From: Bacteroidaceae bacterium
GTDB taxonomy: Bacteria > Bacteroidota > Bacteroidia > Bacteroidales > Bacteroidaceae
Length of the DNA: 64,000 nt
Assembly: GCA_017429525.1 (NCBI GenBank)
Contig: JAFROT010000030.1
Location: 113,776-177,775 of the forward strand
Reading direction: 5' to 3'
This document shows, one piece after another, positions 1-64,000 of the stretch (within the stretch, counting starts at the first letter, position 1; every line of letters starts with the position of its first letter). A program made the translations under genes and the position numbers. The notes below the pieces were generated by a model. The model saw only the letters and a list, made by a program, of their open reading frames with translations. It had not been told where the DNA came from and did not search any database.

Positions 1-1302
1 CATTTCATCGTCTACTGGGACAAAGCCTTCGGCGACAATCCGAATGCCTCGACCGTACCTTCCGCCCTGCGCGTTGACGTCAACGACTTGCTCAAGAAAG
101 CCGAGCAGTTCTACGACACGAACGTCAACAAACTCGGAATGGCCATCGAAGGCGAGTCGCAGGTCGATAACTACAAGATGATCATCCATCTCCTCTATCA
201 GACGGAATGGCTCGCAACGGGTTCTGGCTACGACGACAAGATCGGCGCCCTCTGGGTGAACCCCTCCACGTGCAAGCCAGTCGGCCACACCATCGGCCAC
301 GAGATCGGCCACTCCTTCCAGTATCAGGTAGCCTGCGACCACCGCTACAACTTCGTCGGAGCCTACACGCAGCGCGGCTGGCGCTACGGCTTTGGCCCCA
401 ACGGCTCAGGCGGCAATGGCTTCTGGGAGCAGTGCGCACAATGGCAGGGCTTCCAGGACTATCCCGACCAGGTCTTCGGCTACGACGTCACCGTATGGCT
501 ATACAACTACCACCGCCACTACTGCCATGAGTGGATGCGCTACGCTTCCTACTGGTGGCAGTACCACCTCGTCGAGAAGCACGGCCTGCAGGCGTTCGGA
601 CGTTTATGGCGTGAGAGCCGCTATCCCGAAGACCCCCTCGAGACCTACACGCGCCTCTTCTGCGACGGCGACTGGGATGCCTTCTGGGCCGACTATTTCG
701 AGTACTGCACCAAGCTGCAGAACTATCAGTTCGACGAGATCCACAAGTACATTACCAAGAATTACAGCGCCCGCAACTACAAGACGCAGATGTACAAGAC
801 CGACGACGACTATTGGCAGGTGGCCTTCAACAGCTGCCCCGAGACGGCTGGCATGAACTTCATCCCCCTCACCGGCTATAAGCAGGGCGACGACGTCACA
901 GTCTCCTTTCAGGCGCTCAAGCCTGGCGACGCCCTCCTCGCTGCCGATCCAGGCAAGTCGTGGAACGGCGACCCGATGGCATCGGAGAACGCCAACAAGT
1001 TCGACAAAGTGACCAAGTACAACAGCGCCGGCAAGCTCGCCGACCGCTCCTTCCGCTTCGCCTTCGTGGCTGTCGTACAGGATGGCAGCACAGGCGGCAA
1101 TACGGCCGTTTCTGAGATCGTCAAGACCGATGCCGACGGCAACCTCACCTTCACCGTGCCCGAGAAGACCATTCGCCTCTCGCTCCTCGTCGTGCCTACG
1201 CCCAAGACCTATCATCGCCATGCTTGGGACGAGACCGACAGCAACGACGAGCAGTGGCCCTATCGCGTCAAGTTCGACGGCTGCAGGCCCAGCGGACTGT
1301 AA
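1..1302 (+). CDS. secreted HExxH zinc-metallopeptidase-like protein, 5' end outside the window
   Basis: Frame 1 is open from base 1 (HFIVYWDKAFGDNP...) into listed ORF 88..1302. Contains motif GHTIGHEIGHSF. Family not recognised beyond the motif. Confidence 0.6.
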   Translation, partial: HFIVYWDKAFGDNPNASTVPSALRVDVNDLLKKAEQFYDTNVNKLGMAIEGESQVDNYKMIIHLLYQTEWLATGSGYDDKIGALWVNPSTCKPVGHTIGHEIGHSFQYQVACDHRYNFVGAYTQRGWRYGFGPNGSGGNGFWEQCAQWQGFQDYPDQVFGYDVTVWLYNYHRHYCHEWMRYASYWWQYHLVEKHGLQAFGRLWRESRYPEDPLETYTRLFCDGDWDAFWADYFEYCTKLQNYQFDEIHKYITKNYSARNYKTQMYKTDDDYWQVAFNSCPETAGMNFIPLTGYKQGDDVTVSFQALKPGDALLAADPGKSWNGDPMASENANKFDKVTKYNSAGKLADRSFRFAFVAVVQDGSTGGNTAVSEIVKTDADGNLTFTVPEKTIRLSLLVVPTPKTYHRHAWDETDSNDEQWPYRVKFDGCRPSGL

Positions 1303-1402
1303 GCGCCAGCGCACGTTTCGCCTAACAAGTGAACGCTTGTCGTTCATGACTTAATAACAGAGAATAGGAATCATTTTTTCAACTAACTAATTTTTAACGC
1401 TT

Positions 1403-3934
1403 ATGAAAAAGTATTTTACTCATCTCATGGCGCTTCTCGCATGCTTCGTAGTGAGCATGAGCGCTAATGCGCAGTTCAGCGCAACGATTGAGGACTACCC
1501 GACTAGCGATTGGAGCTGGAAAGGTCATGACTTCAGTCTCGCAGAGGTAGCATCAACGTTAGGAACCGACGCTGCCACGCTCGTAGCGGCCCTCGATGCT
1601 TGGATGGCAGAAGAAGCTCCCACGGAGTTTCTCTTCCAAACATCCGACTACGTGCCCACGGCGTTAGAGAACTATGCAGCAGCCGACCGAGGTTTCTGGA
1701 TGTCGCTTGACGGCGTGCCTCACGCTTGGGACGAAACAGATGCAGAAGGCAACCAATTGGTCAGCATCTACAACCATTTCGCATGGGATGCTGCAGCTGG
1801 CACATTCACCGTAGGTATCGGTCAGCGCGCAGGTGCCCTTGCTGCCGGAGCTGAAGGTCACGCATCTCTGGTGCTGGCTTACAACGGTAAAAAAGCAACC
1901 TTCGACATCACGTTCAAGGTCATCGAGAAGGAAGCGCCCGACCTCCCTGAGGCTGAGACCGATCTGACTAAGCTGACCATCGTCGGCGAGAAGACCGTCG
2001 AGTTGGATCAGTATCCCAACGTTGCTACGCAACAGAAAATCGACCTCACAGGCGTTGCCGAAGCTCTCGGCACGACGGACGAGATTATCGCTGAGAACCT
2101 CGGCGAGTTTCTCTTCACCACCACCATCGAGCTCCGCGGTGAGGACGAGGACAGCCAGAAGCCTTACAAGACCAACACGCTCAGCAAAGAGCCTTCTGCT
2201 GGTGGCATCGGCTGGTGGCTGGCTGCCGTCTGGGACGACGAGAACGATGCCTGGTCCGAGGAAACCGCCCGCTGCGTATGGGGCGAGCATGCCGCTTTCC
2301 GAAGCATGTACAGCGAGCAATACAGCTTCGACGCTGCCACCCACACCCTCAGCTGCGTAACAGGCTGGGAAAACTATTCACTCGAACTGGGCACGAAGTA
2401 CAACTTCCACGTCTACGTCGTCTACGGCAACAAGGCCTATCATATTAATAACGTAGTTACCTTGTCACAGAAGCCCGAGGAAGATCCCAGCAAGTGGGAG
2501 AAGATCGGCGAGCAGGATGAGGCCGTAAGCATGTTCCAAGGCGACAACCTCACCACGCTGAGCCTCGACGTTGACGCTATCGCTACAGCCCTTGGCTGTG
2601 AAGTATCGAATCTCAAGATGTATGGCCCGTCAGATGAAAAGGGCAATATCGATGACCGCCAGACGGCTAACAATGGCGGTATATGGTTCAGTGGAAATGG
2701 TTTTGTCTGCGCTTGGAATAGCAATGACGACAAGGGTAGCCCCTTCACCTTCTACATTGAGCCTGTAAGCGACAAGGACTTCAGTAATATGAATGTCGGT
2801 CAGAATGCCGGTGCCACCGAAGCTGGAGTTACTTATACAACAACTCTCTTCTTCTTCAACGGCGACAAGAGCGACGAAAACAACAAGTATTACGCCGTCA
2901 ACGTCAGCATCGCCATTGAAAAAGAAGACCAAGGCGAAATCGTTGATCCCAGAGAGTGGGAAAGTGTTGCCACAAAGAACCTCAGCTACAATGTAGAGGT
3001 AGCCACCTCGGGCTGGGGCGGCGAGATTGGAGAAGGCGTCGACCTCGATGAGATCGAGACGCTTATTGGCACGCGCACTCCCAAACTTTACGGATGGGTG
3101 AAGACCGATGCAGGCACCGAATACTCCAAAGATTGGAGCTGCGATCCGAAACCAGGTTTCTGGTTGACTGGCGACGGTTACGTGACCACTTGGACCGACA
3201 ACACCGCCTCTCCCTTCGGCGTCTGCTACCTCGCCGACGGCACATTCCAACTCTTCCAATGGGTGGGCGGTAATCCCGAAGGAACCGTCCGCAAAACCAC
3301 CTTCTTCCTCGTCAACGAACAGAACGGCAAGTTTGTCACCATCAATATGACCATTATCTTCGGTCAGACCATTCAGGTCGACGAGATTGGCGAGACTTCC
3401 GTTGAGATGGGCATCGGCACAAGCAATACCTACTACGACGTTGACTTCACCGAGGCTGTCAAGGGCTTTGAGGTCGAGAAGATCGAAGACGTCATCGGCT
3501 CACGCTGCATGCGCGCCCTCAACGACGATGGCACTTGGACCGAGCAGATGGTTCCCGGCGACGGTGTGCCCTTGAATGAGAACGGCGCCCTCGACGTCTC
3601 CGACGACAACATCCTCGCCATGGCATGGATCTACGCCGAACCTAAGGACGACAACACCGTGACCTTCGAAGTCGAGCCCGGCAACATCAAGATTGCCAAG
3701 GGCAGCAAGGTAACCACCAAGCTGGCCTTCGAGTACGAGCCCGAGGGCGAAGAGACGATTGCCAAGCGCTTCGTGGTCAACATCACCCTCATGGATGCCG
3801 ACGACCTCACTGGCGTTCAGAGCATCAAGGCTGAGGTGAACAGCGTTGAGGTCTACGACCTCGCCGGCCGTCGCGTCAGCAATGCTGCCACCAAGGGCAT
3901 CTACATCGTAGGTGGTCGCAAGGTTGTCCGCTAA
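1403..3934 (+). CDS. T9SS-secreted repeat protein (signal peptide, five ~170-aa modules, C-terminal sorting domain)
   Basis: N-terminal signal MKKYFTHLMALLACFVVSMSANAQ. The C-terminus VEVYDLAGRRVSNAATKGIYIVGGRKVVR matches the type IX secretion CTD pattern. Repeated module anchor L..A..LG (AEVASTLGTD, VAEALGTTD, IATALGCE, IETLIGTR). Confidence 0.75.
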   Translation: MKKYFTHLMALLACFVVSMSANAQFSATIEDYPTSDWSWKGHDFSLAEVASTLGTDAATLVAALDAWMAEEAPTEFLFQTSDYVPTALENYAAADRGFWMSLDGVPHAWDETDAEGNQLVSIYNHFAWDAAAGTFTVGIGQRAGALAAGAEGHASLVLAYNGKKATFDITFKVIEKEAPDLPEAETDLTKLTIVGEKTVELDQYPNVATQQKIDLTGVAEALGTTDEIIAENLGEFLFTTTIELRGEDEDSQKPYKTNTLSKEPSAGGIGWWLAAVWDDENDAWSEETARCVWGEHAAFRSMYSEQYSFDAATHTLSCVTGWENYSLELGTKYNFHVYVVYGNKAYHINNVVTLSQKPEEDPSKWEKIGEQDEAVSMFQGDNLTTLSLDVDAIATALGCEVSNLKMYGPSDEKGNIDDRQTANNGGIWFSGNGFVCAWNSNDDKGSPFTFYIEPVSDKDFSNMNVGQNAGATEAGVTYTTTLFFFNGDKSDENNKYYAVNVSIAIEKEDQGEIVDPREWESVATKNLSYNVEVATSGWGGEIGEGVDLDEIETLIGTRTPKLYGWVKTDAGTEYSKDWSCDPKPGFWLTGDGYVTTWTDNTASPFGVCYLADGTFQLFQWVGGNPEGTVRKTTFFLVNEQNGKFVTINMTIIFGQTIQVDEIGETSVEMGIGTSNTYYDVDFTEAVKGFEVEKIEDVIGSRCMRALNDDGTWTEQMVPGDGVPLNENGALDVSDDNILAMAWIYAEPKDDNTVTFEVEPGNIKIAKGSKVTTKLAFEYEPEGEETIAKRFVVNITLMDADDLTGVQSIKAEVNSVEVYDLAGRRVSNAATKGIYIVGGRKVVR

Positions 3935-3988
3935 TCCACTTGACTCTCTTCGAGTGTGCCTCCACTGACGAGGCACCCACAACTTATC

Positions 3989-4027
3989 ATGTACGCGCTC
4001 GCACATACGGGCGCGTACATTATTTTA
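3989..4027 (+). terminator. hairpin downstream of the T9SS cargo gene
   Basis: atgtacgcgc (3989-3998) pairs with gcgcgtacat (4011-4020), followed by tattttat. Confidence 0.4.
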
Positions 4028-4084
4028 TACCCTCGCAACGACCTCAGCAGTCGCACCTTTATTCGCGACGGCCTCAGCGACCAG

Positions 4085-4197
4085 TCGTGAAGGGTGATGC
4101 GACTATTCGCAAGCATCGACACGAGCCGTCGTGAAGGCTGACGCGTATATACGTGTGAGGTGGACCACCAAGGTGATCCACCTCTCGCATATATACG
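4085..4197. repeat. cluster of tcgtgaagg..gatgcga and cgtatatacg repeat words flanking a hairpin
   Basis: tcgtgaagggtgatgcga at 4085; cgtatatacg at 4144-4153; hairpin gaggtgga/tccacctc at 4157-4184; catatatacg at 4188-4197. The same words occur at 20112-20209 and 57503-57660. Confidence 0.7.
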
Positions 4198-4329
4198 TAA
4201 GAAGGTCGACGAATAAAGAGGAATGTAGAAGCGACTCATTGCGTCGGCTGTCACGAATGGTCGCGAAGGACGAAGCGATGAGGCAAGTTGTCAATCAAGT
4301 CCATTCACGAACGCGACCCTGACGCATCA

Positions 4330-6252
4330 TCAGAGCTGCTGCATGTCGTTGAGATGCTTGTAATAGCCGCCGAGTTGGATGAGCTCGTCGTGCGTGCCTT
4401 GTTCAACGATACGGCCCTCATGGAGCACACAGATGAGGTCGGCATGACGGATGGTGGAGAGGCGGTGGGCGATGGCGATGGTGGTGCGGTTCTGCATCAG
4501 TCGTTCCAAGGCCTCTTGCACAAGGCGCTCACTCTCCGTGTCGAGGGCGCTGGTGGCTTCATCCAGAATGAGGATAGGCGGATTCTTCAGGATAGCACGG
4601 GCGATGCTGACGCGCTGACGCTGACCGCCACTGAGACGGCAACCACGGTCGCCGACGTAAGTGTCGTAGCCGTGTTCCGAGGCCAGGATGAACTCATGGG
4701 CATTGGCAATCTTAGCCGCCTCGACCACCTGCTCCATCGTAGCGTTCTCCACGCCGAAGGCGATATTGTTGAAGAACGTATCATTGAAGAGGATAGCCTC
4801 CTGATTGACGTTACCGATGAGCGTGCGGAGGTCGTGGATGCGGAAGTTGCGAATGTCCGTGCCGTCGATGCTGATGCTGCCGCCCGTCACGTCGTGGTAG
4901 CGCGGCAACAAGTCCACAAGCGTCGACTTGCCCGAACCCGACTGCCCGACGATGGCGATGGTCTTGCCTTTCGGTACGTCGAGGTCTACTCCATGTATCA
5001 CCTCGAGCGGATTGTTGGCATACTGGAAATGGACATCTTCAAAGCGAATGCCTTTGTCGAGACCCGTGATGGCTACGGGATTAGCGGGCTCCTTGATGGG
5101 ATTCTCGGTATTCAAGATCTTGTCGATGCGCTCCATCGAGGCAAGACCTTTGGGGATCTGGTAGCTGGTCTTGGACAAGTCCTTCAGCGGATTGATGACG
5201 CTGTAAAGAATCACCATATAGAAGATGAACGTAGGTGCATCGATGGGCGAGTGCTCGCTGAAGATGAGCGTACCGCCGAACCAGAGCACGATGACGATGA
5301 TGCACGTGCCCAGGAACTCGCTGACCGGATGGGCCGACGCCTGGCGGATGGCCACGCGACTGCTGGCGTCGCGGTACTCATTGTTGACGCGGCTGAAGCG
5401 CGCCAGCATCTTGTCCTCGGCGATGAATGCCTTGATGATGCGCAGACCTCCGAGCATCTCGTCGAGCTGCGACATCGTCTCGCTCCACTTCGACTGCGCA
5501 TAGAGACTCTTGGCCTTCAGCTTGCGACCAATGGTGCCCATGACCCAGATCAGTCCGGGGATGACGAGCACGGTGAACAACGTCAGTTGCCACGACACGA
5601 ATACGAGCGTGAAGAAGTAGAACAGGATGAGTATCGGGTCCTTGATGAGCATGTTCAGCGACGAGGTGATGCTGGTCTCCACCTCTGCGACATCGCCACT
5701 CATGCGGGCGATGATGTCGCCGCGCCGCTCATCGTTGACGAAAGCCAGAGGCAGATGCAACACCTTGTCGAAGACCATCACACGGATGTCGCGGACGATG
5801 CCCGTGCGCAGCGGCACCATCACAGCCGACGCCGCAAAGAAGCACGCCGTCTTGAAGAACGTGGTGATGCAGAGGAAAAGGCCGATGATCAACAGCGTGG
5901 TCTTGTGGCCGTAGCTGCCGATGAGTACGGAGGTGAAATAATAGAGGTTGTTGATGGCGATGTCCTTGATGCCGTCCAGTTGCCAGGGCTGATACGAGTA
6001 GGCGCTGGTGTCCATGCCGAAGAGCATGTGGAGCATAGGCATGACACTCATGAACGAGAACACGTTGAGCACAGCCGACAGCAGATTGGCCACTACAGCA
6101 CCAATCATGTAACCCTTGTAAGGCATCGCAAAGCGACCCAGGAGAGAGAAGAATGAAGAAAAAGAACTGCCGCCAGCAGAACCATTCCCTTGCCCTTGCA
6201 GAGGGGTAGATGGCGTTGGCTGTTGTGTATTGTTCGTTGTATGCTTGCTCAT
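4330..6252 (-). CDS. ABC transporter, fused permease/ATPase (MsbA-like exporter)
   Basis: Six-TM N-terminal half. Walker A GQSGSGKST, signature LSGGQRQRVSIARA, Walker B ILILDEATSALD. Confidence 0.9.
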   Translation of the reverse strand: MSKHTTNNTQQPTPSTPLQGQGNGSAGGSSFSSFFSLLGRFAMPYKGYMIGAVVANLLSAVLNVFSFMSVMPMLHMLFGMDTSAYSYQPWQLDGIKDIAINNLYYFTSVLIGSYGHKTTLLIIGLFLCITTFFKTACFFAASAVMVPLRTGIVRDIRVMVFDKVLHLPLAFVNDERRGDIIARMSGDVAEVETSITSSLNMLIKDPILILFYFFTLVFVSWQLTLFTVLVIPGLIWVMGTIGRKLKAKSLYAQSKWSETMSQLDEMLGGLRIIKAFIAEDKMLARFSRVNNEYRDASSRVAIRQASAHPVSEFLGTCIIVIVLWFGGTLIFSEHSPIDAPTFIFYMVILYSVINPLKDLSKTSYQIPKGLASMERIDKILNTENPIKEPANPVAITGLDKGIRFEDVHFQYANNPLEVIHGVDLDVPKGKTIAIVGQSGSGKSTLVDLLPRYHDVTGGSISIDGTDIRNFRIHDLRTLIGNVNQEAILFNDTFFNNIAFGVENATMEQVVEAAKIANAHEFILASEHGYDTYVGDRGCRLSGGQRQRVSIARAILKNPPILILDEATSALDTESERLVQEALERLMQNRTTIAIAHRLSTIRHADLICVLHEGRIVEQGTHDELIQLGGYYKHLNDMQQL

Positions 6253-6341
6253 AATCTTTTAATTATCAGTCCTTGTAAGGGTGTTCTCCTCTCCGATGCT
6301 CTATTCTTGATATCGGAATGAAGGAAGACAGAGGTGTCCTG

Positions 6342-6749
6342 CTATTTTCTGCCGAAGTCGGCAGGAATCTCGCCCCAGTTCTCCGTATCCCATTTGATGA
6401 GCGGGAAGGGCGTTCCATTCTGCCTCAGCCAAGCCTCAGCACGAGCCACGAGGCCGAGCAGCGGTTGGTTCTCAGGCGTCGGCGCCAGCGTCGTCTTAGC
6501 CTTACGCTTTGTCACCCAGATGATGGCCGTTCGCGAGTCGCTATAGACGGGCATCGAAAGGCCTTTCTGCTTCAGCAGAGCCATCGCATGCACAATAGCC
6601 AAGAACTCGCCAATATTATTGGTTCCATGAACGGGGCCGTAGTGGAACACCTCCTGACCTGTCTTCAGATAGATGCCTCGGTACTCCATCGGCCCTGGAT
6701 TGCCACTGCAGGCAGCATCCACGGCGATAGCTTCAGCCGGCACTTCCAT
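6342..6749 (-). CDS. rnhA: ribonuclease HI
   Basis: IAVDAACSGNPGPMEYRG, NNIGEFLAIVHAM and YSDSRTAI match the RNase H DEDD core. The listed ORF extends to a TTG at 6812 inside the tandem repeat. The ATG at 6749 gives an E. coli-like N-terminus. Confidence 0.8.
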   Translation of the reverse strand: MEVPAEAIAVDAACSGNPGPMEYRGIYLKTGQEVFHYGPVHGTNNIGEFLAIVHAMALLKQKGLSMPVYSDSRTAIIWVTKRKAKTTLAPTPENQPLLGLVARAEAWLRQNGTPFPLIKWDTENWGEIPADFGRK

Positions 6750-6796
6750 CGGGAGTGGCAGCACCGTGTCGTGGCGGTAGGCGGGAGGATTAACTA

Positions 6797-7035
6797 ATTT
6801 ACTATTTGACAATTTACTATTTACAATTTATTGACCGTCTTATGATTTACTATTTGACAATTTACTATTTACAATTTATTGACCGTCTTATGATTTACTA
6901 TTTGACAATTTACGATTTACAATTTATGGGCAATGGCTTTTATTGACGACAGTTATGCTCTTGATGCATTGATTATAGGCAAGTTACCAAAGACCAGATA
7001 AATGGTAAATCGTAAATGGTCAAATCGTAAATGGG
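6797..7035. repeat. 48-bp tandem repeat (2 perfect copies plus 1 diverged) with an inverted tttacgattta-type arm
   Basis: Unit atttactatttgacaatttactatttacaatttattgaccgtcttatg at 6797-6844 and 6845-6892, with a variant copy from 6893. The reverse-complement-like arm ataaatggtaaatcgtaaatggtcaaatcgtaaatggg lies at about 6998-7035. Confidence 0.85.
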
Positions 7036-7036
7036 A

Positions 7037-8848
7037 TTACATCCTCTCCGGCACCTCAATGCCAAGCAGGCCCATGCCCGTCTTGATGACTTTCGCCACA
7101 GCCTCGCAGAGGGCAAGGCGGACGGCACGCTTCTGCGGGTCTTCCTCCTTCAGGATCTGGAAGTCGTGGTAGAAGCCGTTGAACTCCTTCGCCAGGTCAT
7201 AGCAATAGTTGGCGATGACGCTGACGTTGTAGTCGGTGCCAGCCTGACGAACGGCAGTTCCAAAGGCGGCAAGTTGCTGGATGAGGGCGATCTCCTTCTC
7301 GCTTAGCGCACATTGTCCGTTGTCCATTGCCCATTGTCCATTTGCCTTGCGCAGGATGCTGCGGATACGGGCATAGGTGTACTGGATGAAGGGACCTGTG
7401 TTTCCGTTGAAGTCGATCGACTCCTCGGGATTAAAGAGCATATTCTTGCGGGCATCCACTTTGAGGATGAAGTACTTCAGCGCGCCCATACCGACGATGC
7501 GGGCAATCTCTTGCGCCTCAGCCTCGGTGATGTCGTCGAGCTTATTCACTTTGTCCTTGCTCATCTCGCGGGCATCGCTGATCATCTTGGCGATGAGGTC
7601 GTCGGCATCTACGACGGTGCCTTCGCGCGACTTCATCTTGCCATTGGGCAGTTCCACCATTCCATAGGAGAAGTGTACGAGGTCCTTACCCCACTTGAAG
7701 CCCAACTTATCCAGCAGGATGGAGAGCACTTGGAAATGATAGTTCTGCTCGTTGCCCACGACGTAAATCATCTTGTCGATGGGAAAGTCCTGGAAGCGCA
7801 GCTTGGCCGTACCGATGTCCTGCGTCATGTAGACGCTTGTGCCATCGGCGCGCAAGAGCAGTTTCTCGTCGAGGCCTTCGGCGTTGAGGTTGGCCCATAT
7901 GCTGCCGTCCTCGCGACGATAGAAGAAGCCTTTTTCCAAGCCTTCCATCACTTTCTCCTTACCCTCGAGATAGGTCTGGCTCTCGTAGTAAATCTTGTCG
8001 AACGAGACGCCCAGCGCCTTGTAGGTCTCGTCGAAGCCTGCATAGACCCAGTCGTTCATGCGCTTCCACAGGCCACGCACCTCAGGGTCGTTCTGCTCCC
8101 ATTTGACCAGCATCGCACGGGCCTCGTTCATCAACGGACTCTCCTTCTCAGCACGTTCCTTGGCGGCCTCCTCGTCCATGCCTTCGGCCACGAACTTCTC
8201 GGTCAGCTGCTTCAACTCAGCACGATAGTGCTTGTCGAAAGCCACATAATAGTCGCCGATGAGGTGGTCGCCCTTCTTGCCCGTGCTCTCGGGCGTCTCG
8301 CCATTGCCCCATTTCAGCCACGCCAGCATCGACTTGCAGATGTGTATGCCACGGTCGTTGACGATATTGGTCTTGACGACACGGTTGCCGTTGGCCTCCA
8401 TCACTTGTGCCAGCGCCCAGCCCAGGAGGTTATTGCGCACGTGGCCGAGGTGAAGAGGTTTGTTCGTATTGGGCGACGAGTATTCGATCATCACGAGCGG
8501 CGACTCATCGGTCACGGGCGTGAGGCCATAGTGAGCATCCTGCTGGATCTCGCTGAGCAGGCTGACCCAGCAAGCGTCGGCAATGACCATATTCAGGAAA
8601 CCCTTGATGACATTGAAACGCGCGACCACATCCGGCAGGTTCGTGACCAGATACTGTCCGATCTCCTCGGCCGTGTCCTCGGGACGCTTGCGGCTCATCT
8701 TCAGGAAGGGGAAGACGATGAGCGTCAGATGTCCCTCAAATTCCTTCTTGGTGGCGCCCAGTTGCACTATCGTCTCGGGCACGTCCTGCCCATATAAAGC
8801 CTTGACGGCAGCGACAACAGCTGCTGTGAGTTTTTGTTCGATTTGCAT
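7037..8848 (-). CDS. argS: arginine--tRNA ligase
   Basis: 603 aa. Class I motifs PNTNKPLHLGHVRNN and GKMKSREG. Typical ArgRS C-terminus ...GIEVPERM. Confidence 0.95.
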   Translation of the reverse strand: MQIEQKLTAAVVAAVKALYGQDVPETIVQLGATKKEFEGHLTLIVFPFLKMSRKRPEDTAEEIGQYLVTNLPDVVARFNVIKGFLNMVIADACWVSLLSEIQQDAHYGLTPVTDESPLVMIEYSSPNTNKPLHLGHVRNNLLGWALAQVMEANGNRVVKTNIVNDRGIHICKSMLAWLKWGNGETPESTGKKGDHLIGDYYVAFDKHYRAELKQLTEKFVAEGMDEEAAKERAEKESPLMNEARAMLVKWEQNDPEVRGLWKRMNDWVYAGFDETYKALGVSFDKIYYESQTYLEGKEKVMEGLEKGFFYRREDGSIWANLNAEGLDEKLLLRADGTSVYMTQDIGTAKLRFQDFPIDKMIYVVGNEQNYHFQVLSILLDKLGFKWGKDLVHFSYGMVELPNGKMKSREGTVVDADDLIAKMISDAREMSKDKVNKLDDITEAEAQEIARIVGMGALKYFILKVDARKNMLFNPEESIDFNGNTGPFIQYTYARIRSILRKANGQWAMDNGQCALSEKEIALIQQLAAFGTAVRQAGTDYNVSVIANYCYDLAKEFNGFYHDFQILKEEDPQKRAVRLALCEAVAKVIKTGMGLLGIEVPERM

Positions 8849-8880
8849 ACCTTATAATATATAAAAATTGATTTCGGCTG

Positions 8881-8888
8881 CAAAGGTA
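8881..8888 (-). promoter_or_regulatory. Bacteroidota -7 box (TAccTTTG) for argS
   Basis: Plus-strand caaaggta, 33 nt upstream of the argS ATG. Confidence 0.5.
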
Positions 8889-8991
8889 AGCATTTTTATG
8901 GACTTAAGCCCCACGATTTACGTTTTTTAGTGGAAAGCATCTCTCTTTTCAGCTCCTCGAAGCGCTCAGTAGGGCAAAGGGCCGCAGTCAA

Positions 8992-9026
8992 CAACAAAAA
9001 AACCTTAGGGCCGAAGCCCTAAGGTC
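8992..9026 (-). terminator. rho-independent terminator of the HU gene
   Basis: ccttagggc cgaa gccctaagg at 9003-9024. On the minus strand it is followed by tttttttgttg. Confidence 0.8.
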
Positions 9027-9054
9027 TTGTGATTCGAAAAGAGATGTCAGAGGA

Positions 9055-9327
9055 TTACTGGATTGCAGCGTCGAGTTCAGCACCAGCCTTGAACTTAGCC
9101 TGCTTCTTGGCAGCAATCTCGATGGCTTTACCCGTCTGGGGGTTCACACCCTGACGAGCAAGGCGCTCGTTGACGGCGAATGTGCCGAAGCCGATGAGAG
9201 CGACCTTTTTACCAGCCTTCAGAGCTTCGGTGATAGCGGCGATAGTTGCGTCGAGAGCCTTCTTGGCATCTACTTTCGTCAAGCCTGCCTTGGCGGCGAT
9301 GGCATTTGTCAAATCTGTCTTGTTCAT
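9055..9327 (-). CDS. hup: HU family DNA-binding protein
   Basis: 90 aa: MNKTDLTNAIA...GFGTFAVNERLARQGVNPQTGKAIEIAAKK. Confidence 0.95.
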   Translation of the reverse strand: MNKTDLTNAIAAKAGLTKVDAKKALDATIAAITEALKAGKKVALIGFGTFAVNERLARQGVNPQTGKAIEIAAKKQAKFKAGAELDAAIQ

Positions 9328-9406
9328 AATTAGGTTTTAATAATTGAGTTAAAAAAAACGTTCCTTGATGAATTAAGAAATGGCTTTTTTGTGCCTATTC
9401 TTGTGG

Positions 9407-9414
9407 CAAATGTA
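9407..9414 (-). promoter_or_regulatory. -7 box (TAcaTTTG) for hup
   Basis: Plus-strand caaatgta, 80 nt upstream of the ATG. Confidence 0.45.
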
Positions 9415-9509
9415 GTTAAAGTTGTGATTCGCACCAAGTTTTTAGGCAAAAAAGACATAAAAAACTTTATTTTTATGGCGAATTAGCCTTAAATCACCAC
9501 AAAAATACC

Positions 9510-9517
9510 TACTTTTG
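9510..9517 (+). promoter_or_regulatory. -7 box (TActTTTG) for the rhomboid/EEP operon
   Basis: tacttttg. It overlaps the first codon of the listed ORF start at 9515, arguing for the ATG at 9548. Confidence 0.5.
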
Positions 9518-9547
9518 CGCTCTCTAAACACTAAAGCTAAACGTAAA

Positions 9548-10561
9548 ATGCTGAATATGCCCCCCGTAACCAAGAATCTCATCATCATTAACTTGTTGAT
9601 GTTTCTTGCTAAGATTGTAGCGGCCCGTTATGGCATCGACTTCGACGACCTGCTAGGACTGCATTTCTTCATGGCGTCTGACTTCCGCCTCTATCAATTC
9701 TTCACCTATATGTTCGTGCACGGCGGATGGGAGCACATCTTCTTCAACATGTTTGCCGTATGGATGTTCGGCCGCATCATGGAACAAGTGATGGGCTCGC
9801 AACGCTTCCTTTTCTATTATATCGTGTGCGGCGCAGGTGCCGGCCTGATGCAGGAGGTGGCTCAATACGGCCAATTCGTCTACGAAGGTCTTGCCGCCTA
9901 TGACAGCGTGAACGTCAGCGGCTTGACGATGCCGATGGAAGCCTATCTGAACAACTGGACGACCGTCGGTGCCTCAGGAGCTGTCTATGGCATTCTACTC
10001 AGCTTCGGAATGACCTTCCCTGAGGAGCGCATGTTCATCATCCCTATCCCCTTCCCCATCAAAGCAAAGTGGTTCGTGATGGGTTACGCTGTCATCGAAC
10101 TCGTCAGCGCCCTCCACAACCCCGGCGACGGCATCGCCCACATGGCACACCTTGGTGGTATGCTCTTCGGCCTGGCCCTGATCCTCTACTGGCGTCGTCG
10201 CAATGGCAGCGGAGGCCGGGGAGGACGTTTCTTCGGAGGCGGTGGTGGCTTCGGCGGCTACGACAATTACTTCACTCGCTACGAGGATGTCACGAACACC
10301 AGCTACAACCAGCGCCAGCCGTTCGCTGCGCGCATTAAGCAGTGGTGGAGCTCGATCGCCGCACGCTTTCGCCGTAAGCCTAAGATGAAGGTGAGCGTGG
10401 GGCACGGCACGAGCAAGCACGACGACGACATGCAATGGCGCCGCCAAAAGCAGGAACGCGAGCAGGAGATAGACCGCATCCTGGCCAAAGTGAAGCAGGG
10501 CGGCTACAGCAGCCTGACCGACGAAGAGAAGCGTAAGCTCTTCGAAGCGAGCGAACGATGA
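9548..10561 (+). CDS. rhomboid family intramembrane serine protease
   Basis: Multi-TM protein with catalytic GASGAVYGIL and AHLGGMLFG. Gly-rich basic C-terminal tail. Confidence 0.85.
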   Translation: MLNMPPVTKNLIIINLLMFLAKIVAARYGIDFDDLLGLHFFMASDFRLYQFFTYMFVHGGWEHIFFNMFAVWMFGRIMEQVMGSQRFLFYYIVCGAGAGLMQEVAQYGQFVYEGLAAYDSVNVSGLTMPMEAYLNNWTTVGASGAVYGILLSFGMTFPEERMFIIPIPFPIKAKWFVMGYAVIELVSALHNPGDGIAHMAHLGGMLFGLALILYWRRRNGSGGRGGRFFGGGGGFGGYDNYFTRYEDVTNTSYNQRQPFAARIKQWWSSIAARFRRKPKMKVSVGHGTSKHDDDMQWRRQKQEREQEIDRILAKVKQGGYSSLTDEEKRKLFEASER

Positions 10562-11658
10562 AAGTCCTTCGCACCATACTGGTCAATCTTTTCGTGGGAG
10601 CCAACATCGCAGTCATTCTGCTGATGTGGCTCACGTGTCTGTCCACCTACCTCAACCCGTCGTCGTGGCCACGGCTGAGCCTGCTGTCATTGACCTTCCC
10701 CGTATTCCTGGCGTCCGACTTGGCCTTCATCGTCTTCTGGCTGATCTTCAAGATTCGGCGCGTCTGGATTCCCATCGTCGGCCTGTTGGCCTGCGGCAGT
10801 TTTGCCCGCGATTACTTTCCGCTCAATCTGCCCTCATCCCCCACGGGCGACTCGCTCAGGGTGCTTACCTTCAACGTCCACGGGTTCGGCGGAGCTGATG
10901 CCATCCTTCCTGATGGCAGGAATGCCATCGTCGAATACATCGAGGCTTCCCAAGCCGACGTGATCTGCCTCCAGGAGTCTCATATGGCCAAGCATCGTGA
11001 TTCCTTAGACCTGAAGTTGCAGGCGCTGGGCTATGAGCACTACCACCACGCTACCGTCAGTTTCTACTCCCGCCTGCACATCCTTTGGGCCGACAGCCTT
11101 GCGCTGCCCAGCCGCACCAACAGCGGCGTGGTCGCCCACCTGCTTTACGAGGGCGACACCATCTTGCTCATCAACAATCATTTCGAGAGCAATCATTTCA
11201 CCCCTACAATGCGCGAAGCCTACGTCGACGCCATCAAGCAATCGACGCTTAACGCGCCCTCTCGTCTCATGGGCGACTCCCTGCGGCGCGAGCTCTCGCC
11301 CATCGTACGCCTCCTCTCCGAGGCTGCCCCCTATCGGGCCGCTCAGGCCGACAGCATCAGCAACATCGTCAGCCGGTGGGCGCCACGTCCCGTGATCCTT
11401 TGCGGCGACTTCAACGAGACGCCCGTCTCCTACCCCCATCGACTCCTCACACGCACACTCACCAGCGCCTTCGTCCAGAGCGGCAACGGACTCGGTATCA
11501 CCTTCCACGCCCGAGGCTTTCCCGTACGCATCGACCACGTCCTGTTCAGTGGCGACGTCTGGCAAAGTCATCACACTGTCATCGACAATACCTTTAAATA
11601 CTCCGACCACCTCCCACTTTCCACCATTCTGACACGGAAAACGCCGAAAAAGAGGTAA
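10558..11658 (+). CDS. endonuclease/exonuclease/phosphatase (EEP) family membrane protein
   Basis: ATGA overlap with the rhomboid gene. N-terminal TM helices, LRVLTFNVHG, ICLQES, GDFNETP, SDHLPL. Confidence 0.8.
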   Translation: MKVLRTILVNLFVGANIAVILLMWLTCLSTYLNPSSWPRLSLLSLTFPVFLASDLAFIVFWLIFKIRRVWIPIVGLLACGSFARDYFPLNLPSSPTGDSLRVLTFNVHGFGGADAILPDGRNAIVEYIEASQADVICLQESHMAKHRDSLDLKLQALGYEHYHHATVSFYSRLHILWADSLALPSRTNSGVVAHLLYEGDTILLINNHFESNHFTPTMREAYVDAIKQSTLNAPSRLMGDSLRRELSPIVRLLSEAAPYRAAQADSISNIVSRWAPRPVILCGDFNETPVSYPHRLLTRTLTSAFVQSGNGLGITFHARGFPVRIDHVLFSGDVWQSHHTVIDNTFKYSDHLPLSTILTRKTPKKR

Positions 11659-11717
11659 AAAGCATCGGAAAAACCAAATATTTGGCCTTTTAGCGTCGCA
11701 CATACACAAAAAAACTG

Positions 11718-11725
11718 TATATTTG
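11718..11725 (+). promoter_or_regulatory. -7 box (TAtaTTTG) for secDF
   Basis: tatatttg, 94 nt upstream of the ATG. Confidence 0.45.
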
Positions 11726-11818
11726 CGCGCTATTTTGTGGCGATTGGTCTTAAAAAGGCCGAAAAGCGGCCACATCACCTCTGAAATTATAACAAACATC
11801 AATAACTAAATTATCAAA

Positions 11819-14800
11819 ATGCAAAACAAAGGATTTGTAAAAGTTTTCGCAATCCTGTTAGCTCTCGTATGCATCTTCTACCTGAGCTTCTCCTTCGTGA
11901 CCAATCATTACGAAGGAAAGGCCGAGAAGATTGCTGCGCTCCAAGGCGAGGTAGCAGGACAGCACTACCTGGACTCACTGGCCAACGAGCCTGTTTATTT
12001 CGGAGTCTGGACTCTCAAAGAATGCCGCGAGATGGGTATCGGCCTCGGCCTCGACCTTAAAGGCGGTATGAACGTCATCCTCGAGGTCAGCGTGCCCGAC
12101 GTCGTCGAAGCTTTGGCCGACCACAAGGAGGATGCCAACTTCAAACAAGCTATTGCTCAGGCTAAGCAAGAGGCCAAGGAGGGTAAGGGCGATTTCATCA
12201 CGCTCTTCGTGAAAGACTACAAGGCCATCGCTCCTAATAGCAACCTGGCCGAACTCTTCGCTACGCAGCAGCTCCGTGGAAAGGTGAACACCAAGAGTCC
12301 CGATCGCGAGGTTGAGCGCGTACTGCGCGAAGAGGTGAAGGCCGCCATCGACAACTCATTCAACGTCATCCGCACCCGTATTGACCGCTTCGGCGTCGTG
12401 CAGCCCAACATCCAGGCCCTCGAGGGTCAGGAAGGCCGCATCATGGTCGAGCTGCCAGGCATCAAGGAGCCGGAGCGCGTTCGTAAGCTCCTCCAGGGCT
12501 CTGCCAACCTTGAGTTCTGGGAGACCTACACGACCGCTGAGGCTGTTCCCTTCCTCGTTCAGCTCGACAGCAAGCTCGCCGCAGATGGTAGCGAAGCCGC
12601 TACCGACACCACCGCCACTGAAGCCGAGGCTAAGGCCGAGACAGAAGTAGCCGAGGCTAAGGCCGACACGGCTGCTGCCAAGAGCTCCGACGAGGCCCTG
12701 GCCAACATCGCCAAGGGTGCCGCTGCCGAGACCGCCGAGGCTAAGGCCGATGCTCAGAGTGCCGCCGCTAACGAGCAGGCTCTCCGCCAGCATCCTCTCC
12801 TGGCTCGTCTGCAGGTGCTCCAGCAGGACAATGGTGCTTGCGTAGGTTATGCCAACAAGCGCGACCTCGACGCCATCAGCGCACTCTTCGAGACCCCCGA
12901 GGCTAAGGCTGTCCTGCCCTCCGACATGAAACTGCTCTGGGGCGTCAAGGGTATCGACAAGAACGACGAGGTCTACGAGCTCTATGCCATCAAGGTTACC
13001 GAGCGCAACGGCCGCGCACCCCTCGAGGGTGATGTCGTCACCGACGCCAAGGACGAGTACGACCAGAACAGCCGCCCCTGCGTCTCCATGCAGATGAACG
13101 TCGAGGGCGCACGCCGCTGGGCAGCCCTCACGAAGGCCAACGTGCATCGTCCCATTGCTATCGTGCTCGACGGCTACGTCTACAGCGCACCTAACGTCCA
13201 GAACGAGATCACCGGCGGCAACAGCCAGATTACAGGTAACTTCACGGCTGAGGATACCCGCGACCTGGCCAACGTGCTCAAGTCCGGTAAGATGCCGGCT
13301 CCCGCCAACATCGTCAGTGAGGAAATCGTAGGTCCTACCCTCGGTCAGGAATCCATCCGCCAGGGCTTCATCTCCGTCATCCTCGCCTTCATCGCCCTGA
13401 TGCTTTACATGATTGCCATGTACGGCTTCCGTCCCGGTATGGTCGCCAACTGCGCCCTGCTGCTCAACCTCTTCTTCACCCTCGGCATCCTGACGAGCTT
13501 CCAGGCAGCCCTGACCATGAGCGGTATCGCCGGTATGGTGCTGACCCTCGGTATGGCCGTCGACGCCAACGTGCTTATCTTCGAACGTACGAAGGAGGAG
13601 ATGCGCGCCGGCAAGGCTGTCCGCCAAGCCTTGAGCGCAGGTTACAGCAACGCCTTCAGCGCCATCATCGACTCCAACGTGACGAGCATCCTGACGGGTA
13701 TCATCCTCTACTACTTCGGTACTGGTCCTATCCGCGGTTTCGCCACCACCTACATCATTGGTATCGTCATCTCGTTCTTCACCGCTGTCTATCTCACGCG
13801 CGTAGTATTCGACACGATGATGTCCAAGGACAAGTGGCTCGACCTCACCTTCACCACTCCGCTGAGCCGCAAGTTCCTCCAGAACACCAACTACAACTTC
13901 ATGGGCTCCTGGAAGCGCTCCTTCGCCATCTTCGGCACCATCGTAGTGCTCTCCATCCTGAGCTGGGCCGTTCGCGGCTTCTCGCGCTCCATCGACTTCA
14001 CCGGCGGTCGCAACTTCGTCGTCCTCTTCGAGAAGGAAGTGTCGCCTGAGAGCATCCGTCCGCTCTTCGCTGAGGCCTTCCCCGAGTCCAACACCAGCGT
14101 CATCGCCCTCGGTACTGAAGGCAAGACCGTCCGCATCAGCACCAACTATCGCATCGACGAGGACGGCATGGAAGTCGACTCCGAGATCGAGCAGAAGCTC
14201 TTCGATGTCCTCAAGGCTGGTGGTCAGCTCAGCTCTGACCTCACTGTTGACAACTTCATCAACCGCGACGAGCGTGCCGGCGGCTCCATCATCAGCTCGC
14301 AGAAGGTAGGACCGTCCATCGCTGAGAACATCACCCGTGGCGCCATCATCTCCGTCATCCTCGCCCTCATCGTCATCTTCATCTACATCCTTGTCCGCTT
14401 CCGCAACGTAGCCTTCTCCGTAGGTGCTATCGTGGCGCTGACCGTCGACACCATCTTCATCCTCGGTATGTACAGCGCATGCTGGGGCTGGATGCCCTTC
14501 TCGCTCGAGATCGACCAGACCTTCATCGGCGCTCTGCTGACCTGTATCGGTTACTCCATCAACGATAAGGTGGTCGTCTTCGACCGTATCCGCGAGAACC
14601 TCGGCCTCTATCCCAAGCGCGACAAGCAGCTGCTCTTCAACCAGTCGCTGAACGCCACCCTGACACGTACCATCAACACGTCAGTCTCCACGTTCATCGT
14701 CCTGCTGTTCATCTTCGCCTTCGGTGGTGCCAGCATCCGCAGCTTCGCCTTCGCCATGATGCTCGGTGTCATCATCGGTACCCTCACTTCAATGTTCATC

Positions 14801-14854
14801 GCTGCTCCCACGGCTTACCTCGTCATGGGTCGTAAGATCAAAGAGGAAGAGTAA
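11819..14854 (+). CDS. secDF: protein translocase subunit SecDF fusion
   Basis: 1011 aa. Two 6-TM blocks (GIAGMVLTLGMAVDANVLIFER; IGYSINDKVVVFDRIRE). Ala/Glu/Lys-rich insertion in the first periplasmic domain. Confidence 0.95.
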   Translation: MQNKGFVKVFAILLALVCIFYLSFSFVTNHYEGKAEKIAALQGEVAGQHYLDSLANEPVYFGVWTLKECREMGIGLGLDLKGGMNVILEVSVPDVVEALADHKEDANFKQAIAQAKQEAKEGKGDFITLFVKDYKAIAPNSNLAELFATQQLRGKVNTKSPDREVERVLREEVKAAIDNSFNVIRTRIDRFGVVQPNIQALEGQEGRIMVELPGIKEPERVRKLLQGSANLEFWETYTTAEAVPFLVQLDSKLAADGSEAATDTTATEAEAKAETEVAEAKADTAAAKSSDEALANIAKGAAAETAEAKADAQSAAANEQALRQHPLLARLQVLQQDNGACVGYANKRDLDAISALFETPEAKAVLPSDMKLLWGVKGIDKNDEVYELYAIKVTERNGRAPLEGDVVTDAKDEYDQNSRPCVSMQMNVEGARRWAALTKANVHRPIAIVLDGYVYSAPNVQNEITGGNSQITGNFTAEDTRDLANVLKSGKMPAPANIVSEEIVGPTLGQESIRQGFISVILAFIALMLYMIAMYGFRPGMVANCALLLNLFFTLGILTSFQAALTMSGIAGMVLTLGMAVDANVLIFERTKEEMRAGKAVRQALSAGYSNAFSAIIDSNVTSILTGIILYYFGTGPIRGFATTYIIGIVISFFTAVYLTRVVFDTMMSKDKWLDLTFTTPLSRKFLQNTNYNFMGSWKRSFAIFGTIVVLSILSWAVRGFSRSIDFTGGRNFVVLFEKEVSPESIRPLFAEAFPESNTSVIALGTEGKTVRISTNYRIDEDGMEVDSEIEQKLFDVLKAGGQLSSDLTVDNFINRDERAGGSIISSQKVGPSIAENITRGAIISVILALIVIFIYILVRFRNVAFSVGAIVALTVDTIFILGMYSACWGWMPFSLEIDQTFIGALLTCIGYSINDKVVVFDRIRENLGLYPKRDKQLLFNQSLNATLTRTINTSVSTFIVLLFIFAFGGASIRSFAFAMMLGVIIGTLTSMFIAAPTAYLVMGRKIKEEE

Positions 14855-14891
14855 AAAGAATAAGACAGTACCATAGGTACAACAGATTTCA

Positions 14892-14932
14892 AGCAGGGGT
14901 GGAGTCCAAAGGGCGACGCCCCTGCTTTCTAT
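14892..14932 (+). terminator. terminator hairpin after secDF
   Basis: agcagggg (14892-14899) pairs with cccctgct (14919-14926), followed by ttctatt. Confidence 0.6.
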
Positions 14933-15014
14933 TAACGAATGATAGAGTGCCGCTGGCACGACGGAATGAGTGAGACTATTCCTTCGTGCTAACGGCACTC
15001 TTTATCTCCAGTAT

Positions 15015-15067
15015 AGATTGACGACGATTGCCATCCAGATTGGCGACGATTGCCATCCAGATTGACG
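15015..15067. repeat. 22-bp tandem repeat, 2.4 copies
   Basis: agattgacgacgattgccatcc / agattggcgacgattgccatcc / agattgacg. Preceded by a 58-nt extended hairpin at 14944-15001 (agagtgccg...cggcactct). Confidence 0.8.
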
Positions 15068-15210
15068 TCTTTATCCTATTCATCTGCTCTGACGATTGGA
15101 TATTCCATCATTGCCCGTCTGAACACCCATCGATGATGAATCATGGAAAGTTCTTACTGATAATTTATAAAAAAAATGACCATATTTATTATGATTTACG
15201 ATATAATCAC

Positions 15211-15218
15211 TAACTTTG
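15211..15218 (+). promoter_or_regulatory. -7 box (TAacTTTG) for the LRR surface protein gene
   Basis: taactttg, 73 nt upstream of the ATG at 15291. Confidence 0.5.
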
Positions 15219-15290
15219 CAGCGGAACTGATACCCTTTCGAGGGCTTTCAGGTGAAAAATCGTATAAATAAACATCAAAACATACCCATT

Positions 15291-18200
15291 ATGAAGACCA
15301 AATGCTTTACTTTCCTACTCGCTCTCCTCTTCACCGCTATGGGGGGAGTCAACGCTGCAGGGACATATACCGTTAGGGTCACTGATGGCTACACCCTCAG
15401 TACGTCAGACTTACAAGCAATCACGGTGCTTGTTACTCAGAACGTCATCTCCCTTACGACTTCGGGCAACCTTAGAATCGTCAAGAACTCCAGTGGCACT
15501 ACGCTATTCAATATTGATTGGGATACGCGGACATGCTATCTGTCTTCCAGCACCTCCAGTGCCAACAACATGTTGAGTTCAATCACTTTAAGCTCAACCC
15601 AGTTGATAAACATAAACGCCCCCTCCATGGTGAACTACACCTCTATCGCCATGACGTTTCCCGACCCAGAGGCTTACGCCGCGCGCCTTAACAACAAGTT
15701 GACGTTCTACTACGACCATCAGAGGTCCGTCCATACCACTACCTACTCGTTGAACACCGGCAGCAACAACCCAGGCTGGTACAGCATAAGCGGGAGCATC
15801 ACTTCGGTGGAGTTCAATCAGACATTTGCCAACGCCCGCCCCACCAGCTGCTACCGTTGGTTCGCTGAAATGACGAGCATCACTAACATCACAGGACTGA
15901 ACTACCTCAACACCAGCAACGTCACCAACATGAGTTACATGTTCGACGGCAGCACTGGCTTCAACAGCCTCGATGTGAGCGCCCTCAACACCGCCAACGT
16001 CACCAACATGGAAGCAATGTTCAGGAACTGCACAGGCCTCTCTGGCCTCTATGTGAGCTCTCTCAACACTGCCAAGGTCACCAACATGAAGGAAATGTTC
16101 AAGAACTGTAGTGGCATTGTTAACCTCGACTTGAGCAGCCTCAATGTTGCCAATGTCACGACGACAACTGGCATACTCCAAGGCTGCAGTGAGCTGAAAA
16201 GCCTGAACCTTAGCGCCGCGTTGTTAAACAAGATCGAGGATGGCGGTTGCTCGGGCATCGGCACCACCACCAGCCCCTGTGCACTCTACTATCCCACAAC
16301 CTCGCACCCGACGTTCAGCGAGGCCACTAACGTCTACGTCAAATGGAAGGGCGGCTACTTCAACAGCGCGAACAGGAGGACCTACGCCTACATGAGCGGC
16401 ACTACCCTCATCTTCTGCTACGACGATTACTACGATTCAAGGAAGGCCTCTTCGACCGTCTACGACCTGAATTACGGTAGCAACAACCCAAGTTGGTACA
16501 GCAACCGCACGAACATCAGTTCGGTGTCGTTCAGTTCCTCGTTTGCCAATGCCCGCCCCCTCACCTGCTACATGTGGTTCTCTGGAATGAGCAACCTGAC
16601 CAGCATCTCGGGGCTGACCAACCTCAACACCAGCAGCGTCACCAACATGTATGGCATGTTTTCCCTTTGCCAACAGCTCACGAGCCTCAACGTGAGCTCG
16701 TTCAACACCAGCAACGTCACCAACATGGAATCCATGTTCGCAGGACTGAGCCAAGTCAAGAGCCTCAACGTGAGCTCGTTCAACACCGCGAAGGTCACCA
16801 ACATGCAAAATATGTTCAAGAACTGCAGCCAAGTTACCAGCCTCAACCTAAGCAACTTCACGATAACCAGCTCGACGAACACCTCAGGCATGCTCAACAA
16901 CATGCTCGGCTTGCAGACACTGACCCTCTCCACCTCCTTGGTGAACTATCTGAACAGCACGGCCTGCACACATATCGGCACTGACATTTACGGCACCCTC
17001 ACCACGCCCTGCACGCTCATCTATCCCGCCAATCTACACCTGACATTCACGGAGGTGGGGCCAAACTACGTGAAGTGGAAGGATGGCTACTTCACCGACC
17101 CCAACATGAAACCCTACGCCTGCCTCAGTGGCAACACCCTCACGTTCTACTACGATGACAATTACACATCGAGACAGGCTACCTCGACGGTCTACGACTT
17201 GACCACCAGCGACAGACCTGGTTGGTACAACAGCCGTCAAAACATCACGTCGGTCGTGTTCAACTCATCGTTTGCCAATGCCCGCCCCACCACCTGCGAG
17301 AGTTGGTTCGAAGGTATGAACAACCTCACCACCATCACGGGGTTGAGCAACCTCAATACGAGCAATGTCACCAACATGGCTGGGATGTTCAACGGTTGCT
17401 CGCGCCTCACCAGCCTCAACCTGAACCTGAGTACCTTCAACACATCCAACGTCACCGATATGGCATCGATGTTCTACGGCTGCTCGAGCCTCACCAGCCT
17501 CAATGTGAGCAACTTCAATACGGCCAAAGTCACCGATATGTACCGCATGTTCTACGGATGCTCGAGTCTCACCACTCTCAATGCGAACAACTTCAATACG
17601 ACCAAGGTCACCGACTTTCAAGAGATGTTCTACGGCTGCTCGGGGCTGAAGAGCCTCGACGTGAGCAGCTTCGTTACCAATGTAGACGCCGATTGGGTGA
17701 GAGGCTTCGTGAGTGGCTGCACGGCGTTGGAGAGCCTGAGCCTTAGTGCATCGCTGACGAGCCGAATCGAGGTCAATGGCTGCACCGACATCGGCACCGC
17801 CACAGCACCCTGCACACTCATTTATCCCACCTCCGTGTGCCTGTCTTACAGCGATGCTACTCCCACCTATTTCAGATGGAAGGGAGGCTACTTCACCAGC
17901 CCCAATGTGAAGCCCTACGCCTGTCTGCGCGGGAACATCCTCACCTTCCACTACGACGACCAATACGTGACAAGTCAAGCCTCCTCGACGGTCTACGACT
18001 TGAACACTGGATTAGACGACCCAACCTGGATTAGCAGCGCTGAGAGTATCACAGAAGTGGAGTTCGCCGCTTCGTTCCGCAATGCCCGCCCCACCAGTTG
18101 CCGAGCATGGTTCGCTATGATGAGCAACCTCACCTCTATTACGGGACTGAACTACCTCAACACCAGCGAAGTCACCAATATGGCATACATGTTTATGAAC

Positions 18201-19616
18201 TGCAGCCACTTCGACGACTTGGATTTGAGCCAACTCAATACCTCCAAAGTCACTACCATGGAAGGTATGTTTTTCGGTTGTACCCCACTCATCAATCTGA
18301 ACATCAGCTCATTCAATACCGAGAATGTCACCAATATGTCGTACATGTTCTACACCTGCCGCGGGCTGGAGGACCTTGACTTGAGTAACTTCAATGCTGA
18401 ACATGTCACCAACACGGAAAGAATGTTCTTTTACTGCTCTGGGCTGGAGAGCCTCAGCTTGAGTGCAGCGCTCGCGACCAATATGAATAATAATGCCTGC
18501 GAAGGCGTAGGCACGGCCGAGTCGCCTTGCGTGCTCAACTATCCTTCTGATGTGGAACTGACATTCACGGAGGTGACGCCAAACTACGTGAAGTGGAAGA
18601 TTGGTTACTTCCTCCCCAACGCGAGTTTGGTGAAAGCCTATGCCGTGTTCTATGGCAATACGCTTACCTTCTACTATGATGACGCATCCTCTTCAAAGAG
18701 CGGCACAGTCTACAAGTTGAACACGGCCGAAAACGACCCGGCCTGGATTCCTAACGCTGAGAGTATCACAGAAGTGGTGTTCGACGCTTCGTTCAGCGAT
18801 GCCCGCCCCACCAGTTGCTACGCATGGTTCGCTAGGATGAAAAACCTCACCTCTATTACGGGACTAAACTACCTCAACACCAGCGAAGTCACCACCATGG
18901 CAAACATGTTTATGAACTGCAGTGGCTTCACCAACTTGGATTTGAGCCAACTCAACACGACCAACGTCACCAATATGTCGCAAATGTTCTACCGCTGTAC
19001 GAACCTTACCAACCTCGATGTGAGCCACTTCAACACCGCTAATGTCGAGAGCATGTATGCGATGTTCTTCCAATGCCTCAGCCTTACCAGCCTCGACGTG
19101 AGCAATTTCAACACAGCCAACGTCCGTTCTATGTCTGCCATGTTCAACTCCTGTAGTAGCCTTACAAGCCTCAATGTAAGCAACTTCCAAACCGACAACA
19201 TCACGGATACTATGGACACGGAAGGGATGTTCTACAACTGCTCTGGGATGAAGAGCTTAAGTTTAAGTGCCGCGCTCATAGACGTCATACATCCAGATGC
19301 CTGCTCAAGCGTGGGCACGACGGAGTCGCCCTGCGTGCTCATCTATCCCGAAGGCTGCTCGATTGAAAAAGATGAGATAGGAGACGGTTGGTTCCGCTGG
19401 AGTAACGGATACTTCACCGAGGCGCCCGCTTACCTAATGGGTGATGTGAACAGCGACGACAAGGTGACCATTGCCGACGTGACGGCACTCGTCAACATCA
19501 TCCTCGGCAAAGACTCCGCCGGACTCTACAACCGCGACGCAGCCGACGTGAACGGCGACCATCAAGTCACGATTGCCGATGTGACGGCGCTGGTAAACTT
19601 GATTCTCGGGAAATAA
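15291..19616 (+). CDS. BspA-type leucine-rich repeat surface protein with C-terminal dockerin-like pair
   Basis: Signal peptide MKTKCFTFLLALLFTAMGGVNA. Five ~240-270-aa modules, each with TLTFYYDD...SFANARPTSC..WF followed by NTSNVTNMxxMFxxCSxLxSL repeats. C-terminus GDVNSDDKVTIADVTALVNIILGK...ADVNGDHQVTIADVTALVNLILGK. The listed ORF starts at a GTG at 15252. Confidence 0.85.
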   Translation: MKTKCFTFLLALLFTAMGGVNAAGTYTVRVTDGYTLSTSDLQAITVLVTQNVISLTTSGNLRIVKNSSGTTLFNIDWDTRTCYLSSSTSSANNMLSSITLSSTQLININAPSMVNYTSIAMTFPDPEAYAARLNNKLTFYYDHQRSVHTTTYSLNTGSNNPGWYSISGSITSVEFNQTFANARPTSCYRWFAEMTSITNITGLNYLNTSNVTNMSYMFDGSTGFNSLDVSALNTANVTNMEAMFRNCTGLSGLYVSSLNTAKVTNMKEMFKNCSGIVNLDLSSLNVANVTTTTGILQGCSELKSLNLSAALLNKIEDGGCSGIGTTTSPCALYYPTTSHPTFSEATNVYVKWKGGYFNSANRRTYAYMSGTTLIFCYDDYYDSRKASSTVYDLNYGSNNPSWYSNRTNISSVSFSSSFANARPLTCYMWFSGMSNLTSISGLTNLNTSSVTNMYGMFSLCQQLTSLNVSSFNTSNVTNMESMFAGLSQVKSLNVSSFNTAKVTNMQNMFKNCSQVTSLNLSNFTITSSTNTSGMLNNMLGLQTLTLSTSLVNYLNSTACTHIGTDIYGTLTTPCTLIYPANLHLTFTEVGPNYVKWKDGYFTDPNMKPYACLSGNTLTFYYDDNYTSRQATSTVYDLTTSDRPGWYNSRQNITSVVFNSSFANARPTTCESWFEGMNNLTTITGLSNLNTSNVTNMAGMFNGCSRLTSLNLNLSTFNTSNVTDMASMFYGCSSLTSLNVSNFNTAKVTDMYRMFYGCSSLTTLNANNFNTTKVTDFQEMFYGCSGLKSLDVSSFVTNVDADWVRGFVSGCTALESLSLSASLTSRIEVNGCTDIGTATAPCTLIYPTSVCLSYSDATPTYFRWKGGYFTSPNVKPYACLRGNILTFHYDDQYVTSQASSTVYDLNTGLDDPTWISSAESITEVEFAASFRNARPTSCRAWFAMMSNLTSITGLNYLNTSEVTNMAYMFMNCSHFDDLDLSQLNTSKVTTMEGMFFGCTPLINLNISSFNTENVTNMSYMFYTCRGLEDLDLSNFNAEHVTNTERMFFYCSGLESLSLSAALATNMNNNACEGVGTAESPCVLNYPSDVELTFTEVTPNYVKWKIGYFLPNASLVKAYAVFYGNTLTFYYDDASSSKSGTVYKLNTAENDPAWIPNAESITEVVFDASFSDARPTSCYAWFARMKNLTSITGLNYLNTSEVTTMANMFMNCSGFTNLDLSQLNTTNVTNMSQMFYRCTNLTNLDVSHFNTANVESMYAMFFQCLSLTSLDVSNFNTANVRSMSAMFNSCSSLTSLNVSNFQTDNITDTMDTEGMFYNCSGMKSLSLSAALIDVIHPDACSSVGTTESPCVLIYPEGCSIEKDEIGDGWFRWSNGYFTEAPAYLMGDVNSDDKVTIADVTALVNIILGKDSAGLYNRDAADVNGDHQVTIADVTALVNLILGK

Positions 19617-19800
19617 AGACCCAACCCCCAGCAGACCCTCTCCCCAACCTGCCCTCACGTCAGGAAGGAGAAAAGCCTCCCCCCCTAACCCCCTCCCCTG
19701 TTAGGGAGGGGGAAAGCCTACGGCAGTGAGAGAGAGGGGATAAAATGACTATGAAGCCCCCAGGACTGCGCTGAGTCTTGGGGGCTTAAAAAAAATAATA

Positions 19801-20030
19801 CGAATGAAGACATAGCTTCCACTTCCTGCTAAATCATACCGCTTATTTCATTGAATATTACTTTGCTAGGTGTTGTGGAAGCTACTCATTTTGCCTCCAC
19901 TCCGCTTCCACCACTTGAGAGGAAATGATTCAATGGAGACTGAGTGGAAGCAAAATGAATAGCCTCCACAAGCGCAAACCGCTAGCTATCAATCTATTCA
20001 TTCGCATTCTGGAGGAAAAAGTGGAAGATA
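19801..20030. repeat. ~230-bp imperfect palindrome (possible structured RNA, minus strand)
   Basis: Inner arms 19875-19902 and 19942-19970 are complementary except for 3 transitions. All 3 are G-U compatible only on the minus strand. Outer arms atagcttccactt / aagtggaagatag. Confidence 0.6.
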
Positions 20031-20111
20031 GGCAAAAGTCCATAAAATTTTTCATCAAAGGTCATATCTGATAAAGCCTGTTCATTTTTGTTTTCCTACC
20101 CTTGCGGAACG

Positions 20112-20209
20112 CATATATACGCTCAGGGTCACACGTATATACGCTCAAGCTTACACGTATATACGTGAGAGGCTTTGCGTATATACGCGCGAGGCGATGC
20201 GAATATACG
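20112..20209. repeat. 22-bp tandem array, 5 units with palindromic core cgtatatacg
   Basis: Cores at 20112, 20134, 20156, 20178 and 20200, an exact 22-bp period. Confidence 0.85.
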
Positions 20210-20387
20210 TGCGGCACTTAGCGACGATTTCTTGACTTCCTTAGGGATTGGCCCTTCGCTGCTGAAGTTCCGGTCCTTCAAAGCCCACGTCTTTTCCTCT
20301 GACCCGTTCCGATAGTTGAAGCGAACAAGTTCGCGCGGTTTTAACCATCTTTAAGGGCGATTCTTTGTTCGATGCAGCAAAGAAGTG

Positions 20388-20395
20388 TATATTTG
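20388..20395 (+). promoter_or_regulatory. -7 box (TAtaTTTG) for xerD
   Basis: tatatttg lies downstream of the listed ATG at 20372, so the ATG at 20417 is the likely start. Confidence 0.5.
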
Positions 20396-20416
20396 TACCC
20401 GCAAAGCAAAACGCTC

Positions 20417-21406
20417 ATGACTCAAGGCTCACCAACCACGGAGAGGACCCTCCTACCCGCAGCCCTCTATCGCCGCTACATCCAGTACCTCCGCCTCGAA
20501 CGCGGTTTCTCTGAGAACACCCTACAGGCCTATCAGAACGACCTCGACAAACTGCTCAACTTTCTCGCCGAAGAGAAGATACCCTTCCGCGAGGTGACAG
20601 TCGAACAGTTGCAGACGTTCGTGGCCACGCTCATCGACCTGGGCATAGCGCCGCGCTCCGTGGCACGCATTCTCGCGGGCGTGCGCGCGTTCTATAGATT
20701 TCTAGAACTCGAGCATGAGATTTCCGACGATCCCTGTCAGCTGCTCGACTCCCCCTCGCGTGGCCACCATCTGCCCGACGTCCTCACCCTGCAGGAGATC
20801 GATGCCCTCATCGGCGCCATCGACATGACCAAGGCCGAAGGCCAGCGTGACCGTGCCATCCTCGAGACGCTCTATTCGTGCGGACTGCGCGTCAGCGAGC
20901 TCTGCCACTTGCAGATGTCCGACCTCTTCCTCGACGAAGGCTTCATCCGCGTTCACGGCAAGGGCAAGAAAGAACGCCTCGTACCTATCTCGCAGAGCGC
21001 CATCCGCGAGCTGCAACTGTGGTTTGTCGACCGCGAGCAGATCGACATACGCCCGGGACACGAAGACGCCGTCTTCGTCAGCCATCGTCGCGGCACAGCA
21101 CTCTCGCGCATCACCGTTTTCCATATCGTCAAGATGCTCTGCGCGGCCGTAGGCATCCGCGCCACCGTCTCGCCCCACACCTTCCGACATAGCTTCGCCA
21201 CCCATCTGCTCGAGGGAGGGGCCAACCTGCGCGTCATCCAAGAGATGCTCGGACACGAAGAGATAGGTACCACCGAGATCTACATGCACATCAACCGTCA
21301 GCACCTGCGGCAGGAGATCCTGGAGCATCATCCACGCAACATACGCAAGGACGTTTCCGCCAACAATCATCGCGATGCGGATGCAAACGGAGATGCTGAA
21401 AGCTGA
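20417..21406 (+). CDS. xerD: site-specific tyrosine recombinase XerD
   Basis: SAM-like N-domain (YLRLERGFSENTLQAYQNDL). Catalytic ARG...HTFRHSFATHLLEGGANLRVIQEMLGHEEIGTTEIYMH. Confidence 0.85.
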   Translation: MTQGSPTTERTLLPAALYRRYIQYLRLERGFSENTLQAYQNDLDKLLNFLAEEKIPFREVTVEQLQTFVATLIDLGIAPRSVARILAGVRAFYRFLELEHEISDDPCQLLDSPSRGHHLPDVLTLQEIDALIGAIDMTKAEGQRDRAILETLYSCGLRVSELCHLQMSDLFLDEGFIRVHGKGKKERLVPISQSAIRELQLWFVDREQIDIRPGHEDAVFVSHRRGTALSRITVFHIVKMLCAAVGIRATVSPHTFRHSFATHLLEGGANLRVIQEMLGHEEIGTTEIYMHINRQHLRQEILEHHPRNIRKDVSANNHRDADANGDAES

Positions 21407-21486
21407 TAGACAATTGATAAACAAGAAAACTTTGCCAAAGAAACCTAAAAAAGCGACGAATATTTGGTTATCCCCGACGTTTGCAG

Positions 21487-21494
21487 TAACTTTG
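21487..21494 (+). promoter_or_regulatory. -7 box (TAacTTTG)
   Basis: taactttg, 51 nt upstream of the ATG at 21545. Confidence 0.5.
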
Positions 21495-21544
21495 CAGCCC
21501 AAAAGCAAAAAGAAAGAAGAATACTCATTAAATAAACATTCAAC

Positions 21545-23239
21545 ATGCGTAAACTTACCATCCTTTCATTCGCAGCTGTCGGCGCTCTCATGCTGACCGC
21601 TTGCAGCAAGCTCGGCCCCCTCACGGCCGACAACGTGACCGTCAATCCCACGCCCCTCGAGGCCATTGGCGGCGAAGTACCTGCTACCCTCAACCTCCAC
21701 TTCCCCCAGAAGTTCATGAAGAAGAAGGCCACCATCGAGATCACTCCGGTACTCAAGTACCAGGGCGGTCAGGCTACGTCGCAGCCCTCCACGTTCCAGG
21801 GCGAGAAGGTGCTGGCCAACGGCACCACCGTGCCTTACAAGGCTGGCGGCAACTACGCCATGCGTGCCAACTTCCCCTATATCGATGCCATGCAGGCCAG
21901 CGACCTCTACCTCCACTTCAACGCCAAGAAGGGTAAGAAGGTGGTCAGTCTGCCCGACGTGAAGGTCGGCTACGGCGTCGTCGCCACAAGCGAACTCCTG
22001 CACAACACCATCGCTACGGTCAACCCCGCCCTCGCTCCCGATGCCTACCAGCGCATCATCAAGCAGAAGCAAGAGGCTCAGATCAAGTATCTCGTCAACC
22101 AGGCCAACGTGCGCGCCAGCGAGCTCAACAGCAGCAGCATCAAGGACTTCGTGAAGATCCTCAAGGAAATCAACGACAACCAGGAGAAGCTGCAGCTGCA
22201 GAACATCGAAGTCAGCGCCTACGCTTCGCCCGAAGGCCGCTACGACTTCAACGCCGCCCTGGCCGAGAAGCGCCAGAACACCTCCAGCGCCTACGTTGAA
22301 GGTCAGCTCAAGAAGAACCGCATGAAGGCCGACGTCGACACCAAGTTCACCGCCGAGGACTGGGAAGGCTTCCAGCAGCTCGTCAGCGAGAGCAACATCC
22401 AGGACAAGGATGTCATCCTGCGCGTCCTCTCGATGTATAAGGATCCCGCCGAGCGCGAGCAGCAGATTCGCAACATGAGCGTTGTCTACGACGAGCTCGC
22501 AAAGGGTATCCTGCCCGAGCTGCGCCGCGCACGCCTCATCGCCAACTACAACGTCATCGGTCGCTCCGACGAGCAGATTGTCGACCAGTTCCAGAAGGAC
22601 GCTCGCGAGCTGAACGTCGAGGAAGTGCTCTACGGAGCAGCCCTCCAGAGCGACAACGCCCAGAAACAGGCTTGGTATGAGAAGGCTACGCAGCTCTTCC
22701 AGAACGACGCCCGTGCCTACAACAACCTCGCTAACCTCGCTTATCAGAACGGCGACCTCGCCACCGCTGCCAACTATCTGGCCAAGGCCAAGAGCATCAA
22801 TGCCAACAGCCCCGAGGTAGCCACCAACGAGGCTCTCCTCGCCCTGGCCAAGGGTCAGGTCGCTGAGGCCGAAGCTCTCCTGGCTAAGGGTACCGGCGCC
22901 AACACCTACAGCGAAGTACTCGGCAACCTCAACCTCGCCAAGGGCAACTACGCTGCCGCAGCTGCCAACCTCGCCGGCGTGAACACCAACAGCGCCCTGC
23001 TCGCACAAATCCTCAACAAGGACTATGCAGCTGCTGCCACCACACTCGCTGGCATCAAGAATGCCGACGCCTACACCGCCTACCTCAGCGCCATCCTCGG
23101 TGCTCGCAAGGGCGATGCCTCAGCTGTCGTCAATGGTCTCCAGAGCGCTATCCAGCAGAACCCCAGCCTCGCGCTGCGTGCTGCCCGCGACCTCGAGTTC
23201 GCCAAGTACACCACTCAGCTCGCCAGCGTGCTGAAGTAA
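21545..23239 (+). CDS. TPR-repeat lipoprotein
   Basis: Lipoprotein signal MRKLTILSFAAVGALMLTAC. C-terminal Ala/Asn/Leu-rich TPR-like repeats (AYNNLANLAYQNGDLATAANYLAKA...). Confidence 0.7.
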   Translation: MRKLTILSFAAVGALMLTACSKLGPLTADNVTVNPTPLEAIGGEVPATLNLHFPQKFMKKKATIEITPVLKYQGGQATSQPSTFQGEKVLANGTTVPYKAGGNYAMRANFPYIDAMQASDLYLHFNAKKGKKVVSLPDVKVGYGVVATSELLHNTIATVNPALAPDAYQRIIKQKQEAQIKYLVNQANVRASELNSSSIKDFVKILKEINDNQEKLQLQNIEVSAYASPEGRYDFNAALAEKRQNTSSAYVEGQLKKNRMKADVDTKFTAEDWEGFQQLVSESNIQDKDVILRVLSMYKDPAEREQQIRNMSVVYDELAKGILPELRRARLIANYNVIGRSDEQIVDQFQKDARELNVEEVLYGAALQSDNAQKQAWYEKATQLFQNDARAYNNLANLAYQNGDLATAANYLAKAKSINANSPEVATNEALLALAKGQVAEAEALLAKGTGANTYSEVLGNLNLAKGNYAAAAANLAGVNTNSALLAQILNKDYAAAATTLAGIKNADAYTAYLSAILGARKGDASAVVNGLQSAIQQNPSLALRAARDLEFAKYTTQLASVLK

Positions 23240-23245
23240 TTTAAG

Positions 23246-23432
23246 GTGTGTTCTAAAAATTAGTATTTATGCCATTGGCAGATCTCTCAATTGCTTCGAT
23301 GCTTTGTGCTCCTTTTCGGATGCTTCGCACTTTAGGCCTTGAACCATAGCCCGCTATGCTTCGGCGGCATAAAGTGTGAATCCTCTCGAAAATGAGCTAC
23401 AAATCATCTGAAGCTAATTATTAGAACCCACC
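23246..23432. repeat. ~187-bp imperfect palindrome downstream of the TPR lipoprotein gene
   Basis: Outer arms ggtgtgttctaaaaattag / ctaattattagaacccacc. Inner arms 23293-23334 and 23370-23414 are complementary with several mismatches or bulges. Confidence 0.6.
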
Positions 23433-23450
23433 TTAAAAAGACCCAGCCCC

Positions 23451-23561
23451 AAGTGAAAAGTGAAAGAGTGAAAAGTGAAAAATATATGAATCCTTCAAGA
23501 CTTGTTTCCAGCCTTGCAGGTAAATCCCATTTTTCACCTTTCACTCTTTCACTTTTCACTT
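23451..23561. repeat. 33-bp inverted repeat of gtgaaaag words, 45-bp spacer
   Basis: aagtgaaaagtgaaagagtgaaaagtgaaaaat (23451-23483) against atttttcacctttcactctttcacttttcactt (23529-23561), 1 mismatch. Confidence 0.85.
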
Positions 23562-24496
23562 TTCATTTCTCCCTCCTCATCGCCGTGGCGATGCTGTTCG
23601 CCTCCTGCTCTGATCCCACCCGCTTCCGCATACGTGGCGAGATCAGCAACCTGCGCGAGGCGGATTTCTATATCATCAGCACCGACGGAGGCCTCGACCA
23701 CCTCGACACCATTCATGTCGTGGACGGTTCCTTCAAGTGGCAGACGCATATTGATCAGGAAGCCACCTTCACCCTCATCTTCCCGAACCTCAGCCAGCAA
23801 ATCATCTTCGCCACGCCTGGCGAAGACGTCAAGGTCGTGGGCGACGCCACCGAGTTGCGCGCCATCAACATCTTAGGCACCGACGAGAACGAGGATTACA
23901 CGCAGTTCCGCATCGACCATTTCTACGACAAGCCCAAAGAGCTTATCGCCGCCATGCAGGGCTACATCGACCAGCACCCCGGCAGCCGTGTCAGCGATTA
24001 CATGCGCCGCCATATAGCCCTACTCAAAGGCGAGAACAACCGTCTCGTCACAGGCAAACCCCTGCCCGCTATCTCGCTGCCGCCCGACGGTCTCAGCAGC
24101 GACTCCACGACCATCACCCTCCATCCGCATCATCCCATACTCCTCGTGTTCTGGGCTTCATGGGATCGTTCGAGCATAGAGGACTTCTACAATATCGTCA
24201 AGCTCTACCACCAGTCGCAACACCAACCCGACCCCAAGCGTGCCGTGCAAGCCATCGGCATCAGCCTCGACGTCAACCCGCAGGAGTATGCCTCCGTCTG
24301 CCGCTACGACTCCGTCCTTTGGGATAGCCGCTGCTACCGCCTGTCATGGAGCACGCCAATCGTGGAGCAGCTCTCCATCCGCGAGCTACCCTACTACATC
24401 CTCACCGACGACCAACTGAAGGTCATCGCCCATGGCTCTAAATGGAAAGAGAATATCGCCCAACCCCTCTGGCGCCTGACGAGCAGAGAGAGATGA
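23486..24496 (+). CDS. TlpA/thioredoxin-fold lipoprotein (DUF4369-like N-domain) lacking the CxxC motif
   Basis: ML FASCSDP lipobox. FRIRGEISNL...FYII N-domain. LLVFWASWDRSSIEDFYNIVKLY aligns to the FWASWCGPC redoxin motif. Start is uncertain (23453, 23486 or 23591) because the 5' end lies in the inverted repeat. Confidence 0.7.
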   Translation: MNPSRLVSSLAGKSHFSPFTLSLFTFHFSLLIAVAMLFASCSDPTRFRIRGEISNLREADFYIISTDGGLDHLDTIHVVDGSFKWQTHIDQEATFTLIFPNLSQQIIFATPGEDVKVVGDATELRAINILGTDENEDYTQFRIDHFYDKPKELIAAMQGYIDQHPGSRVSDYMRRHIALLKGENNRLVTGKPLPAISLPPDGLSSDSTTITLHPHHPILLVFWASWDRSSIEDFYNIVKLYHQSQHQPDPKRAVQAIGISLDVNPQEYASVCRYDSVLWDSRCYRLSWSTPIVEQLSIRELPYYILTDDQLKVIAHGSKWKENIAQPLWRLTSRER

Positions 24497-24557
24497 GGTG
24501 AAAGAGTGGACAAGTTGACGAGTTAAAAGTTAATAGTTAATAGTTAATAGTTAAAAG

Positions 24558-24602
24558 TTAGGAGTTCCTTGCTAACGAAGCATGGAACTCCTAATTTTAA
24601 TT
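24558..24602 (+). terminator. terminator hairpin between convergent genes
   Basis: ttaggagttcc (24558-24568) pairs with ggaactcctaa (24584-24594), followed by ttttaatttg. Preceded by (agttaat)n words. Confidence 0.65.
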
Positions 24603-24714
24603 TGAGAATTGAATCTTAGATGTTAGCTTATCTGCTCGAGCTACGCTCTGCGAAGAAATCGTCCGCTCGAGCTACGCTCGCTTTGCTTTGCAAAGAAGCC
24701 GTCTACTCTTCCAC

Positions 24715-25518
24715 TTACTTCGGCTGCTTGCCGATGTAAGCCAGAATGCCACCGTCGACGTAGAGGATGTGACCGTTCACGGCGTTCGAAGCCTCTGAGG
24801 CCAGGAAGACAGCGGGACCTGTCAGTTCCTGCGGGTCGAGCCAACGGCCAGCGGGCGTCTTGGCACAGATGAACGAGTCGAAGGGATGGCGGCTGCCGTC
24901 CGGCTGACGCTCGCGCAGGGGAGCCGTCTGGGGCGTGGCGATATAGCCCGGGCCGATACCGTTGCACTGGATGTTGTACCCGCCATATTCCGAGCAGATG
25001 TTGCGCGTCAGCATCTTCAGACCGCCCTTGGCAGCTGCGTAGGCGCTGACCGTCTCACGGCCCAGCTCAGACATCATCGAGCAGATGTTGATGATTTTGC
25101 CATGACCCTTGGCCATCATGTCGGGCAGAACGGCCTTCGAAACGATGAACGGAGCGTTCAGGTCGATGTCGATGACCTTGCGGAATTCGGAGGCCTCCAT
25201 CTCGTGCATCGGGATGCGACGGATGATACCGGCATTGTTCACCAGGATATCAATCGTGCCCACCTCTTCCTTGATCTTCTTCACGAGAGCCTGTACGGCG
25301 GGCTCGTCCGTCACGTCGCAGACGTAACCATGGGCCTTGATGCCCTTCTCTTCGTAGGATTTCAGGCCGCGGTCCACCAACTCCTGGTTGATGTCGTTGA
25401 AGCAAATCGTAGCACCCTGCTCAGCGAACGCGCTGGCAATAGCAAAACCGATGCCGTAGGAGGCACCTGTCACGAGGGCAACTTTACCCTCAAGCGAAAA
25501 ATTCAGATAGGGGTTCAT
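24715..25518 (-). CDS. short-chain dehydrogenase/reductase (gluconate 5-dehydrogenase-like)
   Basis: TGASYGIGFAIA Rossmann motif, NNAG, catalytic YAAAKGG. Confidence 0.85.
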   Translation of the reverse strand: MNPYLNFSLEGKVALVTGASYGIGFAIASAFAEQGATICFNDINQELVDRGLKSYEEKGIKAHGYVCDVTDEPAVQALVKKIKEEVGTIDILVNNAGIIRRIPMHEMEASEFRKVIDIDLNAPFIVSKAVLPDMMAKGHGKIINICSMMSELGRETVSAYAAAKGGLKMLTRNICSEYGGYNIQCNGIGPGYIATPQTAPLRERQPDGSRHPFDSFICAKTPAGRWLDPQELTGPAVFLASEASNAVNGHILYVDGGILAYIGKQPK

Positions 25519-25564
25519 CTTTGTTAGTTAGATTTTAATGTTTAACATTTGATGATTCTGCCTG

Positions 25565-25572
25565 CAAAGATA
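25565..25572 (-). promoter_or_regulatory. -7 box (TAtcTTTG) for the SDR gene
   Basis: Plus-strand caaagata, 47 nt upstream of the ATG. Confidence 0.45.
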
Positions 25573-25652
25573 GCAATAAAAGCACATACTGCGTCAGTTT
25601 TTCACATCTTTTTTCAAAAAAAGTAAAGATTGCCTTGTTTTCCCGATAGTCC

Positions 25653-25709
25653 AGAACTTCTAGAGCATATAGAGTTTCTAGAACTTCTAGAGCATCTAGA
25701 GCTTCTAGA
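25653..25709. repeat. TCTAGA-rich word repeat
   Basis: agaacttctagagcat occurs twice plus ctagagcttctaga, abutting the stop codon of the phosphatase gene. The reverse-complement word occurs at 51898-51950. Confidence 0.8.
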
Positions 25710-27714
25710 CCGCCCCCTTCGCCTGAATAGCCAGCATCGTGAGGTCGTCGCTCTGCTCGGCTGTGCCGACGAAGCGGTGGATGGCTGCCACCACCTCCGC
25801 AACGAGACGCTCTGGCGCACAAGCGGCAGCGCCTGCCTCTGCCGACGCACTCGCTGTTGCCGTGCGATCCGACATCTTCCATTGGCTTAAGCTCTCATGC
25901 AGCCGCTGAAGGCCGAACTGAGCGTGCTCTGCATCCTCAGCTTCGGTGAGGCCGTCGGTGTAGAGGAAGAGGATATCGCCGGGAGCCAGGGTGTCGTGCT
26001 GGAGCGTGTAAGCCCATGACGACATGACGCCTACAGGCAGGTTGGCATCGCAGCTGAGGTGGCGGAGCGTGCCGTCGGCAGCCAGGAGGAGAGGCGCGTC
26101 ATGACCAGCGTTGCTGTAGTCGAGACGGCTCGTGCTGAGGTCGAGCACACCCACGAACAGCGTCACGAACATATTCGACTCGTTGCGCGGCGTGACCGCG
26201 TCGTTCAGTGTGGCGAGGATGCGCTCGGGGCTGTCCTCAGCTGCCGCCAGCGTGCGGAACTGCGCTCCGGTGACTGCCATGATGAGCGAGGCCGGAACGC
26301 CTTTGCCCGAGACATCGCCGATGCAGAAGAAGAGGCGCTCCTCGCGGATGAAGAAATCGTAGAGGTCGCCGCCTACGGCCTTGGCGGGCGTGAGTTGCCC
26401 GTAGATGTCGATGTCCGTCCGCTCGGGGAACGGCGGGTAGTCCTTGGGGAGCATCGCCATCTGTATGGCACGCGCGATGGCCAGCTCACTCTCGATCGAA
26501 GCCTGCTGCGCCGTGGTCGTCTGCAGCTGCTGGACATAGCGGGCGAGCGACTGTTGCATATCGCTGAAGGAGTCGCGCAAGTGCCCGATCTCGTCGCGGT
26601 GGCGGATGATGGGCAGTGGCGAGTCGAAGTGTCCCCGCGCTACCTCGCCCGCCGATTGGGCCAGCATGTGCAAGGGGCGCGTAGCATGTCGGATCATGAA
26701 ATAACAGAGGGGGAAGATGATGAGCAGGCACAGCAGCATCAAGGCGACCACGCAGACCGCAAACACGACGCCCGGCGAGGCCATAGTCTGCCAGGGCACG
26801 ACGATGGCCATCGACCATCCCGAATGTTTGAGGGGCTTATAGAAGACGTAAGCCGAGAGGCTGTCGACCACCGCCCGGGCATATCCTTCCTGCTGCTGCC
26901 GCAGGCCGTGGAGCAGATTCTCGGCACCCGGACCCTGCGTCAGGTCGAGATGTCGCACGAGGCTGTCGCGGAGGATACGACGGCGCTCGGGATGGACGAC
27001 GTACTCGCCACGCCGCCCCACGATGAAGCTGTAGGTCGGGAGTTCCTCGTCGTCAGCGTCGAACACGTCGAGGGTGCGCTCGTTGGTCTTCTGGTCGTAC
27101 TCCTGCACCTGCTCCGAGAGCCATTCCAACGACACATCCGCGCAGAACAGACCCACGGTGCGGCCGTCCTTGCCGTGCACAGGCACGATATAGCTGCAGA
27201 GCACAGCCTTGGCTCCAGCATCGTCCACGTAAGGTTCCGACCAGAAAGCGCTGTCCGCCTGCATGCCCTGCACGAACCACGGCGACTTGTGGTAGTCGTG
27301 GCTGGCAGAACCGATGTCCATCCGGCGGATAGACCCGTCGCTGGTACGCATGACGTAAGGCTCAAACCATTGGCCGCGGTCGGGGAAGAAGTCGGGCGCG
27401 AAAGCCACGGCACAGCCGACCAAGTGGCTGTTGAGCTTCAATTCCTTGATGAGGGCATCAAACACCTGCTCAGACCGGCCGAGCGACTGCTCTACCTCGT
27501 CGACGTTGTTGACTGCTGAAACCTCAACGGCCGACAGCGTCCTTTCGACGCGCTCCGACGTCACGTCGATCACATCGAAATAGCGGTCGCGCATGTGAGC
27601 AATCATCAGCCCCAGCCCGAAGAAAGAGAGGAGCAGCGTCACCGCCGTCATACTCAGGAAGAGTACGATGATGATTCGCCACGTCAGGCGTCGGGCAAAA
27701 GAGCGGTATCTCAT
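25705..27714 (-). CDS. membrane sensor SpoIIE/PP2C-family protein phosphatase (extracytoplasmic sensor, HAMP, PPM domain)
   Basis: Two TM helices flank a ~270-aa periplasmic domain. HAMP-like PLHMLAQSAGEVARGHFDSPL. PP2C motifs GGDLYDFF, GDVSGKGVPASL, LYTDGLTEA, SDDLTMLAI. Confidence 0.85.
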   Translation of the reverse strand: MRYRSFARRLTWRIIIVLFLSMTAVTLLLSFFGLGLMIAHMRDRYFDVIDVTSERVERTLSAVEVSAVNNVDEVEQSLGRSEQVFDALIKELKLNSHLVGCAVAFAPDFFPDRGQWFEPYVMRTSDGSIRRMDIGSASHDYHKSPWFVQGMQADSAFWSEPYVDDAGAKAVLCSYIVPVHGKDGRTVGLFCADVSLEWLSEQVQEYDQKTNERTLDVFDADDEELPTYSFIVGRRGEYVVHPERRRILRDSLVRHLDLTQGPGAENLLHGLRQQQEGYARAVVDSLSAYVFYKPLKHSGWSMAIVVPWQTMASPGVVFAVCVVALMLLCLLIIFPLCYFMIRHATRPLHMLAQSAGEVARGHFDSPLPIIRHRDEIGHLRDSFSDMQQSLARYVQQLQTTTAQQASIESELAIARAIQMAMLPKDYPPFPERTDIDIYGQLTPAKAVGGDLYDFFIREERLFFCIGDVSGKGVPASLIMAVTGAQFRTLAAAEDSPERILATLNDAVTPRNESNMFVTLFVGVLDLSTSRLDYSNAGHDAPLLLAADGTLRHLSCDANLPVGVMSSWAYTLQHDTLAPGDILFLYTDGLTEAEDAEHAQFGLQRLHESLSQWKMSDRTATASASAEAGAAACAPERLVAEVVAAIHRFVGTAEQSDDLTMLAIQAKGAV

Positions 27715-27745
27715 GAGCGTCTATCGATTTATTCGTTTTTGACTT

Positions 27746-27836
27746 TGAAAGTAAATGCGGAGTAAATGATTTCGGTAAATAGATTGTATCTTTTCTGGAT
27801 GAAATTTACTGCGTATTTACTCCGCATTTACTTTCA
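27746..27836. repeat. perfect 22-bp inverted repeat of gtaaat words, 47-bp spacer
   Basis: tgaaagtaaatgcggagtaaat (27746-27767) against atttactccgcatttactttca (27815-27836). A related half copy lies at 45469-45516. Confidence 0.85.
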
Positions 27837-27911
27837 GTGTCAACATTCATCTTACTTTCAGCCTTTGACGAGCGGACAAGTAGGTCGCAGCTGGCGAATC
27901 GTTTTCGTTAC

Positions 27912-29189
27912 CTATTGGCTCAGCAACACGCAGACACGGTCCTGGAAGTCGCGGCCCTCAGCCATGCGCCGCACGCCCTGGTTCATGATGGCGAAGGCGA
28001 TGAGGTGGCCCGTGGAGCGCTGCGTCGTATAGCCCACGAGCGTCGACACGGCACTGACCGAACCCGTCTTGGCCCGCACGTTCTGCGCCGCCGGCGTGCC
28101 TGCCATGCGACTCTTCAGCGTGCCGTCGACGGCCGCTATGGGCAGGGCCGCCAGCAAGGGCGTGCAGATGCTGTCGGGGCGCTGAGCGGCGTAGGTGAGC
28201 AGACGTGTGAACGCCTCCGGCGTCTGATAGTTGTAGAGCGAGAGGCCGCTGCCGTCGGCGATGGTCGAGCCATCGGCTGCCTGCCCGCTGTAAGCACGGA
28301 TGAGGAGGTCCTGGATGCGAGCCACCACCTGCTTGCGCGTGCGTCCCATCTGATAGAAGACGCTCTCGGCACAGAGGTTGTCGCTCTGCTTCATCATCGG
28401 CTGCAGGACGGCGGTCAGCGGACGACTGACCACGGCCAGCGTACGTGCCGACGCAGGCGTAGTGCCGACGCTGACGGCGCCGACGCGTATGCCTGCCGCT
28501 TTCAAGGCGGCCTGCAACTGACTCACCAACGTGGGCTTGCCGCCGCAGAGCAACGGCGAGAGCGTGGGATTCTCGTCGTCCCAGCACCAGCCCCAGCCGA
28601 ACTCGTCGGCATCCTTCAGCGAAGCGTCCGTGACGAGGCGACCCGTGATGCTGCGCACGCCGGCCGCTCGCAACTGGTTGACCAGCGAGCGCACGTCGGC
28701 CACGCTGAGCAACGGGTCCATGCCACCGCGCACGTAGAGGTCGCCACGCAACACGCTGCCATCGACGGCGCCCGTCGTGCTGAGCGTAGTGCGCAGCGGA
28801 TAGTTGGGCCCTAAGAGGTCGAGGGCGGCAATGGCCGTGACCACCTTCTCGCTCGACGCCGGCCGCATTCGCTGGCGCGCGCCGTGGCTAAACAGCTGTT
28901 CGCCTGTCGTGAGATCCACGATGCTGAGTCCCAGCTGCGTACTCTCGAAGAGCGTATCAGCCACCAACGCCGCAAGCCCCTGTTGCAGGGGCGAGAGCTG
29001 ACTGCGCGCCTCGTCTTTAGCGGGCTTACTGACTTTGGGCTGGGCTACTTGATCGCCCTGCGCCGAGAGAGCGATCGGATTGACACCCGCATCGGGGTGA
29101 GCCTGACGCCGCTGCACGCGGCTCGTCGTGCCGCAACCGCACAACACCAGCGCAGCGGCGAGCACCAAAAGGAGTTTCCTTCGTTTCAT
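27912..29189 (-). CDS. dacB: D-alanyl-D-alanine carboxypeptidase/endopeptidase (PBP4, peptidase S13)
   Basis: Signal/lipobox MKRRKLLLVLAAALVLCGCG at the ATG at 29189. PASSEKV (SxxK), SDN, KTGS motifs. The listed ORF extends upstream to 29474 without support. Confidence 0.85.
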   Translation of the reverse strand: MKRRKLLLVLAAALVLCGCGTTSRVQRRQAHPDAGVNPIALSAQGDQVAQPKVSKPAKDEARSQLSPLQQGLAALVADTLFESTQLGLSIVDLTTGEQLFSHGARQRMRPASSEKVVTAIAALDLLGPNYPLRTTLSTTGAVDGSVLRGDLYVRGGMDPLLSVADVRSLVNQLRAAGVRSITGRLVTDASLKDADEFGWGWCWDDENPTLSPLLCGGKPTLVSQLQAALKAAGIRVGAVSVGTTPASARTLAVVSRPLTAVLQPMMKQSDNLCAESVFYQMGRTRKQVVARIQDLLIRAYSGQAADGSTIADGSGLSLYNYQTPEAFTRLLTYAAQRPDSICTPLLAALPIAAVDGTLKSRMAGTPAAQNVRAKTGSVSAVSTLVGYTTQRSTGHLIAFAIMNQGVRRMAEGRDFQDRVCVLLSQ

Positions 29190-29439
29190 GCCGCAAAGAT
29201 AACAATTCCTCACGAACCCACCTAATTTTACGACCAAATCAACAAAAAAACGCCTCATTTCTTGTGCCTCCCTACATCCTCGGAAGCAGTCCATTACTAT
29301 TCCAACAGTCGCCCGTTCCACCATTCCCATCACATTACACCAACCGACATATCGCCTTGCACATATAGTCGTAAAGCCCTGAACGACCGCTCGCACAGCC
29401 CTACACATACAGACGCATTGCCCTACGCGACTATATGTG

Positions 29440-29469
29440 TTCGTTATTCGGTCGCGACCGAATAACGAA
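29440..29469. repeat. perfect 26-30-bp palindrome
   Basis: cgttattcggtcg|cgaccgaataacg (29442-29467), extendable by 2 A-T pairs. Confidence 0.8.
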
Positions 29470-29652
29470 GTCACCTATATCAATTCACCGATTCCACCAG
29501 TCAACTGACCCTGCACGAGCAAAGCATTCACCATTGTTGACCCCTCGACCAATCTACGTCCTCCCATCGACCAGCCTTCGTCCTCCCGCTACCGAGCGCC
29601 CATCTTCTATGCTCTCACGCGCGCACGCGCACGTAAAAACTTTTGCGAGCAC

Positions 29653-29843
29653 CTACACTTTAGCACTCTTTTACACCCATTCACTTGACTAACAATGAAA
29701 TAACCATATCAAAAACGGTGTAGTTTGGGTGTAATTTACAGTGCTAAAGTGTAGTTTGTGCCTCAAAATCGCCAAAAATGTCGTCAAAAACAGGCAAATC
29801 TCGTCAAAAGTCGTTCACAAATGCACAAAAGTCGTTCACAAAT
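29653..29843. repeat. nested inverted repeat plus ~21-bp direct repeats at the left flank of the accessory region
   Basis: ctacactttagcact (29653-29667) / agtgctaaagtgtag (29740-29754). tacaccc/gggtgta nested. caaaagtcgttcacaaat at 29805 and 29826. tcgtcaaaa at about 29780 and 29801. Confidence 0.7.
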
Positions 29844-29893
29844 CAACTAATGTCATTACCTTTTTTAGCGGAAAAGACACGTTCGGAATATCT

Positions 29894-30421
29894 TTAGAAC
29901 CTATACAGGACACCGCCTTGCACGAAGTCTTGCATACCTACGCCTGCCTCAAGATAGCCCCGCCAATGTTTCTTTCCGACCTCAACGCCGACAGGCGAGA
30001 GCTGAAAATCGACGAAAAATCTGTTGTCGTAGTTGATATAATAGGCATACATGAGACCAACTCCCACGCGGGAATACAAACTCACCTTCTCGCGATTCAG
30101 CCAAGACCACTTTGCCTGAGGCATCAAGCCGTAGTAGAACTCCCGCCTGCCATACTGCTCGTAATGGGCGGTTGCGCCTAATGCCCATTTGTCGTTCAGA
30201 CGGTAGAAATAGTGAACGGAAACTGGAGCGGGGAAGGGATGGCGTGCTTCCAGTCCTTCGCCCCACGTGCCCCACCAATGTGAGTACACTATCGATGCGA
30301 AGCTGGTGTAGCCTGTGCCTAAGGCAACCTCATGGCGATATAGTCTGTCGTCCGATCTCTCCTGTGCCGAAACGCCGAGGACGAGAATGAAGGACGAAAT
30401 AATTGTCAGTAGTCGTTTCAT
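29894..30421 (-). CDS. small outer-membrane beta-barrel protein
   Basis: Signal peptide MKRLLTIISSFILVLGVSAQ. Alternating aromatic beta-strand pattern. C-terminal ...GGVLYRF. Confidence 0.6.
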   Translation of the reverse strand: MKRLLTIISSFILVLGVSAQERSDDRLYRHEVALGTGYTSFASIVYSHWWGTWGEGLEARHPFPAPVSVHYFYRLNDKWALGATAHYEQYGRREFYYGLMPQAKWSWLNREKVSLYSRVGVGLMYAYYINYDNRFFVDFQLSPVGVEVGKKHWRGYLEAGVGMQDFVQGGVLYRF

Positions 30422-30427
30422 AGTCGT

Positions 30428-31075
30428 TCAATATTCTTCTGGGTAATTCGTTCTGCAATCATAGCAAAGGCCTTTGGGATCCAGGCATTTGACGAGGATG
30501 CTCCGCTCTTTTCTTATCGGGTCGAAGGAAACGCAAACGCCCATGGCGGCTCCGATACCCTCCACCCAGCTGTCCTTGAACTTGTTGTCAGAGGTATAGA
30601 CGTCTACGACATTACGCATGATTCCCTCTATATATTTGCGAGGGGGATTAGTGGGTAGGAGGATGTAGCCGTACCAGCGTAAGATATTGCCCGATACCAG
30701 ACCAAAATCATAGAGCAGCCGTTCATCCCGCTTGCCTCTGTCGACGAACTTCACTTTCATCAGTGTGTCGCGCACGGCTCCGATGTAGTGCCATTCGGAG
30801 TCGCCATAGGTGGCCGCCTCGCGCAAGTACATCTTTTTATAATTCTTGCCTTTAAGGAGCGTGTCCCCTGCAATCTGATAGCGATATCTCTCGTGCAGAT
30901 CGTCGGTGTTTTCCGCAGCTGCGTAAACCCATACTTTTCCCTCTTCTGCAAAACTGTGATAATCCTCTGGAACCACCCGCTCGCTGTCGGGGACGATGAT
31001 ATCGTCTACAGTGCAGCCGAAGAAAGAGGACGCAATCAGGAGACAGAAAAAGGGTTTGATCAAAACTCTTGACAT
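30428..31075 (-). CDS. hypothetical lipoprotein
   Basis: Lipobox LLIASSFFGC. No recognisable domain. 6 nt upstream of the beta-barrel gene. Confidence 0.55.
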   Translation of the reverse strand: MSRVLIKPFFCLLIASSFFGCTVDDIIVPDSERVVPEDYHSFAEEGKVWVYAAAENTDDLHERYRYQIAGDTLLKGKNYKKMYLREAATYGDSEWHYIGAVRDTLMKVKFVDRGKRDERLLYDFGLVSGNILRWYGYILLPTNPPRKYIEGIMRNVVDVYTSDNKFKDSWVEGIGAAMGVCVSFDPIRKERSILVKCLDPKGLCYDCRTNYPEEY

Positions 31076-31117
31076 TGTATTGCTATTCCTGGTTATATTG
31101 GTATAACGTTTAAGATG

Positions 31118-31575
31118 TCAATTTATTTTAAGTTGAGCGCCTAAATTTACTTTGAAACCATTCTTTATGAAAACCCTGTGATTACCTTGAATAGTCAACT
31201 TGCCTCCGTTGACAATCACATTCCCTTCTGCTTCTAAGTCTGTTACGTCATTTCCAACATAAATGTTATCGCCAGTGATAGTAGAGTTGGTTGAAAAAAT
31301 TCGATTCTGCACATATACATTATTTCCGATATTTTTATGAACCTCCGTCGTAAAGGCTGCATAATTAGGTTTAGTAACAGTTACGATAAAATCAGCCGCA
31401 TTGGTATGGGATAAATCAAAAGAGTAACTGGATTATAGTATCATCAACAGCCACCGTCGATAGCAAAGTTAAGTCCTTTATAGAGCTTGGAAACTCAAGC
31501 GTAGAGCTCATATCGTCAAACTTATGAATACTAATCGGTACGGGAATGATGCTAATATTGTCAAGTGAATCAATA
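31118..31575 (-). pseudogene. frameshifted 3' fragment of a large surface-protein gene
   Basis: Two minus-strand reading segments, (R)IDSLDNISIIPVPISIHKFDD...TIIQLLF* and SYSFDLSHTNAADFIVTVTKPNYAAFTTEV...GNHRVFIKNGFKVNLGAQLKIN*, joined only by a frameshift near 31430. No start or N-terminal part. AT-rich. Confidence 0.6.
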
Positions 31576-31577
31576 CG

Positions 31578-31721
31578 TTACTTCATCAGCACCTTCCTAC
31601 CGTCCCTGATATAGACTCCTTTCGGGAGCACGGAGGGCACGGAGCAGGCAGAGGGCACAGAGAGGCGGCGACCAGAGAGGTCGTACCAGTTTCCCAGACT
31701 CTTCGAGGCTTCCTGCTCACT
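31578..31721 (-). pseudogene. orphan T9SS C-terminal sorting domain remnant
   Basis: Minus-strand frame reads EQEASKSLGNWYDLSGRRLSVPSACSVPSVLPKGVYIRDGRKVLMK*. GC-rich, no upstream coding body. Overlaps the stop of the mini-HlyD ORF. Confidence 0.7.
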
Positions 31722-32244
31722 CTATCCCCAATACACGAGGCAGTAGGTGGCGTTCACGCAAGATTATGGTGGCAGTGGCATCCATCAACCAAGGATCTTC
31801 GCGACGATCGAGGCTCCATAGCTCGAGTTCAAAACCACCTTTACTCGTGTGGTAATCTCCTACGCAGAGCTCAATGGGATAGAGTCCCGTGGAGTCTGAA
31901 TGCTGAGGGAGCGACTGAAGTTTGGCTGTGTAGTAGCCCCAACTCCTGTCCTTCACGTCCAGGGTGATGTGTGCCTCCATCCCTGGCCGCAATTGCTTCA
32001 AATTCGATGCTTCCACGTTTGTTCGAAAGTACCATTCGTTCGGTATACCTGTCACTTCCAGCGTCCCGTGTACCACCAACGTGTCCGGCCACGGAGTAAA
32101 CCAGCCCGCTGTCAGCAACGCCACCACAATGACAGTCATCAAGGCCATCCAACAGCGTAAAGTCCATTTCGGAGTGTTCCACTTGAACATCTCCTTTTTC
32201 TCGCTGTGATCCCACAACATTTTTTTGTTCTTGTTTGCTCCCAT
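31717..32244 (-). CDS. truncated HlyD-like adaptor (TM anchor plus beta-barrel, no coiled-coil hairpin)
   Basis: WMALMTVIVVALLTAGWFTPWPDTLVVHGTLEV parallels YVSLVVTALLMVMVVLSVLITYPDTVIGEVTLTS of the 430-aa HlyD. The C-terminus ATATIILRERHLLPRVL parallels GSAEIITEPKRLIERLF. Confidence 0.6.
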   Translation of the reverse strand: MGANKNKKMLWDHSEKKEMFKWNTPKWTLRCWMALMTVIVVALLTAGWFTPWPDTLVVHGTLEVTGIPNEWYFRTNVEASNLKQLRPGMEAHITLDVKDRSWGYYTAKLQSLPQHSDSTGLYPIELCVGDYHTSKGGFELELWSLDRREDPWLMDATATIILRERHLLPRVLGIE

Positions 32245-32340
32245 TTCTTTTGATTATTAAATGTTATATACAAATTTTATATAATCCTTAAGCCTTAAGT
32301 ATACTAAAGATGTCGGGACCTACACTCACATATAATAAAA

Positions 32341-34533
32341 CTACAATTCTGGAATTCCCTGAGAAGCATAGAGGCTGTAGTAGAAACCTTTCTTCTCCAT
32401 CAGTGTCATATGATTCCCGACCTCAACGATATGCCCGTCATGCATTACAATGATTTGATCGGCCCCTCTGATTGTACTAAGTCGATGAGCAATAACTACA
32501 ACTGTCCTGTTCTCAAAAGCACTTTCCAATGCATTGACAATTTTACGTTCATTGATTGTATCAAGAGCATTGGTAGCCTCATCAAGAAAAAGGAATTGCG
32601 GGTTACGATAGAGGGCTCGAGCTATCAATAAACGTTGTTTTTGCCCTCCGCTGAGGCCTCTGCCACGTTCGCCAATCATAGTTTTAAATCCTTTGGGCAT
32701 TGCATTAATTTCATCAAGAATTTGTGCTGTTCGGCAGCAATCCAAGACTCGTTCATGGTCTATATGTTCATCATCCAGAACAATATTTCCTAGAATAGTA
32801 TCACTGAACATCTTTCCATCTTGCATTACAACACCACAAATACTTCTCCATTTACGCAGATTTATGTTCGAAACATTCATTCCTCCCATCTTAATCTCAC
32901 CGAAAGATGGTTTGTAAAGACGTACCAATAGTTTTAACAGTGTGGACTTTCCACTTCCGCTTCCACCCACAATGGCAGTCACTTTGTTTTCTGGAATATG
33001 CAAATAGATGTTTTTTAGAACTAATGGGGCATTTGATGTGTACTGGAACACAACATTTTCAAACGTAATGTCTTTTTTTTCTGGCAAAATAGTTGTAGCC
33101 CCAAGCGAAAGCAATTCCTCCTCGTCTTCCAATTGCCGGATCTCATTCATCCGCAAGAATGATATCTTAGCATACTGAGCAGAAACGACAAAATTGATAA
33201 ATTGCACAAGTGGGCCATTGAGCATCCCAAGGATAAACTGTGTGGAAATCATTACGCCAAAGGTGATATCTCCTTTGATAACGGCTGTAGCACAGAAAAA
33301 GACTATCACCATATTCTTAATGCTATCAATGAATTGTGCTCCAAGATTTTGCATATTTGTAACAGCAAGAACTCGCTTGTTTACATGATACAGGCTTGCT
33401 TGTATGCCTTCCCATTTCCAACGACGCGAACGCTCATAATTGTAGATTTTAATATCTTGTATGGCCGACACCGTTTCAACCCAATAACTTTGGTTGCGCG
33501 AGACAAGTTCGAAGTACTGCCAATCCAATCTCTTGCGGATTTTCAAGAACAGAAGTACCCATGCTATATAGCAAACCGAGCCAGCAAGAAATACGAAGAA
33601 TATGGTTACATTATATACCAAGAGGATGAGTGAGAAAACCACAAACGTCAACAATGAGAAAATCATCGACAAAGAATTGTTCATGATAAACGCCCTTATA
33701 CGCTCATGATCCTGCGCTCGCTGAAGTATATCTCCAAGGAACTTATTCTCAAAGAACGTTACTGGCAGTTTCATCAATTTTATCAGATAGTCCGAAATCA
33801 GAGCCACGTTAACACGCGCAGTAATATGCATTAGTATCCAATCCCGCATCACATTGAATAACATCACACTTATCAATATGCAGACATTACCGATAAGTAC
33901 CATGTTTATGAAATTAATGTCCGAGGTACTTATACCCACGTCTATTACGGCTTTCGAGATAAAAGGCAGAATAGCTTGCAGAGCTGTCACAATTGTCATG
34001 ATACAGAAGATAAGTGCAAACTCACGAAGATATGGTCTGAAATAGCGCAACAAACTCACTATACTATCCTTCTGCTGACGGCGTTCCAATTCTGTTGCCT
34101 TGAAATCAGCAGTGGGTTCTATTGCCATCAAGACACCTGTTTGTTCACCTCTCAGATACCATCCATGACGAAACTCTTCATGCGTGTATCGGATATGACC
34201 TTTAGCAGGATCTGCCACATAGACGAATCTTTTGTCTGCATCATAGACAACTACGAAATGGCTTTCATTCCAGAATACTATAGCTGGTAATGGAACCTTA
34301 TACACCAAATCATTCAATGCGCAACGTATTACCAACGTATGTAATCCTATCTTTTCTGCACCAGTAGCGAGATTTGCTAACGAAACACCTTCTTTCGTGA
34401 TTCCTGAAAGATCACGCAGATACTGTAAAGAGTAATAGCGACCATAATACTTCGCCACCATCTTCAATGATGCAGGACCACAATCTTGAGAGTCCATTTG
34501 GTATTCTATTGGAAAGCGTCTAAAAAAGTTCAT
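32341..34533 (-). CDS. peptidase C39 domain-containing ABC exporter (PCAT, double-glycine leader processing)
   Basis: C39 catalytic QMDSQDCGPASLKMV and NESHFVVVYD. 6-TM domain. Walker A GGSGSGKST, LSGGQKQRLLIARAL, FLFLDEATNALD. Confidence 0.92.
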   Translation of the reverse strand: MNFFRRFPIEYQMDSQDCGPASLKMVAKYYGRYYSLQYLRDLSGITKEGVSLANLATGAEKIGLHTLVIRCALNDLVYKVPLPAIVFWNESHFVVVYDADKRFVYVADPAKGHIRYTHEEFRHGWYLRGEQTGVLMAIEPTADFKATELERRQQKDSIVSLLRYFRPYLREFALIFCIMTIVTALQAILPFISKAVIDVGISTSDINFINMVLIGNVCILISVMLFNVMRDWILMHITARVNVALISDYLIKLMKLPVTFFENKFLGDILQRAQDHERIRAFIMNNSLSMIFSLLTFVVFSLILLVYNVTIFFVFLAGSVCYIAWVLLFLKIRKRLDWQYFELVSRNQSYWVETVSAIQDIKIYNYERSRRWKWEGIQASLYHVNKRVLAVTNMQNLGAQFIDSIKNMVIVFFCATAVIKGDITFGVMISTQFILGMLNGPLVQFINFVVSAQYAKISFLRMNEIRQLEDEEELLSLGATTILPEKKDITFENVVFQYTSNAPLVLKNIYLHIPENKVTAIVGGSGSGKSTLLKLLVRLYKPSFGEIKMGGMNVSNINLRKWRSICGVVMQDGKMFSDTILGNIVLDDEHIDHERVLDCCRTAQILDEINAMPKGFKTMIGERGRGLSGGQKQRLLIARALYRNPQFLFLDEATNALDTINERKIVNALESAFENRTVVVIAHRLSTIRGADQIIVMHDGHIVEVGNHMTLMEKKGFYYSLYASQGIPEL

Positions 34534-35822
34534 TTTCCCTGTTGTGATTTTAGATTATCAAATAGCCGTTCGATGAGTCGTTTTGGTTCCGTAATAATCT
34601 CTGCTGAACCATGAGCTTCATACCCAACATCCAACGTAACACCGTAATTTGTCTGAAGTCCTTTTGGGAAATCCATCAATACCAAATAACTTTCCCTATT
34701 ACCGTTCAGAGTCTGCACTGATTGCTTTAAGTGCGAGATATGCTTCACTCGACCTTCCAAATGGCCAAACTCATCATAAGGATAGTTTTCTAGTTTCACA
34801 CTTACACGCTGTCCAACTTCCACTTTACCAAAACCTAAGGCTGATATATGTGCTTCACCGAAAATATTACCACGGAAAGGGAGTACAGTAAACAATATCT
34901 TCCCAGGCGTCACCATTTCATTCTCTCGCCAGAATCCCAGATATTCAAGACGCCCATTTATTGCAGACGTCAGAAGATAACGTTCCTTCCATTGTCGCAA
35001 TGAACTCCGCAATTCGTCTTCTTTCACCCGTACATAATTCAAAGCCTTATTGAGTTCTTCTTTCTCATTTATGCTCACTCGAGCTTTCTCAATTTGATTT
35101 TGCTGAATTTCCGACTGAGTTGAAAGGAAATTACTTTCTTGACTTATCTGCCTCTGCTCAAAAGCTATCACAGCACTATACCGATGTTCCATGTCTTCAT
35201 CACTGATGGCACCCTCATTATGTAATATACTATCTTTCACTAAGCGCAAACGTGATAGTTGCAAATCACCTTCATTCATTAGTAATTGGCGTTTCTGAAT
35301 CTCTGCTAAAGCATAATGAACCTGTATTTGTGCATCAAGCGACTGCAGCATATTCTTATAGACACTTGTCGAACGCAGTTGTTCCAGTTGCTGGCGAGCA
35401 AATACGACCTCATTGTACATACTACTTAAATTGCCTAATACCAATGACGGCAAGGGCTCGTTACTCATAGCATTACGACCTAAAAGGGAGTCCAGTAACA
35501 AAATGTCTGGCAACAACGCACCATCATCTACAAATGCAATAATATCCCCTACACAAACAGAGTCACCATCGGCATGCAACAGATGTAAACGCCCTGTCGA
35601 AGTTGCGACAAGACGGACAGGTGCGACCTCCGATGTTAAAGTAACCTCGCCAATCACGGTATCAGGGTATGTGATAAGGACGCTTAATACAACCATCACC
35701 ATTAATAAAGCTGTCACCACAAGCGATACATAGCGTGTCCATCCTGTCGGCATACGTTCAATTATATCTTGGACTTCTTCTGAACGGAACATCAGGTTTT
35801 CTTCATTTCGTACGGTATTCAT
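34530..35822 (-). CDS. HlyD family secretion adaptor protein
   Basis: N-terminal TM, long heptad-rich central region, C-terminal beta-barrel. ATGA overlaps with both neighbouring genes. Confidence 0.85.
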   Translation of the reverse strand: MNTVRNEENLMFRSEEVQDIIERMPTGWTRYVSLVVTALLMVMVVLSVLITYPDTVIGEVTLTSEVAPVRLVATSTGRLHLLHADGDSVCVGDIIAFVDDGALLPDILLLDSLLGRNAMSNEPLPSLVLGNLSSMYNEVVFARQQLEQLRSTSVYKNMLQSLDAQIQVHYALAEIQKRQLLMNEGDLQLSRLRLVKDSILHNEGAISDEDMEHRYSAVIAFEQRQISQESNFLSTQSEIQQNQIEKARVSINEKEELNKALNYVRVKEDELRSSLRQWKERYLLTSAINGRLEYLGFWRENEMVTPGKILFTVLPFRGNIFGEAHISALGFGKVEVGQRVSVKLENYPYDEFGHLEGRVKHISHLKQSVQTLNGNRESYLVLMDFPKGLQTNYGVTLDVGYEAHGSAEIITEPKRLIERLFDNLKSQQGK

Positions 35823-37300
35823 AAGTATTCCTCCTCAAGATTCTTTTTTTTTACAAAATCATACAGTGTAATTGTGCGTAGCTGATAGTATTCACTGAAC
35901 AAAGATTGTAGCGCTGAGAGCATATTCTTGAGAGATTCGCGCAGAGATTTGTGTGCATCTATAACCTCTGCAAGTGAAAACTCACCTTGGCTGAAACGAA
36001 GCATGGCAAGACGATATTGCTCCTGAGCTAAGGCGTATTGTTTTAGACCCAAACGATAACTGGCTGACGATTGATTGTAAACTTTTATGCTTTTATGGAT
36101 TTCTTGTTCTGCTTTTAGTAGAGATTCATTTATTCCTATTTGTGCCTGCTGGTAGTCATTCTCAGCCATCCTTCGACGATTACGACTAATACCCCAGTCA
36201 AAAGATGGAATACTCAGTGTCAGGCTTATACTTTGTCGATGATTAGGATGTCGATAGGCATTGCTGAATGTGTGAGCAAATTGATTAAGTCCATAATTAA
36301 TTGAAAGTTCTCCTCCGAGCCGAGTCGACAAACGCTGTTTCCTCAAAGTCTGCAACACCTGTTGTCGTTGAAGTTCCAAAGCTAGAACTTTCGGGGTGTT
36401 GGCCTGAGCAACAGCATACACCTCATTTTCGTCCAGCAAAAGTGGTAGGGCTGCAGCATCTGGTTTCACTACGTTGACATCCAACTCCACTAGGCCCAAA
36501 CGAGAACGTAACAAAAACAAGGCATCATTCAACTCTGTCTGAGAAGCCACCAAGGCTTGTTCTGCTTCAAATCGCTCAAGACGAATCACGTTTAATTCAT
36601 AGTCTGTGACATATCCGAGTTTACGACGCAACTGGCCAAAAGCCAACAAGGTATCACTAGCAGAAACATCCTGCTCTGCCTGCTCTTTCTCAACTTGAGC
36701 CATATAAGCTTTCAGATAAAGACGAGCTACATCTTGTTGCTCGTTTGCTAGAGCAGTGCAAAGCGTCTTCACAGCTACTTTGTACTGCAGGCGATTGATG
36801 GAACGCTCTATGATGTAGTCTTTATAGCCACCACGAAGACCTTGGCTATAACTTAAAGAGAATGGTGTAGAACTAAAGTTGTTTCGTGAGCCCGTGAATT
36901 CGCGCAGATAACTTAATCCAGAACTTGCCGTTAATATGCCGCCCAAAGGCCCAATCCTTTGCGAAAGGGTCAATGTAGCAACTGATGTGTTGACATAATC
37001 CTCCACACTGTGATACTCGCCTTTCTGTGGGTCTTGTAGAAGTCTCAAAGAGCGATTGAAACTTATTGGGTTCACGCTAAGTCCAATCATCGGCAGAAAG
37101 TCTTTCTTGTAGTTCTCATATTTGAGGACAGAGTTCTCATAATGCAATCGAGCTGAACGCGAACGAGGAGAGAGAAGAGCCTGCTTTTCTACCAAATAAG
37201 CAAACGACTTCGTATCCGTTTCACTAGACATCAGATTAAATCTGCATGACATCATCAATATTATAGCAACAAAAAGCCTATCCATTTTTATTGTACTCAA
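35819..37300 (-). CDS. TolC family outer-membrane channel
   Basis: 493 aa, signal sequence, two-fold repeated helix/strand pattern. First gene of the TolC-HlyD-PCAT operon. Confidence 0.8.
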   Translation of the reverse strand: MSTIKMDRLFVAIILMMSCRFNLMSSETDTKSFAYLVEKQALLSPRSRSARLHYENSVLKYENYKKDFLPMIGLSVNPISFNRSLRLLQDPQKGEYHSVEDYVNTSVATLTLSQRIGPLGGILTASSGLSYLREFTGSRNNFSSTPFSLSYSQGLRGGYKDYIIERSINRLQYKVAVKTLCTALANEQQDVARLYLKAYMAQVEKEQAEQDVSASDTLLAFGQLRRKLGYVTDYELNVIRLERFEAEQALVASQTELNDALFLLRSRLGLVELDVNVVKPDAAALPLLLDENEVYAVAQANTPKVLALELQRQQVLQTLRKQRLSTRLGGELSINYGLNQFAHTFSNAYRHPNHRQSISLTLSIPSFDWGISRNRRRMAENDYQQAQIGINESLLKAEQEIHKSIKVYNQSSASYRLGLKQYALAQEQYRLAMLRFSQGEFSLAEVIDAHKSLRESLKNMLSALQSLFSEYYQLRTITLYDFVKKKNLEEEYL

Positions 37301-37354
37301 TAATAACGTTTTCTACATCACATACTCCCTAAGTTCTGGAATAATAAGGAAATG

Positions 37355-37399
37355 TTCAAAAAAATCCTATATATGGGTGCCCAAATCTGGCACCCATAT
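37355..37399 (-). terminator. rho-independent terminator of the 970-aa gene
   Basis: atatgggtgcc (37371-37381) pairs with ggcacccatat (37389-37399). On the minus strand it is followed by ataggattttttt. Confidence 0.75.
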
Positions 37400-37503
37400 T
37401 GCAATAATCAATCATTTATTTAACGATCCATAAAACAACATTAAAAATGATAACTTTATCCAGTCGCTTTATCCATAATCAAGTCCGCATTAACTCGCCA
37501 TAC

Positions 37504-40416
37504 TCATTTGTTATACAGCAGTTGTCCGTCAGCCTCTTGGCCTTCAGCCTCAACGAGGATGCTGGTTTGCTGGCTGTTGTTGTAGAAGGTGACGTTCGCT
37601 CGGCCATCGTCGTCGAGTTGCAGGTCGGGATTCCAGTAGAGCGTGCGACGGTAGTCCTTCTGACCCTCCACTGGCGGGTTGCGCTGATAGTCGGGATGGT
37701 AAAAGTCTTCCTGATAAGCGAATCCTGGCAGGATGTAGCGGCGGTCACGATAAGTTACCCGGCGTGCCCAGTCAGGGTAGCGGTGAAGCGACACCTCCAC
37801 GCTGGGCTGGTTGCCCTGTTCGTAACGCTCATCACCCTCGCGACGAGGCGAGTAATCGGAGTAGACATACACTTTATCCAGATATTCCAGACGTTGGTAG
37901 CGTCTCTTGTCGCCACGCGGCATGAACGGTGGCGTAAATCTACTCATTGCGTCCTCATCCTTGCTCACGAAACGCATAGGCAACGAGTCGAAGTAGAGCT
38001 TGAAGTCGTAGAAACGGTTCATACCCATATCACCGATATAGAGGCTGGCAGTCTGCGTGCCGAGGTCGTCGGAATTGGAATAGTGCGTCATCAGCCCGGC
38101 ATCCATAATTTCATTGAACACGGCATAAGCATCTTTCACATAGGCGGGCTTGGAGAGGTCTATGCGCCGCTTACCTCCATGACTGGCACGTACGATGACT
38201 TGTTCCAGTAGATGATCCCCATCTGTCGTGAGCGCTGATGGGAGGACATCTTCACGTAATGAGGCATTATGTACTTGATAGTAAGTGTAAGGTTTGACAA
38301 AACGGGGATAAGGGAAGTTCAGACGGACATAGTATTCGGGAAATGTCTTCAGCCGATCGTTTTCGTCTGCCTCCATCTCCACCCAGTTGAACGTCTTGTT
38401 TTTGCTCCACTTTGCCGTGTCGCTGGCTGCGAGGAAGAAGACGCACTCGCCCTCAAAGCGAGGCAGTTCCATACGGAAGGCACCACCGCGTGTCTCCACA
38501 TCGCCCACGATGCCATTCTTAGGATCATCGGGATGGAAGAACTCAGCATGTACGCGCACCTCACGTCTCAGATTGCCCCGCTCGATGAAGCGACGTTCAC
38601 TCTCCCTGACGCGCTCCCTCTGCTCGGATGACTCATGCGTCAGCGCATTGTACGACCGATTGTCAATCGCCTGATTTCCGAAACCGTCATTGTCTACACG
38701 GCTCCGCTCCACAACGCTACTGGAGGGACGTAACCCAAACGTTCGTTCGCCATCATATTGCTTTTCAGTTCCAATGCCATCGAGCAGCAGATAGTGGGAC
38801 TCCAGTGCTGCAGCATAGTCCTCATCCTCCTCAGCATACGTATTGTAGCGGTTGACGGTACCCGTCACCATCTGTGTCTGCTCTGCGGGATGTGTCAGTT
38901 CGAAGGCACCACTGACAGCCATGTCCTGCCAGTTGAAACGGCGCCAACCCTGCGTCAGCATCAGCAGGTCGAGCCCACGACGATGCTCCTCGTCGTCCTT
39001 CTCGAAGAACCACTCCGCCTGTGGCACGAAGCCCTTGATTTCCGATGCCAGCAACATCTCTGTCATGATATTGCCGCTATCGAATGTCACATCCGTGTGG
39101 GCGGCATCGCGGACGGCGAGAGAGAAGTAAGACGCTGAATGAGAAGCATTGGCTGAGGATGTCTTCGTTTTCGCTATCGTCAACGCTACTTTTTCGAATG
39201 GCTTGTATTGATCCTTTACGCCGTTGATGGCCAACGTTGGCGTCATCATATCCGTGGACGTGACGAAGAAAAGACGGTCGGCATACACCCGGCCGTCTGC
39301 ATCGAAGACCGTCAGTTGGTGGACACCAGGGGAAGTAGTGGGAAGTTGAAAGACAAAAGAGTTAGACGATTGAGTGTCAGCATTGCCTAATGTCTCGAAA
39401 TGCTCGAGGACACCTTCACGCATCACCGTCACCCCCAGTTGTTTCTCCTGCGTCTTGCCGCAGACATAGATCTCAGCCTGCCACTCACCGCTGTGCTGAT
39501 GCAACTGCAGTGCTACGCCTTCGGCCACAACAGTTTTGATTTCCTGACGAACTTGCGCGCCGTCGTTGCTCGCAGTGAACACCACTTCGTAGTTCTGTCC
39601 CGCTTCAGGTGTGAACGTGAATGTACCTCGCCCACGGTTTTCGCTCGTCACGAAATCCACGGTCTCACCTTGATTGTTTTCTATTTTCTGATTCTCATTT
39701 TTCACCCTGATTGCTAGTGAGCCTTCGCGAACCTCACCCTCGTTCGTTGCCACCTCGAAAGCGACGCGGCACGGCACACCTGCTACGAGGTTACCACCCT
39801 CGGGGAATAACGACAACCGCAGCTGGGGCTGCGAAGGGGCATCCTTGAAGTAACGGCGTAGCGGGCGAAGTGTCATATCTTTGTAGAAATCACCCGCTTC
39901 CTTAGGTTTGTCATAAACAGGGAACACGCGCGAGTAAAGCTTGTCGTAGTCACGGTAATAGTCCTTTGCCATGCCTTTGTTGTAAAAGCTCAGTTCTCGT
40001 GTCCAGCGATGCGCATGCTCCGTCTGGCCCCAGTTCAGCTGCCAGCGTGTGTACGCACGCAATTCGAAATACCCACTATAGAGCGAATCGGGTAAGGCGA
40101 AGAAGCCATGCCCTCGACCGTCTTGCATCTCGATCAGCTTACGCTCAACGAGGTAGCCATCGTGGTTCCATAGTTCGGCATACAACACACGCGAGATCTT
40201 GCTTGGGCGGTCGCCATTCGTCCGCCGCGTGTAGGCAGCAAACCAGATGGTGTCGCCGAGATAGTAGCTTGTATTATCCATGTGTACATAAACCTTCTCT
40301 TGCGGAATGCGCTCCCCAAAGAGGCGCAACCGCTGCGTGAGGCTGTCCATGCAGCTCTCTGCGGAGGCCGCGAATGTGCTGAGTAGAGTCAGCATACTGA
40401 CGAAAATAGTCTTCAT
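37504..40416 (-). CDS. large secreted protein with MG2/alpha-2-macroglobulin-like N-terminal region
   Basis: Signal MKTIFVSMLTLLSTFAASA. QEKVYVHMDNTSYYLGDTIWFAAYT...VLYAELWNHDGYLV...GYFELRAYTRW pattern. Host-like GC. Family call made from memory only. Confidence 0.55.
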   Translation of the reverse strand: MKTIFVSMLTLLSTFAASAESCMDSLTQRLRLFGERIPQEKVYVHMDNTSYYLGDTIWFAAYTRRTNGDRPSKISRVLYAELWNHDGYLVERKLIEMQDGRGHGFFALPDSLYSGYFELRAYTRWQLNWGQTEHAHRWTRELSFYNKGMAKDYYRDYDKLYSRVFPVYDKPKEAGDFYKDMTLRPLRRYFKDAPSQPQLRLSLFPEGGNLVAGVPCRVAFEVATNEGEVREGSLAIRVKNENQKIENNQGETVDFVTSENRGRGTFTFTPEAGQNYEVVFTASNDGAQVRQEIKTVVAEGVALQLHQHSGEWQAEIYVCGKTQEKQLGVTVMREGVLEHFETLGNADTQSSNSFVFQLPTTSPGVHQLTVFDADGRVYADRLFFVTSTDMMTPTLAINGVKDQYKPFEKVALTIAKTKTSSANASHSASYFSLAVRDAAHTDVTFDSGNIMTEMLLASEIKGFVPQAEWFFEKDDEEHRRGLDLLMLTQGWRRFNWQDMAVSGAFELTHPAEQTQMVTGTVNRYNTYAEEDEDYAAALESHYLLLDGIGTEKQYDGERTFGLRPSSSVVERSRVDNDGFGNQAIDNRSYNALTHESSEQRERVRESERRFIERGNLRREVRVHAEFFHPDDPKNGIVGDVETRGGAFRMELPRFEGECVFFLAASDTAKWSKNKTFNWVEMEADENDRLKTFPEYYVRLNFPYPRFVKPYTYYQVHNASLREDVLPSALTTDGDHLLEQVIVRASHGGKRRIDLSKPAYVKDAYAVFNEIMDAGLMTHYSNSDDLGTQTASLYIGDMGMNRFYDFKLYFDSLPMRFVSKDEDAMSRFTPPFMPRGDKRRYQRLEYLDKVYVYSDYSPRREGDERYEQGNQPSVEVSLHRYPDWARRVTYRDRRYILPGFAYQEDFYHPDYQRNPPVEGQKDYRRTLYWNPDLQLDDDGRANVTFYNNSQQTSILVEAEGQEADGQLLYNK

Positions 40417-40457
40417 AGTCGTAGGCTTTTTAGATTGGTTAGACATGATTTCGACGG

Positions 40458-40465
40458 CAAAGGTA
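40458..40465 (-). promoter_or_regulatory. -7 box (TAccTTTG) for the 970-aa gene
   Basis: Plus-strand caaaggta, only 12 nt from the listed ATG at 40446, so the ATG at 40416 is the likely start. Confidence 0.45.
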
Positions 40466-40820
40466 CGGACTTTTCAGTCACCCGTCAAGCATCTAGTGTG
40501 GAAAAATGAAATGAAAGAAAAGTTATTTAAGCCGCTCTTTTTTTATCAATTATCCTTGTATGCTTACATTAATACTGTGGAAATCGTATCTTTATTATAG
40601 CTCATATTATTGGAAAAATCAGTCCTACTGGATTGTATGTGAGTTCAGGTATAGGACATTAAAAGCCAAATCTTATCTGTAGTAAAGGAATAGACTATTG
40701 GCCGAGGCATTTGAACAATGATCATAATTTACATTTTTCCGATAAAAGTGACTCACGCCTAACCCAGCAGAACTGATTATTATATTAAAATTAATATATA
40801 GAATAATCCACACAATGAAA

Positions 40821-41471
40821 TTACACAGTAGGCAAAGTATATTCAGCCCCTTGTTGATTAGATGTGTTTCGAATTATTACTTTAATACCTCCTTCTACTT
40901 CTTCAAAATGATAGGCAATATACATTAGACCTACATGTTGACTAAGCATAGTACTTCTAGCCCAATTAAAGAAATTCGTCATTTCAATAGAGTTTTTTTC
41001 TAAGCCTGATTGACCAGCAGCTTCATTCACAATTTGTTCCAACCATACTTGATTCACATTTGGTTCATCATCTGTACTAAAACCGAATAATGTTGAATAT
41101 TCAGACACATAATCCCAAGATACTTTGAATTGCTTATCTGAATAAAAAGACATCAATGCTTGATAGTAGTTATTCTCATCTGAAACACCATAAGCAATCT
41201 GATAGTCAATGTCAGACATCACTGTTCCCCAATTTACACTTGATGATGTTCCAGAATAGTCTTCAAAATAATTAAGGAATTCATCAATATCAGGATAAGA
41301 GTCACTTGGGAAATAAGAAGGATTACCATAAAGTGCAATCATCTCCTCATAAGAGAGATAAGCATCCTCCCCGTCTAAGCTCATTCCACCTACCAGACTT
41401 TTACTCTGAGTAGAGCTTACAACTTTGTAGTTCTTTGCGAGTTGCTCCAATGAATAGCTTTTAATTTTCAT
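40821..41471 (-). CDS. 216-aa acidic protein with double-glycine-type leader (candidate PCAT cargo)
   Basis: N-terminus MKIKSYSLEQLAKNYKVVSSTQSKSLVGG|MSLDGED. No Sec signal, TM helix or Cys. The mature part is rich in D/E/Y/S. AT-rich gene 28 nt downstream of the GT14-MT gene. Confidence 0.6.
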   Translation of the reverse strand: MKIKSYSLEQLAKNYKVVSSTQSKSLVGGMSLDGEDAYLSYEEMIALYGNPSYFPSDSYPDIDEFLNYFEDYSGTSSSVNWGTVMSDIDYQIAYGVSDENNYYQALMSFYSDKQFKVSWDYVSEYSTLFGFSTDDEPNVNQVWLEQIVNEAAGQSGLEKNSIEMTNFFNWARSTMLSQHVGLMYIAYHFEEVEGGIKVIIRNTSNQQGAEYTLPTV

Positions 41472-41499
41472 AATTTTATTATTTTAAAATGATTAATAG

Positions 41500-42945
41500 C
41501 TACCTCGCCAATAGCAGCGAGAGTTTATGATTTCTTACTAAATTCTGATTCAAAATAGATGTGCCAAGTTCATCTTTTTTGAAGCCCAACTCTTGAAACG
41601 ATATTTCGTATTCATTAATGCTTTTTAAACCCTTTTTAAAAGATTGAAAAGCCTCTATAATCAAGATATATCGTTTTGAAAGACGAGCAATATTTTGTAC
41701 CGCTTTATCCCTGAACTGCATAGGAATACAGCTCAGTGTATCCATACTTAATACGAGGTCAAAAGGGGAATCTACTTCTATATTATCTGTTAAATCTGCT
41801 ACCCCACACAACTCATCATTTTTGGGGAGTAACAAAGATGACAACTTTGGAGTATATGGATTTGCATCATAACCAGCCGTTGGGATCCCTCTTTTTCTTA
41901 GAGCTGCTGTATAGAAACCTGCTCCACATCCAATATCCAGCACATTTAGTATTTTCAAGGAGCGACACGTTTTATAGATCTCACGAAGAATATTATAATC
42001 ATAAGAATACCGCATAAGACCATCGTATCTCCAGCCACCAGTTTTAGTAACTTCGTATGCAGACTGTTTTAGTAAGTAGGTATCTATATTGTGGACTAAG
42101 TCCGCACAAATTGGATACTCCATCTTTCGTGCAAAATAGAAATCTTTGGATGATGCCAACGCATGAAAATGCTTCATTCCCAGATTTGCAGGACAATTCC
42201 CATTCTCTTCTCTCCAAATGATAAATCGAAGATCTGAGGGTACGATTCTACTTTTCCCAACAATATTTACCAATACCGTTGCAATGTAATATTCCTCTGC
42301 AGCAAAAGTCCAACGAGCACGATGATAAAAAGAAGGATGTTGCGATGTATAGTGAATAATTGCTTTGGTTGCTTCATAAGTTATAGAAAACCATTGTGTA
42401 CTTCCATAAAGATGGTCAAACTGATCTGGAATACGCCGTTTGATTCCCAACTTATGTTCTAAGTTAATTATTTTTTGCATCCACTTTATAGCGTCTTTGC
42501 TTTCTTTATTTATATAATCATAAGGGAAATAGTATTGGAATCTAGAAAACGTATATTGATCCCAACGAGGATTTGGAATATTTGCATAACGAATAAATTC
42601 TTTGCCCTGTTTCTTTTCAAAAAAAGAGAGAAATTCATCAAGTGGTTTAATTGGGTAATCTTGCCCACTTATGAGATGAATATAATCGTAGCCACCATCC
42701 TTCACCACTTGTCGAAGTAAAAAAATTTCTGTTTTAAGAATGCTATGTCCCCCCCAGTGAACATTATACTTTCGATACACTGCACGAACTTGTGATATAC
42801 AAGCTATTGAAGATAATTCTTCATCTGAAATAACAGCTTTCTTGTCAATATGTACATAAATAGAGCAGTCCTTAATAAAATACTCTATCAAGTGGCGAAG
42901 CTGACCAAAGTCTTTGTGCGCTAATATCAAAATGGCATGTTTCAT
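41500..42945 (-). CDS. GT14 (core-2/I-branching type) glycosyltransferase fused to a class I SAM-dependent methyltransferase
   Basis: N-terminal half MKHAILILAHKDFGQLRHLIEYF...YVHIDKK...VHWGGHSILKTE...HLISGQDYPIKP. C-terminal half VLDIGCGAGFYTAALRKRG...FDLVLSMDTL. Confidence 0.75.
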   Translation of the reverse strand: MKHAILILAHKDFGQLRHLIEYFIKDCSIYVHIDKKAVISDEELSSIACISQVRAVYRKYNVHWGGHSILKTEIFLLRQVVKDGGYDYIHLISGQDYPIKPLDEFLSFFEKKQGKEFIRYANIPNPRWDQYTFSRFQYYFPYDYINKESKDAIKWMQKIINLEHKLGIKRRIPDQFDHLYGSTQWFSITYEATKAIIHYTSQHPSFYHRARWTFAAEEYYIATVLVNIVGKSRIVPSDLRFIIWREENGNCPANLGMKHFHALASSKDFYFARKMEYPICADLVHNIDTYLLKQSAYEVTKTGGWRYDGLMRYSYDYNILREIYKTCRSLKILNVLDIGCGAGFYTAALRKRGIPTAGYDANPYTPKLSSLLLPKNDELCGVADLTDNIEVDSPFDLVLSMDTLSCIPMQFRDKAVQNIARLSKRYILIIEAFQSFKKGLKSINEYEISFQELGFKKDELGTSILNQNLVRNHKLSLLLAR

Positions 42946-43017
42946 TGCAAACTTCTATAGCTATTCCTAATGATGATTGAAACACTTTTACATAAATTTT
43001 TGGGAGAAACCGAGCTT

Positions 43018-43392
43018 CTATAGCTCGATCTCTCCGATGAAACTTTGTTCACCACGTACGACTTCAATGAGGTAAGTGCCACAAAGTTCTGACGGCAGTA
43101 TGATATACGTCTCGTCAGCGGGGACATAGGTGGTATAAACGATTTGCTCGTCACCATTCTCATCTTCCTCCTTAATATATACCGTGAACGCGCAGGAATC
43201 CCAGAAGTAGAGAGTATGGTCTTCAAGACTGACGGAAGGAACACGGATAGGAGCGCGACTATAACCAGGTTCTGGATCTGTATAAGTGATGGGGCCATCG
43301 AGCACCAACGGTATACGATTATCAATTGAATCACCTGCGAAGGTGTTCAGGGCTGCCAGAGTGAGGCAGAGGGATAGGAAAAGTCTCTTCAT
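43018..43392 (-). CDS. DUF3244-like small secreted beta-sandwich protein
   Basis: Signal MKRLFLSLCLTLAALNTFAG. LEDHTLYFWDSCAFTVYIKEED...CGTYLIEVVRGEQSFIGEIEL pattern. Confidence 0.6.
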   Translation of the reverse strand: MKRLFLSLCLTLAALNTFAGDSIDNRIPLVLDGPITYTDPEPGYSRAPIRVPSVSLEDHTLYFWDSCAFTVYIKEEDENGDEQIVYTTYVPADETYIILPSELCGTYLIEVVRGEQSFIGEIEL

Positions 43393-43461
43393 AGTTTTGA
43401 TGAGTTTGTTTGAAATAGGTAAATAATGATTTTAAGTTAAATGGATTTCCGCAATCCGTTG

Positions 43462-43469
43462 CAAAGGTA
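43462..43469 (-). promoter_or_regulatory. -7 box (TAccTTTG) for the DUF3244/GT14-MT/GG-protein operon
   Basis: Plus-strand caaaggta, 70 nt upstream of the ATG at 43392. Confidence 0.5.
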
Positions 43470-43588
43470 TAGCGATGCGACGAAAAAAAATTTCACAATA
43501 TTTCAATTCTCACTTTTCGATTTCACAATATTTCACTCGCAAAGAGAAAAAAGTGGCCGTAAGAGATTGGGATTCCGTGAATTCTATG

Positions 43589-43596
43589 TATCTTTG
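43589..43596 (+). promoter_or_regulatory. -7 box (TAtcTTTG) for the TPR-HTH regulator
   Basis: tatctttg, 25 nt upstream of the ATG at 43621. Confidence 0.5.
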
Positions 43597-43620
43597 CGCA
43601 TCCACAAAAAAGTTTCGATC

Positions 43621-45303
43621 ATGAACCGCTTTATATCTATCTTTTGTTGTGTTTTTCTCTTGACAGGATGTCAGGAACGCTCCATCAAGAGCGATCTTGA
43701 TGTCTACGAGAGCAACCTCGAAAAGACTCCGAAGGCCATCTATGAGATCCTGAATGGCCTACAACCGACGAACGATGGAGACCGCGCACGCCACGCCTTG
43801 CTGACTATTAAGGCGAAGAACTTGGCCTATATCCCGTTGGAGGGGAAAGATACCATCGCTATCTTAGATGCCATCGACTATTACCAGAGACGCAGCGTCA
43901 CGGAACAGGTGATGCTGGGGTACTACCTTCTCGGCAGTATCTACCGGGACTTGGGGGATGCGCCACGAGGCGTGGAGGCTTTCACAAGAGTGATTGAGGT
44001 CGCAGACACCACACGGAAGGACTGCAACTACAGACTGATGGCAAGAGCAGAGGCGCAGAAAAGTAATCTGCAATCAGCCCAAAGTGTTCTGCCAAAAGCT
44101 ATTGAATCATCCTATCGTGCAGAATATTACGCAAGGATGGCAAAAGACACTTCCTATGTGTTTGAACTCGCTTTAGGAACTATAGGTTTATCAATGCTCA
44201 ATGGGAACCCCAAACCTTTATTGGAGGAAGCACCGCTCCTTATGGAAAAATGCCTGGAATTTGGTGATACAGCAATTGCTCTCGGCTACGCCAAGGCTTG
44301 GGCTTGGTATTACCTACAATTAGGAATTGTAGATAAAGCAGAGCAGTTGGTTGCCTTCTATGACCAATTTAATGGCACCCCCTATCCCATCTACTACGGC
44401 ACTAAGGGAGAACTCTATCTGGCTCGTCACCAGGTGGATTCGGCTGAAAGATGCTTCCGCAAAGAGCTGAAGGCCACGGACTGGAACAACAGGCAAACAG
44501 CCTATCGAGGACTGAAGAAGGTGTTCGAGCAGCGGCATCAAGCGGACTCGGCGCTGAAATATGCAACCTTGCAATGTGATGCCGTAGACAGCGACTACTA
44601 CCATAAGGTATCCGATGCCATCATACAGATGGAGCACGTCTATAACTATGAGGCAGCGAAGGAACAGGCTCGGCGCAGCGAGATGGCACAACAGCGAATG
44701 AGGTGGACAATAGGATGGATCGTGATGGCAATGGCAGTAGCCGCGTTGGCTGCCCTGCTCGCATTCCGCACCTACCGTGACCGACAACGGCGCCGACTGC
44801 TCCAGGAGGAGGCGAAGAACGAAGCCATCAGGGCACAACTGGCAGAAAAAGACAAGCAGTTGGCGCTGGAGGAGAACCGAAGGATGAAGAAACTGCTGGA
44901 TTACCAGAAGAAGATGGAAGGGATGCAGGCCACCATCGAGGAGTTCCGTGAAGAGGTGCGGTCGTTAGATGCCTTAGGCGACGGCGTACGACAGATGCGC
45001 AAGCAACTGGAAAGCGGGAAGCATGCCTCGATCCGCAACTGGGAGGCACTGCAGCATCAGGTGGTCAGACTGCACCCCGACTTCGTCAAGACGTTGCGCA
45101 AGGAGATCAACCCTCTACAGGCGAACGACCTCCATCTGGCGTTGCTCATCAAGATGGGATTCAAGCCGAGCGAGATTGCCGTACTCATGGACAAGTCGCC
45201 CTCCAGCATCTCGATGGCACGCACCCGCCTCTACGCCAAGCGCTTCGGCACCAACCCGCCAACGCCCGAAGCCTTAGACGAATGGATTGAAGAGATAGAA
45301 TGA
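43621..45303 (+). CDS. transmembrane TPR sensor with cytoplasmic coiled coil and C-terminal HTH
   Basis: Lipoprotein-like signal MNRFISIFCCVFLLTGCQ. TPR-like repeats. TM WTIGWIVMAMAVAALAALLAF. Heptad-rich segment. C-terminal LHLALLIKMGFKPSEIAVLMDKSPSSISMARTRLYAKRFG. Confidence 0.7.
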   Translation: MNRFISIFCCVFLLTGCQERSIKSDLDVYESNLEKTPKAIYEILNGLQPTNDGDRARHALLTIKAKNLAYIPLEGKDTIAILDAIDYYQRRSVTEQVMLGYYLLGSIYRDLGDAPRGVEAFTRVIEVADTTRKDCNYRLMARAEAQKSNLQSAQSVLPKAIESSYRAEYYARMAKDTSYVFELALGTIGLSMLNGNPKPLLEEAPLLMEKCLEFGDTAIALGYAKAWAWYYLQLGIVDKAEQLVAFYDQFNGTPYPIYYGTKGELYLARHQVDSAERCFRKELKATDWNNRQTAYRGLKKVFEQRHQADSALKYATLQCDAVDSDYYHKVSDAIIQMEHVYNYEAAKEQARRSEMAQQRMRWTIGWIVMAMAVAALAALLAFRTYRDRQRRRLLQEEAKNEAIRAQLAEKDKQLALEENRRMKKLLDYQKKMEGMQATIEEFREEVRSLDALGDGVRQMRKQLESGKHASIRNWEALQHQVVRLHPDFVKTLRKEINPLQANDLHLALLIKMGFKPSEIAVLMDKSPSSISMARTRLYAKRFGTNPPTPEALDEWIEEIE

Positions 45304-45632
45304 GAACGAAAAAGAAAAACGGGAATGTGCTTTGCGCAGAAATCGCGCAAACGTTTTGATGAGGAAAATAAATGCGTTTTTTGACTTAGGAAAGTAAATG
45401 GGATTCACCTCGACGAAGAAATCAAACAAAATCGATAACAAAATCAAACAAAGATTATTTTTGACGAAGAAAGTAAATACGCAGGAATGCGCAGTAAATG
45501 ATTTCAGTAAATAGATGTTATTCAAGTTTCGGTTGTTCTACATGGGTCGGCCGAGCGCTCGCCGCAGACGACCCCATTCCATCTTTATACTCTTTTTTCT
45601 GCGTTTTCTAATTCACTTTTGAAAATAATGCG

Positions 45633-45640
45633 TACCTTTG
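45633..45640 (+). promoter_or_regulatory. -7 box (TAccTTTG) for nadB
   Basis: tacctttg overlaps the listed start at 45638, so the ATG at 45680 is the likely start. Confidence 0.5.
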
Positions 45641-45679
45641 TGCCGTAAAAAGTCAATTCCTTTAACTTACAACAAATCG

Positions 45680-47269
45680 ATGATTCGCAAATTCGACTTC
45701 CTCATCATCGGCTCGGGCGTGGCCGGAATGAGTTATGCCCTGAAGGTCGCTCAAAGCGGCAAGGGCAAGGTAGCGCTCATCTGCAAGACAACTATCGACG
45801 AGGCCAACACGGACAAAGCGCAGGGCGGCGTGGCCTCGGTGACCAACCTAAAGGTAGATAACTTCGAGAAGCACATCCACGACACGATGGTGGCTGGCGA
45901 CTTCATCTCCGACCCCGCAGCCGTGGAACAGGTGGTCAGGAACGCGCCGAAGGGCATCGCCGACCTGGTGAAGTGGGGCGTCAACTTCGACAAGAACGAG
46001 GACGGCGAGTTCGACCTCCATCGAGAGGGCGGCCACTCGGAGTTCCGCATCCTTCATCACGCCGACGACACGGGTCACGAGATTCAGCAGGGACTGATTC
46101 GCGCCGTACGTGCCGACAAGCGCATCACGGTTCTGGAGAACCACTTTGCCGTGGAGATCATCACGCAGCACCACTTGGGCCGCGAGGTGAACCGCCACAT
46201 GACGGACATCGAGTGCTACGGCGCCTACGTGCTGGACCCCGACACGCAGAAGATCGACACCTTCCTCTCGCGCGTCACGCTGATGGCCACGGGCGGCACC
46301 GGTGCCGTCTACGCCACGACGACGAACCCGAATATCGCCACGGGCGACGGCATCGCCATGGTCTATCGTGCCAAGGGCATCGTCAAGGACATGGAGTTCG
46401 TGCAGTTCCACCCCACAGCGCTCTACAACCCGGCAGAGACGCATCCCGCCTACCTCATCACCGAGGCCATGCGTGGCTACGGCGGCATCCTGCGCCTGCC
46501 TAACGGCGAGGAGTTTATGCAGAAGTACGACAAGCGCCTCTCGCTGGCGCCGCGCGACATCGTGGCACGTGCCATCGACAAGGAGATGAAGATCCACGGC
46601 ATCGACCACGTTTGTCTGGACGTGACGCACAAGAATGCCGAGGAGACGAAGCATCACTTCCCCAATATCTACGCCAAGTGCCTCTCGATAGGCATCGACA
46701 TCACGAAGCAGATGATCCCCGTCGTGCCTTGCGCCCATTACATGTGCGGCGGCATCAAGGTCAACCTCAACGCCGAGAGCACCATCCACCGCTTGTATGC
46801 CGTAGGCGAATGTTCGTGCACGGGCCTGCACGGCGGCAACCGCCTGGCCTCCAACTCGCTCATCGAGGCCGTGGTCTATGCCGACAAGGCTGCCGAGCAC
46901 TCGATTGCCCACATCGACGACTACACGTTCAACGAGCAGGTGCCCGAATGGAACGACGAGGGCACGATGACCAACGAGGAGAAGGTGCTCATCGCCCAGG
47001 ACATGAAGGAAGTAGGACAAATCATGTCGAACTACGTCGGCATCGTACGCTCCGACCTTCGCCTGCACCGTGCCTGGACACGACTCGACATCATCTACGA
47101 GGAGACTGAAGAACTGTTCAAACGCGTGAAGGCGTCGAAGGACATCTGTGAGTTGCGCAACATGGTCAACGTGGGTTACCTGATCACGCGGCAGGCCATC
47201 GAGCGCAAGGAGAGCCGCGGCCTCCACTACACCGTCGACTATCCCAAGCACGCCTACGACCAGAAATAA
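45680..47269 (+). CDS. nadB: L-aspartate oxidase
   Basis: FDFLIIGSGVAGMSYAL FAD motif, QGGVA, HPTAL, RLASNSLIEAVV. ~530 aa. Confidence 0.92.
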   Translation: MIRKFDFLIIGSGVAGMSYALKVAQSGKGKVALICKTTIDEANTDKAQGGVASVTNLKVDNFEKHIHDTMVAGDFISDPAAVEQVVRNAPKGIADLVKWGVNFDKNEDGEFDLHREGGHSEFRILHHADDTGHEIQQGLIRAVRADKRITVLENHFAVEIITQHHLGREVNRHMTDIECYGAYVLDPDTQKIDTFLSRVTLMATGGTGAVYATTTNPNIATGDGIAMVYRAKGIVKDMEFVQFHPTALYNPAETHPAYLITEAMRGYGGILRLPNGEEFMQKYDKRLSLAPRDIVARAIDKEMKIHGIDHVCLDVTHKNAEETKHHFPNIYAKCLSIGIDITKQMIPVVPCAHYMCGGIKVNLNAESTIHRLYAVGECSCTGLHGGNRLASNSLIEAVVYADKAAEHSIAHIDDYTFNEQVPEWNDEGTMTNEEKVLIAQDMKEVGQIMSNYVGIVRSDLRLHRAWTRLDIIYEETEELFKRVKASKDICELRNMVNVGYLITRQAIERKESRGLHYTVDYPKHAYDQK

Positions 47270-47291
47270 GCCCTTAACCATAAGACTGAAT

Positions 47292-47338
47292 AGCAGCCAG
47301 GAGCTACAATTGAAAGCATTTCTGGCTGCTTTTTTGTT
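47292..47338 (+). terminator. rho-independent terminator of nadB
   Basis: agcagccag (47292-47300) pairs with ctggctgct (47322-47330), followed by tttttgtt. Confidence 0.75.
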
Positions 47339-47421
47339 CATTTACTTTGATTTATATCAATAAAGGATATATTTTTACAGAAAAAGAAAAGAAAAAGTGT
47401 TCAGGTTACACATATTCGCCG

Positions 47422-47429
47422 TACCTTTG
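47422..47429 (+). promoter_or_regulatory. -7 box (TAccTTTG) with no downstream ORF
   Basis: tacctttg lies after the nadB terminator. The next feature on this strand is a strong terminator at 47716. Confidence 0.5.
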
Positions 47430-47435
47430 CAGCGT

Positions 47436-47752
47436 CAAAGAGATGACAAGACGTCTCGCGAGAGACTCAAGATATACGGTTTTTCATGGTATTAGGTTAG
47501 TTTTAAAGGTTTTCATCACCGAGTAGCATTGCTACTCATCTTTAGGTAAGTTAGTTAAGGTAAGTTGATTGCAGGATTCCCCAAGTGGGAATCGCAGAAT
47601 AACGCAAGCACAACTGTCGCAGTGATGCGATAGAAAAAGCAAAAGGACGCATCATCGGATGTGTATTCCAAAAGGTTATTCTGAGAGATTCAACAAAGAT
47701 TTGTTCATAGCTAAGGCGCGGCTCTTCGTGAGAAGGGCCGCGTTTGTTTTGT
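47436..47752 (+). ncRNA. candidate ~315-nt small RNA, unclassified
   Basis: Bounded by its own -7 box and a 12-bp GC-rich terminator with a U-tract. Internal hairpins gagtagc/gctactc (47521-47537) and gattccc/gggaatc (47575-47593). Only very short ORFs. Ends are approximate. Confidence 0.5.
47716..47752 (+). terminator. rho-independent terminator
   Basis: gcgcggctcttc gtga gaagggccgcgt followed by ttgttttgtg. Confidence 0.8.
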
Positions 47753-47797
47753 GTACGTCCTGGACCATGAGGGCTTTCCTTCGCCAGGCTGATTCTT

Positions 47798-49885
47798 CTA
47801 CAAGGGATCGACGTCAAAAAGGATCTGGCCGGAGGCGAAGGCTTTTTGCGCGAGGAGGTCGGTGCGCATGCTAAGGAGGTTCTGCTTGATGCGAGCGATG
47901 GGGAGGCTGCGCTCAAGCTTCAAGATGATGCGCCTGATGCTGAGGCCCTGAACACGAGCCACGGGCGGCTCATCGGGACCGAGGACACGGGTTCCGAGCA
48001 GCTGACGCAGGCGGAGGGTCAGTTCGCGGGCGAGCAGATCGGCATCGGCAGCACGACGGTGCCGCACATAGACGATAATCATCTGCATGAAAGGAGGATA
48101 AGCGAACTCACGACGCTCGAGCATCTGCTCGCGGTAGGCGCTGGCATAGTCGTCGGCCACGACTTGACGGATTAGCGAGAGGTCGGGCGTCAGCGTCTGC
48201 AAGAGGACGTAGCCACGGCTGTCGCGACGTCCGGCACGCCCTGCCACTTGCGTCAGCATCTGGAACGAACGCTCGTAGGCGCGGAAATCGGGCTGACAGA
48301 GCATCGTATCGGCCGAGAGGATGCCTACGACGCTGACGCGGCCGAAGTCGAGCCCTTTGGCTACCATCTGCGTACCCACGAGGATGTCGGTGCGGTGGGC
48401 GGCGAAGTCTTCGAGGATCTGCTCGTAGGCCGTGCGTGTGCGCGTCGTATCGAGGTCGAGACGAGCAATGCGTGCCTCAGGGAATAGCTTTTGGAGGTCC
48501 TCCTCGATACGCTCCGTGCCGAAGCCCCGGCTGCGAAGGTCGGGATTCTCACAAGCAGGGCACTGGGCCGGTATCTCGGTGGTGAAGCCGCAGTAGTGGC
48601 ACGTCATGCGGCCCGACTTCTTGTGGAGCGTCAGTGGGACGTCGCAATGAGGGCAACGCGGTACCCAACCGCAGACGTGGCACTGCACATGAGGGGCGTA
48701 ACCACGACGGTTCTGGAAGAGGATAACCTGCTCGCCTGCCTCGAGAGCCGCACGCGTGCGGTCGAGCAACTGCGGCGAGAAAGGGCCTGTCATGCGACGT
48801 TTGCGGCGCAGTTCGCTCACGTCGACGACCTCAACCTCGGGCAACTGCACGCGCCCATAACGCTCGCTGAGCTCTACGAGGCCATACTTGCCCATGCGCG
48901 CATTGTAATAGCTCTCGAAGGAGGGCGTAGCGGTGCCGAGGAGGGTAAGTGCCTTGGCTCGCGAAGCCATGAGGATGGCAACGCTACGGGCGCTGTAACG
49001 CGGTGCTGGCTCCTGTTGCTTGAAGTTGACCTCGTGCTCCTCGTCGACGATGACGAGCCCGAGGCGCTGGAACGGAAGGAAGACTGACGAACGGACGCCC
49101 ACGATGATATCGTAAGGCTGAGTCGAGAGTTGGCGCCACCAGACGTCGGCACGCTCCTTGTCGGTGAACTTGCTGTGGTAGACGCCCATACGCTCACCGA
49201 AGACGGCACGCAGGCGGTCGGTGAGCTGCGTCGTGAGGACAATCTCGGGCAGCAGATACAATACCTGCTTGCCTTGGGCGATGGCCTCAGCAATCAGATG
49301 AATATAGACCTCCGTCTTGCCTGCCGACGTGACGCCATGAAAGAGGCAGACGGGATGCTGCTGCCACTGATTCCTGATGCTCGAGAGGGCTGCGGACTGA
49401 GCGGGGGAGAGAGCGGGTACGGAAGGCCCACCCTCCTGCCCCTCCGCTGTAGGAAAAGTCGCAAGATGTACTGAGTAGGCATCCGCCTCCTTGTCTCCTT
49501 GAGCCTGTCTTTCAGAGTATTTACTCCCCTCTCTACGAGAGCGTGACAGGGGGGTGGGCCTTCTTTTCAACTTCCCTGGCAGTGCGGCTTTGAAGACCTC
49601 GCCGATGGAGCAGAGGTAGTAGTCGGCTATCCACTGCCAGAGGCTGAGTTGCTGCGGCAGGATGACTGGTGTGGCGTCAACGACTTCCAATATCTGCTTG
49701 ACTTCGATGCCAACAGGGGCTTGATCATGAAGACGTACGACGAGTCCGACGAGCGATTGCCGATTGCCAAAAGGCACGAGAACACGACACCCTGCCTGCG
49801 GCGGAGTAGCCAGCGCGTCGGGCAGAGCGTAAGTGAACAGTCCCTGAAGCGGGACAGGTATGATGACGTCGGCGAAATGCGACAT
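47798..49885 (-). CDS. priA: primosomal replication restart helicase PriA
   Basis: MSHFADVIIPVPL N-terminus. Walker A GVTSAGKTEVY, DEEH (IVDEEHE). Cys-rich zinc region CHVCGWVPRCPHCDVPLTLHKKSGRMTCHYCG...CPAC. Confidence 0.92.
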   Translation of the reverse strand: MSHFADVIIPVPLQGLFTYALPDALATPPQAGCRVLVPFGNRQSLVGLVVRLHDQAPVGIEVKQILEVVDATPVILPQQLSLWQWIADYYLCSIGEVFKAALPGKLKRRPTPLSRSRREGSKYSERQAQGDKEADAYSVHLATFPTAEGQEGGPSVPALSPAQSAALSSIRNQWQQHPVCLFHGVTSAGKTEVYIHLIAEAIAQGKQVLYLLPEIVLTTQLTDRLRAVFGERMGVYHSKFTDKERADVWWRQLSTQPYDIIVGVRSSVFLPFQRLGLVIVDEEHEVNFKQQEPAPRYSARSVAILMASRAKALTLLGTATPSFESYYNARMGKYGLVELSERYGRVQLPEVEVVDVSELRRKRRMTGPFSPQLLDRTRAALEAGEQVILFQNRRGYAPHVQCHVCGWVPRCPHCDVPLTLHKKSGRMTCHYCGFTTEIPAQCPACENPDLRSRGFGTERIEEDLQKLFPEARIARLDLDTTRTRTAYEQILEDFAAHRTDILVGTQMVAKGLDFGRVSVVGILSADTMLCQPDFRAYERSFQMLTQVAGRAGRRDSRGYVLLQTLTPDLSLIRQVVADDYASAYREQMLERREFAYPPFMQMIIVYVRHRRAADADLLARELTLRLRQLLGTRVLGPDEPPVARVQGLSIRRIILKLERSLPIARIKQNLLSMRTDLLAQKAFASGQILFDVDPL

Positions 49886-49981
49886 CCGAGCTTACGTAAT
49901 TAAAGATGTACCTTAATAATCAATACACTCTCCATGCGCTCGACGAAGGTCGCTTCCATGCGCAAAGGAGAGAGTCTTTAC

Positions 49982-50572
49982 TCAGAAGAAATAGTTGAGG
50001 CGCACCTGCCACTCCTTGTTCTTCATGCTGATGTTATCCGTGACTTCCTCGTAGACATCCTTGACGCTGCCAGCCTTGGAGAGCGGGATGCAATAGCTGG
50101 CACCGACCTGCAGGTGGCTGAAAAGCATCAAGCCGAAGCCTACGTTCCAACTGAAGACGCTGTGGTTGAAGGTTGCACGCAAGCCCTCGCGCGTGGAGAG
50201 GTTGGAGTTGCCGATAAGCCAGTCCCATTGTGGACCGGTGCTGACGTAAGCCCCGAACTGCCTTGGGCCTATTTCCCAGCGAACGTTGACGGGTACACGG
50301 GCGTAGCTCATGTGCTTGTGCTCAGCATCATTAATCTCGGCTGTGCGATGAGCATAGAGCAGGGCCGCATCGGCTCCGAGGCCGAGGATGGGAATAGTGG
50401 TCTTCAGCTTAGGACCGATGAAGAATCCCGAACAGTTGTCTGACTTGAAGACATCCTTGGAGAAGGACATCTTGTTGATGATGGCTCCAGCCTCAACGCC
50501 GAACTGCGTCTGAGCAGACACCGTGGCTGTTAGGGCGAAGACGGACGTGAGAAAAATCAGTAGGCGTTTCAT
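49982..50572 (-). CDS. outer-membrane beta-barrel (porin family) protein
   Basis: Signal MKRLLIFLTSVFALTATVSAQ. Alternating strand pattern. C-terminal ...VRLNYFF. Confidence 0.65.
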   Translation of the reverse strand: MKRLLIFLTSVFALTATVSAQTQFGVEAGAIINKMSFSKDVFKSDNCSGFFIGPKLKTTIPILGLGADAALLYAHRTAEINDAEHKHMSYARVPVNVRWEIGPRQFGAYVSTGPQWDWLIGNSNLSTREGLRATFNHSVFSWNVGFGLMLFSHLQVGASYCIPLSKAGSVKDVYEEVTDNISMKNKEWQVRLNYFF

Positions 50573-50586
50573 GAGAGGATTTTATT

Positions 50587-50750
50587 TAACGGGAACGATA
50601 ACGAAAACGTTAACTAGCTGCGCGTTGGGAGGGGTAACGGGAACGAAAACGAAAACGTTAACTAGCTGCGCGTTGAGGGGTAACGAGTAGATCGTTTTGG
50701 TGTTCACACCAGGAAGGAGGTTTTCGTTTTCGTTAACGTTTTCGTTGATT
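50587..50750. repeat. ~48-bp tandem repeat (2 copies) of aacgaaaacg words plus an inverted partial copy
   Basis: taacgggaacgataacgaaaacgttaactagctgcgcgttgggagggg (50587-50634) and a 46-bp variant (50635-50680). Inverted ttttcgttttcgttaacgttttcgtt at about 50721-50746. Confidence 0.85.
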
Positions 50751-50752
50751 CG

Positions 50753-51871
50753 TTATCTCCGTTGGCGACGAGCGGATACGCGGGGAGCGGACGAGGAGGA
50801 AGAGGACGAAGGTGTCTTAGTGCGCTTGGAGGCAGCCGAAGCACCGCGACGTCCCGTAGATTTCTTTTCGTCGCTGCTGGAGTTCCCTGACCTGCGGGAG
50901 GCGCGAGCGACCTTCTTGTCGGCCTTGTCGGCTTTGTCGGCTACGGAAACGCTGTCGAGGGAGTCAGCGGGAACTGGGGTGTGCCAAATATGCTCCTCGA
51001 AGTCTACGAGCTGCTGCTCGATACGCTTCTGTTCGGCCGCCATAGCCGTATCGTTCTTAGCATAGTCCGACAACAAGCGCCCCTGCAGGTTGTTGGTCTT
51101 GTAGATCTTGCCTTCGTAGCGGTTGAGCGTGAAATAGTCGTCAACAGTCATATTGGTGACATTGTTGAAGTTGGAAGCCATCACCGGCATACGGGAGAGG
51201 TAGCTGGAGATGTCGTCGTATCTCACCCAGAACAAAGGTCTCGACTGTGCGGTTCCGGGCTCGTTGTCAATCGATTCGAACTCATTCTCTTCCATTAGCA
51301 CTGGGCAGAGGGCTACGACACGCGTCTTATAGGTAGCGGAACGCTGGTCGAAGTAGCTGCTTTCCTTCAAGTAGAAACGTTTGACGAAAGCCGAGGGGAT
51401 ATCGCTCTCGGGAACCGTGATCTTACCGCCCTCCTCCTCGAAGTAGATGCGCTGGTCAGTCAGCAAGTCCTTGATCTCGAGACGATCTTTCTCGTCGAAC
51501 GACTCGCCGCCATCATCGCCGGGCTTATAGCCCTTGATGCGTCCCGACACGAAAAGACGGAAGATGAACGTGAAGAGGTTCTGCTCCTTGCCATGCGGCT
51601 CGACGGGATAGTAGAGGGGTGCGTTGGCATCCTTCAGCAAGTCCAGCTGGCGGTAGATGTCACGACGCCAGACGACGTCCTCGGGCATCCCGGCTGACGT
51701 AGGAAACATGAGCGACGCGCGGTCGGGCTTCTTCTCGGCAGCTGCTTGTCTCTGAGCCGCAGCACCTCGGTTGGCCGTCGTGGAGGTCGTTGTGCGACGC
51801 TTGGCAGGTTGGGCATTGGCGGTGATGCCAGCCACGAGCACTGCCGTTAATATGATAAGGAGTCTTTTCAT
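50753..51871 (-). CDS. porN: T9SS ring protein PorN/GldN
   Basis: Signal peptide, DVVWRRDIYRQLDL region, position directly after porM. Basic Ser/Arg/Lys-rich C-terminal tail. Confidence 0.75.
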   Translation of the reverse strand: MKRLLIILTAVLVAGITANAQPAKRRTTTSTTANRGAAAQRQAAAEKKPDRASLMFPTSAGMPEDVVWRRDIYRQLDLLKDANAPLYYPVEPHGKEQNLFTFIFRLFVSGRIKGYKPGDDGGESFDEKDRLEIKDLLTDQRIYFEEEGGKITVPESDIPSAFVKRFYLKESSYFDQRSATYKTRVVALCPVLMEENEFESIDNEPGTAQSRPLFWVRYDDISSYLSRMPVMASNFNNVTNMTVDDYFTLNRYEGKIYKTNNLQGRLLSDYAKNDTAMAAEQKRIEQQLVDFEEHIWHTPVPADSLDSVSVADKADKADKKVARASRRSGNSSSDEKKSTGRRGASAASKRTKTPSSSSSSSAPRVSARRQRR

Positions 51872-51897
51872 AATCGTTATCGTTTATTTGCAGATTT

Positions 51898-51950
51898 GCT
51901 AGATGCTCTAGATTTTCTAGATGCTCTAGATGGTCTAGATGCTCTAGGTT
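51898..51950. repeat. TCTAGA-rich word repeat (ctagatgctctag x3) in the porM-porN spacer
   Basis: gctagatgctctagattttctagatgctctagatggtctagatgctctagg. Reverse complement of the word at 25653-25709. Confidence 0.8.
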
Positions 51951-51954
51951 TCTT

Positions 51955-53520
51955 TTAGTTAACAGTCACGTCCATTGCGCCGTCGAGGGTGCGTTCTACG
52001 CCATCAGGCCCTATAGCTTTGATGCGCGTAATGAAAAAACGTTTACCGCGCGTGAGGCCACGGAACATACTTTTTTGTCTATCCGTGAATTCAGCAGACT
52101 CCGAGACGACGGGGAAGGCATTGCCCATACGGTCATAGGAGACCGTCTCGAATCCCGTCACACGGAAGGGGATATTGAGTAGTCCGTCGTCGACGGCAGC
52201 GCCGAGGACATTGGCACTCATCAGCACTTGCTTGGAGATCTTGCCTCCCTTAAAGCGGTTCTCACCTCCCTGCCCGTCGGAATAGGCGATGAAGGCCGTC
52301 GGATCGGGCAGCTTGCGCACGCGGAAGGTAAACTTGCCCATCTCCTGCACGCGCCCTTCGGTCTTCGCTGCCACGGTGATGACTGCTTCGCCACCAACCT
52401 GAGTGGGACGTGCGATGAACTTGCCATCGCCCTTGGCCGTGAGACCGCCGCCAGTCATGGTCACCTGCAACTGACTGGTTGAGACGCCGGGAACGCTCAC
52501 CGACATTGGGTTGTCATAACCTGCATAGAGAACATTCATCAAGTCGGCCGAGACGGTAGCGGAGGGAGCCACGACGCTGTACTTCTGCTCGAAGTTGCGG
52601 CGCACGAGCTCGCCCTGAGCATTCATCATCTCGATATATCCGACGAGGGTAAAGTCGCCCGTCCGCGAGCAGACGGTCTCGTAGATGCCGCGGTCGCTGT
52701 TAATCTTCTGACCACCAATATAGATGGTAGGACGGTTTGTCGTGTCGACGGCAGCCATGAGAATCTGTGCCGAGAACTTGCCGCCCTGGACAACAGTCTG
52801 CGCCGAGGGGATGACGTAAGCATTGAGTTCGTTGACGCGGATATCCTTGACACCGATGTTGGAGGCCAGACCGTGCAGTACCTCGCCTTCGGCATAGCGG
52901 ACGTCGCTCTGCAGCTTGGTCAGGAGCGTCACGGCGGCAGCCGTAGGCATCGACTCGAACATGTATTCCTGCCAGTTCTTGCCGAGGGTTCGAACGCTGG
53001 TGGGCACATCGGTCGAGAGGTTGGAGGCGATGATGCGCCGCTGTGCGGAGTCAGTCACCATCTGAATGATGCGCTCACGATAGTTGTTGATGCCATTGTA
53101 GAGCTGACGTCCACGTCCTGTGCCTGGGGCGAGCATCACGCTGGTGGCAGCCTCAAGGTCCTCGCGGTTCTTGATATCGGTGACGTCGGCGTCCTTGCCA
53201 TCGCTCTTCTTGACAATAAGCTCTTTCAGTTCCTCAGCAAAATTGAACAGCGAGTCGGACATCTGACGGACTACCTGCGCTTTATCATACCACTCCTTGA
53301 CCTTCTTCGGGTTAGCCTTCATCTGCTCCTCGAAGTCGTCATAGATGCCTTCGTTCACCTGACTGGCGTTCTTCGTAGTGGTCTGCAAACTCTTGTCGAC
53401 CAACGAGAAGCCATTGAGCACGTCGCTCGACACGTTGAGCGCGAGCATCGCCATGAGGACGACGTACATCAGGTTAATCATCTTCTGACGAGGAGATATG
53501 GGTCTTTTCTTAACGGGCAT
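51955..53520 (-). CDS. porM: T9SS motor/periplasmic shaft protein PorM/GldM
   Basis: N-terminus MPVKKRPISPRQKMINLMYVVLMAMLALNVS is the GldM signature. 521 aa. Confidence 0.92.
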   Translation of the reverse strand: MPVKKRPISPRQKMINLMYVVLMAMLALNVSSDVLNGFSLVDKSLQTTTKNASQVNEGIYDDFEEQMKANPKKVKEWYDKAQVVRQMSDSLFNFAEELKELIVKKSDGKDADVTDIKNREDLEAATSVMLAPGTGRGRQLYNGINNYRERIIQMVTDSAQRRIIASNLSTDVPTSVRTLGKNWQEYMFESMPTAAAVTLLTKLQSDVRYAEGEVLHGLASNIGVKDIRVNELNAYVIPSAQTVVQGGKFSAQILMAAVDTTNRPTIYIGGQKINSDRGIYETVCSRTGDFTLVGYIEMMNAQGELVRRNFEQKYSVVAPSATVSADLMNVLYAGYDNPMSVSVPGVSTSQLQVTMTGGGLTAKGDGKFIARPTQVGGEAVITVAAKTEGRVQEMGKFTFRVRKLPDPTAFIAYSDGQGGENRFKGGKISKQVLMSANVLGAAVDDGLLNIPFRVTGFETVSYDRMGNAFPVVSESAEFTDRQKSMFRGLTRGKRFFITRIKAIGPDGVERTLDGAMDVTVN

Positions 53521-53558
53521 AATTGCAGTTTTCGATTAGACAATTTACGATTTACAAT

Positions 53559-54551
53559 TTATGCTTGCGGAGCGGCTTTAGGCATATTGACGGTGAGCGC
53601 CTCGATCATGCGGGCATAGACGCCGTTGAGCTCTTCGATCTGGCTGGCCATTCGGCGCGTCTGGTCGTTGATTTGGTCGATCGTGCCGACCTGCTGGCTG
53701 ACGCTCTTGAGCTGCATCTCATAAATCGTGTTGATGCCCGTAAGGGTGCGGTTGAGGTTGACCATCTCTTCGCTGTCCTGCGTCATGCGGCTGGCCTGCT
53801 CGCGCACACGAGTAAGCACTTCCGTGAGTTGTTGCAACTGGTCGACGTAGGCTTCGATGGCATCCTCGACCTCGGGAGCATTGGCAGCCTGTGCGTTGGT
53901 GAGCAGCCCCTGTGCATCCTGCCCGATGTGAGCAGCGCTGGCTGCCGCTTGTGCAGCTGCGGCCAGGTTGGCAGCATCCTCTGCCGAGAGGCCGGCACCG
54001 CCGACGACACCGCCACCGCCTGCAACGACGGTAGTCCCTTCGCCTGCCACAGGTGCACCGCCACCGATGACCACTGTGCCACCCGCAGGTGCGCCACCGC
54101 CACCGATGATGACCGTGCCACCACCGCCGCCAACGACCGTGCCACTGCCGACGGCACCCTCAGCAGCCACTGTAGCGCCTGCAGACACAGGACCACCAGC
54201 GACGACCGTGCCACCGACGGGCACCACCTGAGGAGCACCATCAATGTTGGCTGCACGCGAAGCGGCTTCCTTCAGTTCTTCGAGTTCGTCGAGCGTTACG
54301 AAGTCATCGGCCAACTCGGTGTCGGCCTTGGCATCGAACGGGCGGTCGAAGCCAGAGATGAAGAACACGAAGACCTCCGTGCCCATACCGATGAACAGCA
54401 TCAAATTGGCGCCAGGGATGTGCGTCAGCTTGAACAGCGTGCCCAGGATGACGACAGCGGCACCCCAACTGTAGGCGTAATTCATAAATGTCTGGCCCGG
54501 AACGGAATCCATCCAGTGCTGTAAGCGGGCTATAAGGCTGAATCTACTCAT
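53559..54551 (-). CDS. porL: T9SS motor protein PorL/GldL with a Gly/Val/Ala-rich insertion
   Basis: FMNYAYSWGAAVVILGTLFKLTHIPGANLMLFIGMGTEVFVFFISGFD (two TM helices, conserved Glu). ~85-aa low-complexity segment at aa 105-188. Confidence 0.9.
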   Translation of the reverse strand: MSRFSLIARLQHWMDSVPGQTFMNYAYSWGAAVVILGTLFKLTHIPGANLMLFIGMGTEVFVFFISGFDRPFDAKADTELADDFVTLDELEELKEAASRAANIDGAPQVVPVGGTVVAGGPVSAGATVAAEGAVGSGTVVGGGGGTVIIGGGGAPAGGTVVIGGGAPVAGEGTTVVAGGGGVVGGAGLSAEDAANLAAAAQAAASAAHIGQDAQGLLTNAQAANAPEVEDAIEAYVDQLQQLTEVLTRVREQASRMTQDSEEMVNLNRTLTGINTIYEMQLKSVSQQVGTIDQINDQTRRMASQIEELNGVYARMIEALTVNMPKAAPQA

Positions 54552-54638
54552 CTATTTATAATATGATTTGATTATTTGTACTATGATTTGCTTTCAAGTA
54601 ATAAAAGGTTTCCTTGCAATCCCTAAATCCTCGAACCT

Positions 54639-56129
54639 TTATTTCTTTCCTTTATTCTTGATTCCCGAGCCATCGCGTACCATAGAACGGACGCAGCGGA
54701 AACCGATGTAGGAACGGGGCTGATTCTGGTATTCGTAGGAGCGCCATGCCGAACGGATCATCGACTCAGGATCTTTCCATGAGCCACCGCGGACGCTCTT
54801 CTTCTTCAGTCGGTAGGGATCTTCCTTGGCCGCGTTGTAGCGCAACTCGGGATTCATGTCGCTCATGGCATCAACGCCCGCTTCGGTGAAGACGGTACTG
54901 GTCCACTCGGCCGCATTGCCAGCCATATCGTAGAGGCCGTTCGAGTTGGCCGAGAAGATGCCGCACTTCGACGTGATGAGCGAGCCGTCCTTGGTATAGT
55001 TGCCGCGGTCGGGCTTGAAGTTGGCATAGAAGCAGCCCTTGTCGCTCTTGACGTCGGAGGACTCCCAGGGGAAAGGATTGCCGTCCTTGCCACGGGCTGC
55101 ATACTCCCATTCTATCTCAGTGGGCAGGCGGAAAGGCTGGATGTCGGCAGCATTGGAGCCGAGGCCCTTGGCGAGGAACTCCGTGCGCCAGCGGCAGAAA
55201 GCTGTGGCCTGCTCCCACGTCACGCCCACGACAGGATAGTCGTCGTAGACTGGATTGGAGAAATAGAGTCGCATATAGCGCTCGTTCTCAGCATTCTGGA
55301 AGTCGTTGACCCAGCATGTTGTGTCGGGGTAGACATTGACGATATAGGTGTTCAGGAAGTCCCATGGGCCGGAGAGCGGACGGGTGATGGTCTGACGCAC
55401 AATCTTGCCGTCATCGTCAATATAAGCGGTATCCTTGGAGATCATCACCTCGGCAGTCGAGACGGCGTGATCGGTATTCAGGTCACGCTCCTCGGGATTG
55501 AGGCGGTACTTACGCAAAGCTGCTGAAGCGTAGTCATAGACTTCATAGCGATAGTTCATCTGGCTGGCATCCAACATCTTGGTGCCGTCGATAGGATGCG
55601 TCACGTAGACACTCTCGATGGCACGGGCCTCGTCCTCACTGGCCTTACGCCAAGGAATGGCCTTGCTCCAGTTCAGATGCGGTGTCACGGGGTTACCCTC
55701 CTTGTCCTCCTCGATCTTGTAGGTCTCGTCGCCGCCGAAAGCGGGGTCAGCCAGACGCTCACGGATGATGCTGTCGCGCACCCAGTGCACGAACTGGCGA
55801 TATTTTGCATTGGAGACCTCAGTCTGATCCATCCAGAAGCCGTCGACCGAGATGTCGCGCGAGGGGAAACCAGCGCCCCAGAGGGTGTCGCCTTCCTCAA
55901 AGCCCACGCGCAGCGAGCCTTTGGGGACAGCTACCATGCCGAAGGGCGTCGACTCGCCCAGCGCCGTACCACGGACGCCCGTGATCTCGCCACCGGCAGC
56001 CATTGCATTGGACTTGGCACCAGCGCAAGAAGAAAGCACGACAAGACAAAGCAAGAGGAGCAAAGAACAAGCCTCTGCTCCACCCTTGAAGAAGGGGGTA
56101 TAATGCTTTTGTGAACTATTAGTTGCCAT
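54639..56129 (-). CDS. porK: T9SS lipoprotein PorK/GldK (FGE-sulfatase/SUMF1 fold)
   Basis: Lipobox VVLSSCAG. GFWMDQTEVSNAKY, YDMAGNAAEWT, RGGSWKD motifs. Confidence 0.92.
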   Translation of the reverse strand: MATNSSQKHYTPFFKGGAEACSLLLLLCLVVLSSCAGAKSNAMAAGGEITGVRGTALGESTPFGMVAVPKGSLRVGFEEGDTLWGAGFPSRDISVDGFWMDQTEVSNAKYRQFVHWVRDSIIRERLADPAFGGDETYKIEEDKEGNPVTPHLNWSKAIPWRKASEDEARAIESVYVTHPIDGTKMLDASQMNYRYEVYDYASAALRKYRLNPEERDLNTDHAVSTAEVMISKDTAYIDDDGKIVRQTITRPLSGPWDFLNTYIVNVYPDTTCWVNDFQNAENERYMRLYFSNPVYDDYPVVGVTWEQATAFCRWRTEFLAKGLGSNAADIQPFRLPTEIEWEYAARGKDGNPFPWESSDVKSDKGCFYANFKPDRGNYTKDGSLITSKCGIFSANSNGLYDMAGNAAEWTSTVFTEAGVDAMSDMNPELRYNAAKEDPYRLKKKSVRGGSWKDPESMIRSAWRSYEYQNQPRSYIGFRCVRSMVRDGSGIKNKGKK

Positions 56130-56398
56130 AGTTTATGATTTTCGTTATCAGTTTACGTTTTCGTCCTATTGGGGTCGCTTGCGGCGAGAATTCGAACAAT
56201 TCCAGAAAAACAAGCAAAGCGCGTAGCGCACGTGTCTTTGTCAGATTCTGTCGTAGATTTGATGAGTTTCTGCGCGATGCTCACCCGTTATCGTTATTCG
56301 TTTACGTTCTTAGTGATTTCTTTTTTCGTATTCACTCCCCTCGCCCTTTGGAGTGGGACTGGGGGAGAGGCTCAGGAGCCTGTCATGAGGCTTATCCA

Positions 56399-57346
56399 TT
56401 ACAGGATTCTGACGCTTTGATGGCGGTTCTTGCCCTTCTTGAAGAGGTTCAGGTCAGTAGTATAGCCTATCGACAGTTCATGCGTCCCCTGAAGGGCACC
56501 TATGCCCGAGGTATAGATCTCGTAACAATAGCCCAGTTGAATGCCATGGAAGTCACCTCCAATCAGCACAGAGGCTGAGATTGTCGGGCTGTAGCCCGCT
56601 CCCACGTACATCTTCCCTTTCGGGCCATTATAGCAGAGACGCACCGTCGCATCGCCACGCCAGGCACTCAAGTCCGTGCGCACGATGGCAGAGGTCTGCA
56701 TAGATAATAACGGATTACGGAGCCGAATATTGTATCCACCCGTCAAATAAAATGTCTGAGGCACCTCAAATTCATTCACTTTGGCATCGCCAAGCGACAC
56801 CATCGGAGCCAGCGCATGCGCCACCGAGAAGCCGGCATACCACTGCCGCCCGTCGTAGCGCAAGCCGCCATCGAGGTCGAAAACCGTGCCATTCACCTCC
56901 GACGAGGGGAAGGCCGGGTCGCCCGTCTCGATGACATCTACGCCCGTGCCGTCGAACGATTCAGCAAGCAAACCTCCGCGGACGCCCACGCTAAGGCGAC
57001 CGCCCCACAGTTTCTGGTGGTAGGCATAATGAATGAAGAAGCGCTTGTGCTCGAACAGACCTATCTTGTCGTTCACGAAGCCCACGCCCGCACCATGAGC
57101 CGGACTGATCATCCATAGCGGCACATCGGCCGTGATGGTCATCGTGGCCGGGGCGTGCGTGTAGCCCATCATCTGCATCGCATAGGCAGCCTGCACATCC
57201 AACTGACCTTTCAACCCCGAAGCGGCTGGATTATACAGCGATTGCAGCGTCCAATAATGATTGAACGCAGCATCGTACTGGGCCCCTGCACCCACGCACA
57301 GGCTCACAGCCGCCAATAGGCAGAAGACTCTCAGGTGTCTGAACAC
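56399..57346 (-). CDS. porP: PorP/SprF family T9SS membrane protein
   Basis: Signal peptide, QSLYNPAASG motif, beta-barrel pattern. First gene of the porPKLMN operon. Confidence 0.85.
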   Translation of the reverse strand: MFRHLRVFCLLAAVSLCVGAGAQYDAAFNHYWTLQSLYNPAASGLKGQLDVQAAYAMQMMGYTHAPATMTITADVPLWMISPAHGAGVGFVNDKIGLFEHKRFFIHYAYHQKLWGGRLSVGVRGGLLAESFDGTGVDVIETGDPAFPSSEVNGTVFDLDGGLRYDGRQWYAGFSVAHALAPMVSLGDAKVNEFEVPQTFYLTGGYNIRLRNPLLSMQTSAIVRTDLSAWRGDATVRLCYNGPKGKMYVGAGYSPTISASVLIGGDFHGIQLGYCYEIYTSGIGALQGTHELSIGYTTDLNLFKKGKNRHQSVRIL

Positions 57347-57502
57347 ATCTATATAACGTACCGGCGCGCGCGATTATTGCGTAGGCGTCCACCTTTTTTC
57401 CCACTTTTTTGCAGTCACGTAAACAGGCTCGCACCGCTCGTCTCAACTCTTCCCCGGCTTGTCGGCATCCCGCCTGCAGCTGCCTCACCCCATCACGTCC
57501 GC

Positions 57503-57660
57503 TCGTGAGGGCCGATGCGAACGGTCGTGAGGGCCGATGCGAACGTTCGTGAAGGGCGATGCGAACGTTCGTGAAGGGCGATGCGAATGGTCGTGAAGGG
57601 CAACGCGAACGGTCGTGAAGGGCGATGCGAACGTTCGTGAAGGGCGATGCATATATACGC
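57503..57660. repeat. 22-bp tandem array, 6 full units plus 1 unit ending in gcatatatacgc
   Basis: tcgtgagggccgatgcgaacgg x2, then tcgtgaagggcgatgcgaacgt variants at 57547, 57569, 57591 and 57613. Last unit at 57635 is tcgtgaagggcgatgcatatatacgc. Confidence 0.9.
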
Positions 57661-57755
57661 ATTGGCCTGAATAGTGATAACTTCAGCGCTTAGGCATTAA
57701 GTTCAAAAGCCTTAACAAACAACTTTTCAACGCTTTACACCTATCTGAATCGCTT

Positions 57756-58550
57756 TCACTTTCTCAGGCTTCTCAGGTAGTCGGTGGGTGTCTGTCCGTA
57801 GGTTTGCTTGAAGTAGTGGGCGAAACGCTTTGCCGAGAGACCTACACTGTAGGCGACTTCAGAGACATTCGTACGCCCCTGCTCCAGCAAACTCTTGCCG
57901 CGCTTGAGCCGTAGGTGATGGATGAGGTCGAGCGGGGCACGACCCGTCAACGCGACCATACGTTTATAAAGATGTCCGCGCGTGAGTCCTACATCTCTGC
58001 TGAGTTCGGCCACCGAGTAGGAGCTATCGCAGAGGTGAGCCTCAATAGTCGCCATAACACGGCTGAGCAATTCATCGTCAATCGAACTGACGGCGACGGG
58101 CGTAGGCTCTACTTCAAGGGGCGCAGACCGGGAACTCACGTCCAAGGTCGCCTTTTGAACATCGTGAGAGGCCACCCTTTGACCGACATGGGTAGCTGTT
58201 CGCTGATCCGCATTTGCGCTTTCCTCTTGACCCGTGTCTCTTTGACTTGAATCGACGCCTACTCTTTGACCGACATCGGCGTCTGCCCCCTGACCCGCAT
58301 CGGCATCTGAAGTCAGGACGGAGAACGTCGGTTGAAGAGGCCCCGACGCTTCACGAAGGCTCGTGGACGACGATGTCACCGCCCCTTCTGCCGAGGTTGC
58401 CCGCTGGCGCCCATGTCGGCGCGAGGCGATCCACGCGACAGATACAATTCCAGCCGCAATAAAAAACAAGGCGGCAATGGCATCTGAATGAGTTGCCATC
58501 GCTGACGACAGGGGAATTACAGCCAAGATAGACATGAGCGCAGGTAACAA
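57756..58550 (-). CDS. membrane-anchored AraC-family HTH regulator
   Basis: Two N-terminal hydrophobic segments. Degenerate VGQRV-containing repeat linker. C-terminal SVAELSRDVGLTRGHLYKRM...VSEVAYSVGLSAKRFAHYFKQTYGQTPTDYL. Confidence 0.75.
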   Translation of the reverse strand: MLPALMSILAVIPLSSAMATHSDAIAALFFIAAGIVSVAWIASRRHGRQRATSAEGAVTSSSTSLREASGPLQPTFSVLTSDADAGQGADADVGQRVGVDSSQRDTGQEESANADQRTATHVGQRVASHDVQKATLDVSSRSAPLEVEPTPVAVSSIDDELLSRVMATIEAHLCDSSYSVAELSRDVGLTRGHLYKRMVALTGRAPLDLIHHLRLKRGKSLLEQGRTNVSEVAYSVGLSAKRFAHYFKQTYGQTPTDYLRSLRK

Positions 58551-58590
58551 ATATATATGAGTATGGTAAAAATGTTTCGTTTTCGCCCTG

Positions 58591-58598
58591 CAAATATA
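58591..58598 (-). promoter_or_regulatory. -7 box (TAtaTTTG) for the AraC-type gene
   Basis: Plus-strand caaatata, 41 nt upstream of the start. Confidence 0.45.
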
Positions 58599-58789
58599 GT
58601 GTTTATCCGAAACAAACGTTCACGTGAACGACTTTTTTGTGCAAATAAAAGTCTTTTTTAGGGCGAGAACCGTTAATTTTAGACAAAAGGAAGGTTCAAT
58701 TTGTATCTTTTTACGCCCAGAATGTATTAATGAAACAAGGAGCGAAGAAAAAAGGACGTTTAAAACAAATGCGAATTTGCATGCTCGAT

Positions 58790-58797
58790 TAAATTTG
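58790..58797 (+). promoter_or_regulatory. -7 box (TAaaTTTG) for susC/susD-like operon
   Basis: taaatttg, 50 nt upstream of the ATG at 58847. Confidence 0.5.
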
Positions 58798-58846
58798 CAA
58801 GCAAATCGAAACTTTTACCTACTTACTAACTTAAAAAAATGCTCAG

Positions 58847-61800
58847 ATGAAGAAAAGTAAATGTTATCTATTAGGCATCGTGGCGCTGTTGTGCCTCCTG
58901 CCTAATGTAGTGTTTGCCCAGGATCTGACGGTACAAGGAACGGTGAACGACGAGACGGGAGAACCGATGATCGGCGCCACCGTTAAAGTTCAGGGAAGTG
59001 GTCACGGGACTGTCACCGACATCGACGGCCATTTCCGCCTGACACCAGTCAAGCGCGGAGCAACACTTGAGTTTTCCTACATGGGCTACCTGACCCAGAC
59101 GCGTAAGGCTGACGGTCGCGCCATCGTCATCACGCTTCAGCCCGATACGAAGGCTCTCGAAGAAGTGGTAGTCATCGCCTATGGTCAACAGAAGAAGCTC
59201 ACCATCACGGGTGCTGTCTCGGCCGTCGGTGGTGAGGAACTGCTGAAGGCTCCTGTGCCTAACGTCGAGAACGCCCTTCAGGGCCGCCTGCCCGGTATCT
59301 CGGTCGTTCAAGGCTCAGGTATGCCAGGCGAAGAATCGAACACGATTCGTGTGCGCGGTATCGGCTCTCTCAACAGCGCGGACCCCCTCGTGCTGGTGGA
59401 CGGTGTTGAACGTCCGTCGCAGTCGTTCGGTCAGATCGACCCCAATGAAATTGAGGACATCACCATCCTGAAGGATGCCTCGGCGACGGCTGTGTTCGGC
59501 GTGCGAGGCGCTAACGGCGTCATTCTCATCACCACCAAGCGCGGTGCCCCCGGCAAGGCTGAGGTGACCGTCTCGGCCAGCACAGCCGTACAGACGATCT
59601 CCAAGTTCGTGGACTTCGCAGACTCCTACACTTATGGAAAGATGTGGAACTACACGGCCATCACCGACGCTCTGCCCATGGATCAATGGCCTGGAACGAC
59701 TGTTATTCCCGACTATTCGAAATACAGCGACACCGGCATCCGCTTCAGCCAAGACGTGATGGAGCACTTCCGCACGGGTGACATGCCCGTCACGTTCCCC
59801 AACACGGACTGGATTAACTACATGATGAAGGACGCCGCGTGGCAGGAGCAGGCCAACGTGAACGTGCGAGGCGGCACAGACCGTGTTCGCTACTTCGTTT
59901 CAGCGGGCTTCATGAATCAGAACTCTCTCTTCAAGACGTTCTCGCAGAATGACGATGAGACGTTCAAATACAGACGCTTCAACTATCGCGCCAACTTGGA
60001 CATCGACGTGTCGAAATACAGCCAGTTGTCGCTGACGCTGGGCGGCCGCGTACAGAATCGCACCACAATGGGCGGTGGCGAGGGCTTCATCTTCCGCTAC
60101 CTGCAAGGCGCTACGCCTTACGCCGGTATCGGCGTTGACGATCAGGGCCGCCACATTGTAGCCGATGAGAATATCGTAGGCCCCTACGACCGCGATGCCC
60201 TCTCGAACTATTACGACCTGGGATTCGTCAATCAGAGCAACAACGTGCTGAGCCTGGACCTCCAGTACAAACTCGACATGAGTTTCCTCACCCCTGGTCT
60301 GGACTTCAAGGTAAAGGGATCCTACAATACCGATTATACCGCGCGTAAGAACCGCCAGAATGGCTTCGGCACGGGCGTGACCTACGTGGCCACCCTCGTC
60401 GACGGCGAAGAAGTGCTTCGCAAAGAGGGCGTGACCTGGCCTATTCCTTACAGCGAGAGCAAGTGGGGCAACCGCAACTGGTATGCAGAAGCCAGCTTCA
60501 ACTACGCCCGCAAGTTTGACAAGCACAACGTGGGCGCCCTGCTGCTGTACAACCAGAGCAAGACCTATTATCCCTGGGACTCCGACAACAGCCTGTACCA
60601 GTCGATTCCTAAGGGATATGTCGGCCTTGTGGGTCGCGTCACCTACGACTACGACACGCGCTACCTGCTCGACTTCAACATCGGTTACAACGGCTCCGAG
60701 AACTTCGCCGAGGGCAAGCGTTACGGCACCTTCCCCTCCTTCTCCGCAGGTTGGATCATCTCGAACGAAAAGTTCTGGCAGCCCCTGGAGAACGTTATCG
60801 GTTACCTGAAACTCCGTGGATCGTGGGGTAAGGTCGGTAACGACAACACCAACGGTGCCCGCTTCCTCTATCTGCCCGGCGCATGGCAGTTCTATCAGGG
60901 CTCTATGACGGGCAACCCGCAGAACCGCGGCGCCAACTTCGGCACGAGCGGCAACTGGCTGCAAGCGGTGAAGGAGCTGACGGCTGGTAACCCGAACGTC
61001 ACTTGGGAAACCGCTTCAAAGGTCAACCTGGGTGTTGATGCCGCCCTCTTCAGCGACCGCCTGATGATCAACTTCGATATCTTCTGGGAAGATCGCAAGG
61101 ACATCCTCGTCTCCAACGCCTCGCTGCTTCCTGCCGTGACCAGCCTTCCTGGCAGCTACGTCAACGAGGGCCGCGTGAAGAACCACGGTTACGAGCTGAC
61201 CCTGAAATGGTCCGACAAAGTCGGTAAATTCCGCTACAGCATCAGCCCAAGCTTAGCCTATGCCCGCAACAAGATTATCGAGATGCTCGAGGTTCCGCCT
61301 TTGTATGACTACCTCAGCCGCACAGGCCTGCCCGTAGGTCAGCGCTTCGGCTACGATCTCTTCGAGTTCTATCAGCCCGGCACCGAGGACCGCTATAAGG
61401 CTAAGTTCGGCGTCGACATGCCCAACCAGCAGTACGATATTAAATATGGTGACGCTGTCTATGTCGACTTGAATGGCGACGGCCTCATCGATCAGAACGA
61501 CCAGAAGCCTATCGGCTACACCGACGTCCCGGAACTCACGTGGAGCGTAAATGGCAATCTGAGCTGGAAGGGCTTCGACCTCTCTATGCTCTGGGTAGGT
61601 GCAGAACGCACGAGCCGTATGCTCAATGGCTACTTCCGCGACCAGTTCGGCTCTACGAACACCTCGGCCCTCGTCCAGTGGGTTGCCGACAACTCCTGGA
61701 CTGAGGACAATCCCGACGCTATCCTGCCGCGTATCTCATTTACCAACCGTGTCCACAACAACCACGACTCACAGGCATGGCTCGTCAACTCAAGATACGT

Positions 61801-62014
61801 GCGTCTGAAGAACGTTGAACTCGGCTACACGTTCAATAAGATTCGTTTCCTGCCGCTGCTCAACTACATCCGACTCTACGCTTCAGGCCAGAACCTGCTG
61901 ACCTTCTCAGACTTCAAAGGCAACGACCCCGAGGCTCCCGGCTCAGGACTTGACTATGGTTTGCGCTATCCTATGACGCGCGTATATAATTTTGGTGTAC
62001 AAGTGAACTTCTAA
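58847..62014 (+). CDS. SusC/RagA family TonB-dependent outer-membrane transporter
   Basis: Signal peptide. Carboxypeptidase-regulatory-like domain (LTVQGTVNDETGEPMIGATVKV). Plug (VVVIAYGQQKK...IRVRGIGS). 1055 aa ending ...YNFGVQVNF. Confidence 0.93.
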   Translation: MKKSKCYLLGIVALLCLLPNVVFAQDLTVQGTVNDETGEPMIGATVKVQGSGHGTVTDIDGHFRLTPVKRGATLEFSYMGYLTQTRKADGRAIVITLQPDTKALEEVVVIAYGQQKKLTITGAVSAVGGEELLKAPVPNVENALQGRLPGISVVQGSGMPGEESNTIRVRGIGSLNSADPLVLVDGVERPSQSFGQIDPNEIEDITILKDASATAVFGVRGANGVILITTKRGAPGKAEVTVSASTAVQTISKFVDFADSYTYGKMWNYTAITDALPMDQWPGTTVIPDYSKYSDTGIRFSQDVMEHFRTGDMPVTFPNTDWINYMMKDAAWQEQANVNVRGGTDRVRYFVSAGFMNQNSLFKTFSQNDDETFKYRRFNYRANLDIDVSKYSQLSLTLGGRVQNRTTMGGGEGFIFRYLQGATPYAGIGVDDQGRHIVADENIVGPYDRDALSNYYDLGFVNQSNNVLSLDLQYKLDMSFLTPGLDFKVKGSYNTDYTARKNRQNGFGTGVTYVATLVDGEEVLRKEGVTWPIPYSESKWGNRNWYAEASFNYARKFDKHNVGALLLYNQSKTYYPWDSDNSLYQSIPKGYVGLVGRVTYDYDTRYLLDFNIGYNGSENFAEGKRYGTFPSFSAGWIISNEKFWQPLENVIGYLKLRGSWGKVGNDNTNGARFLYLPGAWQFYQGSMTGNPQNRGANFGTSGNWLQAVKELTAGNPNVTWETASKVNLGVDAALFSDRLMINFDIFWEDRKDILVSNASLLPAVTSLPGSYVNEGRVKNHGYELTLKWSDKVGKFRYSISPSLAYARNKIIEMLEVPPLYDYLSRTGLPVGQRFGYDLFEFYQPGTEDRYKAKFGVDMPNQQYDIKYGDAVYVDLNGDGLIDQNDQKPIGYTDVPELTWSVNGNLSWKGFDLSMLWVGAERTSRMLNGYFRDQFGSTNTSALVQWVADNSWTEDNPDAILPRISFTNRVHNNHDSQAWLVNSRYVRLKNVELGYTFNKIRFLPLLNYIRLYASGQNLLTFSDFKGNDPEAPGSGLDYGLRYPMTRVYNFGVQVNF

Positions 62015-62101
62015 AGACCCACCCCCGTCCCCTCCCGTCATGGAGGGGGGCCTTCAGGCTGAAGGGGAGTTTCAAGATTCAAGATTCAATAATTGAAGAT
62101 T

Positions 62102-64000
62102 ATGAAAAAGATACATTATTATATAATAGCTTTGGGTATGTCGGCTGGCCTCTTCTCATCGTGTGTCGACGATTTCAACGTAGGCAACGCCTTCCTCGAG
62201 AAAGCCCCCGGCGTCGACGTGAACATCGACACCGTGTTCTCCAAAGCCGAATATGCCCGCAATTTCCTGTGGAGCGCCTACGGACAGCTCTATTGCACCT
62301 ATACAGCAGGAAATATGATGAATGGCGCGCCCATCGACGTGCTGTCCGACTCCTATCACTGCTACGTCAGCTGGGGCGGTCCCAAGCAGAGCTACTATCC
62401 TGGTGGTCTGACTGAGGATGCCCAAGATACGGATAATGGCAACTATCAAGGCAAGTTCTCTTATTCTACGAAGCCCGGTGGTCTGGACAGCGATGCCGGC
62501 GGCCGCGTCTCGATTTATGAGACCGTGCGCAAGTGCTGGCAGCTGATTGAGAATATCGAGCGTGTTCCCGATATGAGTGAGGATGAGAAGAGCCGTCTGC
62601 GCGGCGAGGCCTATACGATTATGGCCAGCCGCTACTACGACGCCTTCCGCAACTTCGGCGGCCTTTGCCTCGTCAAGAAAGCGTTCGCCGTTGGCGAAGG
62701 TTTCACCGAAGGGCGTGCCACCGCTTGGCAGACCGTTGAGTTCATTGATTCGCTCATCCAGTGCGCCATCAACGAGCCTGGATACATCTGGAATATCCCC
62801 AATGCCGACATCGGCCAGTGGTCAGGCCGTCTGACCCGCGCCTCGGCTCGCGCACTGCGTGCCAAGGTCTGGATGTTTGCCGCCTCGCCGCTGTTCAACA
62901 GCAATGAGCCCTACATGAGATACGACAAGACACCTACGGGTCTGGAAAGCGAAGAACACGTATGGTTCGGCAAGGAAGATCCGACGTTGTGGCAGCGTTG
63001 CTTGCAGTACTGCAACGACTTCTTCACCGACAACGCGGCCAATGGCGACTACTATCAGCTCATCCAGCCTGAGACTCAAGACGAAGGCGGTTATCGCATG
63101 GCCTACCGTCGTGCCTATCGCTATCGCAACAACGAGTCGCGCCACGAGAAAATCTTCGACGCTCATCCGACCCAGTACCTCAGCGATGCCGTCGTCAATG
63201 GCGAGCGCCAGAACTCCTGGGGATGGGGATGGGCCGGATTTGCCCTCGACTGCTACCGTCAGGGTGGTGCCGTCCCGACCAACGAGCTGATGGAGTGCTT
63301 CGGCATGCAGGATGGCCGTGTCTTCCCCTACGCTGACCTCTACGGCGCAGGCAAGAACCCGAATGGCATTGACATGTTCGCCGACCGCGACCCGCGCCTG
63401 TATGAGACGATGGTGGTACCTCGTCCATCGTTCCCGACGGCAGTCGTCGGCGACTACAACGGCTATACCTATATTGATACTTGGTACAACGGCGCTATGC
63501 GCACGGCTCCCGATCAGTTCGGCGCTCAGGGCAACGACGACGTCGCTTCAGGCTACCGTAAGTTCAAGTGGATGCTCGACTACTCCAACGACAAGATGAA
63601 CGACGAATACATCGGCGTCTCCTACATCCGTCTGGCCGAGATGTACCTCATCCGTGCAGAGGCCAAGGCTGAGACCGGCGACCTTCGCGGTGCACTCGAC
63701 GACCTCCATGTGGTCCGCAGCCGCGTAGGCCTGGGACGACTGGAGACGATGAACCCGTCGCTGAACCTGACGTCCAACAAGGACAACCTGATCAACGAGA
63801 TTCTTCGCGAGCGCAACTGCGAGATCGGAGCTGAATGTGGCGACCGTGTCTACGATATGATCCGCCGCAAGCGTCAGGACCTCTTCACCAAGCCGCTGCA
63901 TGAGATCGTGATCTACCGCTTGGACGAAAACGGCAACCGCATGACCGAAGGCGACACGAACTGGGATCCCAGCACACCGTGGCCTAAGTTTGAATACGAG
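62102..64000 (+). CDS. SusD/RagB family lipoprotein, 3' end outside the window
   Basis: ATG at 62102, lipobox GLFSSC. The frame is open to the window end (not in the ORF track because no stop is reached). AEMYLIRAEAKAETGDLRGALDDLHVVRSRVGL is a typical SusD helix. Confidence 0.88.
   Translation, partial: MKKIHYYIIALGMSAGLFSSCVDDFNVGNAFLEKAPGVDVNIDTVFSKAEYARNFLWSAYGQLYCTYTAGNMMNGAPIDVLSDSYHCYVSWGGPKQSYYPGGLTEDAQDTDNGNYQGKFSYSTKPGGLDSDAGGRVSIYETVRKCWQLIENIERVPDMSEDEKSRLRGEAYTIMASRYYDAFRNFGGLCLVKKAFAVGEGFTEGRATAWQTVEFIDSLIQCAINEPGYIWNIPNADIGQWSGRLTRASARALRAKVWMFAASPLFNSNEPYMRYDKTPTGLESEEHVWFGKEDPTLWQRCLQYCNDFFTDNAANGDYYQLIQPETQDEGGYRMAYRRAYRYRNNESRHEKIFDAHPTQYLSDAVVNGERQNSWGWGWAGFALDCYRQGGAVPTNELMECFGMQDGRVFPYADLYGAGKNPNGIDMFADRDPRLYETMVVPRPSFPTAVVGDYNGYTYIDTWYNGAMRTAPDQFGAQGNDDVASGYRKFKWMLDYSNDKMNDEYIGVSYIRLAEMYLIRAEAKAETGDLRGALDDLHVVRSRVGLGRLETMNPSLNLTSNKDNLINEILRERNCEIGAECGDRVYDMIRRKRQDLFTKPLHEIVIYRLDENGNRMTEGDTNWDPSTPWPKFEYE

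Follow-up and report, generated by a model that had tools for sequence, protein, structure and literature searches.

A glycosyltransferase-methyltransferase fusion encoded beside secreted antibacterial toxin genes of Bacteroidales suggests toxin decoration before export

What might an enzyme that joins a glycosyltransferase to a methyltransferase be doing when its gene lies next to that of a protein with a double-glycine (GG) leader? We addressed this question for a locus in a stretch of 64,000 nucleotides from a gut Bacteroidaceae bacterium (contig JAFROT010000030.1; "the window"), where an earlier note had proposed that the fusion, here called GT14-MT, may modify the neighbouring cargo protein or may make a methylated glycan. 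The fused enzyme is encoded beside secreted antibacterial toxin genes in nearly every relative that we examined, which suggests a form of toxin decoration before export that has gone undescribed; literature searches found no description of a GT14-MT/toxin system.

The fusion gene and its surroundings

The features of the window on which the argument draws are these:

32341..34533 (-): PCAT, a C39 peptidase-ABC exporter fusion; catalytic Q12, C18 and H92 present
34530..35822 (-): HlyD-type periplasmic adaptor (domain search)
35819..37300 (-): TolC-like outer membrane factor, OEP (domain search)
37504..40446 (-): 980-aa secreted protein without a confident family (Pfam, neighbourhood census, PDB search)
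40821..41471 (-): 216-aa cargo/toxin candidate (ORF, orthologues, hhalign)
41385..41471 (-): 29-aa double-glycine leader of the cargo, MKIKSYSLEQL...SLVGG (alignment of 8 orthologues)
41500..42945 (-): GT14-methyltransferase fusion, 481 aa (ORF, Pfam domains, about 500 homologous fusions, AF2 model)
41638..41946 (-): predicted class I SAM-methyltransferase domain of the fusion, residues 334-436 (Pfam, homologue alignment, fold matches)
42178..42930 (-): GT14 (Branch) domain of the fusion, apparently XT1-like, residues 6-256 (Pfam, homologue alignment, XT1 comparison)
43018..43392 (-): DUF3244-like small secreted protein of 124 aa (in 14 lineages it precedes GT14-MT on the strand of the fusion)
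43441..45303 (+): divergent TPR/TM/DUF6377-like regulator (near GT14-MT in 18-20 lineages)

The 481-aa open reading frame contains all the motifs quoted when it was first read (AILILAHKD, YVHIDKK, VHWGGHSILKTE, HLISGQDYPIKP and VLDIGCGAGFYTAALRKRG), and Pfam bears out the architecture proposed for it, a GT14 domain fused to a class I SAM methyltransferase: Branch/GT14 (PF02485) matches residues 6-256 (E 7.7e-19; 68.7 bits against a cut-off of 23.4), and Methyltransf_11/23/25 match residues 334-436 (E 2.8e-8; for Methyltransf_11, 34.7 bits against a cut-off of 21.2). The AF2 model of the fusion has a pLDDT of 85 and a pTM of 0.82, and no signal peptide or transmembrane segment is evident by eye in the sequence. 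The reported gap of 28 nt to the cargo gene is exact, the stop codon of the fusion occupying 41500-41502 and the next gene starting at 41471. The locus also lies outside any capsule or LPS cluster, as had been stated: no capsule or LPS genes occur in its flanks, one of which holds a TPR regulator, nadB and priA and the other a Peptidase_S13 gene and a sensor phosphatase.

The GC3 of the GT14-MT and cargo genes (26-30%) differs from that of all their neighbours in the window (36-40% for the secretion genes; 72-86% for nadB, priA and the S13 peptidase), and because the two genes share this value, their composition points to a two-gene module that was transferred together. Promoter and terminator scans gave matches no more numerous than expected by chance, and no tRNA or Rfam element marking the island was found. 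PADLOC returned a weak methyltransferase match only, and we therefore draw no link to anti-phage defence.

We predict that the 216-aa protein, whose N-terminus reads MKIKSYSLEQLAKNYKVVSSTQSKSLVGG, is a PCAT substrate. It carries a conserved GG-type leader, the second Gly of which is invariant in the alignment of 8 orthologues, followed by a conserved helix motif (LSYEEMIALYG), and its operon includes a C39-ABC gene with catalytic residues intact. The same gene order recurs in lineages L007, L008 and L054. No curated leader or precursor model in Pfam or NCBIfam matches the 216-aa protein, and sequence searches of the PDB with the cargo and with the 980-aa protein found nothing; the latter accompanies only cargo of the window type (5 lineages).

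Predicted activities of the two halves

The N-terminal half had been read as a GT14 enzyme of the core-2 branching type. The family assignment stands (Pfam Branch) but the type probably does not, since the domain is far closer to human XT1 by both sequence and fold. XT1 is its best sequence match among characterised relatives (E 7.5e-22, against 1e-5 for C2GnT), and in a Foldseek search with the AF2 model, whose GT-A fold is superimposable on both enzymes, XT1 scores E 3e-13 and C2GnT-L E 3e-9. On these sequence and model comparisons the GT14 half resembles an XT1-type peptide O-xylosyltransferase rather than a core-2 branching enzyme, at an identity to XT1 of about 20%.

XT1 O-xylosylates Ser in disordered, acidic Ser-Gly peptides (structure PDB 6EJ7); its catalytic Glu is E529, an R598/K599 basic pair replaces the DxD metal site, and in its xylose pocket W392 and W495 exclude hexoses while D494 contacts the xylose (PMC5992326). 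The elements conserved in the GT14 domain are W64-G-G, S93-x-Q-D-Y-P, W185, E217/E218, R273/K274 and the loop W244-x-x-E-N-G-N-x-P-A-N-L. In common with XT1, GT14-MT has the catalytic Glu (E218, aligned with E529 and with C2GnT-L E320) and the Arg/Lys diphosphate pair (R273/K274, aligned with R598/K599), all invariant in 22 homologues, and both xylose-pocket Trp (W64 of the WGG motif and W185, aligned with W392 and W495), which are invariant too, both being replaced by Tyr in C2GnT-L. Counting against the XT1 assignment, the counterpart of D494 is Gln184, kept in at least 90% of the GT14-MT family. The two enzymes differ further in that a shorter invariant loop, WxxENGNxPANL, takes the place of the XT1 acceptor flap (555-575), in that GT14-MT lacks the Xylo_C domain and has the methyltransferase at its C-terminus instead, and in location, XT1 being Golgi-luminal and GT14-MT predicted to be cytoplasmic.

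Judged by its sequence, profile matches and modelled fold, the C-terminal half is a class I SAM-dependent methyltransferase. It has motif I (LDIGCGAG) and a post-I acidic residue after beta-2 (D360); D337, G339, G341, G343 and D360 are invariant among the aligned GT14-MT homologues, and a fold comparison of the AF2 model gives a Rossmann-like fold with matches that include ChlM and PMT. Its resemblance is to generic class I enzymes only.

A glycosyltransferase-methyltransferase fusion, WsaE, reportedly caps the glycan in the Geobacillus S-layer glycan pathway, where it is said to act on a lipid-linked polymer later moved to protein. WsaE offers a parallel for GT and SAM-methyltransferase modules on one polypeptide, for a protein-linked glycan and for methylation as a terminal cap, but its GT families and domain order are different and it has no toxin linkage.

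Toxin-like neighbours across the family

The fusion is no rarity; it belongs to a large family, with about 498 clusters of homologues at 90% identity. Nearly all of the best 120 of these clusters are about 480 aa long, and precomputed Pfam assignments give both domains for most of them and Branch alone for a minority. For a neighbourhood census we took 39 independent lineages of GT14-MT, each a cluster at 90% identity. A toxin-like neighbour is encoded on the same strand in 37 of the 39, usually between -19 and +74 nt from the fusion gene and in no case farther away than about 3.3 kb; the remaining two lineages are contigs of 2.5-3 kb, too short for neighbours to be assessed. GG/AG leaders or type I secretion genes occur in only about 10 of the 39, with type I secretion genes within 10 kb in about 5-6. 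Of what the earlier note had proposed, then, the link between GT14-MT and its cargo is upheld, whereas the GG leader and PCAT are not its constant companions (GG/AG leaders, about 10/39): what accompanies the fusion throughout is a module at the toxin N-terminus. The comparison of neighbourhoods argues strongly that GT14-MT and the cargo beside it are functionally linked.

The toxin partners have a common N-terminal module (consensus KG[ST]xxNPY[TS]xxE...GTWxGGYVxGxGY) and differing C-termini, among them CHAP, NlpC/P60, C39_2-like, DUF6782, DUF5675, JAB1, Lipase_3 and Amidase_5 domains. No model in Pfam or NCBIfam matches the module. A HMMER scan of representative proteins found 483 that carry it, almost always at the extreme N-terminus among the 150 listed, and a search of an index of 5.8 billion proteins with a profile of the N-terminal toxin domain returned only 6 short fragments. 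In hhalign, the N-terminus of the window cargo aligns with NPYT-type toxin N-termini (probability 90%, E 1.4e-6). Since the N-terminal module is shared, the C-termini vary and the window cargo is homologous to the module, GT14-MT appears to follow what is constant in the toxins, whereas the candidate immunity genes beside them (for small secreted, TPR or TM proteins) vary.

A conserved N-terminal module with interchangeable C-termini places these partners, by sequence, among polymorphic toxin systems. The likeness to those systems and to colicin-like bacteriocins covers a constant module followed by variable toxin domains (peptidoglycan hydrolases, peptidases and a lipase), candidate immunity genes alongside that encode differing small secreted or membrane proteins, and Gly/Ser-rich linkers whose D-S/P-W-G repeats recall the translocation domains of colicins. 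The difference is the GT-MT enzyme, here a near-universal companion and undescribed for polymorphic toxin systems.

The toxin linkers (Ser 19%, Gly 17%, Asp 11%) offer candidate acceptor sites. In related toxins they are acidic and Ser-Gly-rich and resemble the disordered, acidic, Ser-Gly-rich peptides that XT1 modifies, in which the acceptor Ser precedes Gly/Ala and has acidic residues upstream. The window cargo lacks a long acidic Ser-Gly linker and has only EDYSG at residues 70-74, which is not kept in its closest homologues. Two other motifs were considered and set aside: the near-invariant Thr/Ser of NPYT as a glycosylation site, which fits an S/T-x-x-E helix N-cap and is Asn in one orthologue, and KG[ST] as a degenerate GG cleavage site, which in the alignment of members with a leader falls downstream of their true GG.

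Genes for sugar enzymes, a possible source of the donor, adjoin GT14-MT at some loci. A UDP-glucuronate decarboxylase (UDP-xylose synthase, UXS) gene does so in 7-8 of the 39 lineages (match to human UXS1, E 1e-98), and GLF with a WbbM-like DUF4422 gene in 9-12; the window has no UXS, GLF, DUF4422 or DUF707 gene. In four homologues (P0018, P0021, P0061 and P0095) GT14-MT carries a fused DUF707/DUF3405-like domain. Lineage L092 has this domain joined to a stand-alone C39 leader peptidase that keeps catalytic Q, C and H, and in L015 and L017 its gene overlaps that of such a peptidase. These fusions tie the C39 leader-peptidase domain to candidate sugar enzymes, DUF707 being termed only "GT-A like" in the literature and the single-sequence AF2 model of the P0018 domain having a pLDDT of 36.

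In the glycocin systems of Firmicutes (sublancin, with SunA/SunS/SunT, and glycocin F), the gene for a dedicated glycosyltransferase of the cytoplasm adjoins that of a GG-leader bacteriocin precursor, and a PCAT-type ABC transporter both cleaves the precursor and exports it. The window locus is like them in having a GG leader, a PCAT exporter and a dedicated glycosyltransferase beside the precursor. It differs in enzyme, a seemingly XT1-like GT14 with a fused SAM methyltransferase against a SunS/GccA-like GT2; in cargo, a predicted 187 aa when mature and 200-470 aa in relatives, against a disulfide-stapled peptide of less than 50 aa; and in host, a Gram-negative member of the Bacteroidales that needs HlyD and TolC. 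Most GT14-MT family members, moreover, have neither a GG leader nor an adjacent PCAT.

A proposed role and its alternatives

From the domain architecture, catalytic residues, toxin linkage and domain fusions described above we infer an acceptor, a donor, a methylation target and a biological purpose. GT14-MT would be a cytoplasmic maturation enzyme that O-glycosylates, probably with a pentose, and methylates a secreted polymorphic antibacterial toxin of Bacteroidales before export, a reading that we rate at an even chance. The XT1-like domain would move a sugar, most likely a pentose such as xylose, from a UDP-sugar to Ser (or Thr) in the still unfolded precursor of the toxin, and the fused methyltransferase would then methylate that sugar or possibly the protein. 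In the window, the C39 domain of PCAT would next remove the 29-aa GG leader, and the 187-aa product would leave through PCAT, HlyD and TolC. The modification may serve protease or glycosidase resistance, export, or target recognition. A fuller version, in which the family is the first prokaryotic peptide O-xylosyltransferase, with a methyl-capping methyltransferase fused to it, decorates a large, hitherto unrecognised family of colicin-like polymorphic toxins of gut and rumen Bacteroidales before export under the guidance of the N-terminal module, and in some lineages is assisted by a C39-sugar-enzyme fusion, is one we hold tentatively and think doubtful as a whole.

One human-gut lineage comprises 34 loci. 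In about 13 of them, each with 3.6 kb or more of sequence upstream, GT14-MT is intact and is accompanied only by immunity-like secreted proteins, no toxin lying within 10 kb; the enzyme is thus retained there without an adjacent substrate. Such loci would be expected if GT14-MT served self-protection, altering the envelope receptor or import route of the producer that the toxin N-terminal module recognises, much as receptor-glycan replacement is reportedly linked to BSAP toxins in Bacteroides, and co-variation with the module would follow equally if the module were the receptor-binding part. We nevertheless consider glycan masking unlikely: GT14-MT appears soluble, with no lipid-carrier, flippase or ligase partner seen, individual toxins are already accompanied by candidate immunity genes, the chain of fusions from C39 through the DUF3405-like domain to GT14-MT points to leader-bearing peptide substrates, and XT1, the closest characterised homologue, acts on peptides.

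The toxin as acceptor is itself deduced, and the regulator (18-20 lineages) and the DUF3244-like gene (14 lineages) are conserved neighbours too, so that the enzyme might have a different target within the cassette, such as the DUF3244-like protein, the 980-aa protein or a ligand of the regulator, or might make a small methylated glycoconjugate, toxin adjacency reflecting co-regulation only. This we find quite improbable, as the DUF3244-like gene and the regulator are missing from many toxin-paired loci (for example L048, L009 and L065) and the toxin is the sole near-universal partner of GT14-MT.

That GT14-MT is an ordinary LPS, capsule or general O-glycan tailoring enzyme beside a bacteriocin locus by chance is very hard to believe and is largely refuted by the census: although one database names a homologue beta-1,6-N-acetylglucosaminyltransferase, and the GLF, DUF4422 and UXS genes added at some loci are found in polysaccharide loci as well, a toxin neighbour in 37 of 39 lineages is far more than coincidence would give, the window locus sits between nadB and the Peptidase_S13 gene, flippase (Wzx), polymerase (Wzy) and initiating-transferase families are absent from the recurrent neighbours, and no homologue was found in a recognisable polysaccharide locus, the setting that the earlier note had named as speaking against its proposal.

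If toxin maturation is indeed the role of GT14-MT, bacteriocin glycosylation would no longer be confined to small peptides of Firmicutes but would include protein-sized toxins from the dominant Gram-negative phylum of the gut. A widespread, unstudied enzyme family of about 500 clusters would gain a function, and a new N-terminal module of toxins would be defined (483 representative clusters). The family would also provide a tractable bacterial relative of XT1, with which proteoglycan synthesis begins in metazoans. Methyl-capped O-glycans on the disordered segments of such toxins could account for their survival in a gut rich in proteases and glycosidases, and this survival would matter for competition among strains in Prevotella/Segatella-like and rumen communities.

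The GT14-MT fusion and its locus

Every GT14 and methyltransferase motif quoted in the earlier note is present in the 481-aa fusion protein (GT14-MT), and ORF coordinates confirm that its stop codon lies 28 nt from the ATG of the cargo ORF. In Pfam the Branch/GT14 domain covers residues 6-256 (E = 7.7e-19; 68.7 bits against a cut-off of 23.4), and residues 334-436 match models of class I methyltransferases, Methyltransf_11 scoring above its cut-off (E = 2.8e-8); NCBIfam gives weak, generic methyltransferase matches. The N-terminal residues MKHAILILAHK form the fold's first beta-strand and not a signal peptide.

Features of the window locus
31717-32244, minus strand: 175-aa membrane protein, downstream of PCAT
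37504-40446, minus strand: 980-aa secreted protein, weak MG2 match, otherwise no confident family
40821-41471, minus strand: cargo, 216-aa GG-leader protein, N-terminus MKIKSYSLEQLAKNYKVVSSTQSKSLVGG
41500-42945, minus strand: GT14-MT fusion, 481 aa
43018-43392, minus strand: 124-aa DUF3244-like secreted protein, one of a group of ~120-aa proteins

The remaining minus-strand operon genes encode the 980-aa secreted protein, a TolC-like outer membrane factor (OEP), HlyD, a C39 peptidase-ABC exporter fusion (PCAT) that keeps Gln12, Cys18 and His92 in its C39 domain, and the 175-aa membrane protein. Upstream of GT14-MT come the 124-aa protein and, transcribed divergently, a TPR/DUF6377-like regulator. 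One flank of the locus carries nadB and priA and the opposite flank a Peptidase_S13 gene; capsule and LPS genes are absent, in agreement with the earlier note. The window's PriA shares 90% identity with a protein whose annotated source is a Bacteroidaceae MAG.

Window 29500-45400 is mosaic in composition. GC3 is 26% in the cargo gene and 30% in GT14-MT, 36-40% in the PCAT, HlyD and OEP genes, about 61-63% in the 980-aa gene and the regulator, and 72-86% in the host genes nadB, priA and S13 peptidase; set against these neighbours, the cargo and GT14-MT therefore look like a co-acquired two-gene module. The nadB-like and Peptidase_S13 genes are adjacent in L009, another locus with a GT14-MT homologue, but flank the cassette ~16 kb apart in the window, which suggests that the interval between them is an insertion site.

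Homologues of the 980-aa protein, which has no PDB match, are 858-957 aa long and occur in only five lineages, all with window-type cargo, where they always sit between the cargo gene and secretion or C39 genes. Locus L008 has a 390-aa CarboxypepD_reg-like protein in its place, and a 192-aa gene at the position of the 175-aa membrane protein gene, whose product has a weakly HlyD-like N-terminal anchor (BLASTP E 0.08). The ~120-aa DUF3244-like proteins always lie immediately 5' of GT14-MT on the same strand (14 lineages); the L002 member (2210-2599) matches DUF3244 at E 7.5e-5, and by eye the C-terminus resembles a T9SS-type sorting domain.

The fusion is no oddity: GT14-MT matched 498 clusters in a 5.8-billion-protein index, a large family. 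Nearly all of the best 120 of these have a length of ~480 aa and share 42-67% identity with the window protein, and in precomputed Pfam annotation most of the 120 carry both domains and a minority Branch alone. An alignment of 22 sequences places constraint on both halves, with W64-G-G, S93-x-Q-D-Y-P, W185, E217/E218, R273/K274 and the loop W244-x-x-E-N-G-N-x-P-A-N-L invariant in the GT14 half, and motif I (D337, G339, C340, G341, G343) plus D360 in the other. Confidence in the AF2 model is high (pLDDT 85, pTM 0.82).

Toxin-like partners across the family

Our census covered 88 loci besides the window. Clustered at 90% identity, their GT14-MTs and the window's give 39 lineages. In most of these, a small HMM of a recurring neighbour (consensus GGPKGSSTNPYTQEEYESMLDAGTWEGGYVEGLGYVLP) matches an ORF on the GT14-MT strand; with eight lineages carrying window-type cargo, two ORFs leaving contig ends (L078, L089) and the truncated L085 added, a toxin-like neighbour is found in 37/39, the other two being 2.5-3 kb contigs too short to judge. 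The toxin-like ORF usually lies -19 to +74 nt from GT14-MT and never more than ~3.3 kb away. The window-type N-terminus (leader plus helix LSYEEMIxxYG) and that of the larger group are homologous by hhalign (probability 90%, E 1.4e-6). L054, in which a GG leader goes together with the complete NPYT...WxGGYV module and with OEP, HlyD and PCAT genes, bridges the two.

The tie to a GG-leader/PCAT substrate drawn in the earlier note holds in the window but not for the family at large, with GG or AG leaders in about 10/39 lineages and type I secretion genes within 10 kb of GT14-MT in about 5-6/39. On the neighbour-joining tree of GT14-MT, loci with window-type cargo split over two clades, and other GG-leader/type I secretion loci fall elsewhere (L054 beside one of these clades, L079 on its own branch).

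Recurrent neighbours of GT14-MT (lineages of 39)
TPR/DUF6377-like regulator: 18-20
DUF707/DUF3405-like proteins: about 16
DUF3244-like small secreted protein: 14
DUF4422 (WbbM-like): 10-12
UDP-galactopyranose mutase (GLF): 9-10
UDP-glucuronate decarboxylase (UXS; human UXS1, E 1e-98): 7-8

Judged by sequence, the partners are predicted polymorphic toxins. A search of 1.84 billion representative proteins finds 483 with the N-terminal module (E <= 1e-3). In the best 150 of these it lies almost always at the extreme N-terminus, and those that are full-length have 200-470 aa. A Pfam census of 109 module proteins found C-terminal NlpC/P60 (8), DUF5675 (5), CHAP (4), C39_2-like (3), Toxin-JAB1 (2), Amidase_5 (2) and Lipase_3 (2) domains, most having no Pfam match there. 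The linker between module and toxin domain is rich in Ser (19%), Gly (17%) and Asp (11%), with D-S/P-W-G repeats and poly-Gly runs, and is in this like colicin translocation domains, which are disordered; the repeats recall the colicin Tol box and suggest that the toxins may be imported into target cells in a colicin-like manner. D-S-W or S-D-P-W-G repeats followed by poly-Gly runs are seen in L070 (11476-12345), L065 (2700-3407), L033 (5139-6047) and many other linkers.

Variable small secreted, TPR or TM proteins adjoin the toxins as candidate immunity proteins, and the GG-leader toxin of L054 is followed by three paralogous membrane proteins in tandem (4687-6016; 135-137 aa), likely an immunity gene array. 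The 84-aa database protein P0157 ends in LSLIHISEPTRH, which resembles translated sequencing adapter; the short contig that encodes it is therefore probably a chimera.

Predicted donor, acceptor and methylation

The earlier note's core-2/I-branching label stands as to GT14 family, but the closest solved relative of the GT14 half is human xylosyltransferase 1 (XT1; E 7.5e-22, 80.8 bits), ahead of the core-2 GlcNAc-transferase (C2GnT-L) both by sequence (only E 1e-5) and by fold (3e-13 for XT1 against 3e-9). In XT1, E529 is the catalytic base, aligned with C2GnT-L E320; the UDP-xylose site includes D494, R598 and K599, with W392 and W495 in contact with the sugar and W392 shutting out hexoses; and the acceptor requires Gly or Ala after Ser, with upstream acidic residues preferred (PMC5992326).

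XT1 residues and their counterparts (HMMER alignment)
E529: window E218; C2GnT-L E320; invariant in family
R598/K599: window R273/K274; invariant in family
W392: window W64; C2GnT-L Tyr; invariant in family
W495: window W185; C2GnT-L Tyr; invariant in family
D494: window Gln184; C2GnT-L Ala; at least 90% conserved in family

In place of the XT1 acceptor flap, GT14-MT has the shorter, invariant ENGNxPANL loop. GT14-MT is a GT14 and class I methyltransferase member with XT1-like features and putative xylosyltransferase activity; these residues, together with adjacent UXS genes, suggest that the donor is a pentose and the acceptor a peptide. The methyltransferase half has every class I hallmark and resembles only generic enzymes (ChlM, TehB, UbiG, PMT). 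Going by known glycosyltransferase-methyltransferase fusions, we favour O-methylation of the sugar that the GT14 half would transfer.

Four family members (P0018, P0021, P0061, which is L030, and P0095) carry an extra N-terminal DUF707/DUF3405-like domain, 35-44% identical to those of C39 loci (alignment A6). In L015 (14810-16023) and L017 (6904-8112) a stand-alone C39 gene is followed by a DUF3405/DUF707-like gene with a 4-nt overlap, and in L092 (9897-11144) the two are fused in 415 aa. The catalytic Gln, Cys and His are intact in all three, and no ABC transporter lies near these C39 genes despite AG/GG-leader cargo. C39 binds and cleaves leaders; its attachment to a sugar-pathway domain that other family members have joined to GT14-MT argues for leader-bearing toxins as the probable substrates.

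Proposed toxin maturation and its alternatives

We propose, at about an even chance, that in the cytoplasm GT14-MT would O-glycosylate, probably with a pentose, and methylate the unfolded toxin precursor; C39 cleavage and export would follow, in the window through PCAT, HlyD and TolC.

A role of GT14-MT in self-protection is a good deal less probable; the human-gut lineage beside hisGDCB bears on it and is the chief caveat to the proposed maturation. Its island is strain-variable over 34 loci (L026, L028, L051 and L063 contrast with L031, L033, L039 and L066): about 10 carry DUF4422 and a toxin, with immunity-like genes in some strains, and ~13 with adequate flanks retain an intact GT14-MT and immunity-like genes only. 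The latter arrangement, secreted immunity-like proteins lacking a toxin, looks like orphan immunity and fits self-protection. Exchange of the cassette with its conserved flanks left in place, or toxin genes located elsewhere in the genome, would account for it just as well. Unrelated polysaccharide tailoring is essentially excluded, since no flippase, polymerase or initiating-transferase family is among the recurrent neighbours in the 39 lineages, and the fusions do not, therefore, sit consistently in polysaccharide loci.

Toxin maturation by GT14-MT as proposed would work much as glycocin maturation does, to which the earlier note compared it; the analogy stops short of the features that define glycocins, since the glycosyltransferase is not of family GT2 and the cargo is not a small disulfide-stapled peptide. 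We found no description of the GT14-MT/toxin pairing in the literature searched, and specialists would be surprised by a toxin-decoration system this widespread and testable in the dominant phylum of the gut.

Follow-up and report, generated by a model that had tools for sequence, protein, structure and literature searches.

To our knowledge, experimentally characterized base-pairing sRNAs of the Bacteroidota are still few. They comprise GibS, FopS, MasB, and BatR, all studied in Bacteroides thetaiotaomicron, and SrcF, studied in Segatella copri. Outside the phylum, Spot 42 (spf) of Enterobacteria is a stand-alone sRNA that uses three single-stranded pairing regions in combination, is transcribed from behind a CRP/FNR-family regulator site, and controls genes for sugar uptake and catabolism. 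Spot 42 is unrelated to the RNA described below in sequence, size (109 nt), phylum, and chaperone (Hfq), and the analogy concerns regulatory logic only. FopS and GibS pair with start-codon regions through a segment termed R1, thereby blocking translation, and the same segment is bound by the protein RbpB (PMC11697453, PMC7366714). SrcF, from the Prevotella group, is carbohydrate-controlled and has been linked to the expression of polysaccharide-utilization locus (PUL) and nutrient-uptake genes; according to its authors, S. copri sRNAs show little conservation beyond Segatella (bioRxiv 10.1101/2024.04.05.588293).

We focus here on a putative RNA gene in a 64,000-nt stretch of DNA (the window; all coordinates are relative to its first letter). 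It occupies the spacer between ORF 45638–47269(+), an L-aspartate oxidase (nadB; Pfam FAD_binding_2, 2e-89, and Succ_DH_flav_C) whose homologues carry the same name, and ORF 47798–49885(−), which encodes PriA (domains 3′BD, DEAD, Zn-ribbon, and PriA_C). A first-pass annotation had proposed a stand-alone promoter-to-terminator unit for a noncoding RNA of ~315 nt in this spacer, a reading that agrees with all in silico tests. As it had stated, priA converges on the spacer, with nadB on the plus and priA on the minus strand, and nadB possesses its own terminator: the segment 47293–47338 (claimed as 47292–47338) has a folding energy of −21.8 kcal/mol (z −3.6), with T6 directly after it. A simple scanner missed this terminator solely because its loop exceeds 8 nt. 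The RNA gene, ~315 nt in length, extends between a −7 box (47422–47429) and an intrinsic terminator (47714–47752) and is, as predicted from sequence, a new, conserved, and structured ncRNA gene from a lineage of uncultured rumen Bacteroidales.

The −7 box, of the Bacteroidota type, is an exact match (TACCTTTG, plus strand) at precisely the positions where a perfect box had been reported. The pattern TAnnTTTG occurs 34 times in the window versus 20.9 expected, and a single box is not rare; its weight derives from its position, which is the same in the alignment of all full-length homologues (23/23). From the usual box-to-start distance, we infer a transcription start at ~47431–47436. At the other end, the terminator (47714–47752, plus strand), with a GUGA tetraloop and a U-tract, was matched by the scanner and recurs in 23/23 sequences. 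Its GC-rich hairpin, previously placed within 47716–47752, is present and comprises 14 pairs at 47714–47745, eight of them G-C, around a 4-nt loop and followed by GTTTTGT. Eight of the 14 pairs have changed on both sides within the family, and 96.9% of cells are paired.

Two unstranded palindromes precede the box. The first, TTGATTTATATCAA (47347–47360; TTGAY-N4-RTCAA), is centered ~80 bp upstream of the predicted start, is found in 22/22 distinct upstream regions, and occurs nowhere else in the 64-kb window. This sequence, similar to an FNR/CRP-family box, is a candidate activator site. Its distance from the −7 box is 75–76 bp in 20 of the 22 regions and 85–86 bp in two; the longer spacing corresponds to approximately one extra helical turn. 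The second palindrome, GTGT-N7-ACAC (47397–47411), the sole match in the window, sits 25–26 bp before the −7 box, overlaps the −33 region, is kept in 21/22 upstream regions, and represents a candidate operator. The conservation of these palindromes suggests that the RNA is under transcription-factor control. The motif of the Bacteroides Crp protein BT4338, TATGTTnTAnAACATA, was considered as well and is matched by neither palindrome.

Homologues were identified at 30 loci in rumen MAGs and metagenomes, which yielded 23 distinct full-length sequences with a mean column identity of 65% and lengths of 284–349 nt from predicted start to U-tract. Searching with nhmmer retrieved all family members in the sequence searched, and a 20-mer scan of metagenome contigs gave 24 loci, all of them (24/24) full family members. 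Each locus, the window included, holds one copy. Compared with L001, the closest relative, the RNA shows 8 substitutions and 6 gapped positions over 47434–47748 (~97% identity at aligned bases); in the same comparison, nadB is 91%, priA ~87%, and the two flanking spacers 40–45% identical. The conserved stretch runs from just upstream of the first palindrome to the terminator U-tract.

The genomic context of the RNA varies considerably. Upstream neighbors include nadB and genes for BirA-like, thioredoxin-like, M24 peptidase, SDR, and LrgB or ODP proteins, and downstream neighbors include priA, mutS, and phosphoribosyltransferase, Trans_reg_C, or MiaB-like genes. That the promoter box and terminator are kept in all 23 homologues while the flanking genes differ argues for an independent gene. 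The RNA adjoins nadB in L001 and L081–L085 (nhmmer), and about half of the loci show this linkage; it is only partial, since the RNA is absent from the NadB-anchored loci L090–L093 and from L086–L089. Linkage to priA is limited to the two closest relatives of the window, and a PriA-anchored search of genome contigs recovered the RNA at one of 80 loci (L001), so this linkage is not conserved. Judged from these neighborhoods, placement between nadB and priA is not a conserved trait of the gene.

Aligning the spacer across relatives and examining it for covariation, as the first-pass annotation had proposed, revealed a conserved RNA with covarying helices, pairs in P2, P4, and the terminator having changed on both sides. 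The whole RNA folds with z −4.9. As shown by covariation, the predicted architecture is a scaffold of helices (P0–P6) carrying three invariant C-poor segments, all on the plus strand. The 5′ portion begins with P0 (47434–47447), a small hairpin (GUCA...UGAC) seen in per-sequence folds, whose stem varies among members (GUCA/UGAC, GUCUU/AAGAC, and GUCCUU/AAGGAC). It is followed by P1 (47453–47466; GUCUC-GCGA-GAGAC), a hairpin with a GNRA tetraloop and variable length; L001 has a GUGA loop in place of GCGA, and longer insertions occur at this point in other members. The first invariant segment, block 1 (47474–47516, 43 nt), is identical in 23/23 sequences, with the invariance of 20 of its bases given by construction in the metagenome subset, whose members were recruited with a 20-mer inside the block; the block is identical also among five sequences found by gene neighborhood alone.

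The hairpin P2 (47521–47537), one of the local hairpins noted earlier, is real: it forms in 23/23 sequences despite a variable stem sequence, with five of six aligned pairs changed on both sides, and the scanner detected no U-tract terminator signature in it. Taken together, P2 and the terminator are 93.9% paired, and 13/20 of their pairs have changed on both sides; none of 500 shuffles reached as high a value, and slid controls attained only 41–59% pairing. Block 2 (47540–47574), a conserved C-poor segment (CUUUAGGUAAGUUAGUUAAGGUAAGUUGAUUGCAG) with repeated AGGUWAGUU motifs, is nearly invariant in the alignment. The adjacent hairpin P3 (47575–47593), also noted earlier, stands for the window and most members but is optional and variable in the family, being absent in L082, L084, L099, L106, L095, and L098.

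The 3′ domain (47595–47683), which folds at −29.1 kcal/mol (z −5.6), is delimited by P4, a long-range helix between CAGAAUAAC (47595–47603) and GUUAUUCUG (47675–47683) that is 98.5% paired and has five of nine pairs changed on both sides. It contains P5 (47614–47633), which has an invariant core (CGCA-GUGA-UGCG) and variable outer pairs, and P6 (47647–47664), a variable hairpin found in per-sequence folds with differing stem sequences, for which pair counts are weak owing to poor MAFFT register. The 12-mer core of P5 equals the terminator loop in one subtype of short R1-seed sRNAs from IMG/VR contigs. An earlier proposal of a gatgcg/cgcatc pairing across 47622–47655 is not supported, as its bases are split between P5 and P6; the substitution G47649A in L001 would break that pairing, while within P6 it converts G-U to A-U. 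The conserved 3′ block (47684–47711; AGAGAUUCAACAAAGAUUUGUUCAUAGC in the alignment) includes a third, degenerate seed-like motif, GAUUUGUUCAUAG (invariant 15-mer, 47696–47710); within the block, AAGATTTGTTCATAG is invariant in 23/23 sequences.

Block 1 provides the link to the known sRNAs. It contains an R1-type seed, GUUUUUCAUGGUAUUAG (47479–47495, plus strand), identical at 17/17 positions to the 5′ seed of the Rfam FopS consensus, followed by a second, shorter copy, AGGUUUUCAU (47507–47516, plus strand), within the same invariant block. The seed is invariant in 23/23 members, has no other match at ≤3 mismatches in the window, and lies internally, downstream of P0 and P1 at a distance of ~45 nt from the predicted start, with no −7 box directly upstream of it. 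The mean predicted unpaired probability is 0.43 for R1a, 0.37 for block 2, and 0.39 for the whole RNA; the seed is thus predicted to be no more than moderately accessible.

No family reached its Rfam gathering score anywhere in the 64-kb window. In line with the by-eye conclusion of the first-pass annotation that hallmarks of 6S RNA, tmRNA, RNase P RNA, and SRP RNA are missing, the Rfam 15 covariance models gave no match at gathering. The covariance-model search that it had suggested returned one meaningful, weak match below threshold, to FopS (RF04319; 21.1 bits versus a gathering score of 56, E 0.25–1). This model aligns to 47477–47547 with 17 consecutive identities to consensus positions 3–19, and the match is explained by the 17/17-nt identity to the GibS/FopS R1 seed. 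The remaining matches at E ≤ 10 (L20_leader, CsrC, BTnc231, BTnc060, and eukaryotic/archaeal snoRNA and miRNA models) are mostly terminator-driven or at chance level. Beyond the 17-mer, similarity to FopS is not significant (family profile against FopS-like loci, E > 0.4 with nhmmer); the shared seed could therefore reflect convergence and not common descent. Many short sRNA-like units in IMG/VR contigs begin with this 17-mer; of those sampled, 1/15 reaches the Rfam threshold for FopS, showing that the FopS model is narrow. When compared with these R1-seed viral loci, the family profile displays likeness at the seed level only.

Several features are shared with FopS (RF04319): the identical 17-nt R1/R1′ seed, a similar U/A/G-rich sequence past the seed (UUAGGUUAG / UUUAAGGUU), a canonical TAnnTTTG promoter with a GUGA-tetraloop terminator, and an in silico preference for a SusC-like initiation region, such regions being the validated target class of FopS (PMC11697453). 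The differences are nonetheless substantial. The RNA is ~315 nt long, whereas FopS measures 65–70 nt, making the scaffold 4–5 times longer; its seed is internal, whereas that of FopS is at the 5′ end and the terminator follows the FopS seed region directly. Two extra seed-like copies and the three-helix 3′ domain (P4–P6) are found only in the RNA described here, as are the conserved upstream palindromes, and it occurs as one copy per locus in contrast to the 12–15 FopS paralogues per Bacteroides genome. It also differs in its covariance-model score, which at 21 bits stays below the gathering score of 56.

GibS (BTnc035) of B. thetaiotaomicron is similar in being an intergenic, single-copy sRNA with an R1 seed, more than one pairing region, internal hairpins, a Rho-independent terminator, and, close to its promoter, a nearly palindromic motif pointing to a dedicated regulator (PMC7366714, PMC11697453). 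It differs in its 145-nt, largely unstructured body with R1 at the 5′ end, in its noncanonical PM2 promoter, and in its location between the pab and glycogen operons. Thus R1 is present in the RNA described here, while length, promoter type (canonical TAnnTTTG), and locus differ; apart from the R1 seed, GibS is distinguished by its published description. SrcF (ScnR276), likened on the same basis of a published description, is likewise intergenic and long (272 nt), and combines a structured body with a stem-loop at its 3′ end (bioRxiv 10.1101/2024.04.05.588293).

A candidate target was found in the window itself, namely the SusC-like initiation region at 58807–58861(+), belonging to a gene with Pfam CarboxypepD_reg and Plug domains. 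Its predicted interaction with 47474–47575 amounts to −22.4 kcal/mol, which ranks first among 50 initiation regions in the window and fourth among 498 over all loci examined. Since just one SusC-like gene is present among those loci, the ranking was made against the 498 initiation regions and complemented with orthologues. Orthologous SusC initiation regions would rank 7th, 10th, 19th, and 186th against the 498, three of the four being significant, and they are not independent because they share a coding start. The target lead comes from one gene family, with one of five SusC regions not significant. No exact complement of ≥11 nt to block 1 was found, and helices of ≥10 nt (≤1 G-U) to the three blocks occurred at background frequency across the window (29 matches). 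A whole-window RNAduplex scan with the three blocks was discarded as a target search, given that the G-U-rich blocks form long, interrupted duplexes with GC-rich coding sequence, rendering the scan uninformative.

We consider it probable that the locus is an independent gene for a ~315-nt regulatory ncRNA that is controlled by transcription factors and acts in trans by base pairing with translation-initiation regions. Transcription would start a few bases past the canonical −7 box and end at the GUGA-loop intrinsic terminator, with transcription factors acting at TTGAY-N4-RTCAA (~−80) and at GTGT-N7-ACAC over the −33 region. The 17-nt R1 seed in the first invariant segment, followed by two shorter UUCAU-containing copies, would then be presented to target mRNAs. 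By analogy with FopS, the seed may pair with the AUG-AAA region of the target through its CAU and U-rich flank, and the AGGUWAGUU repeats with an A/C/U-rich 5′ UTR. Occlusion of the initiation region would repress translation, most likely that of mRNAs for SusC-like outer-membrane transporters. An RbpB-type RRM protein, as a candidate partner, may recognize this motif as well and tune the repression.

Among the alternatives, a decoy function is the least improbable, although we regard it as rather unlikely. The three R1-like motifs and four AGGUWAGUU repeats would titrate an RbpB-type RRM protein or sponge complementary RNAs, giving indirect control over the activity of other R1-seed sRNAs, much as CsrB or 6S RNA works. 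A long structured scaffold bearing repeated invariant motifs is in keeping with such a role, and the invariance of every base in the blocks suits recognition by a protein no less than imperfect base pairing. In B. thetaiotaomicron, moreover, the top RbpB-binding motif is a 41-nt motif containing R1, and FopS is antagonized by RbpB (PMC11697453). The weak alignment to the CsrC model, far below threshold, reflects a layout of repeated single-stranded motifs. Nevertheless, an RRM/RNP1 motif search over the DNA of all loci examined revealed no gene for an RRM protein, and a pure decoy would not need the predicted SusC-like pairing, which falls in the top 1% of the 498 regions. Titration and direct mRNA regulation are compatible and not mutually exclusive.

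A bolder version of the base-pairing reading, which we put forward only as a speculation and hold to be doubtful, interprets the RNA as a fused “triple-seed” FopS-type derivative (seed-hairpin, seed-hairpin, seed-terminator), a single master regulator under an FNR/CRP-family sensor that in this lineage would replace the 12–15 dispersed FopS paralogues of Bacteroides. If this were true, a redox or carbon signal would be coupled to simultaneous multisite repression or bridging of mRNAs for SusC-type transporters in fibre-degrading rumen Bacteroidales.

A cis-acting role is very improbable, be it as a 3′ UTR-derived RNA or a tail processed from the upstream gene, or as leader or attenuator for a gene located downstream, for example mutS. 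The upstream gene is co-oriented in 22/22 loci where one is detectable, and mutS comes next on the same strand at several loci, but the upstream genes belong to at least nine unrelated families, and nadB in the window ends at a terminator of its own. The −7 box and the two candidate operators are conserved ahead of the RNA, the U-tract terminator closes it in 23/23 members, and in the window, L001, L082, L108, and others the gene on the downstream side is convergent. Still less probable is a decaying FopS-like concatemer or mobile-element remnant that is functionless today. A layout of seed, hairpin, and U-rich tail does recur three times (block 1 with P2, block 2 with P5, and R1c with the terminator), the P5 loop sequence is shared with the terminator loop of a short R1-sRNA subtype, and R1 sRNAs are frequent in viral and prophage contigs. 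Against this reading, the RNA is better conserved than the flanking essential genes, its helices are maintained by compensatory changes, the family-specific 21-mer matches none of 2.9 million viral contigs, and each locus holds a single copy with no adjacent repeats or transposase genes.

Apart from one ORF that reads through the terminator antisense to priA, the first-pass annotation had listed only ORFs of 17 aa or less, an undercount given that the transcript includes a 27-aa ATG ORF (47443–47526) and a 22-aa TTG ORF (47565–47633). Across the 23 homologues both lack conservation of frame, position, and sequence, and the RNA is, as far as sequence comparison indicates, without conserved coding potential. 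A small protein or dual-function RNA is hardly credible even though the 27-codon ORF lies within the predicted transcript and crosses block 1, because indels relative to L001 put every frame out of register (those at 47451–47452 and after 47466 shift this ORF), most members have no equivalent ORF and each has its longest ATG ORF in a different frame and place and with a different sequence, block 1 is invariant throughout, would-be synonymous sites included, and the candidate ORFs of the window (59, 121, and 71 aa) gave no Pfam match.

The R1 seed, central to the RbpB/FopS network that controls polysaccharide-utilization loci, occurs also in uncultured rumen Bacteroidales, where it is housed in a far larger, structured, putative RNA that is present once per locus and has its own conserved candidate operators. 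If the favored reading of a trans-acting, base-pairing RNA is true, Rfam could gain a new family based on 23 seed sequences and a structure supported by covariation, and the RNA would illustrate modular sRNA evolution in which one seed is reused across scaffolds. It would also provide a candidate regulator of SusC-like transporters in the plant-fibre degraders of ruminants.

The predicted sRNA lies in the 528-bp spacer between two convergent ORFs, nadB (L-aspartate oxidase; 45638-47269, +) and priA (assigned from its Pfam domains; 47798-49885, -), in a Bacteroidales genome whose closest relatives are the uncultured rumen MAGs RUG14845 and RUI002. Because NadB homologues are all 529 aa long, the start is probably the ATG at 45680 and not the TTG at 45638 of the ORF list. 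Conservation of NadB is unusual: at the amino-acid level it is 88% identical to Paraprevotella, whereas PriA goes down to about 60%. The nadB gene has its own terminator, a hairpin followed by T6 (47293-47338, +; -21.8 kcal/mol, z -3.6), and the separate promoter-to-terminator unit described in the first-pass annotation was borne out: a -7 box identified by motif match (TACCTTTG; 47422-47429, +) and a terminator with a 14-pair stem, a 4-nt loop, and a trailing U-tract (47714-47752, +) delimit an RNA whose folding energy beats all shuffles (z -4.9). An Rfam 15 scan of the whole 64-kb window returned no family at gathering score. The window also holds two direct copies of about 38 nt (AACGAAAACGTTAACTAGCTGCGCGTTG.GGGGTAACG), 48 nt apart, in intergenic sequence at 50608-50680, and a 1454-aa ORF (15252-19616, +) with DUF285 repeats, LRR, and a C-terminal type I dockerin domain, a cellulosome-type module within a Bacteroidales genome.

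Relatives were sought because a single TAnnTTTG box is common in the window, where 34 occur. Among 80 PriA-anchored loci, a homologue of the spacer was found in one, the closest relative (L001). Conservation between the two sequences begins at ~47346, slightly 5′ of the first of two upstream palindromes, and ends exactly at the terminator U-tract. Within this span, the two differ by 8 substitutions and by a few indels of 1-2 nt, giving about 97% identity, compared with 91% for nadB DNA, about 87% for priA, and an unalignable 40-45% for both flanking spacers. NadB-anchored look-ups retrieved diverged copies of the RNA (69-79% identity) 3′ of nadB, where the following genes differ (mutS, ldh) or a sigma-factor cassette has been inserted ahead of the RNA. 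Metagenome contigs were queried with a 20-mer taken from the block common to five sequences; 24 contigs matched, each carrying a full-length family member (24/24). The family totals 30 loci, which yield 23 different full-length sequences with a mean column identity of 65%.

Every full-length member displays TAnnTTTG at a constant position and a terminal U-tract terminator. The nadB-priA setting of the first-pass annotation is not kept across the family: upstream genes include nadB, BirA-like, thioredoxin-like, M24 peptidase, SDR, LrgB, and ODP, and downstream genes, in either orientation, include priA, mutS, a phosphoribosyltransferase, a Trans_reg_C protein, and a MiaB-like enzyme. Where detectable, the upstream ORF is co-oriented with the RNA in 22/22 loci, representing at least nine unrelated families, and the downstream gene faces either way; the upstream co-orientation may mean that divergent promoters are selected against or that read-through contributes. 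The first-pass annotation had also overlooked a 27-aa ATG ORF at 47443-47526; it is shifted out of frame in L001, and most members have no equivalent. No conserved coding potential was found across the family, the longest ORFs varying in frame and position. By these sequence comparisons, the unit is an independent, non-coding gene.

Two palindromes, each unique within the window, lie upstream of the promoter and are conserved in the family. The first, TTGATTTATATCAA (47347-47360), is FNR-box-like, with a TTGAY-N4-RTCAA pattern that matches classical FNR-box half-sites; it is present in 22/22 upstream regions. Its distance to the -7 box is 75-76 bp in 20 of these and 85-86 bp in the other two, a displacement of 10-11 bp or about one helical turn. 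The second, GTGT-N7-ACAC (47397-47411), occurs 25-26 bp before the -7 box in 21 of the 22 regions. Neither palindrome matched the Bacteroides Crp motif.

Per-sequence folding and alignments defined the layout of the plus-strand RNA. A small 5′ hairpin (P0, 47434-47447) and a GNRA hairpin of variable length (P1, 47453-47466) precede an invariant 43-nt segment (block 1, 47474-47516), a hairpin that is always present with a variable stem (P2, 47521-47537), a C-poor, nearly invariant segment (block 2, 47540-47574), and the optional P3 (47575-47593). A long-range helix (P4, 47595-47603/47675-47683) surrounds P5 (47614-47633), which has the invariant core CGCA-GUGA-UGCG, and the variable hairpin P6 (47647-47664). 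A gatgcg/cgcatc pairing that had been suggested earlier was not supported, its bases belonging to P5 and P6. The conserved 3′ block 3 (47684-47711) leads into the terminator (47714-47752), which has a GUGA tetraloop and U-tract. The helices are supported by covariation: in P4, 98.5% of cells are paired with both-side changes in 5/9 pairs, and in P2 plus the terminator, 93.9% of cells are paired with both-side changes in 13/20 pairs, values reached by 0/500 shuffles and compared with 41-59% pairing in slid controls.

At permissive Rfam thresholds, the Bacteroidetes FopS model (RF04319) was the sole match neither mainly terminator-driven nor at chance level, scoring 21 bits against a gathering score of 56. 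In the model alignment, 47479-47495 (GUUUUUCAUGGUAUUAG) is identical over 17 consecutive positions to the FopS consensus 5′ seed (R1), a 17-mer for which the window has no second copy when 3 mismatches are permitted. The R1/R1′ sequence is common to GibS and 14 FopS sRNAs of B. thetaiotaomicron, where it pairs with start-codon regions of targets, susC homologues in the case of FopS, and blocks translation initiation; it lies inside the 41-nt motif most enriched among sRNAs bound by the RRM protein RbpB, which counteracts FopS (PMC11697453, PMC7366714). The FopS model places its terminator hairpin on P2 and its U-tail on AUCUUUAGGU (47521-47545), which makes P2 a possible former or leaky terminator that would give a short isoform of about 100 nt; a terminator scanner did not flag P2.

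The R1 17-mer also heads at least 120 stretches in viral/prophage IMG/VR contigs (L125-L204), immediately after a promoter-like region and with a GUGA-loop terminator within about 30-60 nt, the short FopS-like form. One short subtype carries CGCAGUGAUGCG, the P5 sequence of the present RNA, in its terminator. Since 1/15 sampled units reached the FopS gathering score, R1-seed sRNAs are wider than the Rfam FopS family. Several of these units adjoin tRNA- or tmRNA-like sequence, as in contig L142 (FopS match 129-222, tRNA 226-312). In contrast to the short forms, members of the present family are 4-5 times longer, place the seed internally, and contain two more invariant UUCAU copies, AGGUUUUCAU (47507-47516) and GAUUUGUUCAUAG (within 47696-47710). 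Beyond the seed, similarity to the short R1 forms was not significant, and a family-specific 21-mer was absent from the viral contigs. Membership in FopS was rejected on the score against the covariance model, the length of the RNA, and the position of the seed; copy number also points away from FopS, with one copy seen per locus against 12-15 paralogues per genome in Bacteroides.

Function is read from analogy and in-silico targets: the RNA would act in trans, its seed or seeds pairing with translation-initiation regions. When 47474-47575 was co-folded with gene regions spanning -40 to +15, the initiation region of the window's single SusC-like gene (58847-62014, +; Pfam CarboxypepD_reg and Plug) gave -22.4 kcal/mol versus -10.7 ± 3.3 for shuffles, ranking 1/50 in the window and 4/498 over all loci collected. 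Orthologous regions from four other assemblies, which share one coding start, would rank 7th, 10th, 19th, and 186th in the same 498-region ranking. Apart from this, short complementarities do not exceed chance, and predicted seed accessibility is only moderate; the SusC-like mRNA is a lead, not a demonstrated target. A three-codon upstream ORF (AUG CUC AGA UGA; 58839-58850), whose stop overlaps the SusC-like AUG at 58847, is lacking in the SusC orthologues examined. The main rival explanation, in which the RNA is a decoy for an RbpB-like protein, is compatible with a pairing role.

The comparisons show a promoter-to-terminator unit that is conserved and has no conserved coding potential, with helices that covary, invariant blocks poor in C, and a stretch identical to a seed whose function was validated experimentally in Bacteroides. 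The RNA thus constitutes a real sRNA family that had not been described before. Among the R1-seed (GibS/FopS-type) regulatory RNAs it fits best as a variant with a new architecture. It carries a regulatory module discovered only recently into uncultured rumen Bacteroidales, and it suggests the re-use of sRNA seeds across different scaffolds.
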